A stretch of DNA of 62,684 nucleotides, filler included, from Basidioascus undulatus (lineage: Eukaryota): the NCBI GenBank assembly GCA_000826855.1. It is 10 parts of 10 records of this genome, joined end to end, with 100 filler letters (N's around TTAATTAATTAA, not from the genome) between each part and the next. Parts side by side here need not be neighbours in the genome. Positions count along the whole stretch, not along the records: positions 25,291 to 29,378 come from JTLS01002245.1; 9 more parts are not named here. One strand, 5' to 3'. The notes below the pieces were generated by a model. That model worked only from the letters and a program-made list of their open reading frames with translations, made no database searches and had not been told where the DNA came from. The position numbers and the translations under genes were made by a program. Shown here piece after piece: positions 1 to 62,684 of this stretch. Numbering within the stretch: position 1 is the stretch's first letter; every line of letters starts with the position of its first letter.

Positions 1-417
1 GCGGGTGGGCTGGAAGGAGAAGAAGGTAGAGTGTGAGTGCGAGCTAAAACTAAGTGCTGAAGCTGGATGTGGTGAAAGCAGCGGAGAGGAACACCGCCTT
101 TTATGCTTTTCTGCAGCGACTTCTCCGTTGTGCGGGAGGACATGTAGAGTGGACTGGACAATGGTGGTTACAGTCGTCCGTCTTGAACATTATTCGATCC
201 TTAAAGACAGTTCTGATCGAGGGACGAGGCGCGAGAGGCTGGGGGGTCAGTTCGCGACGAGCTGGACGGACAACAACCCAAAACAGCCGGCCTTGTGCGG
301 GCACCTCGGTCCCATACAATGCCACTCTTGAGAAATGAGATAACAGGGTTTGAACGGAAGTTTTGCAATGGGGTTTCAGGTGAGGCGAAGGCGCAGTTTC
401 CACTGCAGTGAAGTTTT

Positions 418-1320
418 TCAACGTAGGTACAATTTTCCATAGTGGTTCACGTAGAAGTCGGTGATCTGAAAGTGACAAGGAAGATCAGCTACACGCACGA
501 CAGTCAAGTCAGAACAGTTCAGCTTTACCTCGACGGTACCGCAGCCGTTGTGCTGGACGACCTTGTCGTCCGCACCCTGGCAACGCCGCCGATGACTCGG
601 GTAACGTCGCCGGCCTCTGTTGTGACGAGGCAAGCATAAGTGGGATGTCTCCATGCTGTGAAAGAACTAGAGGTGCAAGGCACTTACTGTCGTCCACTTG
701 ATGCTAAGAGCATTCTCGCAGACGTTCTCCCACCAGACGTTCTCGATCGTGCAAGGCTGAGTCGGTTGATTATCAGCGGACGGGGCAAGGTGTTCATAAG
801 GCCTAGCGTAACGCACCGCCGAGACAGTGGACGTCCTCAGCTTGGTCAGCACCAATGATCACGTTCTTGAGAGCTATTACAGTTAAGGATGTCAGTGCCG
901 GTTTGGCCTTCTATTCAACGTGTGTCGAAACAAGACTTACTCGCGCCGTTCTTCAGGTAGAACACTGCAAAAGCATTGCGTAAGTTCTTGTGCAACATAG
1001 AAGACGTAGGATGTACCGGCGCCCTCCCAGTCACCTTCGTCCTGGCCACCGCAGGCACCAGAGCCGCGGTCGTAACGGTACATCTTGCCTGGAAAGGGAT
1101 CGCGGACGTGGAGCGAGTGAACAGCAGAAAATAAGATATGATGTGCGCACCGTCGAATGTCTCGCCATCAAGGACCTACCTCCGACAGCGACTTTGAGCC
1201 AGCAGCATTGGGGAAGGTTGTTCTCGCAGCACGGGAGTGGTGAATGTGAGCATTGTGGCTGCCGGCGATGGCAGTGGCCGCCAGGGCGACAGTAAGAAGG
1301 GACGAAGCGAGGTGGGCCAT
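418..1320 (-). pseudogene. Pectate lyase (PL3) pseudogene, tandem paralog of 2280-3736
   Basis: Exon-by-exon similarity to the intact neighbour (signal peptide MAHLASSLLTVALAATAIAG, TLKNVIIG, CTIENVWWENVCENALSIK, DDKVVQHNGCG, ITDFYV..YGKLY). A 2-nt deletion in exon 1 gives a stop at 1168, EGVHC has become EDVHC, CEDA has become CENA, and similarity ends after GKLY. Confidence 0.85.
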
Positions 1321-2279
1321 GATGGGGACTGGCGAGCGAGGGGAGAAAACGACTGGAAGCCTGGAGAAGTAGCTCTGAGCAAGAGGGGAAAGCTTCGCAG
1401 CTCGGATCAGTGGGGCTTTTATGCTGATTGCTGCCGTGCGTGCGCCTGCAAGCCAGTCGCCCCCGACCGTCAAGAAGCGGTACAGTCTTGCATGGCCAAG
1501 TCCGGGGCAGACCTAAAGTCAGGTCGATAAAGAGCCACGTTCTTTACATAAAGATGCAAAGGTCTGATGAACGAGGAGCCACAATATTAAACAAGCGCAT
1601 TATGGCGGCGGGAGTAATAGGAGGCGCTAAACAAACCGCCCGGAGGTGCGATATTAGTGCGGGGGGACCAGTAAATGGAGAAGAAGATTCTGTCTCAGAG
1701 CTCAGCAGTTGAAGCTTGGAAGCGCATTTTATACGACAGTTTTTCATCCATGGGAACAACCTCAAATTGGACCAGGAGTCGCCAGGCAGAGACATGCCAC
1801 ACGGAGCCTCGCGGACGGTGTCACAGCGCAAAAGTACTTCTTCCATTGCAAGGGTAACCCACAGTGGAAAGAATGTTCTTTCATGGAGTCAGGACTGTAG
1901 ATAGAAACTACGGGAGCGATGGAGATGGTGTGAGATGCGGTTTACAAATCAAAATGTTCACAACTGGATACTCTGCGTTACTGGTCAACCCTTGCGTTAT
2001 GAACAACGGTTACAAACATCGATATAACAAGTCTCTCTGGGGCTGGTCTAATTTTCACTGAAATTAGCTGGCAGTGATTCTGCTATTGCTGCAGGTCAGC
2101 GACCGACTTCCCCGAGTTTCCCCGATTCGCCGGCCTTACAGCCGCAGGATATTTTTGCGGCAGTTATAGTTTCTGCACGGACAAAAGAACCAAGGCCGGG
2201 ACATATGTGGATCGACTTATATTGACCGACCAGAATGGACGAGGCCTAAGAGGTACAACCACTACTTCTTCTTCACCAC

Positions 2280-3736
2280 TTAACCAGACCCAGCTCGACG
2301 TTGTGCGCTGTGTACGTCGAAGAAAAGTTCTGCACGGACTGCACCGTGAGCTGAGTATCAGATGGTGTAATGGCCCCAATGAAAGCAATACTCACAGCAA
2401 TCTCCGATCTTCTTGGGCTCCGTGCTGTTGTTGGTGGTGCCCTCGTAGGCGGTACAGAGTCCGCTAGTCTTGCCATCCCTCGTGGAGTCCGTAATCGTGG
2501 CTGTGTCCTAGTGGTGCAGATCCATTAGTACACGCTCCATTCGACCAAGATCCGACAGAGACTTGCCCCGTAGTTGGTGTTGATCTGCCACATTAGTTGA
2601 TTCGTTTCAGCTTTTCAGAGAGTTACATGGATTACAAAGGATAGGAGTGGACGTACCCCGGCCAGAGTACCGCCGTTCACCGCCCTGACGCCGGTGATCA
2701 CGACAGTGCGCGCGCACTGCGAGCTGCACTACGGATTCGTAAAGACTAGGCGTCAGCGAGCCGGCAGTTTACATATGAACACAATGAACACGGAGTTACG
2801 TTTCCACAAGAGCGATACAGCTTGCCGTAGTCATTCACGTAGAAGTCGGTGATCTGATCGAAGGAGATGCCGGAAGGTTAGCTGCCGCAGATCTAAGACC
2901 AGTGTAGACATTACCATTGCAACCCCACCTGAACCGTGCCACAGCCGTTATGCTGAATGACCTTGTCGGCAGCGGCCTTGGCCCCGCCCCCGATGACCCG
3001 GGTAACTTGTCCGGCCTCTGATACGGAGTCAGCGTAAGTGGAGGGTCCAGCGCCATGGAAGACTTGGATCTGCTGAGTGTGGAGTACTTACTGTCGCTCT
3101 TGATGGTCAGCGCATCCTCGCACACGTCTTCCCACCACACATTCTGGATAGTGCAGGCTGAAGGACAGCCTCTTGTCAGCGGATGTGACACGGTGCTCAT
3201 GAAAATTTCAGCGACTCACGACCGAGACAGTGGACGCCCTCAGCTTGATTGGCACCAATGATCACGTTCTTGAGAGCTGGTTAAAGGGGGAATGTCATTA
3301 ACGTGCTTGAAGGCCTTTCCAATTTGTGTTGAAACGAGACTTGCTTGCCCCATTCTTCAGGTAGAAGACTGCGAGAGCACGCTGTGTAAGGTCGAATCCC
3401 TGTACTTTCAGAAAGGTATCGCACGTACCGGCGCCCTTGTAGTCACTCTCTGCCTGCTCGTTGCAGGCGCCAGACCCGCGGTCATAACGGTACATCTTCC
3501 CTGGAAAGGCGTAGAGGCCATTGAATACGTGGATATGGGAAGAAAGCAAATACGAGGTGCCCACCGTCGAATGAGCCTCCATCGATGACCTTCACCTCCG
3601 GAAATGACTGGGAACCAGCAGCTTTGGGGAAGGTGGTGCTCGCAGCGCGGGAGTTGTGGATGTGTGTTTTAAGGTTGCCGGCGATGGCAGTGGCCGCAAG
3701 GGCCAGAGTAAGGAGGGACGAAGCGACGCGGACCAT
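2280..3736 (-). CDS. Secreted pectate lyase, family PL3 (multi-exon)
   Basis: Signal peptide, then spliced motifs TLKNVIIGANQAEGVHC, CTIQNVWWEDVCEDALTIK, DKVIQHNGCG, YGKLYRSCGN, INTNYGDTATI. The last exon and stop (2280) are less certain. Confidence 0.9.
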
Positions 3737-4524
3737 GCTGCAAAATTGTGTGAAGAGAATCTCGGTGAAGTGTACCTGAGAATAATGGAAAAAGTCTTCA
3801 TAGCCCGGAGAGGGCTAGCTTTTATGGTGTCGCAACTTCAAGCCAGCGGCTGCCCCGGACCGCCCAAACGCCTCGACTGGGTCAGAGGTGCAGTCTGAGC
3901 GTCCAGACCTTGCAAAAGATCGAAGGAGAAAGTAACTCTTCACAAAGAAAGGCGCCCATACGAACCAACAGAGACAATACGCAGACGCGTGCGGGACGGG
4001 TGGCCGGCAGGAGAAACGGAGGCGCTAGACACACGGGCCGGAGGTGAGATGTCGTCGCACAGGTCGCTGCATACTGGACAAGACAAAATTTTGGAAGACG
4101 GATCCAGACAAAGATTATTGTGAGGGTGCGCATGACCATATGCCACGGCTGGGAACAGATCCAGATTAAACCAGGAGCTGCCAGGCACCTCATCCACTAC
4201 GGCGTCCCACGAGGACAGTATCGCGGCAGCAGAGAGACTCAATTCTTGGCAACGCAAAATACAGTCAGAACGTATCAGTGATGTGACCGTATAACGGGAG
4301 CAGTGGAGATGGTGATCCATATCCCCGAAAGATCCACAATTTGCGTTTCTGCACACTTGCCCTCTCTGTGACAAGCTCACCGAAACAAGTAGAGCATGGC
4401 AGCCGTTTTGTTGTCCAGTCGGTTCGGATCCGTGTCGACGTAGACGCCGGGGTGAATGAGGACTGAGGCGGTGCGGGCTGGGAGGACGAAGTTTGATGAG
4501 GGAACTTGGGGATGGAAAGCGCAT

Positions 4525-4790
4525 GATGCTGAGCGATGCGGATGCGGTGCGATGCAAGTGCGTTACGAATGCGGGTGAGGTTGCGGGTGAGGTGCGTGGG
4601 ACTCGAGGTGGGTATGTATGCGATACAATGCGATGCGATGCGGTGCGATGCGATGCTGAACAAGACCAGCACCCCGTCGAGGCATGCTTTATATGCTCTT
4701 CTGTTCGAGAAACGCATCCTCGCCTCGCTCACTGCCCCAGGCCTGCTGCACAGCAGTGAGCGAGCGAGCGAGCGAGCCGTTGAGCGAGTG
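4525..4790 (+). repeat. Low-complexity (GATGC)n and (GAGC)n microsatellite tracts
   Basis: tgcgatgcgatgcggtgcgatgcgatgc around 4629-4657 and gagcgagcgagcgagcgagc around 4758-4777. Confidence 0.7.
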
Positions 4791-5492
4791 AGCGCCGAAG
4801 TGCGTCAAGTACTCTACACAAATTTTTGTTGAATTGGATCAAATGGCAAGCCCATCAGGGAAGAGGAGGCGAGCGAGGACGAGTGTGCCGCTGACGGGGA
4901 ACAAAGGAGTGTCAGCGTCTTCCGGGCGCTGAAGCGATGCAGACCTGTCTAGAAAGACTTCATATTTGTACGCTTCTGATAGACATTGGTAAGTTACTGC
5001 CCATGATCAGCATGGAAAGAGAACACGGCGGATTCAAAAGTCTTCAGTCGGGCGGCTGCATTGTAGGCTGGCTGTCCCTAGGAAGGGATGTCAGATAGAC
5101 TGATAGGATTACCTCGTGGAAAACACCAGTAATTAAGATACCTTTACTCAGGTTTTCTAAAGTACTGAAAGGAGGTTGCAGGACAGCGAAACGGTCACTG
5201 TGCGGTACAACTCTGCTAAACGTCCGGACTTGCCGTGGACCTCCAGCCTTTGCCAATTGGTTCCCTAACCCGGATACCGCCGCCCCAGAATATTCATGGT
5301 GGTTCCGCGACTGAAAAATTCGTCAAAAACCATCGCAGAGTTGGTCTAAACCAGCGTGTGGCATAGGGGGCGCCAAACAATTGACCAGGCAAATGACGGC
5401 GTTTCGCCCATCTCCGTCCTGCCCCTTGTCCTCTTCCTCTCGTCAACCTCAATCCCATTTTCAGCAACTTTTACCGGAACATCTCCAAGCGA

Positions 5493-6045
5493 ATGCAACA
5501 CCCTGGGCCCCCACTCCCCGCCCAGCTCCTCGAGCTTACCCTCCTGCGCTCCTCCTTGCTCTCCCCCACCGACTTTACCCTCTCCGCGCGCTACCCACCA
5601 TCAACCCACGCCCTCTGGGAGCAGGCGCTCTCAAATGCCGATGCGGACGAAGAGTTGTGGCCAAACTTTCCCGGATTTGCGTTCGAGGTTATTGTGAGCC
5701 GCCGTCCGGTGGTGCGGCTCAAGGTGGATTGGAGTGCGGGCGAGGAGAGGGTAGAGCTTGGGTTTGCGGCAGGCGAGGCGGGTGAGGAAGACGCGGGTGG
5801 ACTGGGGAGGGAACGGGAGGAAAGTTTGAGGGAGGAGGTCAGGCGGAGATTGAGCGAGGCGGCGGAAGATGGTGAGCTGCTTGGCTTTCTAGCGCTTCGA
5901 TGCGGATTGACAGAAACGACGAGCGCTTCCAGGCGTCGAGCAAAGAATATACGACCTCTACCTGCACCTTCTCTCCCTCATCCCGACGCTTCCCTCTGCC
6001 TCCTCGAACCCTTCTCCTACCGCCTCTCCACGCTCCCCATCCCCC
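5493..6045 (+). CDS. N-terminal part of a putative RWD-domain (RWDD2-like) protein; C-terminus not found
   Basis: MQHPGPPLPAQLLELTLLRSSL..., intron starting at 5872 (gtgagc...ttccag), then GVEQRIYDLYLHLLSLIP and an S/P-rich linker. The family call is from pattern only. Confidence 0.4.
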
Positions 6046-6062
6046 TCCCCCCACAAAAATAG

Positions 6063-6695
6063 TAACGATCAAGTTCCTCAAGCCCCTCTTCACGCACCAT
6101 TCCTCCCAGCACGGGCACATCCACCTCCCACCCTCCTCCTCCTCCACCTCCGTCTCCGAAGCGCCCTTCGACCTCTTCCTCCTCTCGACCTCGCTCCTCA
6201 TCGACGCCCTAGCATACAGCTTCATCGCCCTCGCGCGCACGCCCATTGCGTTCGCGCTCGGCACCGCCCTCAGCAGCCTCGGGGGGGCCGCCGCGCCTGC
6301 GCTGAGCTCGCTGGCGCTCGCGCTGGTGGGAGATGCGAGGAAACAGGGGAGGGTGCTGGCTAGCTTGGCGGTGCTGCAGAGTCTGATGGCTCAGATTGTC
6401 GGGCCGGGTGTGTATGGGTGCGTTGTCCTCCCCAACCCTCCCCTCTCTTGCATTGCCTGGTTTCTTTCTTGTTCCAGAGTCCGCTGATGAGGACGCCCCG
6501 AGCAGAATCATCTACACCAAAACAGTGCACACCGTCCCGCAAACATTCCTCACCGTCTCCGCGTCAACCTTCTTCCTCGCCTTCCTCGGGACGTTCTTCA
6601 TCCGCCTGCCCAAGCCGCCGCGGCCCGAGCCCGAGCCGCTCTTCCCCGAGCGCGCGCCCGACCAGCCCGCCGCCCCTGCCGCTGCTGCTGCTTGA
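6063..6695 (+). CDS. C-terminal half of an MFS transporter (about 4 TM helices); N-terminal half missing
   Basis: FDLFLLSTSLLIDALAYSFI...SLGGAAAPALSSLAL...QGRVLASLAVLQSL..IVGPGVYG, an intron, then IIYTKTVHTVPQTFLTVSASTFFLAFLGTFFIRL to the stop at 6695. Confidence 0.7.
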
Positions 6696-7221
6696 TGTTG
6701 CTGTACGAGTAGTATGAGATGTACGAGATGTACGATGATACGAGATAGTACGATAGTTTACGTAGATAGACAGGGTTGAGGGTTGGGTACGGAGGGACGA
6801 TTGCTCTGCTTTTTTTAGTTGCTAGTATTGTATTCTTGAGAATGAGATATTGTAGTAGTGTGTTGATCATACACGCATCAACTCAGACCTTTCGCGGTGC
6901 GATGGATGTGGAATGGGAATGGGCGCGTTATGAGGGTGGCGACCGGTCACCCAGGACAGGTACATCTCACGAGGCCGGGCGATATGCTCATTCCCATTCT
7001 CGCCATCTAAGTTTCTTCAAACAAAGTGCTCGAAGCGGGAGCCGTGGGGTCACTGGGGTCAATCACCGAACCGAGAAACTTCGTCGGCAACGCTCCGCCG
7101 ACACCCCTTCCGACCCGCGCCCACCCCTTGCCCTCCAACCACGTTCTTGTCCAAGATCCTCACCGTTTTCGCCGCTTTCGAACCTCGTCTACCTCGAACC
7201 ACGGGCCTTCTACACTCGAAC

Positions 7222-7500
7222 ATGACCGTCCCGAAGTTCCCCTCGAGCTCCTGCACCGCATCATCGAGCACGTGGCGGAACCCGATCACCCTTTCGCGTA
7301 CACTCGCGACTGAACGACCCTCGCGTCGCTCTGCCTTGTCGCTCGCTCACTGCATTCGATCGCTCAAAAGGAGCACTACCGGTCTGTCATCATCTTGGAC
7401 GGAAATCAGCTGCGGGCTTTTCCTGCGCGCCATGCAGAGCGAAGGTTCGCTTCCTTCGATCGACCGCTCGCTCGCGTTTCCGCGCTTCGGAGGAGACCAC
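7222..7500 (+). pseudogene. F-box-like gene remnant
   Basis: MTVPKFP(frameshift)LELLHRIIEHV...RD*TTLASLCLVARSLHSIAQKEHYRSV: an F-box-like pattern with a frameshift and an in-frame stop. Confidence 0.55.
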
Positions 7501-7967
7501 GCCACTGAGTGCCTAGACCAATTGGTCGAAAAACGCATGATGCGTCTGGCTGTCCATGGCACGCTTTGGGAGCGGCCTGGGACGTCCTTGTGTTCATGAA
7601 GAGGGGGGGCATTCGAGCTGCTTGATGTGCGGCTGCAAACTCGTTGACTGTTGGGCCATTCTCTTGTTCAATACATACACATATCGTACTCGTGACTCTG
7701 AACTGCCGTGTGGGACCTCACCAGCAAATCATGCATTAAACCTATACCTGACCCAGGCGACTCAATGGGCACACAGCAGACGTCTGTTCACAGCACCCTC
7801 CACGATTTGTGAAGCTCTCAAACCATCTCAGAATCGTTACATCCAATCCAAGCCTTTAGATGTCTATCATAGGAGCATTGTCAACACCCCGCTCAGCTGC
7901 GTGCTACCAGTGCACAGATCCGCTTACCGCAGCTTAGCCCATTGACGGGTAATGTCGACGCCGTACC

Positions 7968-8250
7968 TCAGTCGGTGCAAACGCAGATAGCCTTGTCTGC
8001 ACGTTCCCACGAACACCACCCACCAGCTCCCACCTCAACCCCCCCCCTCCCTTTCTTGTTCAAATAAGAACGATATCCACGCACCGTTGCAGTATCCACT
8101 CCCCTTCCCGCCCCGCTGGGCCTTGCACGACGCCGTGCACGCGAGGTCGCCTGCGCCCCAGACATCGCCGACCTGGCACGACTCGGCGCGGGCGGGGGTG
8201 ACGGCGAAGAGCGCCGCGGCGAGGAGGGCGAGGGGGAGGTAGAACTTCAT
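7968..8250 (-). CDS. Secreted CSαβ defensin-like peptide, 64 aa; exons 8250-8085 and 7996-7968
   Basis: MKFYLPLALLAAALFAVTPARA-ESCQVGDVWGAGDLACTASCKAQRGGKGSGYCNDKAICVCTD. Cysteine spacing C-x12-C-x3-C-x11-C-x5-C-x-C with a GxC gamma-core. An 88-nt GT-AG intron keeps the frame. Confidence 0.92.
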
Positions 8251-10312
8251 TTTCGCTGCGGTGGTGGGTTGGATGGCTGGTGAGGGGGAGAGAAGAGGCG
8301 ATGAGGGAGAAGAGAATGTGGGGCAGGGGAGGGGTTTTTATGTGAAAGGCCCTGCAGCCGACTGCGAGGACTGCCACTCGGATGCAGCTTGGAAGCAGTA
8401 CCCACCGCTGTGAAGGGTTGACTCGGAGACTAGCCCACGTCCCCGAACTCGCTATGCCGCTGCGGATTCTTGGTCCCTACTACGACTTGTATGTGACTTG
8501 GGCTGCTTCTGCGATCAGCCTCAGGATGGCACATGCAGGAAGGAGAGTGCGCTGGAATGCGCGCTGCGAGCGCCAGTGCCACTGATGTCGACGTTCGAGC
8601 GCTCGAGTCGGCCACTAGCAGCCATCCCCGACGCTGCGGGTGCTTGGCCGGTCGTTCTTCCCTGCATCGCAATGTTTCGAGACGAGAGTACATATCGAAG
8701 GTGAGCTTTTCGGAAGAGGATCAGGATACTGTTCTGGAAAACGTGCTTCGCGACTGACGTTCGACGCCTGCAGGACGTTCGGAGACTACGAGCAATCCCC
8801 GGGCTCATAGGTATAGAGCTCCTGACTGCCCCAGGATGGGCATGTATATAGTGAGGTACTGATCAAGTTCTTGGAACGTACCTGCTGCTTGTGGGATATC
8901 AAGTAACACTGTTGCATCCTCCTTTCTCTTACCTTGAACGTGGACTCGCACTCCGCCGGGATCGGACTTCGAATGAGATACTGCCAAGCCTCGAGGGAGC
9001 ATCACTGATCAGTGACCACTTATCGCAGGCAGTGTGTTTGAGGCATCCGCACTTCGCCTGCTGGAAGAGGGCTCTGGCACCTTTACTCACGAACGAGAAT
9101 GAAGTGGAATTGAAGGCCATCGAGCGGTCGCATTGTGAAGGGGTGTACGTCGTCCGTACGAGAAACGGCAGAAGGACGCACAGCGATTCACCGCTCCACA
9201 CTGTTCTTTCAGTGTCAGCAGTGTCTGCTACAAGGTCCTGAAGTCACGCTGGTCGTCAGTCAGCGCCAAGCTGCGTATGAGCCTCAGCCTGAACATCAGG
9301 AAGACCCCCACTAGACGTGCATTCGGCGCAGGCACATTCAACTCATAACGAGTTACAGGGTACTCTCCATCATAGTCCAAAATCCCATCGTGCTTGGGGC
9401 TGTGTAAGAAACAGTCCAGCTCAGGTTCGACAAACGGACTGGTGTTCTGGAGCCGAGTCATCGACCTGATGACAGCACTCGGGGTATGTCGCTTTCCCTG
9501 CATCCGTACACGCACTGGCCGACCTTTTCTTTCACTAGAAATGTCCGCACACATTGGGGAGCGATCCCCTACAGCAAATTATTTGCCAATACGAAGAAAG
9601 AAGCTCCGAGGAAATCGAAGGCCGGTCCGGCGCTCGCGATAGGCGCCTAGGCTGGCGTGAGGCTGTCTGCGCTCGAGATGAAGAGAGGGTCATTTGGAAG
9701 AGTTTGTTTTTGGTCGCATGAACCGAATGTCGACCACCGATGCACCAGGCGAAGAGTAAGAGGGCGGGCGTGTATGGATAGGGAGACATGCAAGACGCCG
9801 GGTTGGCGGTGCCTGCACTCGAGTGGGTCGACTGCAACTGCAGTCATCCTCGGAAAGCGGAGAGAGATCGATATGAACGATGTGGAAAGGCCGTCGAACT
9901 CATCTGCCCGCACAGTTCCCAAACCGGGCGTATCGTAGAACCTAGTGATGTGAGAGGCTCCTGCCCCTTCCCCTCCCCCGTCTCGTCCCCTCCTCCCTTT
10001 ATCACCCGTCCTCCTCCCCAAAGCTAAACGGCCCTGCCACAGCGGCCTTCTTCTTCTATCTTCCCCTCCTTATCCTTCTTCGCCTTCTTCACCCCGCACT
10101 CGCACTCGCACTCCCGCCCGCGGTCCAGCTCACGCACGCCGTTACTCGATGCCGAAGCGGGGCACATGGCACAGGAGGGACTCGAAGCGTTCGAGCGCCC
10201 GCTTAGCGCGGCCGTCCGCACAGTGAGCACAATCCGGCGGAGCCTCACTACCTCGAGCACGAGGAAGGCTGAATCGTGTCGCACGGGTGCGCGAGGAAGT
10301 GCACGCTCATAT

Positions 10313-10408
10313 CTCCTCCAGAACGTGCAGGGCATGCGCGACGTCAGGCGCGTGCGGGCCGAACGGAGCGTGCTCGACGTCGCGCATGCCCTGCGCGTTC
10401 TGGAGGAG
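10313..10408 (+). repeat. Near-perfect 33-bp inverted repeat (long hairpin)
   Basis: CTCCTCCAGAACGTGCAGGGCATGCGCGACGTC (10313-10345) pairs with GACGTCGCGCATGCCCTGCGCGTTCTGGAGGAG (10376-10408): 32 Watson-Crick pairs plus one U:G on the + strand, 30-nt spacer. Confidence 0.9.
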
Positions 10409-11925
10409 CAGACGGGGGTTCGAGGGAGAGGATGGGGGTGTGGGTATCGGAGAAGGAGGAGGGCCACGGGAGAGCGAGGGGATAGTGGGGAGATAACGTT
10501 GTGCGAGTGCGAGCTCGTTTGGTGATAGAGGATCTTGCGGCGGTGTCGTACAGGAAGGCGGGGAAGTGTCGGCTGTGGTGGCAAGATCCGGCTTGTAAGT
10601 GTTAAATGAAAGCGCCGTGCTACTCCGCCGACGCACCTGCCATAAAATATCGCAGCACGATGTCCCTTCAGGACGTGAATGACGGGCCCGTGGACCTCCC
10701 ATCGCGCAGTTCTACTGGAGCTCGACGACGGCGCCGCCGCAGATGAGTGTGGCGGAGGAGGAGCGAGGTACTGCGCCCCGAAGATCGTGTCTGAGGGCTT
10801 GTTCGACTAGCGGATTGGATGCGTGTGTAAGTGAAAAGGCTGGGGCGCGTAGGGGAGGCGGAGGTGGAGAGCGCTGAGTCGGGGAGACAAGACGGAAGAA
10901 ATGGGGCATCGTCAGCCTCACCACGGCCCATCGCGCACACCACAAGCTCTACAAGACTCACCTCCCCCCATTCCACTCAGCACAGTCTCACATTGCTCAC
11001 GTATTAACTCCTCACCGTCGCCTGCGGGCGTCCGCACGCCATTCCCACTCCCGCCATGCCCATTCACGCGTCCCGGCGCGCTCGTCCCCGTGCTGGGAGA
11101 GGACGATGAGAGCCGCGCGGGTGCTATCGCAGTTTCATATGCACCATTTCCCATGCTACTGCCGCTGGAGAGATTCAGGCAACGAGTCCAAGCGTTTGAC
11201 TGTACCAGACCTAAGTCGACCCTCAATATATCATCTTGTTTGTCGCCGCTGCGAAGTGTACGTGGGAAAAGGCAAGTCCGATACTGTGCCCACCCGCGGA
11301 AGCGGACCTATCTCCCGCTGCTGACATAATACAGACGTTCATCCACGCTCAGCTTCCTCCTCACCTACCAGTGTTTCGACGATCGGAGATGGATCAACAT
11401 CTTTCAAACGGGAATCTGCGACTTTTGCATGTTCAGGACGCGGCATAAATGCAAGCGAAAGGAGGATGATAGACAGCGGGCGAAATCGATCCTCAGCCAG
11501 CGATCGCCAAGTTCCGGACGTTGCCCAGGCATGAGCGAGCCCAAGCCGGAGGCTCGATGTTCCCCTCCCCTCTCCCCACACCTCGCTCTCGTCGCGCCCA
11601 GGCAGTTCCTCCCAGGCCCAGCGGGGAGGATCAAGGATGTTTGCGGCACCAGCGGGAACCCAAGCAAACATTAACCCACTCACAGAAATGCTGCAGCCTG
11701 CTCTTTCCTTCTTTCCCTCCCGCTTCTTATCGTTCTGCGAGCCAGCCACGATTCCCGCCCTCCTGATCCTCGCACCCTCCCGCATCCGTCACCGCCATCC
11801 TCGCCCGCATCAGGCTCGCTAGCCCTGCCCGCGCCTTATCTCGCTCGCTGCCCTCTTGCCCTCCATCTCCTCCTGCGATGCACGACCTCGCGCCCACCGG
11901 CCCTGCTACCACCCGCGCCGCAGCC

Positions 11926-13220
11926 ATGTCCACCTCGAACGCGACGCCGCCCAAGCCGCGCTTCGCCATCGCGTCCCTCTCCCTCGGCTCGTTCTTGTAT
12001 CACACCCTACCAGACAAGATCGTGACCGCGGCCAAGCTGTGCGTCTCTCCGTCCCTTCCCCTCCCCATCTCCCCTCACACTCCCTCCCCCCCACCAGCGG
12101 CTACGACGGGATCGAGATCTTCATGCCCGACTTTGAGGACTTCGTTCGTCAAGTCTCTATGGGACTGCACACCTCTCTCTTCCCGCTCGGGCTCCCCTCC
12201 CCGCTCAGCACCCCCGACCTCGAGCTCCTCTGCGCAACGGCCATCGGGGACTTCGCGACCTCCCACGGGCTGTCCATCCCGGTCCTGCAGCCCTTCCGGG
12301 ACTTCGAGGCAATCGGGCACTCCCCCTCCCTCCTCTCCGCGGCGCTCGCGCGGGCAGAGCGCTGGCTCCGCCTGATGCCCGCCATGCGCACCGACCTCCT
12401 CCTCGTCTGCTCAAACAACCTCCTCCCCCTCGACCCCTCCGACACGCCCTGGGAGCGATACCGCGACGACCAGGTCGTCGCCATGCGCGCGCTGGGCGAA
12501 CTCGCCGCGCGGTATGGCGTCAGGATCGGGTACGAGCCGCTTGCGTGGGGGACGGTCGTCAATCGCTGGGAACAGGTCTGGGAGGTCGTCCAGCGCGTGG
12601 ACATGCCCAACGTGGGCGTCATTCTGGACTCGTTCAACTCGCTGTGCGTCTTCCCCCCTTCCCCCTCCTTTCTCCATGCCTCCTCGCCCCGTCCTTCCTA
12701 CCTCGAACTTGCGCTCTGACACCCCTCTCCTTACAGCGGCCAGCAATACGCGGACCCGTCCTCCCCTTCCTCCGTCCGGCCCCCGCACGAGCTCGCCCAG
12801 CTCGCGCCCTCCCTCTCCCTCCTCACCACCTCCATCCCGCCCCACAAAATCTTCCTCCTCCAACTCGCCGATGCCGCGCGCCCCTCATCTCCCTTCCTCA
12901 CATCGAAAAACGCCCCCGCGCGGATGAAGTGGTCGCGCACCTCGCGGCTCTTCCCGTGCGAGAAGGAGCGCGGGGCGTTCCTCCCTGTCGAGCAGTACAC
13001 GGCCGCGGTGATGCAGACGGGCTTTGGCGGGTGGTGGAGCTTGGAGGTGTTTAATTCCAGTCTGGAGAGCGATGGGGAGGGGTGCATGGAGGAGCATGGG
13101 GGAAGGGGGATCAGGGGGCTGGAGGGACTTTGGGAGAGCGTGAGGAGCGGCGCGTGGAGGGAGGAGGGGAGGGAGGGCAAGGAGGGGAGAGCGGCGCTTA
13201 GGGCGCAGGCGCAGCTTTGA
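11926..13220 (+). CDS. 3-dehydroshikimate dehydratase-like protein (QutC/Qa-4 type, xylose-isomerase-like TIM barrel); 2 introns; alternative ATG at 11878
   Basis: FAIASLSLG, GYDGIEIF, LQPFRDFE, IGYEPLAWG, VDMPNVGVILDSFN, KIFLLQLADA, MKWSRTSRLFP, GWWSLEVFN. Confidence 0.85.
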
Positions 13221-14811
13221 GGGACATGGGGACGTGAGGATAGCCCCGCTTTGATTTTTCGATCATGATGTATTGGTTGTTGATTAGCACTATCGTACTT
13301 GACTTGAATTCATTTACGATTCAGGAACGATGTCCCTGGCGCCGCTTGCCGCCGTTTCGTAGCTGAGGTAGGTGTGTGCAAGTGCGTGCCTTCCCTGAGC
13401 CGCAACACTTCATCACCTGTCTGCGTGCGGACTGATTTGTCAAATTGAACCCGCCTTGTTTAAGTGTGCTCGGATGCCCAACAACTTCTGTAACTACCCA
13501 GGCGTGTCTGCTTGTTCGAAGGCAGCCAGAGAACATGGCTAGAGCCTTCATGGCCCGCCCCCCTGCGCGCGCACATCTCCCATCATTGTTACCGCCAGCA
13601 GTCCTATGTCACTCCCAATAGGTTCAAATACATAAAAGTTTCTTGATTCGTGGCTTTTGGTGGTTGAGAGCGTTGAGATCCCTTGAACGAACGGTTCAGG
13701 CCGAGCTCCTTAAAGAGCAGCGGTGGCGCGGACTAAACTTCCTTCGCAGCATGCAGGCGTGCCACGGCGGGACAGTACGCTGAGCCTCATTGAAAGAAAT
13801 TTTTATTTTATTCGACTCCACCGGTAGATATCAAAGGGCAGACGGGCATGCGGGTGAGCCCTACGTACGACACACTGCCTCGGCCCGCCATCCATGTCTT
13901 TGGGGCCCCGGTGCTGCCGCACAAGGCGTTTTGGGACAGTCAAATATTCACACCTGCATGAGATGTGGAATCTGCTTCATTTCATTGTCCTGTATGCTGA
14001 GAGACCACTGCACCCCATCGTCCAGTCGTAAGCTTCCCAAATTTCCCAGCTTCCTTCGCTAAACTTGAAATGCTTCATCTGGGTGGATCATTTATACTTC
14101 CTTCACACTCTTTACTCTGCAACATTCATTGGGGAAAGAGGCTCTACATTCGCTTCTGCCGTCCTCGCCTGAATGTGTTAGACGACGCAGCGGGTGGCGG
14201 CTCCCTGGCGTCCCGCAGCCTCAGAGTGTGTGTCTCAGGAGCAAAAGGAAAAGTCGTAGAACGTCTAGTCATTCCGCAAGAGAGAGAGCAAGGTGAAATG
14301 TTCTGCAAGGAAGATGGGCTTTATGGATGGACATTACAGAAACATTCATGCGTTCTGGGAAACGGCCCAGGCTGCCGCATGCTTTTATTATCAATACATT
14401 CGGGGGGCCGAGCGTTGGTTGATAACAATTTAGGATGGTATTGATCACGAGTTCGTCCAGTTCGGACAGTCTAATATGTCGTAGCGGTCAAAATCCGTGG
14501 TGGTCGGCTCTGCACAAGTGATTCGTAAAATGCAGCTACAGTCGGGCGGACACGACGGCGAAAGTCCCTTTCGTGAAAGTACTGTCTTTTTGCTCAACCT
14601 GTCTTTTGCAACCTTCGGTTTGAGCAGGGCAGGGCTGTAGGACGGTGCGACTAGCCGAGGGAGAGTGGACTCTCCTCGATGTCAGCCTGCGCAAGCTGCC
14701 AGGCCTGCGTGAGCCGTGTCCGTACTTGCCTTCAACCACCGCCAGCTCACCGCCCACGCAGAACTTCACCCAGTTTCTCTGCCTGACGCCTCCTTTTCGG
14801 ATCTGAATCTC

Positions 14812-15680
14812 ATGACTTCCATGGTCAGTAGCAGGCTTCCCTGGCGGCTGTCTCGACGTTCCCCTCGGGCGATCTCTTTGTTCTTATCCTGGAGAACTCG
14901 TACGCGGACGCCACCAGCGGAAGATACGACACTGCTAACCTCCTTCAGGTCCTCCGCTTCTCTCGTGTCGCGCTCATTCGAGGCGATTATCAGCCCCTCA
15001 TCTTCGAGAGCATCCGCCTCGATACCAATCAGTCAGTAAAAGGCTTTCGCAGACCTTGTCGTCGACCGTCCGGACCTCGCGGCCAAGGTCTCGTCCCTCT
15101 ACCTCGATCACGTACATCCAGTTCAGCCTCAGGCTGCCACCGTCCTCTCGCCATGCGCCAGCCTCTCTGATCTAGACTCCACTTCCACGCGGAGGGGTAG
15201 TCTTACGACGACGCCTGGCTCCATCATTTCGGGGTATCGATCGAGCGCCTGATATCGGCCCTCCCTATTCTCTATCCGGACCAGTCTCGTTCTTTGTGAG
15301 CGGCCTTTCGGTAAGCCTGGAGGCCATAACAGCCGCGGGGGTAGCGAAAGCGCTCCTTCCCGTCCTCCAAAAGGATCGGGCACGCTTGAAAGTGATCGAA
15401 AGCCAAGACTTTTTCGGAAACGGTATCCAGAAACACTTTGCAAAACATGCGTATGACAAGGTCTCCGTCGGCTCTGTTCTCAGTAGGAGTGAAGCGCAAG
15501 AGCCTCTAGACATCGTGCAGAACCGTGGAACCGCAGAGGTGGAAATCCTGGTATACTCTCTCGACCATAGACAGGTGGGATGCCCAGCTTGATGAGGAAG
15601 ACGTCTACTGCCCACTCGAAGATAAGCCGGCCGACGTGAAGCAGCGGGTGAAGATTCTCGTTGTCGAGGCGTGATTCTTG
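14812..15680 (+). pseudogene. F-box-like pseudogene, paralog of 16407-17300
   Basis: Clear nucleotide similarity to the next copy (ccggacctcgcggccaaggtctcgt, gccgacgtgaagcagcgggtgaagatt), but broken by several frameshifts. Confidence 0.65.
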
Positions 15681-16406
15681 ACTGTGACGTTGCATTGCTT
15701 TCCTGGCGTGTGATTGCGATTATACAAATACCATTTTTTCGCTCTCAACTGGGGTGTCTGCCTGTGTTGTGATTTGAAGCTATCCATGTGGGCAAAAACT
15801 TCGCAATGTGCGCCAGCTTGGATTCAAGAAGCCCCTCAAGACTCTAAGATCCGCGTGGCTCGGTCAGACCATTCAAGATAATTCCTTCCCCTTGGCTTTA
15901 GGTGCTTTTATCGGTTCGAAGATGTCTTTATGTGGAATACGGCAGAAGTCAGATGTTGGTTGGCAGGCGGTGTTGCTGACTGCCCAGCGCTGGTGAAAGT
16001 AAAAACTCTCGAAATCCTGGCCTTCAGCTGAGTCGAACTTCACTGCAATCATGCAGAATCCGGCGCCTGATTGATAGTTTCCACGTGCATGCGTATATAG
16101 GCGTCACTTGGGTTGGGGGATGCTAACCAGGTCATTTTGCTTGTCCAGTCTTGCGTGTCATGTGGCTGGTTGAGAGTACAGGCAGAAAACGTTGACCTGG
16201 CGTTCACAAAGGGTGCATAGATCCACTGAATGGAGGAAAGCTATCTTTGCCGTGACGAGATGAAAGGGGGCGGAACACGGGTTGCTGTGCTTGCTGTGCT
16301 CCGCCCGTCCCAAGCCTCCTTGTCCTTAGACCACCAACAACTCACCGAACTCACAAGCCCTCACCCACCCATTTCGAGCGCTCGAGACCTTTCAAGGTTC
16401 AAGCCC

Positions 16407-17300
16407 ATGGCTTCCGTCGTTCAGTATCACACCTCCAGGGCCGTCCCGGCTGGCGCCAGGTTTTCGGCGGAGCTGTTCGTCCTCGTTCTCGAGAACTTGT
16501 ACGCAGACGCCAGCAGCGACGGGTACGCGATGGCCAATCTCCGGAAGATTCTAGGAATTCGCCTTGTCTCCCGCTCTTTCGAGGCGATCATCACCCCTCT
16601 TGTCTTCGAGAACATCGCCCTCGAGACCAACAATGCCCAAAAGGCCTTCGCAGAGCTCGTCGTCGCCCGCCCGGACCTCGCGGCCAAGGTCTCGTTCCTC
16701 TACCTTGACCACGTCCACCCTAGTCAGCCTCAGGCGGTCACAATCTGTCCACATGTGTCAACGTCTCTGACCTTGGACTCCACTTCAAGGAGGATGCGGG
16801 TGACGCGATGGGATATGAGCTTCCCGACGGTGAAATTTACTTCTATCGTCCCTCAATACTCACCGACCGGTTTGTATCGGCCCTCTCATCCCTCAATCCT
16901 GGGCCAACCTCGTTCTCATTGAGCGGATTCTTGGGGACAATTCCCACTTTGAGAGGCACGCAGTTGCTCGAGAAGCTCCTTTGTGTCGTTGAGCACGATT
17001 GGGGCCGTCTGAAATAGATCGAAAGCGAAAACATTTTCGGGATTACAGGGTTTGCGTACCACCTAGCCACTCACCCTTATGACAAAGTCATAATCGGTCC
17101 GGACCTCGGTGCAGATGAAGGGGATCAGCTTCTGCAAATTATGCGCAATCGCGGAGTCGCACTGCTGGAAATCCGCCTGTACTCCATCTTTCATCCGGAG
17201 CGGCCAGATCTCGCGCTTTCTTACGAGGATCTCAGCCGCTGGATTTGCGATGAGCCGGACGTCGTGAAGCAGCGGGTGGAGATTGTTGTGGTCGAGGAAT
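16407..17300 (+). pseudogene. F-box-like gene, probably degenerate
   Basis: MASVVQYH...FSAELFVLVLENL...IRLVSRSFEAIITPLVFENIAL...RPDLAAKVSFLYL. The ORF stops at 16922 while similarity to the paralog continues to about 17300. Confidence 0.55.
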
Positions 17301-17716
17301 GAGCCCAAACTGCAACCATCGGGCTTGTAGTTATGCAAATGAGCTTTTGACTTGTCGCTTATCCGGTTGTGCTTCCTTGCATGTTATTAAACTTGCTGCT
17401 ATTCGTGTGAGTGAAATTGTGCGTTCCCACTGCAATTGGAAAGACCGACGAACACTCAAAAGCGGTATATCTCAGTCAGACCATTCACTAAGTTTTCGGT
17501 AAGTATGCCGTTGTTATGAACGCCATGAAGCGGACCTACGGAAGAGGCGTATGTGAGAATGTCGTTGTTCCTGCAAGGGGCGAGATCAGAGCCGAAGCAT
17601 TTTTCGCCAGCGCGCCGCTAGACCACGGTCTATTTGAATATGCCGGTTTAATACAGGTAACAGTTGCTTAGCCAGCTACCACCACACTCACTCTCTAAGA
17701 AGCCCGCCTTCTCAGC

Positions 17717-18289
17717 GTGCGTCGTCGAAAGCCCACAGCTCCCCTGTCCCTGTTCAGCATCACCCTGCCGTCCATAATTTCATCCACCACCTCGAGCGAG
17801 CTTCAGAGCCCTTCCAAGCTCCGGGCCAAGCTCTTCGTGCCCGTCCTCCAGCAATCGTCCGCCGCCCCAATCAAGAACGACTACAGCGTAGATAGCCTGC
17901 AGCAGCTCCTGCCGCTGCGCCTCGTTTCATTGGCTTTCGATGACTTCATCACCCCTCTCATTTTCCAGAGGGTCCGTTTGGAGAGCCATGAAGTCCAACA
18001 AGCTTTTTCTCAGCTCCTCCATGTCCGACTGGACCTTGGGAAACACATTCGTGAACTGTACTTTGCCATTGATCGCGTTCGCCCTCTCCAAGTGCACGTG
18101 GAGCACATCTTTTCGGCGTACAAGGACTCAAACCTTTCTCACCTCGAACTTCGCTTCGAAGTATCTTACGAGCCAATCAGGCGGCATACTGTGAGGACGC
18201 ATGTCACCTTTTTTTTGGCGGAGGCTATCGCACTTTCGCTCGACAACCGGCCTGAAAATGGCATCTTGAGCATTGCGAGGAACCTGTGA
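17717..18289 (+). pseudogene. Third, more diverged F-box-like paralog
   Basis: LRLVSLAFDDFITPLIFQRVRLES..QQAFSQLLHVRLDLGKHIRELYF aligns by eye to the 16407 protein. No in-frame ATG is visible. Confidence 0.55.
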
Positions 18290-19077
18290 TCACATCACTA
18301 AAGGTGCGTGTTTTCCCTGATTTCCTGGTTTGTCCAGGCACTGGGATGCAGGCGGAATGCTTCTGACATGCCGGAGCAGTGCCATGAGCAAGGTAGAGAT
18401 CATGGTTCTCGATTGACTCGAATGTTTACCGGGTTTACAAGCTCATCTTGACTCGTTGTGCTCTGCTTGAAATACCCAGTGGGTTTACTCTTTTCGATAC
18501 ATGTCTAGCTTGATCAAGGCAAGCATCAGTCTGCAGTCAGATGCGTCCGCACGCCTGAACGCCTTGCGCGGCCCAGCATGTGAAAAAAACAGATCATGAA
18601 ATTTCACTTTGAAGCCTTGAAGGCTGTTTACCTTTAATATTCAAAATGCAAGTGGACCTTAACCGAGTGCGAGGACAAGTGGGATTCTGAGCAGGCGACG
18701 GGGCGTGCTGGACCGGGGGTGCCAGCCTCTGACCTTTAGATGTAGACAAATGACATAGGTATTGATCCTCAGAGAGTTTGGGGCTGAATAACAAATGAAT
18801 ATGTGAGGGTAGTGAGCCTCAAACTTTTGCGAGCTCTTTCGCGGACACACTGTCGCTTACGGAAGGCGGTTACGTACAGCCCAAGGCTCGCTCGCTCGCG
18901 CCCCTTCAGGCGCAACTTTTTCGAATCGCCTCTTGCTCTCCATCCATTTGGTGCGTCTTCGACGTTGCGCATAGTCGCTCGCTGCTGTGCTCGTCATGCT
19001 GACTGTGCTACTGTTGACGATGCGTCTGCAGTCACCGCTGTCTCATTCTTGACCGCCCGTCGACAAAAGCAGCCAAG

Positions 19078-19746
19078 ATGAGTTACGTCGCAAAGGACAA
19101 GGACTTCGACGCCTCCGCGCCGGCCGCTAAGGCCCACAAGATCCGCATCACCCTCACCTCGCGGAACGTCAAGAACCTCGAGAAGTGTGAGTCTCCATCC
19201 TTCCCAGTTCGGCCTCGGGACTGGGGCTTGAGGCGGGTTCCGGTGGGCTGGAGGCGCGCACGCGAGCTGCGGGATGGGTCGGCGGAGGAAGACGGCACCT
19301 GGGAGGCTGTGGAGGCGGTGAAGCGTAGGACATTGTGCTGAGTGCCTACGCCGGACCTGCAGTCTCGAACGACCTCATCAACCGTGCGAAGGACAAGGAC
19401 CTCCGCGTCAAGGGCCCCGTCCGTCTCCCGACCAAGGTCCTCCGCATCACCACCCGCAAGTCGGTCAGTCTGCCTCTCCTTTCTCTCGATCCAATGCTTT
19501 CCAGATAGAGCTCACCCACCCGACGTCTACAGCCCTGTGGTGAGGGTTCCAAGACCTGGGACCGCTACGAGATGAAGATCCACAAGCGTCTCATCGACCT
19601 CACTGCCTCGTCCGACATCGTCAAGCAGATCGTGTGTCCCTCTTTCCGTCCGGATCCCCACGTTCCGTTGCTAAACCTATCTCCCCCCGCAGACCTCGAT
19701 CTCGCTCGAGCCTGGTGTCGACGTCGAGGTCACCATCGCTGCCTAA
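19078..19746 (+). CDS. RPS20: 40S ribosomal protein S20 (uS10); 4 coding exons plus a likely 5'UTR intron at ~18951-19030
   Basis: [96 protein letters not shown]. Confidence 0.98.
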
Positions 19747-20366
19747 GCGGTGGTCGCCGCGGCGGACTTGCGCTGACCTCCCTCCGAGGCTCGGAACGCA
19801 CGTACCGAGGCTATGCCCATGTTGATTGCACGCGCATGCTACATACACTTATGTGGCCTCTTGGGGCTTCTCATGGTTTCGCCAAACGTTCGTCGTGTGT
19901 CGGTCTGCCTGCCTCGTCTCCTTCAGCAGTGCGCGTTGCCGCCGCTCGTCGCAGTCGGTCCGGCCCTTGAGATGGTGCGGCTGGAGCTTGTCATGACAGT
20001 TTTAGGGCATTGGAAGGTGTAGGGCCGTGCTCGATATGTGATTTAGTGCACGGCAGATGGCTTCATGGCCACGTTTTCCTCTGGCCGGATCGTGTTGCGC
20101 TCTGCTGAGTTCTGCGCGCCAAGCTATCGCTGCTCGTCTGGCGTAGTTACATAGCGTCCTCCTGTGTTTACGCAATTATGGAGCAGGTACCGATGAGACC
20201 TGTTCGTCGGCCGCCCCGATCTACGCTCCCGAAGGTATGCATGGTTCCATCTTGTACCCACCGATATACGCCCGGACTGTTCCCACCTTGGAGCTTCCTC
20301 TACCCATTCCGCCGCAAGCACACTTGAAACGTCAAGCGCTCGTCAAGTCCAACCACCGCAAAGCTT

Positions 20367-21329
20367 TCATGACCCCGCCCCCTCGACCCTATTTGCCCCT
20401 TCCACAGCCCTCTCCACCTCCTCCAGCAGCCTCCTCAGCGCGTCGCGCTCCTTCTCCTGCACGCCCCTGAGCTCCTCAGGGAGGTACACCGGCTTCCCCT
20501 GCGCCGAGTGGCGGTCGAGCCCGAGCAGGCGCTCTAGGACGACCGAGCGCTCGCGCTCGTCGGCGGGGAGGGCGTCGATCGTCGAGAGCACGGGGAGGAG
20601 CGAGGGATTCGAGGCGAGAAGGGCCCGGATCGGGCGGGAGGTCGCTGGAGGACAAGCACGTTTAGGCTGGCACTCGGAAGAGGAGGTGCGGTGATGGGGC
20701 AGGGGAGGGGACGGACCGATGGACAGCACCTCGTGCCGCCGGAGAGGCTTCGGGTCGTTGCGCTTGAGCGGGTCGGTGAAGAGGCTCTCGTCGGGCTCGG
20801 CAGGCCACTTAAGCGAGGAAAGAGGACGGAGCGTCGAGAGAGGGGTGACGGGGCGGTCGAGGGCGGGAGGTGGTGGCGCTGGCGCGGACGCCGATTCAGT
20901 CGCGGCGACCTGGTCGGATGTTGACGGTTCTGCTTGTTCTTCAGAGGTAAAATACAATGAGAACGCCTGTTCATGTGGTTGGGAAACCAGATTGGCGCAC
21001 CTGATGTAGCTGCGTTCGAGGACGGACCAGCTGTGGCGGCGGGGGAACCGGTACCGGCAATCGCAGCTACGGTCGAGATGCGAAACAGGCACATGAGCTT
21101 CATAGCGCTCAAAGAAACCGAAAAATAGAATTACATTTATGTTTACGATAGCAACGAAGCGAGCAGCTAAGTGGAATGCCCCGAAACGAAGCGAGCGAAA
21201 AAAATCAGCAGGCCAGATCGGCGAACGCGGAGCTAGAGGGACGACAGACGAGAGGACGCCGTCTCCTGGGTTAGTGTATTTCGATTCGTTCTGTGAGCAT
21301 ATTTGACAGAGAGGGCGCTTTGGAGGCAT
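20367..21329 (-). CDS. zf-HIT protein (Hit1/ZNHIT3-like, box C/D snoRNP assembly)
   Basis: Spliced N-terminus CQICSQNESKYTNPGDGVLSCSLRCYRKHK. C-terminus LRPLSSLKWP..DPLKRNDPKPL..IATSRPIRALL..LLPVLSTIDAL. Confidence 0.75.
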   Translation of the reverse strand: MPPKRPLCQICSQNESKYTNPGDGVLSSVVPLAPRSPIWPADFFRSLRFGAFHLAARFVAIVNINVILFFGFFERYEAHVPVSHLDRSCDCRYRFPRRHSWSVLERSYIRCANLVSQPHEQAFSLYFTSEEQAEPSTSDQVAATESASAPAPPPPALDRPVTPLSTLRPLSSLKWPAEPDESLFTDPLKRNDPKPLRRHEVLSIGPSPPLPHHRTSSSECQPKRACPPATSRPIRALLASNPSLLPVLSTIDALPADERERSVVLERLLGLDRHSAQGKPVYLPEELRGVQEKERDALRRLLEEVERAVEGANRVEGAGS

Positions 21330-21984
21330 TGTCAGCGCAGTGAAGGAGCGTAAAAAGGTGTTGCAGGTTGAAGGCAAAAAGCAGTCCTATGCGCGTCGCT
21401 TGGCATTGGCTTGGGTTACGTAATCGGCGAAAAGACTTTCACTGCGTCGCGGACATAACCTCTGTTCCTGTGAACATGGCGTGGATGGGGGCTGAATTGA
21501 ACACATTCATATTCGCCAGGCTCTACGCTTGCCGGTAATGACGAGAAAAGTGGTCCATGCCAGCCGGGCCTGCGCACCGCTTCGCCAAATAACGCAACTT
21601 TCGAGCAGCGTCTTCGACATGCCATACCTGCCAAAGAGAAGCCAGAATATGATATATATAATGTTTCCATTTAATAGTACTTTGTGGAAGCTCAGGGCAA
21701 GTGAATGATGTGGAAACCACGGCATGGGGCCATGCCGCTGAGCCGCAGTGTCGCCTAGCGGTGGACCTTCAGAATGTAGCATCAGACTCGAGATGATTTA
21801 ATGCTGAGAAGGTCTATAATAAAAACCAAGGTTCTTCTTGTCCTGACTCCATCGAGACTAGCCACATGACTTCAAGCGATAAAGAGCAGCAAGTTGCCCC
21901 AGGTACCATCCTTTCGACATGGCCAAGAACACAAATGCATTTGAGAGTATACGCAGCGCCTCTTCACCCTTATCTTCACCTTCG

Positions 21985-23315
21985 TCAGTCTAACGGCTCC
22001 TGCTCGACCTCAAGAGACCCACCCGAAGTATCCCCGTCCCGCCGGTACAGCCTTTTCATGCAGTAGTCCCAAGTCATCGGCATCCCACCGGTCTCCTTCC
22101 AAACCGTCACGACCGGGCCGACCGGCAAAATGATAAACGGACTGCTGAACTCGCCCTCATAGGAAGACCGGCCGCCATGTGTCCGAAAGGTTGCCACGCC
22201 CGTACGTCGTCCCCGCCGAAACGACGTTCACAAATGGAGCGCGACTCAGGTGTGGACAGCGTGCCGCGGTTGGTGAAGCCTTTGTGCGAGGAGCTTGACG
22301 GCAGTGAACGCGAAAGCACGAGAGCCGTATGGAGTCACCGGGGGACCGAGCAGAGATAAGCATGCCAGTCGCCTTCCTCGTGTCCCAGAGGACCAGAGCC
22401 GGGTTCGCTGGGAAGGCGCTTCGCCCAGGGAGTCCCCCCTCTAAGCTCACCGCATGCTGCGGCCCGGCAGGCCGCTTTGAAGGCGGTGAGGTGCAGGGGG
22501 TGGCTCGAACCGAACCGATAAAGGAGAAAAGTCGTCAGGCGCGAAAGATTCGACGATGAGAGACAGGATGACCAAAGAAAGCAGTTCGAAAGGCGCAAGA
22601 GCATGATTCGATGCCGGGGGGACGAAACGGTCTCGAAAGACTACCGGGCGGAGAGTTGGAAGCCTGTGGAGTCGGAATAAGGATGTCAGATTTTGAAACA
22701 GCGATGCCTCTACGGAATGCGGTGCATTCGATATTCGCAATTCACTTGCCCGGGTCCCTCAGCGCCGCCGCTTCACGCCATCTGAAGGGGTTTCCCAAGA
22801 ACCACTCAGCTGCCGAACCGAACTTCCCACGAGTGCTCCCTCCTTCATCCAGAAGACCCCATGCCATGCGCGTCGAGTTCACGGCGAGCTGGCTGACGAA
22901 CTCTGCGAGGGCAGTGAGGGCCTCGGGCGAGTCGTCCCCCAGCCCAAACCAAGCGAGACAAATGTCCAAGCAGGCTGAGTGGAAGATGGGCATCCCCTGT
23001 TGGGAATGCTGCTGAATGGACCGGAGCTGTGGAAACGCGAATGGGTTTGAATGGAAAGGCAATTAGTTGCTCGCAAAAGAGGCACGAGCGAGAGTCCAGC
23101 CCGCACCTGACGCTCATCGTCATGCCGTTGTCATTGTGCCTCCTATAGGAGATCCCCGCGTCCACAGGCACGGCCTTGTCCTTCACCCCCCGAGCGATCT
23201 CGAGCAGGACTGCGCTGGAAAGGTGGGCGATATCGTCCGACGTGAGCTCTGGAGGCGGAGGAGGGCTGTTGGAGTGGAGGAACGGTGCGCAACAGAGGGA
23301 GCAGCAGAAACGCAT
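21985..23315 (-). pseudogene. Hypothetical protein with a CxxC..PF / FHxxC N-terminal region and an F-box-like segment; appears frameshifted
   Basis: MRFCCSLCCAPF..., PIFHSACLDICL, APFELLSLVILSLIVESF lie in different frames with plausible splice sites. I could not assemble a clean model. Confidence 0.3.
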
Positions 23316-23699
23316 GGCGAATGATAGAGGTTTGGGTGTAGGTGGCGAATCGGTCGGAGCTCGAGGGAAGACGAGCCTACGGTTATCAAGAAACAGGGGC
23401 GGGAAACGAACGAAGAACTTGACCATGGAAGCCGACATTGTTGTCGATCTTAATTTCTTTTCCAGATTGGCCTGTCTGGGGAGGACGGTGGGAAGGGTCC
23501 GCGGCGGCCTGCCTGTGGGGCTGGAACTCTACCGGACCGAGTGCGTGAATACACTGCAATAACACTGCAAGGCCGCAGAACGCCCCGCAAAGCAGGAATG
23601 TGAGAAAAAAATCCTTATGGCTCTAAGGATTCATACGAGGAGGAGAGTATCACAAAGAAAGTCTTGGTAGACATTTTAGTTGAACGACAGGCATGCTGT

Positions 23700-24700
23700 G
23701 TACGGACGCTGGCTTCCATGCTTCCAATTACGTACTGTTTCCAAAAATTGATAAATCCACTCTTTAACCCCGTATTTCTTATCAGACTTTTTACCCTTGA
23801 GGAGACTAGAATTGTGATCGGATAAGACATAGCGAAAACATAGCCGTCACACTGGGATGCGAAAACGTACCATGGCACGATGCTGAAAGCATTCCATAGT
23901 GCAATACACCAGGGTGGGCCATAAATGAAAGAAATTGTGAAAATACAGTGCAGAACTATTACTTGTAGGGGATAGAGAAATGTGAAGGCGATATTGACCC
24001 CGCAGTCTTGCCGGCTGCGGACCAAAGCAAAGTGATCGCAAGGCCGACAAGTGCAGTGAACCCGGGAAGGGAGAGGAGGACGCCTGCGTTGGAGGTTTAG
24101 GTCGAGCTAGAGACCGAATCGGTCGCCGTGGTGGTGGTGCTGTCAACGTCCGCCGTACTGGTGCTCGAGGTCGAGCCGTCCATCGTAGTGGTGGCAGTGG
24201 GGTACGTGCCTGTTGTCGATGAGATGTCAGCCCATCTCCAGGCTCAGTGGAGGGAAACTAGGTGATATTCCAGAACTCACTGTACTCGGCCTTTATCTCA
24301 AGGTTTCGCTGGTGGTGCAAACGTCCGTGGTGTCGTTCGTGTTGGTGAAGATGAGCTGGTAACCGGTCGTAGGCTGAGATCGAGCGCGTACATGCCGTTG
24401 AGGACCCAGGACTGGTCGTAGGATATGATAAAATAAATCAACGCAACCATGCTAGAGGCGACTTCCAAGATGGGGAGCAAGAGCGCACCAGGAACGTTCA
24501 CAGCAACCGCCTGGGAACTGGAGCGGGCATTTCAACAAGCGCTCGCATGAAAGCAAATGAGGCAAGACATCCAAATAAGTACTCACCCGCTCAGAACAGA
24601 AGTGTTGCTGTTCTTGATGCAGACGTTGAACTCGCACGGGCTCGAGCCTGTCCAGGCAAAGGCCTGCGTGACATTACCTTTGATAACGCTCCGGAAGGTC
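23700..24700 (-). CDS. Possible small multi-exon membrane protein, or a remnant of one
   Basis: Hydrophobic ORF pieces (ALLLPILEVASSMVALIYFIISY; FTFLYPLQVIVLHCIFTISFIYG) flanked by gtgagt donors. Gene model unresolved. Confidence 0.25.
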
Positions 24701-25127
24701 GGTGGGCAGGGCAAGCGGAGGAGCGAAAGCGGTTTCGCGAGCGAGCTGGCCAGTGAGAGGAGCGCAGCCGGGGAATTGCCGCAACTGGACACAAAATTTC
24801 TTACTTGCAAAAGTGGACATAGGTACATGAGTTTGTGTGTCTATACCGTCTGTCTTACGATCGAGGCCGGCAGTTTCAGGCAGACAGTCCTCGGCTGTGC
24901 TGAAAGGAAGGCAGCCAGCCACAGGACAAGGGTCTTTGCGAAGTGAAATGGAAGCCAGACTGCAGTGCGACTTGGTGCGACAGTCTACAAAAAATATTGC
25001 TTCATATCATGGAATATTTGCGTTACTCTCGACAGATACAAGTACAACTAGTCAAACAGTCCCATCCCGGAGAAACATGCAATGCAAAGAGCCTGTGTCG
25101 ACGTATAAACCCGAAAGAAATGTGGAG

Positions 25128-25172
25128 CGTAGGAGTGGGAGTGGGAGTGGGAGTGGGAGTGGAAGTGGGTGG
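25128..25172 (+). repeat. (GGGAGT)n hexamer microsatellite near a contig end
   Basis: ggagtgggagtgggagtgggagtgggagtggaagtggg. Confidence 0.8.
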
Positions 25173-25190
25173 AGCGATTAGACAGAAACC

Positions 25191-25290
25191 NNNNNNNNNN
25201 NNNNNNNNNNNNNNNNNNNNNNNNNNNNNNNNNNTTAATTAATTAANNNNNNNNNNNNNNNNNNNNNNNNNNNNNNNNNNNNNNNNNNNN
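25191..25290. other. Artificial contig linker (N44-TTAATTAATTAA-N44); also at 29379, 33561, 37743, 41921, 46096, 50255, 54379 and 58532
   Basis: Nine matching 100-nt spacers with stop codons in all six frames. Genes are cut at them and do not resume on the other side. Confidence 0.97.
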
Positions 25291-26743
25291 TGGCGGGCCG
25301 CACGGCAATGCAAAGGGCGCGTGCTTGAACATTTTGCTGGGACCCGATGCCCAAGAAACAGTACATGATGGCACGAGCTGCAGTCAACAATAGCGGTTGC
25401 ATTCAACAACGATACCTTGATTTGCTCAAGCTGTGAACCGTCGATGAACGAAATAAATAATTGTGCGAGACTTGGCGAGACCCATCCGAAGGGGCCTTGA
25501 ACCTGAAACACTCGAAACAGTAAGCCCATATTCTGAAGCGAAGCGCCGTGACGGGAGCCTGCTTGGCAGGAAAGCAGAAAGCACAGAAAGCAGAAAGAAC
25601 CAGCGCCCCTGTACAAATCACGCACAGGAAATACCACCTGAACTCGAGTTTCGCGGGTGCAACTTACTAGACATATCCCAAACGAGGGGAAGAAAGAGAA
25701 GGCTGTTTCTAAGAAAAGTCATGGGCGGGGCAATGCGATGCTCCATCGTTTAGTCAAGTTGAGTCCGACAATCGCGGTAGCGGTTGGCCGCATGCAGTTG
25801 ATGGGGACGGTACGGCTCGCGCGGTGGCTCGCCCGTGGGCAACAAGGGACTGCAGGTGTTCTAGATGTAGGCGGAAGCGTCGCCGTCCTCGTACTTGAGG
25901 GCTGCGTGCTCGGAGGCGACAGACCCGGCGCCGTCGCGGCGAAGCGGGATGGACAATGACGTCGCCGGTGGGAAAGCTGATCTCGGCTCCCGTCCATGAT
26001 TGGCTCCCGTCCATGACTTGGACGGGGGAGACATCACCGCTGCCATACGATGCGAGTGGGAATCAAGATGCGGGTGCGGGAGGGGCACTGTGCTATAGAG
26101 TGGGGACGAGGCGGAGGACAGTGGCCGTAACGGAGACACCCTGCGCATCACTACCCTCCGCCGCTGCCCCTTTAGGCTTCTCCGGTGTAAGATCGAGGCG
26201 TCTAGACGCGCTCTTGCTATCGGAATAAAGTGCAGACGGCCAGTCAACTTTCTCCAAGGCCTCGCGACATCTCCACAAATAAGCCCATGTCCGTCAGATG
26301 GTGGCGAATACGTCCGCGCGTGCATGATGGATAGCGAGAGACGGCGCGCGATTAGTACATGCACGACGGCGGTCGAGGACTTGAGAATCGCAAAGCGCCC
26401 ATGTTGGCGGCGTGACGCAGCATGGCTGGGAACGAAGGAAACCTGCGCAGCGAAGAGACTGCTTTGGCGGGATGCGGACGGACGGTGGTCGGCTGAGCGG
26501 ACGGTGTAAGCGCGAATAAGATGTCGGGCTACGCATCGGATCCGCTGTGGAGGGAAGGCACCATGGGACGAAAGTGCGAAGTCGATGGTTCGAGGGCGGT
26601 AGACATTAGTAAGTTAATTGGTGCGAAGTGGGCGAAGGGTCTGTTCGACCACAGACGAGTGCTCCTCATGCAAGTTCCGTTATCGCTATCCATCGCTCGA
26701 CCCTCTACACCGCCCAGCCTACTCCTCCACCCCGCCCCTCTAA

Positions 26744-27464
26744 TCAGTGGTCCACCTTGTGCGCCTGCTCGAAACGGATGCCGCTGCGGACAAGGGGGAT
26801 AGATGAGGTCAGGGGGGAGACGGGGATCGCACCAGACGAGCATGACCAACCAGTAGCTGTGGGACGCAGCATGAGTCAGCATGCGGACAGACCAGAAATT
26901 GCCGATGGACGTACCCGCAGCTGTGAGGACCGGGCTTGTCGAGCTTGATGAAGATCTTAGGGTGGCCGAGGGGGCCGCCGCCTTCGAGCCCCATCCAAGG
27001 TCAGACCTAGAGTTCCCCGCCCCTTTCCGCAAGCAACACGCCGCGCGCCGCACTCACCACCATCGCAGGAAGCAATCCGACCCTCCACCAGGCGCACCGG
27101 CTCCCTGCGTCCCCCCACCATGCGTGAGCAAGTGTCTCCCTGCTCGTGCGGGCACCACGCCGACTCACTGCGCAATCATCTCGATCGCAGCGAGGGGCTG
27201 GGGCTGGAGGGGCAAGTAGGTCTGCTCGAAGCGCGCGCCGACCATTGCCTGCTCGCGCGGGCGCTGGTGCTCGGACCACTTGGTCGCGCGGTTGGGGGCC
27301 TGGGGCGGGAGCTCGGCGAGCGGCGTCTTGCGCTCCTGGAACTCGACCGGATCGCGGGGCGAGGTGCCCTCGGGGCGGGGCGCGGGGACAGCGGTGTGCT
27401 GCGAGCGCGTGAGGACGCGCAGTGGGGACGGCCGCGGCAGGCGGCGAAGAAGCGTGCTAGACAT
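26744..27464 (-). CDS. NDUFS6: NADH:ubiquinone oxidoreductase zinc-finger subunit (NDUFS6/NUMM), 5 exons
   Basis: Mitochondrial-type presequence, QAPNRATKWSEHQRPREQAMVGARFEQT..QPQPLAAIEMIA, EPVRLVEGRIASCDGGGGPLGHPKIFIKLDKPGPHSCGYCGIRF. Confidence 0.95.
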
Positions 27465-27995
27465 GGCGAGATGATTGAGGTCAACGGCGAGGATGCTCGC
27501 GAGCTCACCGGCGATGGACGCAGGGGAGCGCGGACCTAACCAAAGAGCGTAGGATGAAGTTGGCGGCGAATCGCAGTGGTGTGAATGCACTTTCGTGTAT
27601 AGTGGCACACACCTTCCTCAACTCATCTTTGAAAATACCGAGAATAAAATGTTGTTTGCATTCTCAAGTATGGGGGGGTGGGTCAACGCATAAAGTATGC
27701 CCAACAAGCGCTACGAATGCGATGCAAAGTTCGCTGGCTGTCGAGTCTGCAGCCCCGACACGGTGTGCAATGAATATAGGAAGTCAGAAGCAATCCATTT
27801 ACTGACTTGTTTATAACCAAATATTCTGCTCGAAAGGACCATACAGCTGTGTGGCAGTTCTGAAGACGCAACAACCACTACCAGGCATGGCACTTTCCCC
27901 CTAACACACTCTGTCAACTGCCGCATCAGTGCCAGCAACTATGTGCTTCGTACACTGCCGTGCAACAAGAGTTTCGACAAGAGTGCCGTTCCTAA

Positions 27996-28006
27996 CGGCT
28001 CATTGG
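27996..28006 (+). promoter_or_regulatory. Pol III A-box-like element in the leader of the permuted tRNA
   Basis: CGGCTCATTGG compared with the TRGCnnARYGG consensus, about 30 nt upstream of the B-box (GTTCAATCC, 28037-28045). Confidence 0.55.
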
Positions 28007-28021
28007 TCGTGCGGCAGCGAA

Positions 28022-28101
28022 ATGGTGAGGTCGGTTGTTCAATCCAGCCAGGGGGCACTTGAATTGCCCCTTTAGCTCAGTGGTAGAGCGCGCCACTCGT
28101 A
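28022..28101 (+). tRNA. Circularly permuted tRNA-Thr(CGU): 3' half 28022-28057, 8-nt spacer, 5' half 28066-28101
   Basis: 5' half GCCCCTT TA GCTC AGTGGTA GAGC G CGCCA CT CGT A. 3' half A TGGTG AGGTC GGTTG TTCAATC CAGCC AGGGGGC A. Reordered, they give a 72-nt cloverleaf with all four stems fully paired (Watson-Crick or G:U). Confidence 0.9.
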
Positions 28102-28106
28102 CTGTC

Positions 28107-28111
28107 TTTTT
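28107..28111 (+). terminator. RNA Pol III oligo-T terminator
   Basis: TTTTT begins 6 nt after A37 of the 5' half, and further T-runs follow. Confidence 0.7.
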
Positions 28112-29101
28112 GCTTGTCTGACAGTCTTTTTGTTTCTTTTGCCCCATTGTCTGTTCCAGTGCCTTTTTTTCATGCTCGAGCGTCGGATATGTGTGCTCTG
28201 TTAAAAAAGGTGGGTTGGCCTTCACCAAGATGTGCACAGGAGGCGTGCGGGTGGATCTTGGGTGGATCTGTCCCGTCCAGGGTCGAAGGTAAAGACGGCG
28301 TTGATTGTCGTATGTTACCTATAGCAGGTGGGGCATGGAGGCTCTCATCTTATTCCTCGCACGACGTGCCTAGCAGTCTGCAGAACGTCTGCCAGTGCTC
28401 AATTGATGTCCGCCGAGCTTCTGGGATTCGCGTCCTCACGAATAACTGCCTTGCTTCGGAAACCACTAGTTTTTTGCTGTGTAAACAGGCGGTCTGTTTT
28501 CATTGTGTCAGCACAGGCAGAGAAAGTCGCTGTCATGCCCAAGCCCTGCTTGGGACTCGAGTCTTGGGCGTGAAGAGTACTAGTTTTACGCAGCGGTTCC
28601 GGCTGCTGGCATTACGAAAGAAAGAAAAAGCCTTCCTAGGCGGTTCTTTCTGCGCCCGAGGAGTCTGTTTATGGTTGATGGAAAGCAAGCATTCCAGGGA
28701 TAGGTCCCGCAAGTGCAGACGACATGTCCGCCCGACCCCGGCCCGTCCGCAAGAGCTTCGGTTCTCGTTGTCCTTCCGCAAACAGCCAACCCGTGTCTTA
28801 AACTATCAACAGTTGTTGGTTGATAGCACTCCTCAGCGTATATTGAGTTCGCCTCAGCCGTGCGCAGTCCACGCAGCCTTTGTGGCGCTGATGCATTCGA
28901 GGGGCTGCGTGTCCGCATTCCTTCGCCGTCCCCCTCTTTTGAGCCCCGCTGTCCGTCACGGCCTGGATGAAGAGTGGAGATTTCTCTCGACTCTCCGTCA
29001 ACAGCTCCCAACAGCCACACACATTCGTTCATCACGCTCGCGTTCAATTTACGACGTCCCCGCCTTCGCATTTTTTACGTATTCGAACTCATACCCCTAC
29101 C

Positions 29102-29378
29102 ATGCTCCTCCTCCTCGCGCTCCTCCTGGCTGCGGCGTCCGCCTGCGCGCACACCTTCGTGCACAGCCCCATCCCGCGCGCCCACCGCGACATCCCCTAC
29201 TCCAGTGGCAACCCCTGTGGGGACGAAAGCACGGTGATTTCGAAGGCGAACACCTTTGCGCGCGGGCAGAGCGTCGAGCCGCAGTGGGTGTGAAACAGTG
29301 CGTCTCGAGTCTGCCTCCTGTTTCATGGGCGCCATCTGGGCTGGTTCGAGGGCTTGACGTCGTGATTGAGGGGGGAAT
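29102..29378 (+). CDS. Secreted protein with His at mature position 1 (LPMO-like/histidine-brace candidate); truncated by gap
   Basis: MLLLLALLLAAASACA|HTFVHSPIPR...NPCG...TFARGQSVEPQW, then an intron. Confidence 0.6.
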
Positions 29379-31125
29379 NNNNNNNNNNNNNNNNNNNNNN
29401 NNNNNNNNNNNNNNNNNNNNNNTTAATTAATTAANNNNNNNNNNNNNNNNNNNNNNNNNNNNNNNNNNNNNNNNNNNNTTCCCATCTCCTCTTCATCGGA
29501 CTGGCTCCTACGCTCTTTTCGCTCCGTTCACTTTGCGCTCGGCTCGCAATACTTCCTCTTTCTCTTATTTCCGCCCTCTCGACGGCTTCGCTTCCCAAAA
29601 TATTCCGACTCCACATTCGTTCGTCACCATCTTGCCCACCTTGCTGTGTCAGTCTCGGTTCGGCTCGAGCACTGTACACCTGCCACTCACTTGTGATCTT
29701 CGGATCTCACAATGCACCGATTTGAGTGAACGCTTGACGTATTGCTGCTTTGCCAATATCTGCGCTACGAAAGCTGACGAAGTTGAAGCTCCGACAAGCT
29801 GCTGCTCGCTGCCGTCGGTTCAGATTGAAGGGTTCTGGACACGTCGCATCGCTGCAGTTCAGATTGTGGGCCCGAATGGCTCGAATGACCTTTATTCAGA
29901 TTTCTTGATTGGTGCAGGCAAATCGTACTGTACAATTTGAGGTGTCGGAGGTGCTGCGTCGACTAGAGAAGAGCACTTGTTTGCCCGCGTGAGCCATAAG
30001 ACGCGTAGAACTTCTACAGCCCTGAAGGAACAGCTTTGAGCCTGGGCAAATTTACATCCTTTTATGCTATTTGCAAGTGCTAGACCCTGTGCAAGTCCAT
30101 TCATGCGAGCCAAAGCGTGCAGGCAGGCAAGCTAGCTAGCCCCCGCGACAGTGCACATGGAAGACTAGACTCGAGCCCCTCGTCCTCGTAGAGCCAACTT
30201 ATCGAGTTTGAGATCGTCCTTTACCGGCGCGCTTCCTCCCCCTAAGTACTTACAATGCATCTTTCAGGTCGATACCGCCGATGGAGAAAGCTCACAGTCC
30301 GGCGTCATGGTGAGACTGCCACCCCGGCGCCTGTGTGATGTTCGCTGCATTTGCTCCGTTGGGTAAGCATAAGACTTCAGGCCTCTAATTTTTTTCTGAT
30401 ATAATGCTCATAAATCATGAATCTGGACGATGAGAAAGAGAAAGCATTGACGGTCTGTCAACCCGGCTTTTGCAGTCCTCATACGGCAGCGCTTGCATGC
30501 CTTTGTCGAGTGTCTACGTGAATTCGCCCCCAGAGTGAAATTAATAGGACTTTATAGCTCATAAGAAGGCCTGTATGAGCTCAAGGGAGAAGTGCGTCAG
30601 TCTCCACAGCGCAACGGCGAAGACTGCACACGACGAGCCCTTTCGCAACTGCAACCACGTGGATCTGGAACGTCTCGGTTTGCCCAGGCAATATGCAGCC
30701 CACGTATACCAAGAGGCTCTAGTTGTGGGAGGGAGCTTATGTCCACTTCACTAGTTTGCAGAGGCCTCTCGCAACGTTCGTGTTCCGAGTCAGAAGGCGG
30801 AGAGGATGCGTGGGGCTTATGATACTGCAGCTGCGCAGATGAACACAGACCATTTAGGTTCACGCTATATACGATGCTTGTAGGAGGGATCAATGTCGCT
30901 ATTGCCGCGTCGTCACAGTCGCACAGACGCTGTGTTTAGAGCGAAGTCCTCCGGGGTGCAGTTTGGCGCTCCGTCTCCGCGTGTGCAACTCTGTTCGCGC
31001 CTCGCTCTTACGGCCTAGCCCTTGCTGCCCGCTGTGAAGTGCGAAGCAAGCGACGCACTCTCTGTCCTGTTCCACCACGACCTTATCCCAACCTCTCAAC
31101 GTCAGCATATACGGCGCCGACGGGG

Positions 31126-33560
31126 ATGGCATACCAGTGGAACGGGCAGCCTGCGCAGATGGGCTACGACCCCGCCATGATTGTCCACGACAGACCCGCG
31201 CAGCCCCAGCCTTGCGCACCGACGTCTGCAGGTCCAGTCCACCCGAACCAGCAGCCGTACCAGGGCCATGCGCAGGAATACTTCCAGTCCCAGCAGGCGT
31301 ACGCCCAGCCGAACGCGTCGTACGCGCAGCAGCCCCAGGCGCACCATGCCCAGGCGTATGCCCCCCAGCACACGTACCAGCTGCCCTCTCACTTCCTGCC
31401 CACCCCGACCTCGGCCCATCCTCCCTCTCATGCATACCCAAACGTCTTCAACACGCTCCTCCACCCTCCGCCCGGCCCGCCCGACCCCTCGCTTCTCCTC
31501 GCGGCGTACGCGCTTCCCTCGGCCCTGCCCTCCTCGTCCGGTCCGTCCATTTCCTTCTCGCCCCTTTCTTCATTTGTGCTGACGCTGCGATGTCCGATGC
31601 AGTCCTGGACCACCTCGGATCCCTCCGCCTCTCCTCGCCCGCACACGCGCGTAACGCATACACCCCGCCGGAATGGCAGGCCGGCATGGACTTGGGCCGC
31701 GCGGTCAGCCAGCCCGGGTGGGATGGCGTGGACGCTGGTCTGGCGGAGGCGATGAGGAGGGAGCATGAGCGGGGTTTGGGGAGAATGCCGTGCGTTTATC
31801 GTTCCATCTTTTTCCGGAGCAGGGAACTGACCGCATTGGACTGGAATGACGCGCATACAGCCACATCCACGTCCCCGACTACTACCGCTCCCCAGCGCCG
31901 ACCTCCTCCCCCCACGCGACGGGCCCACACCCCGCCCCAAGCAGCATCGCCTCCGTCCTTCTCCCCCAAATCCCCTACACCGCCCCTTCCACCTTCCCTG
32001 CCTCCGCCGGCTTCACCGCGCACTCCTCCGCCTCCTCGCCCGCCTACCTCTCCACGCTCCTCCAATCCACGCTCTCTTCCCTCGCCGCCCAGCCCGCCCC
32101 ACAACAGGAACCCGTCTCGACGCCGCACGCGCACCGGTTCGCGACGCACACGCCGACCGAGTCGCCCGACCCCCTCCTCCTCCGCTCGGGCGGGCTCCAG
32201 CCCACGCCCTCGCCGCAGAAACGCAAGTCCGCGTCGGACCTGCGCGAGAGCCCGATTGTCAAGCGCCTCAACGGCGGTGGGGAGGTGAAGACGCCCTCGA
32301 AGCAGAGGGTCACGATTCGCGTCCCGGCGCGCAAGCTGGCAGAGGCGGGGAAGGCGAGCACGCCTGGGCATAGGGCGGGGAGCGCTAGGGAGTTGGAAGA
32401 GGAGGAGTTGGAAGAAGAGGAGGACGAGATCGAGATGCTCGAGGCTTCGAGCGCCCCGGGGACCGGTGGGAAGCGTGCGCTCTCCACTCCCAAGAGCACT
32501 GGCGCGGACCGATGTTTGTCTCCCCCCACTCCCCTCTTCCTTCTACCCGCACCGGAACTCACGCACCCTCATTCAGCTGCCCTTGACAAGCTCACCTCCT
32601 ACATCGAAGACATCTTCGAGGCCGAAGACTCGCTCTCGCCCGGCGCGCCCCCGCACCCTTTCCACGCCACATTCTTCTCCCCCTTCTCCCCCCCGCCCGA
32701 CGCACAGGAGTACTGCCAGCCCCAGCTCTCCGCTGCGTCGATAAAGAAGCTCGCGAAGCTTGTTGGCGGGGTGGCGCGTTGGCGCAGGGCGGGGTTGGCG
32801 GACTTGGGACGCGGCGAGCAGGAGAACGGCGAGGGGGAGGACGGCACGGTCGCGATGCTGGGACGGCTGCTGCGGATTTTGGGGAGGAGCGTCAGGCGCG
32901 GGGGGGAGGGGTTGATGGTTTGGGGCGAGGCGGCCCCCGCCCCGGCGAGAAAGACGCCGAAGGGGAAGAAGAAGCCCCCCGCGGCCGCGTCGACCCCAAA
33001 GAAGCAGCAGCGCGGGCGACAGCCGACCGCCACGCCTGGGTCGGGCTCCCACTTGCGCCGCAGCTCGCGGAGCACATCGAGCTCGCAGCGCTCGAGCGGG
33101 ACGGGGGAGGAGGAGCGGGAGGAGGAGGCGGAGGAGGAAGACGAGGAGGACGCGGAGGACTCCCCCGCGAAGGGGAGGGGACGGTCCGGCCAGGATGTTA
33201 CGGACGAGATGCTCGATCGATTCGAGGACGACGTAAAGAAGGCCGCGGAGGCGGTCCTTGCTGCGGACTGCACGCTCGCGATCCTGAATGCGGAGAGGCT
33301 GCCGAAGCAGGTGCGTTAGGGCTGGGTTACTGGGGAGTGATGGAGAGTGGGCTGATGGGGCTGTTGGGGATGGGACAGCTCTACTCGGAGGACCTGATCA
33401 CGGCTTGTCTGGGCACGCTCAAGCACCACCTCAGCAAGACGATCTACCCCTACGTCGAAACAATCTCGGACTCGTATCGTGCGCCATCTCCCTCCTCCCA
33501 ACCCCCCACACCAACAATACCATAGCTCCTTCTCAAAAACCCAACCACCTACCACGCTTG
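31126..33560 (+). CDS. SCC2: Cohesin loader Scc2/Nipped-B, 5' part (truncated)
   Basis: Low-complexity N-terminus, then ALDKLTSYIEDIFEAEDSL, LGRLLRILGRSV, AVLAADCTLAILNAERLPKQ|LYSEDLITACL. Confidence 0.85.
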
Positions 33561-33660
33561 NNNNNNNNNNNNNNNNNNNNNNNNNNNNNNNNNNNNNNNN
33601 NNNNTTAATTAATTAANNNNNNNNNNNNNNNNNNNNNNNNNNNNNNNNNNNNNNNNNNNN

Positions 33661-34093
33661 ATTGGGGTGGTGCGGGTGCGGGAGGAGGAGGGCGCGCGCG
33701 GCCAGGGGGAGGGGGATCCGGGAGCTCGTACCGGCCATCCTCAGTAACGGAGAACGACCGATCATCATCAATGCCGTCGTCGTCATCGGCCCCTCCACCC
33801 GCGGCCCCCACCCATCCGCTACGAAACCGCGGCTCCTGTTCGACCGTCACCGCCGCCGCCGCCGGGCGGAAGTGGGAAGTCTTCTGCCGTTTCGGTGCGG
33901 GGTCAGCGGCGGACGGAGGAGGATGGTGAGGGCGGTAGGGATATGGTGGTGCTGGAGCAGTCGGTTGTGCTGGTGGTGGTTGAAGGGCAAAGGACGCCTG
34001 GGACTGGGAGATGAAGCGGGCCTCGGTCTTGTCGAGCGTGTCCAGCTCGGCCGGGTCGAGCTCAAAGTCGTACGCGTCATACTCGTCCGACAT
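33661..34093 (-). CDS. N-terminus of a hypothetical protein (acidic start, P-rich; possibly Rad26/ATRIP-like); truncated
   Basis: MSDEYDAYDFELDPAELDTLDKTEARF... stays open to the gap with gene-like codon bias. The family guess is weak. Confidence 0.5.
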
Positions 34094-34549
34094 CGCGCAG
34101 CGCGAGCGTGGATTGGGGGCTATTGAATAGTGTGTGAGATCTGGGGTGGGAGGGACGGCATCAGGCCTGGGCGCAGAGCAAAGGGGGAGGCAGAGGCAGA
34201 GCCCGGAGATAAGGGCAAGAAGCAAGAGAAGAACACGCGACGCGAACGCGCAGGATCTGCGCCAGTCCCCCGCATCAGGCTCCTGTACCTATCAGTGCCA
34301 ACTGCGATGATGACTCGGCGGAATGGTTTGACATATCTAGATATAATTGTTTGAAATACGCCTTCAGGACCATGCGAGAAAAAGGCAGGTGACATTGCCC
34401 ATTGCTTGATGCATCAATAATGGCTGCGGGCGCGATGCAAGGCACTTGGAGGCGACTCACCCCTCCGCCTTGCAAAAGAGACACCAGCACTACACCATGT
34501 ATAAGGTTCCCAGAGCGTGCACAAAGGTTTTTATGAACAATGCCCGCCA

Positions 34550-35765
34550 ATGTTGAGAGCTTCCCCATTTCCCATTCCCGTACCGCACTCTTTCACCGTC
34601 GAGCTCACTAGCAGTTTCTTCGTCCTCCGACTGGAACTCAAGAGTACTCGTCCTCGGACCCGGAGGAACGAACTGCCGAATAGAAACCCGCAGGACGTTC
34701 CATGCTTCGTCGCAGAGGTCGATCCCATGCTCAGCTAGCTTGACACTATGTTGCGCGGCCCAGCTGAACACAACGTGATCAGCTGGAGAGTTGGAGGTCC
34801 AGGAGACTGCGCTTCGAACGCAGCTAAGGAAGACCACTCGCAGCTTGGGCGGGGGGCGCGAGACAGAGTGCTTCCAGGAAGTCGAACACCGCAGAGCGCG
34901 CCCAGATCTTCAGCGACCGGAGACGCATGGGCAGCCCGCCAGCAAGCGCCGGGCCAGGTCCGCATGAGGAACACAGGTCAAGGTCACAAAGAGCGTTGCA
35001 CATGGACAAGGCTTCGATCACGGCGGGTTCCTGATCTCGATTGTAGTGGAACACGGCGAGTTGGTAGAGGTGCGCGCTATGGCGCTCAAGGAGAGTAGGA
35101 ACAGCGGGTTCAGGGATGTGCGCTGCATGGTGAACGCCAATGTGTGCAGGTGCGGGAAGTAGCTCCTCGCTAGCCAGGGCTGTGCCGTCGCCGAGAGAAA
35201 GCTCGAGCCCAGCGTGAGATCCTCAAGCCGCGGCAGACAAAGGCAAGGCAGGCTAAAAATGTATGGAATGGGCAGTGAGATCTTCATTTTCAGCATGAGA
35301 ATCCGAAGTCCAGCCAAGTGATTCAAGCACGGCAGACCGCGGACGCGGAGTCGCCGGACAGATCGACGGTGACTTCGAGCTGTTGGAGAGCAGGGCAGCA
35401 CGTCGACAGGGCTTGGAGGAGGGGTGCGCCGTCGAACGAGCTCGCCTGCCGCGACTCCTCCTCCGCTGTAGTGAGCGGATATCATGAGGGCGCCGTAGAA
35501 GGCGTCGACAGCGGGCAGATCCTTGATGACTGCGACACTCAGGAAAGCCTGCCGTAGAAGCCTCTGGATTTATGAGAAGATTCGGCTTGTATTGTCTTTT
35601 CAGCGGACTTCAGAGAACAAGAGCAGAGTGCACCGACAGGGAGCGGTACATCAACGTGAGCAACGCCCTAGTCGTCGCGGCTTCCTGGTTGGAGCCCTGG
35701 GCAGCGAAATTGAAGATGCGTGCGATGACTTTGATAGGAAGTGACAGAAGAGAGCTCCAAAGCAT
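34550..35765 (-). pseudogene. F-box/LRR-like gene remnant
   Basis: MLWSSLLSLPIKVIARIFNFAA... followed by an early stop. Downstream LRR-like pieces LPRLEDLTL and FPHLHTLAF. Confidence 0.4.
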
Positions 35766-36015
35766 GTTGAATGCGGCAAATACTCTCGGTCTGTATGAGT
35801 GTGGAGTATGATGGTGGTTGAAGGCGCAGAGGTGGAAAGGAACGCGATTGGGATGCTCAGTGCTGTGCGGCGGCCTGTAGCGCCAAACAACGTACATTGC
35901 CGGCTGCAGGCGGCAAGGGCCCGCCGCATCTTCGCCTTACTTCATCACCGCGCCGCCAACACACCTTTGAACTCCCCTCTCCTCCCTTCCACACCCCACT
36001 GTACCGCTCCCGTCT

Positions 36016-37742
36016 ATGGACGAACCAACCGCGGCAGATGTCGTAAAAGGATCCAAGGACGTAAAGGAGGAGGACCCTGCCAAGCTCGCGCGCCGCCGCG
36101 AGCTGCGAGCTGCCAACCTCCAGGCGCACTCGTCTGATGAGTCTGGTGCGTTTCCCCAGTCCCACTGCTTTCAAGGGGTGCTCCCTGAACATATTCTGAC
36201 CACTCCAGCAGAATCTGCCAAGCTCGACTCGTCTCTCAAGCGCCACACGGCGTTCCTCAAGCGCATCAAGCTCGGCCTGGGCGCAGAGAGCCTCGCGCAG
36301 AACGTCAAGGACATCCAGCAGCTCAGTCTCACAAAGTACATCGAGGAGATCGTCGCTGTTGTGCCTGAAGGCGCGGCGAAGTGCAAGAACGAGAAGGACG
36401 CTTGGGCGGCAGTCGAGGTGAGCGTTGGAGCTGCGAAGTGGGGAGGGTGTGCTGGGTGGGGTAGAGTGGGTGCGGTTAGGGGATGGAATGGGCGAGGAGC
36501 TAGTCCAGTGTGTTTACACGCGGACTGACGCGATCCGGACAACTGCAGACCATCTCAGCGCTGCACCAGCGCTTCCCGACCTCCTTCACGCACCCGCTCT
36601 CCTCTCTTCTCGCCACGGCGCTCGCGCCCTCCTCGCGCACCGTGCTCGCGACACTCCCGCCCGAGCAGCGCGAGAAGGAAGAGAGCGCGCGCCTCACCCG
36701 GCAGCGCCCTCTCCTGCGCGTCGCGGGCGAGCTCTGGCTCGTCGGCGTGCTGATCGACCCTCCTGAGAAGGAGGGCAGTAAGAAGAAGGAGGGCGCGCCG
36801 AAGGACGGGTGGTTGTTTGTTGTGCTGAAGGAATTGGTAAGAGGTCGCTTTGCTTCGTGCAGGGGAATGGTGGCTAAGGGGACCTGGGGATCGATCAGCT
36901 CGCGACCGACCGCGACCACGCGAACGTCCCCCTCCTCACCTCCTTCGTCAAGCACTTCTACACGCTCGTCCTCGGCCTGTTCTCCGCTCCCGCAGGGGCG
37001 GACCCGCTCATAGAGTCCGCGACGCAGGAGCGCTTCCGCGCGCTGTGCACGATGTACTACGAAACGCTTGCGCGGAAGCTCGTCAAGGAGCACACTGTGG
37101 GTCTTCTTCCCGACTCTAGGCTGGAGGGTCGTGGTCGGCTAAATGATGTGAGACGGGGCGGCGGGGCGTTGAAATAGCGCCTTCAAGAGCAGGATCGCAG
37201 GAACCACGAGGCGTATATCCGTTCAGGAGAGATCTTCGAGGACCGCCAGCAGGCGTATGAGAAGTTCACGAAGGCGTATGAGAAGCTTCTGTCCTCCACA
37301 CAAACGTGCGTTCCTCTCGCCTCTCAAAGCGCAGCCCCATTCTCACATAGCCTTCTTCCACCCCAACAGGCTGTCCGACCTCCTCCGCGTCCCGATGCCC
37401 GAGCTCCCCACCGCGCAGACCAAGGGCCTCGTCCTCGTCGTCGGTGACGGGCAGTCGGCGTTCGCACGCGGCGAGGGCGAGGAGTACGACAGCGCCGGCG
37501 GCAAGTGGGAGGACGAGGAGTCCAAGCGCTTCTACGAGGATGTCCTCGACTTGGCGGATCTGGTGCCGGCCGCGATTTTGGGGACGAAGAAGGGCGAGAA
37601 GGTCGAGGAGGAGAAGGAGAAGGAGAAGGAGAAAGACGAGAAGGAGCTGGAGAAGCCGCTGGATGCGCCCGCGGAGGTTGGCGAAGCGGCGCCGGCAGCG
37701 GACGGGTGAGGACCTTCGTATCTCGTCTCTGTGAGAAGGGGA
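36016..37742 (+). CDS. UPF2: Nonsense-mediated decay factor Upf2/Nmd2, 5' part (truncated)
   Basis: KLDSSLKRHTAFLKRIK, LSLTKYIEEIV, DAWAAVE|TISALHQRF, RQRPLLRVAGELWLVG, QDRRNHEAYIRSGEIFEDRQQAYEK, KWEDEESKRFYED. Confidence 0.93.
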
Positions 37743-37842
37743 NNNNNNNNNNNNNNNNNNNNNNNNNNNNNNNNNNNNNNNNNNNNTTAATTAATTAANN
37801 NNNNNNNNNNNNNNNNNNNNNNNNNNNNNNNNNNNNNNNNNN

Positions 37843-38703
37843 GCCTGACACCAACCTCCCACACCCCTCCCCCCAGCTCCATGACAAACTTCTCCTCCTC
37901 CACTCCCTGCGGCAAGCGGAGCACGAGCTCGACCCCGCCCGCTTTCTCAGGGGCGTCGAGCACATACACGCTCTCGTGCGCGGTGGACCGCACGGGCCCC
38001 GCGCCGAGGATGGACGTGTAGAGCAGGGTTGTCGGGGCGAGGGCGGTGCGCGAGAGGAGGAGCGTGAGGGAGGCGATGGAGGTGGCTTTGTTCGGGTGCG
38101 CGGTGGGGGACGGGGGGACGCGTAGGGCGCGGGGGGTCAGGTCCTACTACCCATCCACCCTCAGTATCACCACGAGCTTGTGTTCGGAAGAAGCCCACGC
38201 ACCTCGCAGTAAAACGGCACGCTCCCCCGCTCATACCTCTCCCCCGGAAAAGTGACCTTCCACCTAACCTCCTCCCTATCCGGGCGCTTCCTCCCGCCCT
38301 CCTGCGGGGGATCATAGAAGCTCTCGACGCCCTCCTCCTGTTCTTTGCTCCCCAAAAGCGCCCAGTCGATCCACCCCTCGCGCTTCGCAGCCCACCAGTG
38401 CCCCTCGCGCTTCGCGCGTTCGTCGCTCCCCTCGGGGTAGTGCGAGAGCGGGTGGACGAACTGGATGAGCTCGATGTAGATCCCGTCTGGGAGCTACGGA
38501 GGGGAGAGTGAGTATGCGGGCGGAGAGGGGAGGGAGAAAGGACGCACGACGATGAGGGCGTTGGAGGTTAGCCCGTCCGCGTGCGTGCCCCCGGGGAGGA
38601 CGGTGAGGCCCAGGGAAGTGAAGTGCTCGACTGTGCTGGACAGTTCGCCAGGCGGGGAGAGGTGGATGAGGTGGTCCAGGGTGCGGGGGTTCGCGGGGGA
38701 CAT
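37843..38703 (-). CDS. Glyoxalase-like (Glyoxalase_3/VOC) domain protein; 3' end truncated
   Basis: TLDHLIHL, GLTVLPGGTHADGLTSNALIV|LPDGIYIELI, EGWIDWALLG, GGRKRPD..VRWKVTFP, VPFYCE|DLTPRALRVP. Confidence 0.85.
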
Positions 38704-38987
38704 GGCGGTGAGGGGTATGGGATAGGGCGCGGTTTGGAGGGTATATGGTGGGTTTGGATTGGTATAAATATTGGTACGATGCGAAGAGGTCGAGTCACAA
38801 TCAGAGTTACAATCCATGGGCAGTATCGCGACAGCCAGAGTGTGGGGACCAGCCCGGTTCCTGTCGGCTTTAGAGTGTTCTCAGAACCCCCGCTAGACAC
38901 CGGCCTTCTCCCAGCCGTGCCTTCTCGCTTCGCCCTCCTGCCTCCAAACCGTCTTCCATCCACCGTCATCTCCCTCTCGATCTTACA

Positions 38988-41920
38988 ATGCTCCTCCTCC
39001 GCGCCCGACATCCACCCCTCCCCTCCCTACGCCTACCTCTCTCCCGCCTCGCTAGCACCTCCTCCCGACCGCCGAACCCGTACTCCTCCACCCTCCTCCT
39101 CCCCAAGACGCAGTTCCCCCTCCGCGCAGATGCCGCAAAGCGCGAGCACCTCTTCCGGCCGCGCACCACCGCGGCGCTGTACCGGTGGCAGCGGGAGCAT
39201 CTGGACACGGGGGAGGGGGAGGAGTGGATCTTTCATGATGGGCCGCCGTACGCGAACGGGCGGCTGCACATGGGCCATGCGCTCAATAAGGTCCTTAAGG
39301 ACATGATCAACCGCTACCGGGTCCTTTCAGGACAACGGGTGCAGTGCGTCCTCTCCCCTTCTCCTCCCCCCTCCTCCTTTTACCTACTCACCTGCATCCC
39401 CAAGCTACGTCCCCGGCTGGGACACGCACGGCCTCCCGATCGAGCAGAAGGCCCTGGCGGAGCTGCGCGCGGACCACCGTGCGCTCTCCCCCGTCGCTGT
39501 GCGCGAGGCCGCAAAGCGCACCGCGCTAGACGCGATCGAGATGCAGAAGGACGAGTTTGAGGCGCTCGGGCTCATGGCGGACCTCAGGGACGAAAGGGCT
39601 ACGTATCGGACGCTAGGTGGGTGGGCGGCGGCGAGTGGGGATGTAGAATTAGAGAGAGAGGCTCATGCATTGGTTCTTTTCCGTCCGCCTGCTGGTGCTG
39701 TGTTGCTGTAGACCACGAGTACGAGATGCGCCAGCTCGAGCTGTTCCGGTCGATGGTCGCGAAGGGTCAGCTGCTCTCCTTTCCTGCCCTTCCCCACCTT
39801 CTCCCCATCTCACCCTCTTTCGACCAGGCCTGGTACACCGCGCGCACCGCCCCGTTTACTGGTCGCCCTCCTCGCGCACTGCCCTGGCCGAAGCCGAGCT
39901 GGAGTACGCCGACGCGCACGTCTCGCAGTCCGTCTACGTCCGCTTCCCGGCCGTCTTTGAGGGCGAGGGCGTCGGCCTCGTGTGCTGGACTACGACGCCG
40001 TGGAGTTTGGTGGGGAACATGGTGCGTGGTCCGTCCCCTTCCTCCCTTAGGGCGTTGCTGACAGTGCGCGGGGGACAGGCAATCAGCGTGAACCCCGACC
40101 TGGAGTACTCCCTCGTCCAACGCGAAGCAGACGGGGACGCCCTCATCCTCGCGTCCGAGCGTGTCTCCGCGCTCGAGTCCCTCCTCGGCCCGCTCACAGT
40201 CCAGCGCACCTTCCCCGGCTCCGCCCTCCTCTCAGTGCGGTACACCCCGCCCTTCCACCAATACACGCTCGGCGCGCCGGCCCCCTCCTATCCCATCCTC
40301 TCTGCCCAACACGTAACCTCCACGAGCGGCACGGGACTCGTGCACACCGCCCCTGCGCACGGGAACGAGGACTACCTCGCCTACCGGTCGTACCTCTCTT
40401 CTCTCCCCGCCTCCTCTTCCCCCCCCACCACCACTACCTCCTCCGCCATTGGTGAGGACCTCCTCTCCCCAGTCGACGTGGACGGTCGCTTCGCCTCCGA
40501 GGCTGTGCGCAAAATCTGCGGGCGCACGGACGGGACGCGCCTGGACGGCCTTGAGTGCCTGGGCGAGGGCGCCAGGGAGGTGGTCCGCCTGCTCCGGGAG
40601 CGGGAGGCTCAGGAGAGGGGGAGGAAGTGGGTCCTGGCGGAGGAGCGCGTCGAGCACCGCTACCCGTACGATTGGCGGACGAAGAAGCCGGTGCTGATTC
40701 GGTGAGTTGGGCGGATGTGTGTGGGTGATCGGAGACGGGGCTGACTGGGGCGTGGTGAGAGGGTAGGGCCACTTCCCAGTGGTTCGCGAATGTCGACGAG
40801 CTCAAGCAGACTGCGATCGACGCGCTAGAGGGGGTGCAGTTCATCCCCCCGCTCGGGCAGAACCGGCTTTCCTCCTTCGTCTCTTCCCGCTCGGAGTGGT
40901 GCATCTCGCGCCAACGCGCCTGGGGCGTGCCGATCCCGATCCTCTTCCACACCCCCTCCTCCACGCCCGTCCTCGACCCCTCCGTCCTCGCACACACGCT
41001 GAGCGTCCTCAACGCGCACGGCACGTCCGCGTGGTTTGCCCTCCCCGCATCCACGTTCCTCCCGCCCGCGCTCGCGAAGAGGGCGGACGAGTACGAGAAG
41101 GGCACCGACACGATGGACGTGTGGTTCGACTCAGGGACGAGCTGGACGGGCCTCCCCGGCGCGAGGGAGGGGAGGAAGGCGGATGTGTATCTGGAGGGCA
41201 GCGACCAGCACAGGGGGTGGTTCCAGAGCAGTTTGCTCACGAGCGTTGCCCAGCGAGGGGACGCACCGTATCGGAGGTGTATTACTCATGGGATGGTCGT
41301 GGATGAGAGGGGTATGAAGATGAGCAAGAGCTTGGGGAACGGCATCAGCCCGATGGACATCATTAAGGGCGGGAAGGTGCGCTCCTTCCTTCATTCCATT
41401 CCCTCCTTCCTCTCTTCGCCTATCCCCTTGGCAGCTAAAGCTCAACTTCATGATCCCCAAACAGGACCCCCAAAAGCTCCCCCCCTACGGCGCCGACGTC
41501 CTTCGCTACTGGGCCGCCTCAGTGGAGTACGCGCGCGACGTCCCCATCGGGCCCACAGTCATCGCGCACGCGTCCGAGGCGCTCCGCAAGATCCGCAACT
41601 CCGCGCGCTTCATCCTCGGCAACGTGCGCGCCGCCGGGCTCGACGCGCTGGTGCAAAGGGAGGATATGGAGGTGGTGAGGGGGCTTGCTGCTGCGCGAGA
41701 AGAAGAACAGAAGGGACTGATTGGGTTGGATGGGCACGGCGCGCAGATAGAGAAGTGGGTGATGCACGAGCTGGCGGTGCTGGAGGAGCGGTGCAGGGAG
41801 GGGTACGAGGCATTCGCGTTCAACCGGGGTGCGTTTCGTCTTCTTTCTTTCTCTCCCTCCCGATCTAGTACGCTGAATGAACCCGCGGGTCTCGCTGGCG
41901 CTCGACAGTCACCCAAGCGC
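38988..41920 (+). CDS. ISM1: Mitochondrial isoleucyl-tRNA synthetase (truncated)
   Basis: Presequence, HDGPPYANGRLHMGHALNK, VPGWDTHGLPIE, WTTTPW, GTGLVHTAPAHG, WCISRQRAWGVPIP, YLEGSDQHRGWFQS, KMSKS. Confidence 0.96.
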
Positions 41921-42020
41921 NNNNNNNNNNNNNNNNNNNNNNNNNNNNNNNNNNNNNNNNNNNNTTAATTAATTAANNNNNNNNNNNNNNNNNNNNNNNN
42001 NNNNNNNNNNNNNNNNNNNN

Positions 42021-42518
42021 CCCCCAGAATGGCACCGCCCCACCTCTCCTCTCCCTCCCATCTGCTCTCCCAACCACCTCTCCACCTCCCCGCAGCCGCA
42101 CCCGAACCCGAACCCGAACCGCGACCGCTCCCCCGGCCCGCCGCTTTCCTCACTCCTTAACCACGGCCCCCTCTCCCGCGCGGAACTAGAGGCGCACGCG
42201 AGAGAGCTCAGAGAACAGCGCGCGTACCTCGAGGGCATGCTCGCGAGGACGGAACGCCTCCTGAGCGGCATCGAGGCGGCCCTCGCCCCCTCTCCCGCAC
42301 CTGCGCCCGCGCCCGCGGGGGAGAGCCTGAGCCCTGAGCTGAGGCATCTGCGCGACTTGCCGGTTATGGACGCTGTGCCGCTCCCGCTCCGCCGCGCGAA
42401 GGCTGCGCCGGCCGCGGTGACGGAGGAGGAGGAGGTGGACGAGCTCGCAGCTGGGGAAGGCGGCGAGGGTGGGGGTGGTGGAGGAGGGGGAGGCATGGCG
42501 GCAGAGACGGAGCGATAG
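42021..42518 (+). CDS. 3' end of an unknown coiled-coil protein
   Basis: ELEAHARELREQRAYLEGMLARTERLLSGIEAAL... ending at the stop at 42518. The 5' part is lost in the gap. Confidence 0.5.
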   Translation, partial: PPEWHRPTSPLPPICSPNHLSTSPQPHPNPNPNRDRSPGPPLSSLLNHGPLSRAELEAHARELREQRAYLEGMLARTERLLSGIEAALAPSPAPAPAPAGESLSPELRHLRDLPVMDAVPLPLRRAKAAPAAVTEEEEVDELAAGEGGEGGGGGGGGGMAAETER

Positions 42519-44155
42519 GACGAGGATGAGATTGAGGTCGAGGGGAGAGTGAACTTATTGGAGCGATAGACTTTGCAGCGCATTACATTATCTAGACGCG
42601 CTTTCGCGAGAGACTTTGGAGGAGAGTGTCGGTTGCTTTGAGGCGGGAGTGTGTGCTGACTTGGACGAGAGAGAAGTGGGGTCGGTGAGGCGGAGGGGAG
42701 GGGCACGACGAGCAGGTGCAGGTGGGTTGGTGTGGCTGGCGCTGCTGTCACGCACGCTTCCCTCCTCATTGGGTGGAGAGCGTGTGCAAGGCGGAGGTTG
42801 CCGCAGGCATCAAGGAGCGAACGCGGGTAACGTTAGCAAGCGCATGCATGCTTCTATCGGGCACACGTAAGGAGGTTGCAGCGTCGTTCCGGCACACTCA
42901 TCAGGAAACGCGGAAAGTGGCCGCGAGTAGAGTCTCGATCATGTATATGTATTGAGGGAGTTCATTGACAACAACGGTATGAAGAAGAGCAACGACATAG
43001 GTCTATTCGAGTCTGGAGAAAGAAAGAAAGCGAGCGCAAGTACAACGAGGCCAGGCAAAGCGTCCCGGGTGGGGAGGGGAAATCTGATCGGCTCGAGCCC
43101 GTGGACCTGGCGCCGACGCGTGAAGGTATGATCAAGAGAAAGAAAGGAGGGGAACACACGTTTGCCGTTGAGCATTTGAGAGGTCGATCTCGGCCAGCCC
43201 GGCTATGAAAGTGAAAGCAGTCAGGACGTAGTCAGGACGTCCGCTACCTCCCCTTGCGTTCTTCGGACCCGTTCAGACCATCAGTGCAAGGTGAGACTCA
43301 AGTTTGATCAGCGGTGAACCTCGTGCTTGAGCAGCATCCAGACATTCACAGCGACGCGGGCAGCTTCACAGAGGCGCTTGGGGCCCATTGGAGCCTGCCT
43401 CCCTGCGGGGCTAGTTGGCCTGAAATCGGTAGACCCAGGACAAGTCCGGGCGTTAATATCATTGCTCGGTCGTTTCGCTCAGACGGCACGCAACAGCACA
43501 GGCAACAGGCAAGAAGTTGAATGCGTGCTCTGGAGCTGTCTCGCGTGCACACGACCACCAGGCAGTGTTTCCTGTGCCGCTCGGAAGAGCACCGGGCCGC
43601 CTGAACTGAAGATCCGAGAACTTTGCTCTACTGAAGAAGTCCCTTCAAGCCTATCCCCACATTACTGAGATGTCCCGGCTTGAATCGGTTTGTGGGGGTG
43701 GGAGGACGTTTGGACCCAAGAGGACCACGAGGCTCTCGACACATCATCCCAGGGTCGGCTCAGTCCGTTCGGACACGCACGGCTGCGGGCACCCGAGAAT
43801 GTGTGATGAGGCACGAGGCACTCGAGCTGCCAAAACCGTCGGTACGCGCGCTTGTGGGCGGCTCATTGCGGGTTCAATGATGTGCTGTGAGGGCACGAGG
43901 ATATCATTTTACCCCGTCGATAAGATAAGATTGACATTTTCCAAGCAATATGATGAGATGATCTCTCGTATTTTTTTGTACTCTCGGTCGGCCGTTAAGA
44001 CGTCCGTTTGCGGTAGCGTTCAACTGCTCCACAGTGCATGCACACTGTCAGGCGAGCCGTCCTATACATGCCGCACCGTTTCTTCGTCTCCCTTTTCTCC
44101 TTGTCTTGTGCTCCCACCCTCTCCACCGCTCCTCTCTTAACGACGCACAACCGCA

Positions 44156-45108
44156 ATGTTTGTTGCACGACTCCTCGCCGCCGGCGCTGTCCTTGCCAGT
44201 CTCGTCGTTGCCAGCCCCATTTCGGCCGGCAAGGCCGAGATCCATCTCAAGTGTGCGTCGACTGCGTTTCTTTTCTTCTTTCATAACAATTTTCCTCACG
44301 GCGTGTCATACAGACCCCAAGAACAACACGATCGTCGGCTCTCAGTGCGTTATTTCCTGTGGTTTTGCAGGTTTGGTACTGAAGCAAGCGCTTGACCACC
44401 AGGGTCGCCATCGCCTGGGAGGAGCCTGAGAAGAACGCACTCGATAACTAACTCGCGACTTCTTCGCCTCTACATGACTTGTACGTTGCTATGTATTCTC
44501 CTCTTCGGGTATGAAGGTTCAGATTCTCATGGGGAACCGCGACCACCTTCCGTTTCAGACCCGAATGGCACTCAAGCGATGCTCACCCGCACCCGCGCGG
44601 CGGACCCGGACGAGGCCACGGAGGAGGACCACTGCCCTTGGATCGACTCCCAGTACGAGAGCCTCCAAGTGGAGCAGGTCGGAACATACGAGGTACGTTC
44701 GAAACGAACCCTTCCATTTCTGAATTATGGGCGCAGGACTGATCTGTGGTCATTTTACGTTACAGGTCTAGTGGAGTGGTGTGCTCTACTTCGGTCAGTC
44801 CTTCTGTTCTCAGTCTTCGTCCAGCTGTCTGTATTCTCACAACACAACCCACACTTCCCTCAACCCCCAAGGAAGGCTTTAACCTATGTCAGTTCACCCG
44901 GGACGAGCCGCAGACCGAGTTCGAGTTCAAGCGGTGGTTCATCGTCGTGAATGGTGACGCCGAGGACAAGCTTGCAACGTTCGAGGGGGAGAAGACGTCC
45001 TATCCCGTCAAGGACCCCTCCGGCGTCCAGAACGGTGCTTTGTCCACCGTCCGCACCGCTGCGCCCGGCCTCGCGCTCGTCGGGCTTGTGTTCACGTTCG
45101 CTCTCTGA
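44156..45108 (+). pseudogene. Small secreted/GPI-anchored protein gene with an apparent frameshift
   Basis: Signal peptide MFVARLLAAGAVLASLVVA and a GPI-like C-terminus NGALSTVRTAAPGLALVGLVFTFAL. An AACT duplication at 44446-44453 creates a TAA stop. Confidence 0.55.
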
Positions 45109-45700
45109 TGACTGTGCCTTCTTTCGGGCTATGCTCGCTCGAGCGATGCTGGTTCATGTACATTTCCTCATTGTAGCCTCCCTTGATCAGCTTTTCTTCT
45201 GGTGGTTGATTTGTTCCCTTGGGCCGTTCTTCGCCTGCAATCAATTTGTGCCTGCCTGGATACCTGCGCGTGCGCCTGGAACTGCATGTTAACCACTGCC
45301 TCGCAGCCCTCTCCTTATCTCCATTCTGAATTTTTTCCTATCCAGCTTCAACTAGTTATTTAAACGCACAATAATCTAGCACTTGCTCAACGCGCCCACC
45401 TCGGGCAGTGGCTCACTTGGCGCACGCAGACTACGCCAGCGAAGCAGCTGAACCAGTCTGAGTTTGTCGTTGGCGCTGGTGCCGGGCGCCGTGGCGACTG
45501 CGGCAGTGGCAGCCAAGGCGGGTTCGATCGCAAACGTACCTGATGCTGAAGTCGGTGCTTTCACTCAGTCCTCATCCTCATCCTCCTGCCTTCTCCTCGC
45601 GCTCCTTCCTCCTCCTCACACCCACACTCATTATTTTCCGAATCTGACATAGTCCCACCCAGGACGGCCTCCCCGGCCTTCCTCCCGCCCCCTCGCCCCG

Positions 45701-46095
45701 ATGCACCTCCCGCTGGCGGCAGTGTTCTCCCTCTCGCTCTCCCTCCCCCTCTCCGCCGCCGCACTCCAGCTCCCAATCCACCCCGTGCGGCCATCGCAAC
45801 CGGCCCACCGATTACGAGGGCGCTCAGCGATCGACGAGCTGACGCTGCTGGACGACGAGTTTGCGGCGTGGGCGCGGGACGAGCGCGCGCTTGTGCGCGA
45901 GCGGTGGAGAGGCGTCGGGGCGCGGCAGGCGCAGGCGCAGGGGAATGCGCGAACAGCCGGGGGAGTGGAGGAGCGGGATGAGGGGCGGGTGGGGCTGGTC
46001 AACCAAAATATAGATGGGTGCGGATCCATCTCCCTTCGTCTCGGTAGCCGGCGAGCTGACGCTGGGATTAGGATAAGAAATAGTGAAGCGAGGAA
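45701..46095 (+). CDS. Secreted aspartic protease (A1)-like prepro region (truncated)
   Basis: Signal peptide, LQLPI, propeptide, then VGLVNQNIDG and an intron. No catalytic motif within the window. Confidence 0.5.
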
Positions 46096-46195
46096 NNNNN
46101 NNNNNNNNNNNNNNNNNNNNNNNNNNNNNNNNNNNNNNNTTAATTAATTAANNNNNNNNNNNNNNNNNNNNNNNNNNNNNNNNNNNNNNNNNNNN

Positions 46196-46248
46196 AGAGC
46201 GTCAGATTGAAGTCCTGAAGGTACCGTGTTCAATCCACGGAAGAACCA
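46196..46248 (+). tRNA. tRNA-Phe(GAA), 5' end lost in gap
   Basis: AGAGC G TCAGA TT GAA GT CCTGA AGGTA CCGTG TTCAATC CACGG AAGAACC A, followed by TTCTTTTT. Confidence 0.85.
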
Positions 46249-47316
46249 TTCTTTTTGTCTTTTGCAGACTGTCCGCCGGGCCTGGGTGTTGTGTCGTATG
46301 GTGTGCGGTGGGCAACTGAATAACCTTTTGTTTTGAAGACGCAGTCCAACGAGGCAATCCATCTGCTGTGTGGAACATTATCCGATATGTGGGACGGTTG
46401 CGAGGTTGAGTCGGGTAGCAGTCCCTTTGAATTGAAACTGTCGTCGTCTACACAACCGTTCGGCTTGGTGTAGCGCTGTCGCACCGCCAAGTTCCCGCAG
46501 TATATACATTTGGCTGACTACTCCAGTCAAAGGCATAGAAAGAAATACACGCAGTGATGCGGTAGGCTGTCCTCCGCTTGACGTGGACATCGATTATGCC
46601 ATATCGCAGGCATTCAATTACAAATGTCGAGTAAAGAGGTGCTGCGTGCCTAGCCAGAGCCAATGCATTTACTAGAAGCCCGTATGGGGTTATTTGCTTC
46701 TGGGCGGATAGCTGCGGTGATGAGTACTTCAAGTGCCATGAGTCCCTATATCATGGTCAGATTGAGATTTCTGCACTTTTCGATAGGGATTCTTTCAGTA
46801 CAGTTCCACCTAGTTCCTGAACGCATATTCAATCCGCGCTGGACGTCCAGTCAAGGTCAAGTACCAGCTAGGGCCTGTTCGATGATACCCTTGCCGTCAG
46901 GGCTCTTCGTAAACATTCCCCCCTTTTAACGGACAGCATTATTAGTCAATAGATCTCGATTTTCGTGTTACGGAAGGTTGAGCAAACGGCACCAGCAGGA
47001 TGGCAACAGAGCAGGTCAATCGCTTGAAGCTGGACGTTCAGACTGGCATTATTGAGGACCTCCTGACCAATTTTGTATTGTCTCCATGTTGTGTGTTTCC
47101 ATCCAATAAAGTATCTTCAGAATTTTTCCGTTCCGGAGGAATAGTAAGAGTGCATGAGGGTGAAGAAGGTAACAACCAGCTGTTATGGTTGAGACTATCA
47201 CGTGTAAAAAAGCCACTTCCACGTTGACAGTGACGTTGTCTTGGTCACCTCCCTCAACTCCGTCCAAATTTCTTTCTTCCCGACCATCACCCACGGCGCC
47301 GTTTAACGCGCCCACC

Positions 47317-48553
47317 ATGAAGTTCAGGGTCGGGCTCGGGCTACTCGCCTCCGTGCTGAGCTTCGCCACCGCATACCAAAGTTAGCCACATCTCTTCCCT
47401 ATCATTGCTCCGCGACAACTGACCCCCCGTTTACCCACAGCACGCTCCGACCGCGTCCGCTTAGCATCCATAAAGTCCCTCACGCTACACTCCGACGTCA
47501 ACACCGCCGCGCGACGCACATGCGCCGTGCCGCAGCTGACGTGCGTTGGCAAGACATGCCAACTGTACCAGCCCGAGAGCGTGTACTGCGTCAATCTTGG
47601 GGATGATGGGGTGGGCGGGGTGAGCTGGAAGGTGAATACTGAAGACTCCTGAAAGGGGGGTGAACTATGGTAATTGGAAAGTAGCTGATGAATGAGGGCG
47701 CGGTGGCCAGTGCGAGGCGGACTTGCCAGAGAGTCTGAGATTTGGGAAGGTTGAGGTCGTGTGTGAGGGGTATGATGGGCCCGGCGATCCTTATGTGTTG
47801 AAAGGTGCGTGTATGACAATTTTCCGATTCTCGAAGCTCTGCTGAACGGCTGGTTTAGGCTCCTGTGCCCTCGAGTACCGTCTCGTTCAACTGAACGACA
47901 AGCTGCGGGGGGCCTCGTCTTCCTACGATTCGTACCTCCCCTCAAAGAGCACTCGTACGCCGGTTGGAAGCTTCTCAGTTTATAGTGCCCCACAGGTTGA
48001 CGTAGTATATTCTACAGTCGACAAATCCCTCAACCTCGCCTTCAACCTCCTCTTCATAGCCGTCCTCTTCTGGATCCTCTACACCCTCTTCCGCTCCACC
48101 CGCACTCCGCGTACACCTGGCGCATCAAACCAGCGCCCCAGACCATGGTTCGACGCTTTCGGTGGCTCCGGCTGGGGTGGTGGCAACGGACCCGACGAGA
48201 CTCCGCCCCCGCCGCCGTACACCAAGTACGCGTCCGGCGACCCGCAGCAGCAGCAGCAAGGCTGGCGCCCCGGGTTTTGGACGGGCCTCGGACTGGGCGG
48301 ACTCGCGGCTGCGGCGATGCGCCAGCGGCAGGAGCGCCAGGCGTGGGATTGGGAGACGCGCATCCGTGCACGGGAGGCGCATGCGCCCCGCGGGTGGAGG
48401 AGCGGGTCTGCGTGGGGAGGAGGAGGAGGGAATGCTGCGAGGTTTGGGGGGAGCGGCTTCGCGAGCGGGTCGGGCTCGGGCTCGGGCTCGGGCTCGGCGG
48501 GGTTGGGGGAGATGAGGACGTCGAGTGGGATTGGAGGGAGCAGGACACGGTGA
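47317..48553 (+). CDS. SARAF: SARAF/TMEM66 (DUF1183) family membrane protein
   Basis: Signal peptide, IKSLTL..TAARR..VPQLTCVG, WK|CEADLPESLRFGKVEVVCEGY..PYVLK|GSCALEYRL, a TM helix, WRPGFWTGLGLGG, C-terminal MRTSSGIGGSRTR. Confidence 0.9.
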
Positions 48554-48842
48554 GATGGATGCATGGGCATTCCGACAAGTTGTCCCGTGCTACCATCGTT
48601 GTCTGTGATTTCTAAAATCCTCGTTCAAGTAATCGATCCCAATAACCTGAGTCTGTCTGTAGTAAAAGGAAGAAACTTGGGAAAACGGGCGTGCAGCTTG
48701 ACAATATTCCGAGGGCTGTCCGGGGAATGAACCGCACGAAGGCTGCGCTTCGCGCCTCGAGGGCCTTTCTTCATCTCGCCACGCTTCATTTCTCGGTCTC
48801 CTCCGCTTCTGTTCATCAGCCTCTTCCGTCTTCCCGCTCATT

Positions 48843-50254
48843 ATGTGGAGGCACACCGCACAAACGACCGGCACCAACGAGGTGCCCATCGCCAACCCGC
48901 GCCGCTTTGGCGGTGCGGCCTCCGGCCCACCTCCCCCCGGGCCTCCCCCGCCTGCGAACGGCGACGGCCGCTACGACGACCGCGACAGGCGGGATTACGA
49001 CCGTGACGGGCGCTACAACGATCGCGACGGTCGGTATGATGACCGCGATAGGCGGGACGCGGACCGCGGCAGGCCGGAGGAGCCGCTGCGGGATGGGGGC
49101 TACCCGGAGGAGCATGGCAAGCGTGGGCGCGAGGAGGACCGCGCGTCGTCGGGGACTCCTGGTGGCGGTGAGTTGAAGCTTCCTTTGATGATTTTCTTGC
49201 GAGGGTGGTGCGTGATACTCACGCTCGGTGGACTGGGCAGAGGACGGCGACCAGCCGCGCAAGCGCCGCTCTCGTTGGGGCACGGCACTGACCTCGACCG
49301 CCAACAACCTCCCGACCGCCATCCTGAACGCCAACGTCTCGCAGCAGCAGCTCGACAACTATGCCTCGCAGATGCGCATCGAGGAGATCAACCAGAAGCT
49401 GCGCAGCGGCGACTTTGTTCCGCCTGAGCGCGAGCGGTGTGTCTCCCTTGATCGCGCGAACACTTCATCAACTTCCGCAGCGACTGACGGTGGCTAGCAA
49501 TGTTGCAGGTCTCCCTCCCCTCCCCCGACGTACGACTCGCACGGTCGCCGTACCAACACGCGGGAAGTCCGGTACCGGCAGAAGCTTGAGAACGAGCGTC
49601 TGCGCCTGACTGACCGGCTGCTCAAGTCGGACCCGAACTACCGCCCGCCGGCCGAGTACCACGCGCAAAAGCGCGCGGCGCGCCCGCAGGAGAAGGTGTA
49701 CATCCCCGTCAAGGAGTTCCCCGAGATCAACTTCTTCGGCCTGCTCGTCGGCCCGCGCGGCAATTCGCTTAAGGGCATGGAGCGCGAGTCGGGCGCCAAG
49801 ATCAGCATCCGCGGGAAGGGCTCCGTCAAGGAGGGCAAGGGCCGGCCGGGCGCATACTCGGAGCAGGACGAGGAGGACCTCCACTGCGTCGTCATGGCCG
49901 ACTCGATGGACAAGGTCGCGCTCTGCGTCAAACTCATCAACAAGGTCATCGAGACGGTGCGTTCCTCCGACAACGTCATGGGATATATAGAAACATCACT
50001 TACTTATATGGAGGGATGGGTATTCAGGCCGCCTCTACGCCGGAAGGCCAGAACGACCACAAGCGGAACCAGCTCCGCGAGCTCGCGGCGCTCAACGGCA
50101 CGCTCCGCGACGACGAGAACCAGATCTGCCAGAACTGCGGTGGCGTTGGCCACCGCAAGTACGAGTGCCCCGAGCAGCGCAACTACACGGCCAACATCAT
50201 CTGCCGCGTCTGCGGGCAGGCGGGCCACATGGCGCGCGACTGCACCCAGCGCCA
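48843..50254 (+). CDS. MSL5: Branchpoint-bridging protein / splicing factor 1 (truncated)
   Basis: [19 protein letters not shown] domain [28 protein letters not shown]2 [13 protein letters not shown], two CCHC knuckles. Confidence 0.97.
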
Positions 50255-50354
50255 NNNNNNNNNNNNNNNNNNNNNNNNNNNNNNNNNNNNNNNNNNNNTT
50301 AATTAATTAANNNNNNNNNNNNNNNNNNNNNNNNNNNNNNNNNNNNNNNNNNNN

Positions 50355-53300
50355 GTGCGTGTGTACGCGTGAGCGCAGGGCGGGGTAAAAGGTGGGGTGG
50401 GGGGAGTGAACGCGGGGAAAAACTACGCGGAACGTACCCGAGCCTCAGCGGCTGATGCTCAGGCGGGAGCGCCCCGACAGCAGCAGCGGCGTACGTGACG
50501 CTCAGCAGGAGGTCGACCTGTCCCAACCCCAACCCCCAACACATCAGCTCCTATCCTCCCCTTCCCCCTCTCCGTCCCCCGTTCCCGCGACTCACCGCGC
50601 TCGCGTTCGACCTGAGTTCATACTCGAGCGGCGGCCCCACGCCCAGAGCCTGGAACGCGTACCCACAGATCTCTGTCCTCCCCCATCGTCTCTCCCGTCA
50701 GCCGCGTTCGGGTAGTGCAAAGGGTATGGGGGACGGGAGAAGAGTGATGAGCGTTCGGGTAGTGGAAGAAGAGAGGTGAAGGACAGAGGGACGGCAGGGT
50801 GACAGCCCACCCTTGGAGCAAACGAACGGCCTGAGCGCCTCGAAGCTGCTCGGCTGGCGGCCGTGGCAGACGATGCAGAAGCGGGTGGCGAGCTTGAGCC
50901 GGCGGACGAGGTACGACATCGCGATGAGGGGAAGGTTGTCGCGCGTTGCGGGGTCCTGGAGGGGGTCCTTGGGGAGCTGCACCGTCACCATCTCACATCA
51001 GCCTCGACTCGCATCCAAGGAGACGGAAGTGTGACGAAGTGTGCGGAGAAAGAGATACGCACCTCCGCCCCCTCCCTCTCCCGCTTCTCCCGCGCGTCCT
51101 CGCGCAGCAAGCGCGCCTCCATCTCCTCCTGCGGCACCGCGCCCTCCTGTACGCGCGCGAGATACTCGGGGTCATGCAGGAGCGCTTCGGCGGCGGGCCA
51201 GCCGTAGGCGCTGCATAGGGAGGGAGGGAAGGGGGCCGGGTGTCAGTGCTCAGTTCAAGAGGGGACAAGGAAGGGAAAGGAAAAGACGGGACGGAGGAAA
51301 AAGAGGGGGGCACGGGCAAGAGGACCGTCGGTGGGAAGAGGTGGGAAGATGAACGGGGAGGGAACGGCGAGCCGCACGAGTGTTTCCTCCTAAAATTAGC
51401 GACGGCCCACAGACTCTCATTCAGGAGCTGTGCGAGCGGGCCGCTCAGCAGAAACGGCTCGAGGTCGTCCTCCTTGATTTCGTCTCCCGCTCCTCCTCCG
51501 CCGTTCGAGAAAGACGCTTCGTGCTCGCCACCGCCGTGCTTGTCCGCGCCCGGCTTGAGGTAGACGGTGCGCATTGCTTTCTGTTGGAGGCCACCCGCCC
51601 GCCGGAACGTGAAAGCAAGAAGTCAGCCGTCTGAACAGAGAGGAAGGCAGGACGGGGAAAAGGAGGTGCAAGGATGCAAGGAGAAGGAGGAAGCGGGAAA
51701 TGAGGGGGGTGGAGGAAGTGGGAGAGGGGAGAGAGGAGACATTGGGGGCAACGAGAAGGGGGTGAAGGGAAAGGAGAATCGGCGACTCACAAGCACCTCC
51801 TCCCACCTCGGCTTATACCTTCCACACAGCCCCACAGCACACTTCCACCCGCCCCCGAGCTTCGCCCATTCTCTGACCTCCTCCATCTCCTCTTTTCCCT
51901 TCCCCTTCCCTTCCCTCCCCTTCCCGTCCCTTCCCTTGCCTGCACCCGGCCGCGCGCCGGCGCTCATGGGAACATAAGGCGGCGGGTACGCCCTCCCTCC
52001 CAAGGAAAGGAGGAGGACGAGGTTCTTCCCCTTTGTGAGCGCCGCGCCGAGGCGCGCGTCCCAGGCGGCGAGGACGGAAGGCGGGTGGTGCAGCGCGGAG
52101 AGGGGGAGGGAAATGGATAAGACCTGGTGCCGGCGTCCGAGGTTAGCAAATGGGGAGAAAAGAAAAAGGAAAGGAAGGAAACAAGGAAGGTGAGAGGGAG
52201 AAGTAGGAGGAGCGGGGATGAAGAAGGGGCGACTGACAAGGTCCACGTCCGTAAGGTGCGCGATGCCCGGCTTGAACCCGTACGACTGGAGCTGCTCGAA
52301 AGCGCTGTTCCGGGCACACCCCACACAGAGTCAGTTCCAGTCCTCAAAGTGAAGTTCCAGTCCTCAAAATGAAGGGGAGGAAGGTGTGAGAGAGAGCGCC
52401 AACGCGCCAACGCGCCAACGCACATCCTCAGCTTGCCCAAATCCACCCGATCCTTTCCCTCCCTCCCCAGTCCACGCATATCCGCCTCCTTCCCGCCCAT
52501 ACCCCTCGCCGGCCCCCCAAACAGCATCTCCTCCTCCTCCTCCTCGCCCGCAAACGCATCAAAGCTGTCCTCGCTCCCATCCTCCTCGTTCGTCTCCTGC
52601 TGCTGCTGCTGGGCACGCTTATGGAGGACTGCGGACGACTTCTTGCGCCCGACCGAGGCGGCGGTGCGCGTGCCGTGGAGGACGTGAGCGATGGATTCGA
52701 GCAGGGCGGGGAGGGGAAGCGTGTGTGTTGAGGAGGAGAGGGACTCGAGGGAGGCGGAGAGGGCGGGGGGGACATCGTCGGCTGGCGGGACGCCCAAAGT
52801 GAGGAAGGATCAGCGCGGGTCGAAGGGATGAGGAGAAGAACCAAAGGAAGGGAAGGCGCACTGGCATAGATCATTATGGGGTAGGCGGAGGGGTAGCGCT
52901 CGGCGTCTGTCGAGCGGAGCGAGTCAGCGAGTGCGCCTCTCGCGCGGTAGGAGAAGAGCAGGACGTTGTTGGGGAAGAAAGATCAAGACGCACCGGTGAT
53001 CATCAGCACGACCTCGACGAGCTTGTCCGCCTTGCTGCCCGGCTGGGGGACGGGAACGACGAACTCGACGCTCTCCTCCGCGTCTCCCTTCCTCACACCT
53101 GTTTCGCCAGCTCCCCCTCGTATCAGCGTCCCGCTTCGCAGGTAGCACAGGACAAGACTTAAGAAACAGCGGACGACTCACGACGAACGATCCCCTCCCC
53201 CCTCGGCAGCGTCTTACTCGCCCGCACAACCTCCTCCAAATCCATCCTCAACATCTTGCCCGGGCTCATCCCCTCCCTGCCCTTCCCCACCGCCTCCGTC

Positions 53301-53599
53301 TCGTCCACATCCATTACGTCCGACAGCGCGGGCGTCGGCAACCCCGCCTCCGCCTCCTCCTCCGCCTCCTGCTCTTCGTCACTCGACGAGCCCAAGCTAA
53401 TCGTCTCGCGCTTGCGAGGCGGGCGGCGCGCATCTGGCTCGGACTCGTCTGAGGAGGAAGCGAGGTCGATTGTCTCGTTCTTGGATGTGGGCGACTTGTG
53501 CTTGAGCGGCATCGCGGGGGTGGTTCTGTTGGTGGAGGAAGCGAAGGAGGAAGAGGCAGGCGGTGAGAATGCGGATTTGAGGAGCGTGCGGAGGCCCAT
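50355..53599 (-). CDS. Large fungal UBE2Q-like protein (family often carrying PARP-like and E2 domains), 5' part
   Basis: Multi-exon. RWD-like VVLMIT|DAERYP, FLLSGPLAQLLNE, NLPLIAMSYLVRRLKLATRFCIVCH..EALRPFVCS, VDLLLSVTYAAA. The catalytic domains would lie beyond the gap. Confidence 0.7.
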
Positions 53600-54478
53600 C
53601 CCATCGTCGGTGCTCGGTGAGAGCAGAGCAAATCGGAACAAGGCCCGGTCTCAAGTCGCATTGGCGCTTTGGACTGGGAGAAAGCGAGCCCAAACTGCAT
53701 GCGCACCCAGCCAGAGACACCGCTCGCTTCCGCCCCTGCGCTGATGCCCGCCCGGTCCCGACGGAATGCACACGACTTACATCACTTTGACTCAATTGGC
53801 TGAGGCTTGAGGCTGTATTAGTAGCAATATGCTGTGGGATTTATGGTGATGGCGGTGGTAAGTGAGGGGTTGGGAGGAGGAAGAGAGCGACACCGATAAA
53901 GGGAGCGAGCCGACGACTCGACGACGCAACCACGCATGGTCGACGGCGCGACGGCGTTTCCACGTGCTTTTATCTGCGGATGCACGTGCGAGGATTCGCG
54001 GGGTGAGCGACAAACTACGCGAGGCTTTCGCCTGCGCTTTCAGCCAACCTTCGGCGGGATAGAACACTCTCAGTCCTGAGTGAACCACATCCACTTGATA
54101 CTTGGTCGAATTATTCTTCCCGTACGTCCTGAAGCTCGGGGTCTCCATGTGCCAGTCTCGAGTCTCCCTCGTTCAGCGTCCGGCTCGCTCGTGCATGCCT
54201 GCGCCGGTCGGTATCTCCCTTACGATGAGGTAATACCATATAACCTGGTTCACGGAACAGGTTGAACATGACTGCCTCACGATTCTTCGCGAGATGGGCC
54301 ACAACGTTCGTAATCAGCTCTCGAACGGGAGCACGCCCATCGCACTGCTTCCCACATTCAGTGCTTCGCGTCTACCAGNNNNNNNNNNNNNNNNNNNNNN
54401 NNNNNNNNNNNNNNNNNNNNNNTTAATTAATTAANNNNNNNNNNNNNNNNNNNNNNNNNNNNNNNNNNNNNNNNNNNN

Positions 54479-54551
54479 GGGAATTGAACCCGGGTCGCCC
54501 GCGGTCAGGTTGAATGACAAGCGGATATACTAGCCACTATACTACCAAAGA
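54479..54551 (-). tRNA. tRNA-Asp(GUC) with an 11-nt intron at 37/38 (54504-54514); 3' end lost in gap
   Basis: Reverse complement reads TCTTTGG TA GTATAGTGGCTAGTAT A TCCGC TT GTC A ttcaacctgac C GCGGG CGAC CCGGG TTCAATT CCC. Confidence 0.9.
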
Positions 54552-56556
54552 TACACTTTTATTTGTCTTGCTTTAATATGTGACGTGCATGTTCTTCGCA
54601 GACCGACCGGGTCGACGGGAACGATTCCTTCCGGCTCTTTAACAGCGACCCTTTTAAACTCAGTAGGTTGCACAGTTCCTATTGGGACCCAGTGGCGGCC
54701 GCTCGTTGTTTGTGGATGTCCAGGCGGACACTGCGGTCTAGGCCGTGGTTCCCACCTTTCCTGCAAACGCAACCCCAAGTTGGTCCCTTTACGAAGTACG
54801 AAAGGTGCGGTCTGAGCAGACCGGCTTGGGCGGCCGTTGGGCAGTGGCTCACGCATATTGCGAGCAGCGCGAATTTGTCGAGACAAATCTATTATATGAA
54901 AGAGTAATCGGAAGAACCTCTGGCTTGAGGAAGCTGTGAAAACGGATGTTCAAGATGGGCCACGCAGGTCGAAGTGCCTACGGCGCAGTGCGAGTGGCAC
55001 GGGTCAGTCCAAAGAAAAACGGGCGGTTATCGGATAAGTAACCCTAGGAGAACTGCTGGATTGAGGGAAGCTGTGAAAACGGGTGCTTGATGAACGATGC
55101 CGAACGATCTGTACGAGAGCACAGGCTGCATCTCGTTTCGGTGCGCTGTGGCGCTGCTATCAGGCTTGCCGGCATCGCCTATAACCTTACTTTATTTTGA
55201 AGTGGCAGAGAATTGTTTTAGTAAAATAGAATGAAGGAATCAAGTTGAGGTTTTACGGCTGAGGACATGCAGCACCCGCTCGAGTCGAAGCTGAGCATCT
55301 TTGAACAGTCGGAATCGCGCTGTGCAGCTCTGCAGTGCTCACCGGGGGAGCTTCCAACGACAAACACGCTTGAACAAGTCTACAAGAAACCCAGATCAAG
55401 TCCCGGGAAGTCGTGCCTTCCAGTTCGTATCGCCATCCACGCTGTTCCCTGGTTCGGACCTCCTCGCGTCGGATCTTGCAGACCAGGTATAGTGGATAAC
55501 GAGTCTACATTGATCCTGAACGATAGGGAGCTGGAGTCTGATAGTGATCGAAGGTCTTTTCGCTTCCGCGTCCCTGTTACCACAATCGGTTCCGCCATCG
55601 TCGGTCACCTGAGGGTCCAAGTGCAAGGCTTCTGACCAGGCAATTTACCCCGAGGCTTTCCAGGAGGATTCCTTTGTTTCCAGTTGTAGATGGGCATGTT
55701 TTCAGTCCACAAGCACTCTTTTAGAGGTTGCCAGCACGCCGTTGGGCCGTACGTAAAGGGGCACGCCGACTCCGCGCCGACTGGTACTTCGACGACGCCT
55801 GGTCAATTTTTTTGGCAGGAGCCAAGTATGTCGCAAAAAATATTCTTCGTGTCGACTTTCGCCGATCAAAGCCATGAACCAGGAAGTTTGACGCCCCGCA
55901 CAGGTTGACAGGCCTGATTTTCTTGGCACTTAACGGCGCGGCGCTTCTTGCCCTCAGTCGCTCCGCCCGGCAGGTCTTCTTGCATTTTCGCGCCAGCAAG
56001 TGCTGGCGTCGGTCCCGAAGACGCGGGCTAGTCGTGCTCATCGTATTTCAATCGCCTTCCTTTGCCCTGCCGGTGCGGCAGGCTGTTTACTGAAGGGAGA
56101 GAGCGGGATGTTGTCTGTCTCGGTCCAGCATGCTCACTCGCGCACCAGTGCTTTTCGCTTTTCGATCTCGCACACTCGTGTCGTCCTGCCCGCAATTGCT
56201 GCTTTTACCTTCCCTTCCATCAACACTAATCATCTTCTCTTCTCGTATTTCTCCCTTTCGCGCTTTGCGGCTGTCGAACTTCCAGCGACGACGACGGACG
56301 GCACGCGGCTACTTGCGGAAGGTACAGCGGGATCAGCGGCGGATCGCCCTTCGTACCTCTCTTCACCCACGCGGCCTTCATTTCGGCTTCCCAACGCCGC
56401 GACTGCACTCCGTTGCGCCCACACTCGTTTGTTTTCTATCCACGACTTCCCCGCGGCCTACGACGTTCTCCTCGCCCTCTCGCCTCGCACGGCTCTCTCA
56501 AACTCTTTTCACCGACACGCTCACTTAATCCGCCAACCCACTGGCGCTCACACACT

Positions 56557-57981
56557 ATGTTCACTCTCCCTCTTCTCGCGCTCACGCTCAGCGCCCCGCT
56601 CGCGCTCGCCGACCCGCGCATCCTCATCTTCTCCGGCACCGCCAACTTCCGACATGAGAGTATCATCCCCGCGACGAATGCGCTCATCCGCGCGGCCAAG
56701 TCCCAGGGCCTCATCATCGAGCACGACACGACGGGCGAGAAGTTCACGTATGCGGACCTGTCTGCGTTTGACCAGGTCATGTTCATCAGCAGTCACATCG
56801 ACGGTCCGTCTCGTCACAACTCTCACTCAACTTCACAGGAGAAGCGGCCGATAAATTGGGAGGGTGGGTTAAACAGCGCTCAACAACGACTCGAGGGCCG
56901 CGTTCTACGACTGGCTCGTCAAGGGCGGGACGTTCATCGGCGTGCACGGCGCCGCGGACGAGTACGAAGCGCCCGACTGGTTCTGGGACCTCATCGGTGC
57001 CCGGTTCAGCTACCACCCGGAGCAGTGTAACGCGACGTACTACTCGCCTGAGTCGACGCCACACGAGAGCGTCGCGATGCTGCCGGCCAAGTGGTGGTGG
57101 CAGGACGAAGTGTGCGTTCCGGCGCTTAGCCTTTACTTTCGGACCATGAGACTCACCGGTATCTATATGGTACAGCTACAACTTCCTCCGCGACCCTCGC
57201 ACGATAGGCGCGCACGTGTCGCTCTCTGTCGAGGATAACTACCTCGGCGTCGGCCAGGCGTACTCCGACCACGGCACGCCGCACCCGATCGGTACGCTTC
57301 TCCGTTTTCTTACACCCGACCTCTTTCCTTCCGTTCGGGGATTTACTGAAAGCACCTGGTCCTGTTCGCACAGCGTGGTACCAGAACCATAACCGCATCG
57401 GCGGAGGGCGCAGCTACTACACTGGACTCGGGCATCGCGTCGAGGCGTGGTCGGTGCGTTGCTTTGCCTTCACTCTCACCTCTCTCTCCCAGTCGACTTC
57501 CTTTCGTGCTGCTTACGCCTGCCCTTCGCCCGTTAGGACCCTCTCTTCCTCTCGCACATCACCGGCGCGATGCAGTGGGCGTGCGTTCCTCCCAACAACC
57601 CCTCTTCCGCCTCCTCCTTCCCTCCCCAACCCCTCAACCACCCGGCTGACCTCCCCCTCCGACAACAGCCTCGAAGGCGCCACCACCCGCGCGCTCAACG
57701 CCTCTGCACTGGTAGGGCAAGCGAACGCGCCCGGTGAGCCGCTCTGGACGCGCCCCGCCGCGCTCACCTCCACCGCCGCGCCGGCATCGACGTCGTCGAC
57801 GGTCTCGGGCCAGGCAGCATCTATGTCAGTCGGTAGTGGTGCTGGACCAGCTGCGAGCAGACGCACTGAGGCGGGTGAGAGCAGCAGGGGCTCGGGACAG
57901 GAGAACGTCGGCGAGCGGACGGCGATGTGGACGTGGGCGGCGGTCGCTGTGGGCGCGGCGCTGGGGACGGTCCTGCTCTGA
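56557..57981 (+). CDS. Secreted ThuA-like (class I glutamine amidotransferase-like fold) protein with an S/T-rich stalk and GPI-like tail
   Basis: RILIFSGTANFRHESIIPA, GGTFIGVHGAAD, LIGARFSYHP, QDE..NF..DPR, HGTPHPI|AWY, GRSYYTGLGH, hydrophobic C-terminus. Confidence 0.85.
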
Positions 57982-58631
57982 TCGGGCGTTTCGAACTTGG
58001 GGCGGCAGCCTTCTCCTTTCCCGCTTCGACTCGCTCATTGCCAAGCCTTTTTGTGCCTTCTTGTATACGAGTTTCTTCAACCCAACTCGCCAGTCTTGGA
58101 CGTTCTTACCATCCTTCCCATCACGCTCCTTCACGAACAGTATACTGCTCCTGGCCCATTGCCATCGCCCGCATGTCAAACCCTTTTCTAGTGGTCTCGT
58201 ACTTCCTTCCCGCACTGACTACGTCACTCATACTCATGTTGTTTTGTCATAACCTTTTCTCATCATGCAATTGAAAGTGCTTAGCAGATGTGCTTTCATG
58301 TTAGGTGTTAAGAGCTCTGCATGCGACGCCGCTAGTGGGCAACAGGAGGAGTAGAGTACAGGAGCAAGAAGCCGGGCCAGCGCCAAAACCACATGGGTGA
58401 AAGCGTGTGTCGGACGGCGCTGCGAGGAGGAGCGAGTTGGGCAAAAGCTACATTCGCTAGCGAGGGAAGGGAGTATATAGGACGCGCGGTTGGCAAGATG
58501 CAGTATGCCGTTGCACTCGCATATTTCCTTCNNNNNNNNNNNNNNNNNNNNNNNNNNNNNNNNNNNNNNNNNNNNTTAATTAATTAANNNNNNNNNNNNN
58601 NNNNNNNNNNNNNNNNNNNNNNNNNNNNNNN

Positions 58632-61600
58632 CACCCGTCCCCCAACCCCGCGCTACAGCATCCTCCACCGTCTCGCTCCAACCCTCTCCCGCCCAACCAC
58701 CCGCAGCGCCTTTCCCAAAGCCCGCCCTTTCCATCCCCCAGCCTCTACGCCCGCCCCCTCCCCCGCCGGACTACGCACTCCTCGACCGCCTCACAGCCAC
58801 CTACCTCTCCCGCCCTCCCCACGTGCCGGAGGACCCGGCCCAAGACTGGTCCTTCGCGCGCGCGACCGCGCTCTCACCAGTGGACGACACGCTCGCGACG
58901 GCGCGGGACATCGGGCGCGTCCTGCGGCCGCGCAGCCCGCGGCTGGACGTGCTCGACCGCGCGCAGGAGACGCGGCGCGGGTTGGGCGAGGGCGCCGCAG
59001 AGGAGTGGGGAGACTTGGGGGAGCTGGGAGATGAGGATGCGAGGGAGCTCGTGGATGTTTTGTTGGGGCAGTGGGAGGGGTTGGAGGGCACGGTGAGTGA
59101 AGTGGGGGCGCTGCAAGTGAGATGAAGGGCTGATGAAGGTTGGACCAGCTCGAATGGGATATCGTCGAGCCGCTGCTGGATATCGTCTCGGGCGTGTGCA
59201 GCGCTTCAATACCTTCTTCAACAGCTCTTATGGTCCGTGTCCTCCTTGCCATCCCACGCCGCCCGCAGCCCCTCACCCATCATCCAGTCCTCCACTCTCC
59301 CGCCCTCCCTCATATCCGCCCTCTCCGGACTACCCACCTCCCTCCTCTTGCACTACACCACCTTCCTCCTCGGCTCGTCCACGAATCCGCTCTTCCTCGA
59401 GTACCTCTCCCACGCGCTCCCCACTTCCTCCCCGTCAGCCGCACAAGACACCCTCTTCTCCCTCTACGTCGCGCCGCTGCGGGCGCGTGAGGGCCTATCA
59501 CGAGCAGCCGCAGCGCAGCTGGAGGACCTGTTTGCGCGGGTGGAGGCTGTGCGACTCCTCAGGGGTCTGAGGGATTGGTCGGACTGGGAGACGCATCAGC
59601 GCGCGCTCTCGAATGGCGATCAAAACGGCGACGTCAAGATGAACGGCATCGACTCGCACGCGCCGCTTCACGACCCTCTTGCGCTTCTGGAATCCCTCGT
59701 CACCCTTCTCACAGCGCCGCCGTCGCCCGCGCGGCCTTCGCTCCCGCTCCTCGCCGCTTACGCAGAGCACTACAACCTCCTCGACAACCTCGCGCTCCTC
59801 CTCTCCTCACGCCACCTCGACGCCACCTCCTCCACACGCACGCAGCTGCTCAGCCTCCTCGCCCGCCTGGTCATCGCGCTCCTCGCGCACCCCGACGGCG
59901 CAGGGTGGCTCATCGCTGGGCTAGCGCAAACGAGGGAAGAAAAGACCCGCTTGGAAGTATGGGCGAATTTGCTCGGGCTCAGCAGCAGCGGAGAGGACGC
60001 GGCGGCGGGCTCGGAGCTGGAGGACGCGTTCAGGGCCGTTGCGAGGCGGGAGGGGACGCCGAGGGAGGTCCGCCTGGAGGCGAAGGACCTCGGAAGGCTA
60101 CTGGCGGCGTGCTGTAGCGTCGCGGGGGTCTTAGCGGCGCTTGCGTCCGGCGCGCTGACGGATGATGCGGCGATAAGAGCGAGCGGGCAGGTGCTCGTCT
60201 GGGAGGCGTCGAGTGTCTATCGGGAGGTGCGCGTCTGTCTGCTTGTTCTTTCCCACCCCTTTTGCTTAGTGCGGGTGTATCCCCGCCACAACAGCTCGTG
60301 CACCACCTCGCCCTCCTCCCCACGATCTACCCGCCGCTCGTCGCACTCGCCGCGCCCACGTCCACCCCCACCCCATCCAGCGCCTTCGCGCGCCTCCTCC
60401 TCTCGCACCTCCTCTCCTCCCCCTCCCCCTCACACGCCTACCTCGCCGCGACCTCCCACCCCTCCGCGCCGACACCAGCGCACCTCAACCCACCCCCCTC
60501 GCTCCTCGCCTCCCTCGCCCTGCGCAGCGCGACCGACCTCCGAGCAGCGCTCGACCCGCTGCTCGAGCTCCGCCCGCGCGTGGCGGACGAGGGAACCCTG
60601 CATGCCCTAGGGGTAGGGATGCGTGCTGTTGCGGCGCGCGTGCGGGACGGGGGCCCGTATGGACTCGCGGAGGTCCTGTGCGCGTGGGAGGAGGTCAGCG
60701 CGGTCAGGGGGCGGGGCGTCCAGCTCGGGGCGGTACTGCGGGATCTCGTGCGCGCCTGCAATGCGCGGCTGGAGGAGCTGGCGAGTGGGGAGGAGCCACT
60801 GGACGAGGGGACGGCGCCGCACTTGGGGAGGGTGCTGGACCTCCTTGTGGTTGCGCTCCCCCTCGCAAGGGACCTTCTACCCCCCGGCGTGGAGCCCCTG
60901 CTTGAGTCGACCGCGGTGGACGCCCTGCCTGTGTCGGTACTCGCGCTCGAGGCGAGTCGCGCATTCTGCGCCGCGCGCCGCACTGCCCACGCCTGGACGT
61001 ACGTCCCTGGTGTGCGAGCGGGCGCAGCGGACGTGCAGGACGCGGCGGTAGCCCTGCTCCGGGCGTTGCTCCGCCGAAGGGACGGACAGCCGCTCCGCGC
61101 CGTCCTGCGAGTGGCCAAGTTTAGCCCCGACGTGGCGGGCGACGTCCTGCGACTCCTCGAGCGCGTGTTGTCCTCGCTCGACGCGGAGTACGCAGTCCGC
61201 GCGCTCGTCAGCGCCACCCGTCAGGTGCTGGAAGTGCTTTCCCTCGACCCGACGAGCGCGGAGGCCGAGACGCTCGTGCGCCGTGCGGTCGAGCTCGACG
61301 AGACGGTGGAGGTAGGACTGGCGTACGACTGGGCGCTTCACGCGCTCGAGTGTGGCGGACACTTGCTCGGGGTCCTCCGCCCGCTCGGGCGCCTCGACAC
61401 CGACGCGGCGAGGGAGGGTCTCCGCGCGGCGCTGGACGAGGTAGACCTGTCCGAGGCGCTCGTCGCTGCGGGTTCGGACACACGGACACTCCTCCTCTCG
61501 CTCGACGTCGCCGAGCGGCTCGCTTCCCTCCTTCCCCAACTCAAAGTCATGGACATTCCCCTCCGCATCCTCTCCTCCCCCACCCCGCCCCCGGTCCGCG

Positions 61601-62684
61601 TCGCGCTCCGCGCGCTCCACACCGTCGCACGCCTTGCCTCATCCCCCTCCACGGACTCTACGGATTCTCCCCCCGCCGCTGGACTGTACATCGCCTGCGT
61701 TGCCGAGTGCATGCATTGCGTTCCGTCCGTCCTCCAGAGCGCGATGGAGTCGGGCGTACCGGCGCCTGAGATGGAAGACCTCGCTGCGGCCGTGCTGGGG
61801 CTCGCGCAGGTCGTGGGGGAAGACGCGCTCCGAACCCTGTCGGATCAGCTCGCGCCCTTCTTCGAGGGCTCCACTCTCCCCGCCCCGCGCGCCCCGCCGC
61901 CCCTCGACGAAGCACCTCCTCTCCCGGGCGTCCATGACGGGATTGACGTCGACCTCGCCGAGTTCGCAGCGCGCATGCTGCCCGACGTTTACGGCGCCCA
62001 CGCGCCCACGCCGCCCACGTCGGCGTCGGCCCGGCGCGTCTCCTTCGGCGCCGGCGCGGGAGGGTCGCCAACACAGCTGTCACCGCCCACGTTGGTACCT
62101 GGCTTGGATGGGCGGATCGCGAAGCAGTACCTTAAGGACGACTTCAGGGCGCTTAGGTCGGGCCCGCAGGCTAAGAACACTTCGAGGCCGCCGAGTGCGT
62201 CGTTGTTTTCTCTCGCTCGTTTGCTGAGCAACGCAGATGCTGATTGGGTTTGGATTGGGCAGGCAAGCACATTGACGTTCGTTGCTGATTTTCCTTCTGC
62301 GCGAGGTCTGCTGAGCTCATCTTTATTTCTTGGGGCCACAGGACTTCATGAGCAACGCCGCGCCGCTCGCCCCGCCGGGCACACCCGCGCCCCCAAAGCC
62401 GGAGTACTTCTCTCCCCCTCTCCAGGCACAGCAGCCCCCGGTGGCCGCCGTACCCTTCCTCCCCACCCCGCAACAACCGATCCCGCGTACCGCCGCCGCC
62501 GCAGCAGCAGCAGCGGCAGCAGCAGCGTTCGTCAACCCAGCGGCCGCCGCGGCAACAGCGGCAGCGATGGGCTTCCCGGTCGGCATGCCACTGATGGGGA
62601 TGGGAAGCGGCGTTGAAGAGCAGCAGCAGCAGCAACAACAGCAGCAGCTTGAATTCTTCTTTGGGCTCGTGAGTCTGTTCGGGG
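58632..62684 (+). CDS. Virilizer/VIRMA-like large helical protein (m6A writer scaffold); both ends outside the contig or window
   Basis: Long Leu-rich helical ORFs. The spliced C-terminal motif KQYLKDDFRALR..KNTSRPPSKHIDDF matches the Virilizer NTSRPPSxHVDDF signature. Poly-A and poly-Q tail. Confidence 0.7.

Follow-up and report, generated by a model that had tools for sequence, protein, structure and literature searches.

How does a tRNA gene come to carry its two halves in reversed order, and how is such a gene still transcribed once its internal A and B boxes have changed places? According to PMC3978253, both the origin of permuted tRNA genes and their transcription by Pol III despite the reversed A and B boxes are regarded in reviews as open. 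The answers given so far are a duplication model in which no upstream remnant is preserved and, for an alga that seemingly lacks the box-binding TFIIIC subunits, a TATA system that works independently of TFIIIC. A locus in Basidioascus undulatus, a basidiomycete, raises both questions together. In this work, the window means the whole stretch of DNA that was analysed, 62,684 nt in length, and all coordinates given below are window positions. The window contains a circularly permuted tRNA-Thr(CGU) gene, preceded by a leader in which a sequence-only reading had seen the decayed 5' half of a tRNA gene, left over from a tandem duplication and kept as an upstream A-box.

Architecture of the permuted locus

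Type II (37/38) permuted tRNA genes have been described in Cyanidioschyzon merolae and in prasinophyte green algae (Soma 2007, Maruyama 2010, via PMC3978253). The gene in the B. undulatus window occupies 28022-28101 (80 nt) on the + strand, and its junction likewise lies at 37/38. The features of the locus are the following.

27985-28021 (37 nt), + strand: leader of the permuted gene, in two parts, a relic-like piece and then a 9-nt pairing segment
27985-27999, + strand: inverted repeat GCCGTT-cct-AACGGC, -6.3 kcal/mol when folded alone, equalled by 3 of 200 shuffles
27988-27994, + strand: heptamer resembling an acceptor strand, with an identity of 4/7 to tRNA positions 1-7
27996-28006, + strand: A-box-like 11-mer CGGCTCATTGG, 8/11 identical to the gene's own A-box, with 2 mismatches to the consensus
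27998-28013, + strand: D-arm-like 16-mer, candidate upstream 5'-half relic, 13/16 identical to 28075-28090
28013-28021, + strand: last 9 nt of the leader, which in the minimum-energy folds form two helices, GGCAG with CUGUC of the trailer and CGA with UCG of the anticodon loop
28022-28057, + strand: 3' half of tRNA-Thr(CGU), positions 38-73, beginning with A38 and containing the B-box region (28036-28046)
28058-28065, + strand: intervening sequence (spacer) of 8 nt, which closes the acceptor stem
28066-28101, + strand: 5' half of tRNA-Thr(CGU), positions 1-37, including the anticodon CGT as well as the true A-box (28073-28083)
28102-28106, + strand: trailer of 5 nt, complementary to leader positions 28013-28017 and predicted by folding to pair with them
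28107-28170, + strand: cluster of T runs, likely Pol III terminators (T5 at 28107-28111, T5 at 28127-28131, T4 at 28137-28140 and T7 at 28164-28170)

A search of the window for the permuted order (3' half, short spacer, 5' half) returned this single match, compared with none in 100 shuffles, and neither ARAGORN nor Rfam reported an ordinary tRNA in the window. When the two halves are joined by a script, ARAGORN recognizes a tRNA-Thr(cgt) of 72 nt with a canonical cloverleaf and the conserved nucleotides. The joined halves are flawless, with 7/7 acceptor pairs and 5/5 anticodon-stem pairs, and both U33 and the anticodon CGU are placed in a complete arm. The internal A-box agrees with the A-box consensus without any mismatch. 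Downstream of the gene, four runs of at least four T are found on the + strand within 64 nt, while none occurs in the 1.1 kb between 27000 and 28106, and the first T5 run begins exactly 5 nt past position 37. This distribution fits a Pol III unit ending here and is the main ground on which the gene is considered likely to be live.

The trailer and terminator module recurs 20 nt further on (28101-28115 compared with 28121-28135, 87% identity), and the sequence TTGCCCC(T/A)TT occurs at 28064 and again at 28139. The repeats TTGCCCC(T/A)TT and AC(T/A)GTCTTTTTG were considered as possible traces of a second 5' half or of a 3'-half relic downstream, and this candidate was rejected. Since the alignments of 28101-28170 to the gene are at chance level, we read the downstream repeats as probable T-rich back-ups of the terminator rather than as another gene relic.

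In its general plan the locus is similar to algal type II genes: one strand carries the 3' half ahead of the 5' half, with a short spacer between them, leader and trailer can pair into a BHB-like motif at 37/38, and a T run follows downstream. It differs from them in its fungal, basidiomycete host, in a leader with a D-arm look-alike, and in the length of its spacer, which is 8 nt here and 31 nt in the C. merolae Thr(CGT) gene (PMC3978253, Table 1).

The surroundings of the locus were also described. Genes in the window are split, and only two ATG ORFs of at least 350 aa are present in it. The SF1 gene (49216-50246) contains a 59-nt intron, and the gene for a bacterial-type, presumably mitochondrial, IleRS (38874-41875) contains introns of 62 and 85 nt. 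SF1 exon 2 is 96% identical to proteins of two Agaricomycetes, the best full-length SF1 matches show 62-71% identity, and all 16 of the organism-named SF1 matches belong to fungi; judged by their names, 15 of these 16 are presumably Agaricomycetes, Ceratobasidium having been checked. A pectate-lyase fragment is also found in the window. These genes look basidiomycete, and an alga such as Cyanidioschyzon was rejected as the host on account of the 8-nt spacer, the intron-rich genes and the fungal SF1 matches. The tRNA locus itself lies in a stretch without recognisable genes, and no Pfam family at E <= 1e-4 was found among the scanned stop-to-stop ORFs of at least 110 aa with starts within 20000-38000. 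The ORF beside the gene (28189-29430) was set aside; it has no Pfam family, ends in a masked stretch and looks non-coding. Eighteen runs of 44 N occur in the window, arranged in pairs every ~4.1-4.2 kb (the first at 25191-25234), and none of them falls within 27700-28400.

Splice-site pairing and the hairpin of the leader

Of the functions that might be assigned to the leader, pairing at the splice site alone is clearly supported by the sequence, as modelled by folding. The predicted minimum-energy structures contain the permuted cloverleaf together with both leader helices. The central helix, formed by CGA of the leader (28018-28020) and UCG of the anticodon loop, has a pair probability of 0.77-0.93 with all RNA starts tried. 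The outer helix, formed by GGCAG (28013-28017) and CUGUC, reaches 0.65-0.91 when the RNA starts at 27960, and only 0.05-0.15 when it starts at 27978 or 27985. The true cloverleaf is present in every fold, with probabilities of 0.66-1.00 for the acceptor pairs and 0.80-0.96 for the anticodon-stem pairs. The predicted BHB-type motif at the junction has a relaxed form, with a central helix of 3 bp (possibly 4) and bulges of 2 nt; a relaxed bulge-helix-bulge arrangement is known from permuted and intron-containing pre-tRNAs (PMC3978253, PMC4090602). By analogy with the algal permuted genes, the tRNA splicing endonuclease would cut leader and trailer at the two bulges, and ligation would then lead to a circular intermediate, subsequently opened at the acceptor stem.

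The inverted repeat at 27985-27999 had been assigned a different role in the sequence-only reading, namely that of a hairpin preventing the old acceptor strand of the leader from competing for the 3' acceptor strand. The repeat is indeed present and folds when taken alone; the anti-competition role was not supported. Pairing between the relic acceptor strand and the 3' acceptor strand (28050-28056) has a probability of at most 0.10 in the nascent RNA and of 0.00 in the full precursor with every start, whether or not the hairpin is formed, and on this folding a shield against mispairing was rejected. In its context, the hairpin has a probability of 0.96 when the RNA starts at 27960 and of 0.02-0.22 with starts at 27978 and 27985, which agree with the start predicted in the sequence-only reading; with these two starts another hairpin of the leader prevails (GCCGU paired to GCGGC, and ACGGCU to GGUCGU). 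Perfect 6-bp hairpins with loops of 3-8 nt are found in 6.2% of the 3132 60-nt stretches of the window, and over its full length the leader is no more structured than usual (z of -1.20 and +0.19). As far as the folding models go, the hairpin has no demonstrated role.

Resemblance of the leader to the 5' half and its possible origin

On re-reading, the letters and coordinates reported earlier for 27985-28021 proved correct. Within the leader, 27988-28013 forms a 26-nt mirror of tRNA positions 1-26 (28066-28090), with one extra base at positions 8-9. Identity amounts to 4/7 over positions 1-7, 8/11 over positions 8-19 and 5/7 over positions 20-26, with 13/16 in the D-arm block. Outside positions 8-9, transitions make up only 2 of the 6 substitutions, which was counted against a relic, and the acceptor-like heptamer adds nothing to any local alignment score.

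A scan of both strands of the window (~125,000 positions) with the D-arm 16-mer revealed the leader as the sole other match of at least 13/16, and four sites matched at 12/16. The leader match lies on the gene's own strand, 77 nt upstream of the gene's D-arm, and is collinear with the 3' half. Local alignments were compared with two nulls, 4139 window chunks and 1000 dinucleotide shuffles, under four scoring schemes. When the 36-nt 5' half was aligned to the 60-nt leader, p was 0.018-0.118 with chunks and 0.015-0.115 with shuffles, the highest values (0.115-0.118) coming from one scoring scheme; for positions 1-26 alone against the leader, it was 0.004-0.068. A broad test, in which the whole 80-nt gene was aligned to the 100 nt upstream, gave p = 0.078-0.281 (n = 2473). 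In the first alignment run, equal scores were obtained for 106 of 2052 chunks of 122 nt, with a query offset by 2 nt and a count that includes two gene-bearing chunks. The narrow test is fair if the published duplication model is taken as a prior prediction, and the broad one is fair if a reader was free to notice anything. Judged from these alignments, the resemblance between the leader and the 5' half appears to be real, and only marginally beyond chance. Of the mirror claimed for the 5' half, the D-arm block, unique in the window, stood, whereas the acceptor part, at 4/7, did not add to it, and the p-values are marginal.

A tandem-duplication model for permuted tRNA genes predates this locus and predicts an upstream 5' half at this place (PMC3978253). 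Applied here, it would start from an intron-containing tRNA-Thr gene that duplicated in tight tandem, with a spacer of 8 nt. In the upstream copy, a deletion would have taken away positions 27-37 together with the 5' portion of the ancestral intron. Still present in that copy would be positions 1-26, since decayed, followed by the intron's 3' portion, which would be today's 9-nt pairing segment, and by the 3' half. The downstream copy would have lost everything beyond the 5' part of its intron, and would end in the T runs. The missing anticodon arm, remarked upon in the sequence-only reading, was borne out, the D-arm-like piece being only 8 nt from A38 (28022). Specifically, the G26-equivalent at 28013 stands 8 nt before A38, where 11 nt would be expected without an intron.

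A comparable trace has been reported in Ostreococcus lucimarinus, in which an extra 5' half adjoins a permuted tRNA-Cys gene (PMC3978253); this extra half and the duplication model are already in print. As in that alga, where the surplus piece was read as a trace of duplication, a 5'-half-like piece lies beside the permuted gene in the window. Unlike in the alga, this piece lies upstream of the 3' half, where the model would place the outer exon that was lost, its D-arm has decayed to a match of 13/16, and it has no anticodon arm; the accessible portions of PMC3978253 propose no promoter role for the algal piece.

It is plausible, and we propose it tentatively, that 27988-28013 represents a decayed copy of tRNA positions 1-26 left over from such a duplication. 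The earlier claim of a duplication relic is in agreement with the strand, the collinearity and the model-predicted place of the piece; it is weakened by p-values of ~0.004-0.12 and by the absence of a reciprocal relic downstream. A search for a 3'-half relic in the 100 nt after the gene found none (p of 0.25-0.98, or 0.24-0.83 with both strands). Orthologous loci were sought with a degenerate pattern (T-loop, 3' acceptor, gap, 5' acceptor, D-arm), and none of the 8 loci found in a metagenome scan, nor the 1 locus found in viral contigs, was orthologous. A relic of this kind may be neutral by default, and it might in addition offer TFIIIC an A-box on the correct side of the B-box.

Less probable than a relic, and nevertheless a serious possibility, is that the leader is an ordinary 5' flank, in which the 9 pairing nucleotides are the only working part and the likenesses to a D-arm, an A-box and a hairpin are coincidental. 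The broad test and the equal scores of the first alignment run are in line with coincidence, as are the frequency of comparable hairpins in the window, the usual folding of the leader and the lack of a downstream counterpart. The A-box likeness points in the same direction. With the A-box consensus motif and up to 2 mismatches allowed, the window contains 291 A-box-like sites, compared with 307.9 +/- 16.7 expected, and at least 291 were found in 86 of 100 shuffles; because such sites occur at chance frequency, the A-box-likeness of 27996-28006 says nothing alone. Neither the A-box likeness nor the hairpin is significant when taken alone. What coincidence accounts for less readily is that 125,000 positions yield a single match of 13/16 or better, that this match falls 77 nt upstream of the gene's D-arm, on the same strand and collinear, and that the hypothesis-driven tests reach p = 0.004.

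The relic could also belong to a dead locus. It is rather unlikely that the whole locus consists of two tandem tRNA-Thr genes in decay, a pseudogene which has only the look of a permuted gene and is not expressed as a permuted tRNA, with the relic as its more decayed half. Such decay would suit a host lineage without known permuted tRNAs in the literature searched, and an ordinary tRNA-Thr(CGU) copy may exist elsewhere in the genome. It agrees poorly with the flawless acceptor and anticodon-stem pairing of both kept halves, with a trailer complementary to the leader, and with a T5 run placed exactly 5 nt past position 37, followed by three more T runs and preceded by none over 1.1 kb.

Transcription of the gene and significance of the locus

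The fungi that have been studied depend on TFIIIC. No TATA-like sequence was found within 50 bp upstream of the permuted gene, and no AT-rich 8-mer within ~190 nt; since the fungi studied use TFIIIC and no AT-rich 8-mer is nearby, the promoter problem is real at this locus. The nearest AT-rich 8-mers are located at 27807-27827, about 195-215 nt upstream. C. merolae, by comparison, is the only organism for which the transcription of permuted tRNA genes is discussed in the accessible portions of PMC3978253 and PMC3728597, with an upstream TATA-like element proposed. Most of its permuted genes have a TATA-like sequence within 50 bp upstream, unlike the gene described here, and TFIIIC-independent, TATA-driven transcription was argued for this alga, in which homologues of TFC1 and TFC3 were not found (PMC3978253, PMC3728597).

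Only two AT-rich stretches are present in the 320 nt upstream, 27807-27827 and 27769-27778. The former, which lies ~200 nt before the 3' half, holds TTTATAAC followed by AAATATT, and it loosely resembles the T/A-rich boxes printed upstream of C. merolae tRNA genes (PMC3978253; PMC3728597 and its supplement 1). A long leader beginning there would be possible, because no T run of at least four lies between this stretch and the gene.

The A-box-like element had been placed about 30 nt ahead of the B-box, and this was confirmed, with 29 bp from 27996-28006 to 28036-28046. Combined with the B-box of the 3' half, a relic A-box could constitute a normally ordered TFIIIC promoter, with a start at ~27976-27988 and kept by selection, which we consider unlikely. 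The order of elements is that of a yeast type II Pol III promoter, an A-box-like 11-mer being followed 29 bp on by a B-box-like T-arm; the host of the window is a fungus, and the lack of an AT-rich 8-mer within ~190 nt means that a TATA promoter of the C. merolae type is not evident. In yeast, the B-box carries the affinity, while tauA contacts the A-box weakly and mainly via the DNA backbone (PMC11724288). Because of this weak reading, a degenerate A-box could serve here; equally, no preserved relic would be needed, and weak, shape-based recognition makes a special relic unnecessary. Several observations speak against a promoter kept by selection. The likeness to an A-box is at chance level, and at 8/11 this part is no better preserved than the flanking 5/7 and 4/7. 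Unlike the A-box of a yeast type II promoter, the putative element is not part of the mature tRNA, departs from the consensus at two positions, one of them being the lost invariant T8, and stands 29 bp from the B-box, just under the natural yeast range of 31-93 bp (PMC11724288).

The probability that the A-box works lies largely within the probability that the relic is genuine, an unlikely case inside a plausible one. The full proposal, that a basidiomycete has a working permuted tRNA-Thr(CGU) gene which is transcribed because the decayed 5' half of its founding duplication still supplies an upstream A-box, is, on the sequence, slightly less likely still.

A Y-RNA-like or other tRNA-like ncRNA of equal topology (T-arm, closed acceptor and D-arm, then a terminal stem) is extremely improbable. 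The locus does have its tRNA-like arms in the circular order seen in YrlA (RF02553), with a closing stem built from the 5' and 3' ends, and the search pattern used for orthologous loci also retrieves YrlA-like RNAs in metagenome and viral contigs. The match of 28016-28117 to YrlA in Rfam is weak, however: at 18.8 bits (E = 1) it stays far under the gathering threshold, which is 69. Joining the halves gives back a full anticodon arm with U33 and the anticodon CGU, and YrlA is bacterial, whereas the window, a eukaryotic context, has spliceosomal introns and fungal genes.

The loci retrieved by that pattern may be described briefly. Metagenome loci L001 and L003-L007 are YrlA-like, with 35-58 bits, all under the Rfam threshold of 69; the viral locus L009, on a 92-kb contig, is YrlA-like too, and together these loci cover 30-58 bits. 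L003, L006 and L007 are closely related to one another and have a long helix between leader and trailer. Metagenome locus L002 spans two adjacent ordinary tRNA genes, taking in the end of the first and the start of the second. L008 (1206-1252, - strand) is a permuted-order tRNA-like element which adjoins a tRNA array on a contig of 37% GC, and Rfam gives no hit for the matched part; since its leader is complementary to its trailer, this element may be another Y-RNA-like gene.

The literature searched yielded no permuted tRNA gene from any fungus, and the description of tRNAscan-SE 2.0 mentions permuted tRNAs for archaea only. Likewise, no proposal of an A-box in the leader of a permuted gene was found in the literature searched, which includes the accessible portions of PMC3978253 and PMC4090602. 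The upstream remnant, statistically weak and seen at a single locus, is a lead and not a result.

A permuted tRNA gene in a fungus would represent a new host range for this type of gene. If the reading of the leader as a working remnant is true, one locus records both the origin of a permuted gene and its continued expression in a TFIIIC-dependent eukaryote. A fungal permuted gene with an upstream 5'-half remnant would make both questions testable at a single locus; TFIIIC is used by the fungi studied, and many species of fungi are amenable to culture and transformation.

Follow-up and report, generated by a model that had tools for sequence, protein, structure and literature searches.

A basidiomycete fungus with a probable family of type II circularly permuted tRNA-Thr(CGU) genes

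Permuted tRNA genes, in which the 3' half of the tRNA precedes the 5' half, have so far been regarded as a curiosity confined to one archaeon and a few single-celled algae. The locus described here raises the question of whether a fungus can also make a tRNA from such a gene, or whether the reversed order of its halves is a relic, an artefact or part of some other RNA. We favor the first answer, at a probability of about 0.7: a basidiomycete fungus appears to carry a small family of working type II (37/38) permuted genes for tRNA-Thr(CGU), and the locus to be one of them. It is the first fungal type II circularly permuted tRNA gene that could be found, the kind itself being already known. The original prediction was aware of no fungal example, and full-text literature searches, with subscription-only papers outside their coverage, found no fungal case of a permuted tRNA either. 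In the sections concerned, a 2026 review of tRNA genes in photosynthetic organisms mentions permuted genes only in archaea and algae (PMC13578239), and the relevant passages of the tRNAscan-SE 2.0 paper mention permuted tRNAs only for archaea (PMC8450103).

The window, meaning the whole 62.7-kb stretch of DNA that was analysed, carries the locus at the positions given in Table 1. As read from the sequence, the 36 nt of tRNA positions 38-73 lie upstream of the 36 nt of tRNA positions 1-37, both on the + strand, with an 8-nt spacer, CTTGAATT, between them. The DNA just upstream of the 3' half reads GGCAGCGAA, and CTGTC, then a T5 run, come directly after the 5' half. GTCTTTTTG recurs with another T5 at 28124-28132, 20 nt farther along, and more T-runs follow at 28137-28140 and 28164-28170. 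A T-run scan found no run of four or more T's within 28022-28101, spacer included. The N runs closest to the locus are at 25247-25290 and 29379-29422; the locus is therefore more than 1 kb from either of them, as had been claimed of its distance from the contig ends.

Table 1. Features of the permuted locus and of a neighbouring exon, in window coordinates
Feature	Position	Strand	Basis
Leader, equivalent of an intron 3' end: GGCAG (can pair with the trailer) + CGAA	28013..28021	+	RNAfold
3' half (tRNA positions 38-73): 3' strand of the anticodon stem, variable loop, T arm (B box), 3' strand of the acceptor stem, discriminator A73	28022..28057	+	
8-nt intervening sequence linking A73 to G1; would be removed by RNase Z and RNase P	28058..28065	+	
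5' half (tRNA positions 1-37): 5' strand of the acceptor stem, D arm (A box), 5' strand of the anticodon stem, C32 U33 C34 G35 U36 A37	28066..28101	+	
Trailer CTGTC, equivalent of an intron 5' end, complementary to 28013-28017	28102..28106	+	RNAfold
T5 run, presumed RNA polymerase III terminator	28107..28111	+	
D-arm-like stretch, 13/16 identical to tRNA positions 10-25; candidate pseudo-A box, with the B box about 39 nt downstream	27998..28013	+	weak local alignment
Exon of an NDUFS6-type (zf-CHCC) protein, neighbour	27168..27617	-	protein matches carrying PF10276

Joining the 5' half to the 3' half gives a single gene in ARAGORN, a tRNA-Thr(cgt) of 72 nt with stems of 7 bp (acceptor), 4 bp (D), 5 bp (anticodon) and 5 bp (T). 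This agrees with the original prediction, in which positions 38-73 lie upstream of 1-37 across a spacer and together encode a 72-nt Thr(CGU) cloverleaf. Judged by the usual rules for tRNAs, U8, A14, G18 G19, A21, G26, U33, A37 and C48 of the rejoined molecule are all present, as are T54 T55 C56 A58 and the G53-C61 pair; C32, G35, U36 and A37 fit a threonine tRNA. The junction falls exactly between 37 and 38, the 5' half ending in C32 U33 C34 G35 U36 A37 and the 3' half beginning with A38, and both the sequence and ARAGORN thus confirm that the break is at the canonical 37/38 site. In its native order the DNA of the locus contains no gene by ARAGORN. The whole window likewise yields 0 genes by ARAGORN and 0 Rfam matches at gathering thresholds, in keeping with the expectation that standard scans would miss the gene.

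Either half is present only once in the window at three or fewer mismatches, and matches in shuffles number 0/100. It follows that the 62.7 kb hold neither another 5' half upstream of the locus nor another 3' half downstream of it, and that the locus is not part of a tandem pair; the earlier statement that a T5 follows the 5' half with no 3' half downstream of it thus holds throughout the window. An ordinary intron-containing tRNA gene was considered and rejected, each half occurring once, in reversed order, and ARAGORN finding no gene in the window. A tRNA-derived SINE was rejected also: the B box precedes the A box, and the copies described below lose their match to the window within 28003-28013 on one side and 28101-28117 on the other, which leaves no SINE-type body. 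As a control for chance, segments of 100, 130 and 170 nt taken at every 10th start were self-duplicated and submitted to ARAGORN with introns allowed. The scan returned 25 scoring segments (6, 7 and 12 by length), with starts all within 27921-28031, so that every one of them covers the permuted locus. Four of the 25 are labelled Thr(cgt); in the other 21 the artificial intron is set differently by ARAGORN, hence their other labels. A permutation-aware search had been proposed as a check on the locus, and the one carried out here, in the window only, gives no match besides it.

The genes around the element speak to its host. A 369-aa open stretch at 40759-41868, a piece of a class I tRNA synthetase, is closest to the isoleucyl-tRNA synthetases of Wallemia (65% and 64% identity), followed by those of Agaricomycetes (about 60%). 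The exon about 400 nt from the element (Table 1) has its best matches among NDUFS6-type proteins, with PF10276, of Atractiella rhizophila and Sporobolomyces blumeae. Since these neighbouring genes match basidiomycete proteins, the window can be assigned to a basidiomycete-like fungus, with a close relative absent from the protein library compared, and the fungal host originally proposed is upheld. Six of the 123 stop-to-stop ORFs in the window (at least 140 aa) match Pfam at E <= 1e-5; the domains are four class I tRNA synthetase pieces, AP_endonuc_2, Ribosomal_S10 and SARAF, which are uninformative on the element. GC along the window ranges from 49 to 71%. Over the Pfam-aligned exons (739 codons) GC3 stands at 0.83, and threonine is most often encoded by ACG (16/37), indicating that a CGU decoder is in demand.

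The order of the halves and their copy number can be followed in read-level data. Three runs, all of the DNA type, contain the stretch. Coverage is almost complete in X1 (2025) and X2 (2014), which come from two studies; either may have been a source of the window's DNA, so that neither is independent of it. The findings that follow come from contigs built from the reads, and from the pieces and loose ends listed for X1 and X2. Single-copy depth is about 42-47 in X1 and about 17 in X2. In X1, two 60-nt unitigs over 28029-28088 bridge the spacer at depths of 53.7 and 48.9, one of them with a single differing letter, and the order 3' half-spacer-5' half is apparently carried by reads at two loci. 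The outer junction pieces (27300-28041 and 28088-28800, with unique flanks) are found in both X1 and X2, and the bridge 28029-28088 in X1. Reads across the locus, which had been suggested as a check, thus bridge the order at single-copy depth in the contigs of X1.

The halves themselves are considerably deeper than their surroundings. In X1, a 40-nt unitig at 28018-28057 (3' half) has a depth of 302, about 6x single copy, and a unitig at 28059-28099 (spacer plus 5' half) a depth of 175, about 4x; in X2, 28006-28041 is at 45 and 28076-28114 at 57. The contigs on a 1.5-kb stretch around the element number 38 in X1 and 27 in X2, and 13 and 11 of them, respectively, continue into unlike DNA. At the locus itself, a 2708-nt X1 contig runs from the NDUFS6 gene side into the 3' half, up to 28041, and a 20.4-kb X1 contig begins at 28088 and continues downstream. 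At other loci, contigs of 27.8 kb and 977 nt terminate in the leader plus 3' half, and others, of about 16 kb (in both runs), 3.5 kb and 1.27 kb, start in the 5' half plus trailer. The flanks of these other copies are unrelated and diverge just outside 28003-28117: among the copies listed, the match to the window begins at 28003, 28009 or 28013 and ends after 28101, 28105, 28106, 28114 or 28117. The three loose ends parting from the window at 28101-28106 each reach a T-run of their own within about 10 nt. As a repeated half would have broken a contig, there is no partner half inside these long contigs. At those other loci, accordingly, the 0.9-27.7 kb upstream of the 3' half lack a 5' half and the 1.2-16 kb downstream of the 5' half lack a 3' half, and the loci are not ordinary intron-containing genes.

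No joint in the normal order, from 28101 to 28022, is found among the listed joints of X1 and X2, a comparison that a Thr(CGU) gene less than about 90% like the halves would escape. The variant tables of both runs hold no variant letters in the core and no indels. The permuted element is thus apparently multi-copy, with a conserved core and unrelated flanks, which argues for a working gene over a one-off relic. We lean, if only slightly, toward the further view that all genes for tRNA-Thr(CGU), the major threonine decoder, are permuted and that the permuted unit itself has been multiplied.

Relatives of the element were sought elsewhere, both as DNA and as peptides. Metagenomes scanned for the acceptor, T loop and D arm of the locus itself, around a spacer of 1-31 nt, gave 0 matches. 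A wider pattern, with any acceptor starting GC and the same D arm, reached at least 120 loci; 122 matches are found among the loci listed, 29 of them with 7/7 acceptor pairs. ARAGORN calls tRNAs on both sides of 5 of these 29, on one side of 6 and on neither side of 18; the 5 with calls on both sides represent genes in tandem, or a repeat array that ARAGORN takes for genes with long introns. None of 25 re-examined metagenome matches becomes a Thr(CGU) tRNA after self-duplication, and BLAST of the element against the 120 listed loci recovers only the D-arm words that the pattern had imposed. The two best metagenome loci (L029 and L113) proved to be tRNA-Gly/tRNA-Thr(GGU) tandems, not permuted genes, and Rfam on 20 metagenome loci reports ordinary neighbouring tRNAs only, YrlA nowhere reaching the gathering score.

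The reverse strand of the element is an open frame, and its translation was searched in two protein libraries. The search returned P0125, P0126 and P0127, the first two being ORFs from other organisms in the normal gene order, and no permuted copy; P0127 is an unrelated repeat protein and was set aside. In P0125 and P0126 the peptide of the 3' half comes before that of the 5' half, which on the reverse strand is the ordinary gene order. Two peptides are shared exactly with them, one of 14 or 12 residues and one of 9, and the gaps between the shared peptides correspond to 13 and 10 nt at 37/38, if the same codons are assumed. As judged from these sequences, both halves are those of a conserved eukaryotic threonine tRNA, consistent with CGU, and the ordinary versions in P0125 and P0126 probably carry a short canonical intron at 37/38. 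The leader and trailer of the permuted locus are placed like the two parts of such an intron, which supports an origin by tandem duplication of an intron-containing gene. A second organism with the permuted Thr(CGU) layout is not found among the metagenome matches listed and the two protein libraries.

The minimum-energy fold of 27995-28112 by RNAfold is the permuted cloverleaf, with the acceptor stem closed by the spacer. In this fold the anticodon stem is lengthened by a 3-bp helix between CGA of the leader (28018-28020) and U33-G35, U36 and A37 form a 2-nt bulge, and a 5-bp helix of 28013-28017 with 28102-28106 comes next; the order at the termini is thus 5-bp helix, 2-nt bulge, 3-bp helix, internal loop and anticodon stem. 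In the predicted structure, then, the termini are BHB-like but relaxed. The 118-nt fold as a whole is unremarkable (z = -0.96; 33/200 shuffles fold equally well). The leader/trailer duplex has an energy of -8.0 kcal/mol, equalled or bettered by 1202/5000 shuffled leaders and 923/8808 genomic 14-mers, and because it is so often matched the helix is by itself no evidence for a BHB; the pairing was dropped as proof of one, being no better than chance at the locus. Eukaryotic splicing endonucleases need an anticodon-intron pair, and their 5' cut is measured from the mature domain. Reading of the sequence shows that C32 could pair with the G at 28019, which is at -3 relative to the 3' cut, with a 3-nt bulge left around the cut.

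How such a gene might be transcribed is less easily seen, and initiation is the weakest step of the proposed route. The B box lies upstream of the A box, an order that is a poor fit with ordinary TFIIIC-directed initiation. Sequence reading finds no TATA-like or AT-rich element in 27940-28012, the roughly 70 nt upstream. When the 5' half is aligned locally to the upstream DNA, the candidate pseudo-A box of Table 1 emerges, and 58/2000 shuffles score as high or higher; in at least three other copies the match to the window gives out within this D-arm-like stretch or downstream of it, so that they do not have it in common. Local alignment also finds no remnant of a lost outer 3' half downstream (1167/2000 shuffles score equally), and in a control alignment of the 5' half with the downstream DNA 111/2000 shuffles are as good. 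Since even this control reaches 111/2000, remnant scores of this kind mean little.

The alternative that survives best, unlikely as we consider it, is that the element is a dead, repeated relic. A tandem-duplicated intron-containing Thr(CGU) gene would have lost its outer halves, and the remnant of about 100 nt, spread by segmental duplication or by an unrecognised short mobile element, would make no tRNA, ACG being read by ordinary Thr(CGU) or Thr(UGU) tRNAs from genes elsewhere. Such a history would account for the lack of a recognisable promoter and for a leader/trailer helix no better than chance; some copies share flank out to 28003 and 28117, as recent duplicates would, and the ordinary intron-containing relatives show that the raw material for the rearrangement exists. 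A dead sequence is not, however, expected to keep a flawless cloverleaf, nor a core for which no variant letters are listed while the flanks are unrelated. A T-run of its own is present in each of the three copies that diverge first after the 5' half (28101-28106), the repeated unit ends within about 10-16 nt of the tRNA halves, and the normal-order junction is unreported in either run. Gene layout, intact cloverleaf, terminator, multi-copy conserved core, fungal context and heavy use of ACG are all seen directly, and we prefer the reading of a working permuted gene.

A quite improbable alternative is that the locus encodes a tRNA-like non-coding RNA akin, in a fungus, to bacterial YrlA/Y RNA: polymerase III would make an RNA with its two ends paired in a stem and with a tRNA-like body as the part that binds a protein, and no cutting or rejoining would follow. 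Y RNAs are about 100 nt long, with paired ends and a U-run, and the RNA from this locus, of about 100 nt with paired ends and a U-run, would be similar. The best Rfam match over the region is indeed YrlA, with the same order of arms, but at 18.8 bits over 28016-28117 (E = 0.18) it is far below the gathering threshold of 69. YrlA (RF02553) resembles the fungal element in its T arm, closed acceptor-like stem, D arm and paired 5' and 3' ends; it differs in having no anticodon loop and in binding Ro60, whereas the ends of the fungal element restore a complete 7-nt anticodon loop (U33, CGU, A37) matched to a Thr-type acceptor, which a mimic does not need. Both halves are, moreover, residue for residue those of ordinary Thr(CGU) genes elsewhere, and the element is multi-copy. 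A Ro60 (TROVE) gene has no Pfam match among the 123 window ORFs (at least 140 aa, E <= 1e-5), a search that short exons could escape.

Expression of the downstream part only is highly improbable. In ordinary tRNA genes initiation takes place about 10-20 nt upstream of the A box, which here puts the start near 28055-28061, and the T5 run directly after the 5' half would end a small RNA of about 45 nt resembling a 5' tRNA half, with the 3' half a mere passenger. TFIIIC binding would be weak, however, with no B box downstream, as is the case here, and it would be left unexplained why the 3' half and leader are conserved together with the 5' half across the copies and are bridged to it by two unitigs. 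Finally, a collapsed or mis-joined pair of ordinary tRNA genes is hardly credible, for although the assembly graph breaks at this element, and repeats are where assemblers err, its junctions lie within k-mer-level contigs of reads (27300-28041, 28029-28088 and 28088-28800) and not in scaffolding, and contrary joints, indels and other letters are all unlisted.

If the locus is a working permuted gene, its expression might proceed as follows; transcription and the promoter, the joined A37-A38 form, aminoacylation and every step at the RNA level are what we infer from the DNA. RNA polymerase III would make a single transcript of about 100 nt or more, comprising leader, positions 38-73, spacer, positions 1-37 and trailer, and ending in the T5 run. 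On folding, the transcript would form a tRNA body, with the spacer closing its acceptor stem and any leader/trailer pairing extending its anticodon stem. The tRNA-splicing endonuclease, positioned by the mature domain and the C32:G(-3) pair, would cut after A37 and before A38, and tRNA ligase would join A37 to A38; RNase P and RNase Z would take out the spacer, and CCA would be added. With cutting and ligation first, a circular intermediate would result, as in Cyanidioschyzon. Alternatively, removal of the spacer first would give a two-piece precursor held together by its stems, which is plausible if splicing is cytoplasmic, as it is in budding yeast. The order of processing would depend on where the enzymes are located in this fungus.

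Such a gene family would be the first permuted one in Opisthokonta, and would imply that the standard eukaryotic splicing machinery suffices for permuted genes. If all of its Thr(CGU) genes are permuted, a fungus with yeast-type machinery, namely TFIIIC-dependent polymerase III, a heterotetrameric splicing endonuclease and a Trl1-type ligase, would be living on a permuted tRNA. Its polymerase III would have to initiate ahead of a B box that itself comes before the A box, and maturation may use a two-piece precursor. With this layout available near the best models of tRNA processing, inverted-box promoters, the order of end-processing and splicing, and nuclear export would become testable. A more practical consequence is that tRNA inventories made by standard scanners can silently omit an essential isoacceptor, as ARAGORN and Rfam both miss the permuted locus.

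The nearest relatives of the locus in sequence are the ordinary Thr(CGU) genes represented by P0125 and P0126, which have nearly the same exons, identical reverse-strand peptides (9 and 12-14 residues) and an interruption at 37/38. In those genes the 5' exon comes first, with 10-13 nt between the exons, whereas the fungal locus has its exons in the opposite order and its "intron" divided between a leader and a trailer, the latter ending in the terminator.

In gene layout the relatives are the known permuted genes. The parts of a 2014 review that deal with them count 34, in unicellular algae and archaea, and name type II, with its junction at 37/38, as the form that green algae usually have (PMC3978253). 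According to the same parts, these genes have intervening sequences of 1-74 bp, a downstream T-stretch and upstream TATA-like elements, the TATA-like or AT-rich promoter being found at most but not all of them and so frequent, not defining (PMC3978253). The fungal locus shares with type II genes the order of the halves, a spacer whose 8 nt fall within 1-74 bp, the cloverleaf, the 37/38 junction, the T-stretch and a spacer free of terminators. The most distant comparison is with the permuted tRNA-iMet and tRNA-Tyr genes of Thermofilum pendens, which, as far as the passages citing them go, are alike in permuted order and a very short spacer, but are archaeal, with the junction at 59/60 in the T loop and strictly BHB recognition (Chan, Cozen & Lowe 2011, cited in PMC3978253 and PMC8450103).

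Closer is Cyanidioschyzon merolae, in which, on the review's partial account, 6 of the 11 permuted genes are type II like the fungal locus (Soma et al. 2007; PMC3978253). The proposed logic of maturation is also alike, namely endonuclease cutting at the termini, ligation, and then opening of the intervening sequence by RNase P and RNase Z. The alga differs, in the same account, in that some of its genes are broken within the D loop, the T stem or the T loop and in that it uses clear BHB motifs as well as TATA-like elements upstream, in being without the box-binding subunits of TFIIIC, and in that its circular intermediates have been shown experimentally. The type II genes of Mamiellophyceae (Ostreococcus and Micromonas) and of the Bigelowiella natans nucleomorph provide the remaining comparison. 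Unlike these, the fungal locus belongs to Opisthokonta and not to an alga, its upstream DNA is GC-rich without an AT-rich or TATA-like stretch, and it appears to be a multi-copy family for a single isoacceptor. In what the review relays of them, they nevertheless share with it a 3' half that comes first on one strand, the 37/38 junction, a short spacer and a T-stretch after the 5' half, and their relaxed helix-bulge motif, acceptable to the eukaryotic splicing endonuclease, may have a counterpart in the predicted fold of its termini (Maruyama et al. 2010, via PMC3978253).

The 5' flank of the circularly permuted tRNA-Thr(CGU) gene carries a hairpin (GCCGTT CCT AACGGC, 27985-27999) whose 6-bp stem is perfect and whose loop is 3 nt long. 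This hairpin lies 14 nt 5' of the leader of the element and runs into the start of the D-arm-like stretch at 27998-28013. A short inverted repeat is likewise present in the upstream flank of one other copy of the element, seen in the contigs assembled from reads. On the 3' side the motif GTCTTTTTG occurs twice, and a T4 at 28137 and a T7 at 28164 follow downstream of both copies. The doubling of GTCTTTTTG may provide a back-up terminator or reflect a small duplication.

Features in the 3' flank of the permuted gene and open stretches of the isoleucyl-tRNA synthetase gene
Feature	Position	Remark
GTCTTTTTG motif, copy 1	28104-28112	first T5 run
GTCTTTTTG motif, copy 2	28124-28132	20 nt from copy 1; second T5 run
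Isoleucyl-tRNA synthetase, open stretch 1	38874-39557	
Isoleucyl-tRNA synthetase, open stretch 2	39653-40702	
Isoleucyl-tRNA synthetase, open stretch 3	40759-41865	

Elsewhere in the window, a mitochondrial-type isoleucyl-tRNA synthetase gene (38874-41868) is broken into at least three open stretches, implying introns, and is followed by a pair of N runs at 41921. There are nine such pairs of 44-N runs between 25191 and 58631, with 12 nt separating both runs of each pair. Because the pairs recur regularly, at intervals of 4.1-4.2 kb from 25191 on and with none upstream of it, they look like an artefact of masking or scaffolding rather than real gaps. From its size, the 20.4-kb read contig that begins at 28088 would reach beyond the pair at 29379-29478.

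The protein-library search with the reverse-strand translation of the element also returned P0125 and P0126, which are AT-rich ORFs from ENA assemblies that read through ordinary tRNA-Thr genes on the reverse strand. The exons of these genes are nearly identical to the halves of the permuted gene, and their computed introns, at 37/38, are 13 and 10 nt.

Among the matches listed from the wider metagenome scan, nine loci (L008, L043, L054, L080, L104, L111, L118, L119, and L019) carry apparent type II permuted tRNA genes. The order is 3' half, a spacer of 6-28 nt, and 5' half with the anticodon loop at its end, followed at most of the loci by a T-run. Most read as Cys(GCA) once self-duplicated. 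Rfam found no tRNA at the five of these putative permuted loci examined. L118 has two units 328 nt apart, alternatively readable by ARAGORN as genes with introns of more than 230 nt. The contigs are low in GC (0.30-0.48), and the nine loci are probably algal.

Eleven further loci among the matches listed (L001, L007, L021, L025, L030, L055, L056, L058, L061, L074, and L116), in contigs of GC 0.49-0.57, have a closed acceptor hairpin between a T arm and a D arm, their 5' piece being without an anticodon loop. Ordinary tRNA genes are close by within the locus in six of them. All eleven share the topology of YrlA-like or phage tRNA mimics, but none reached the Rfam gathering score for YrlA.
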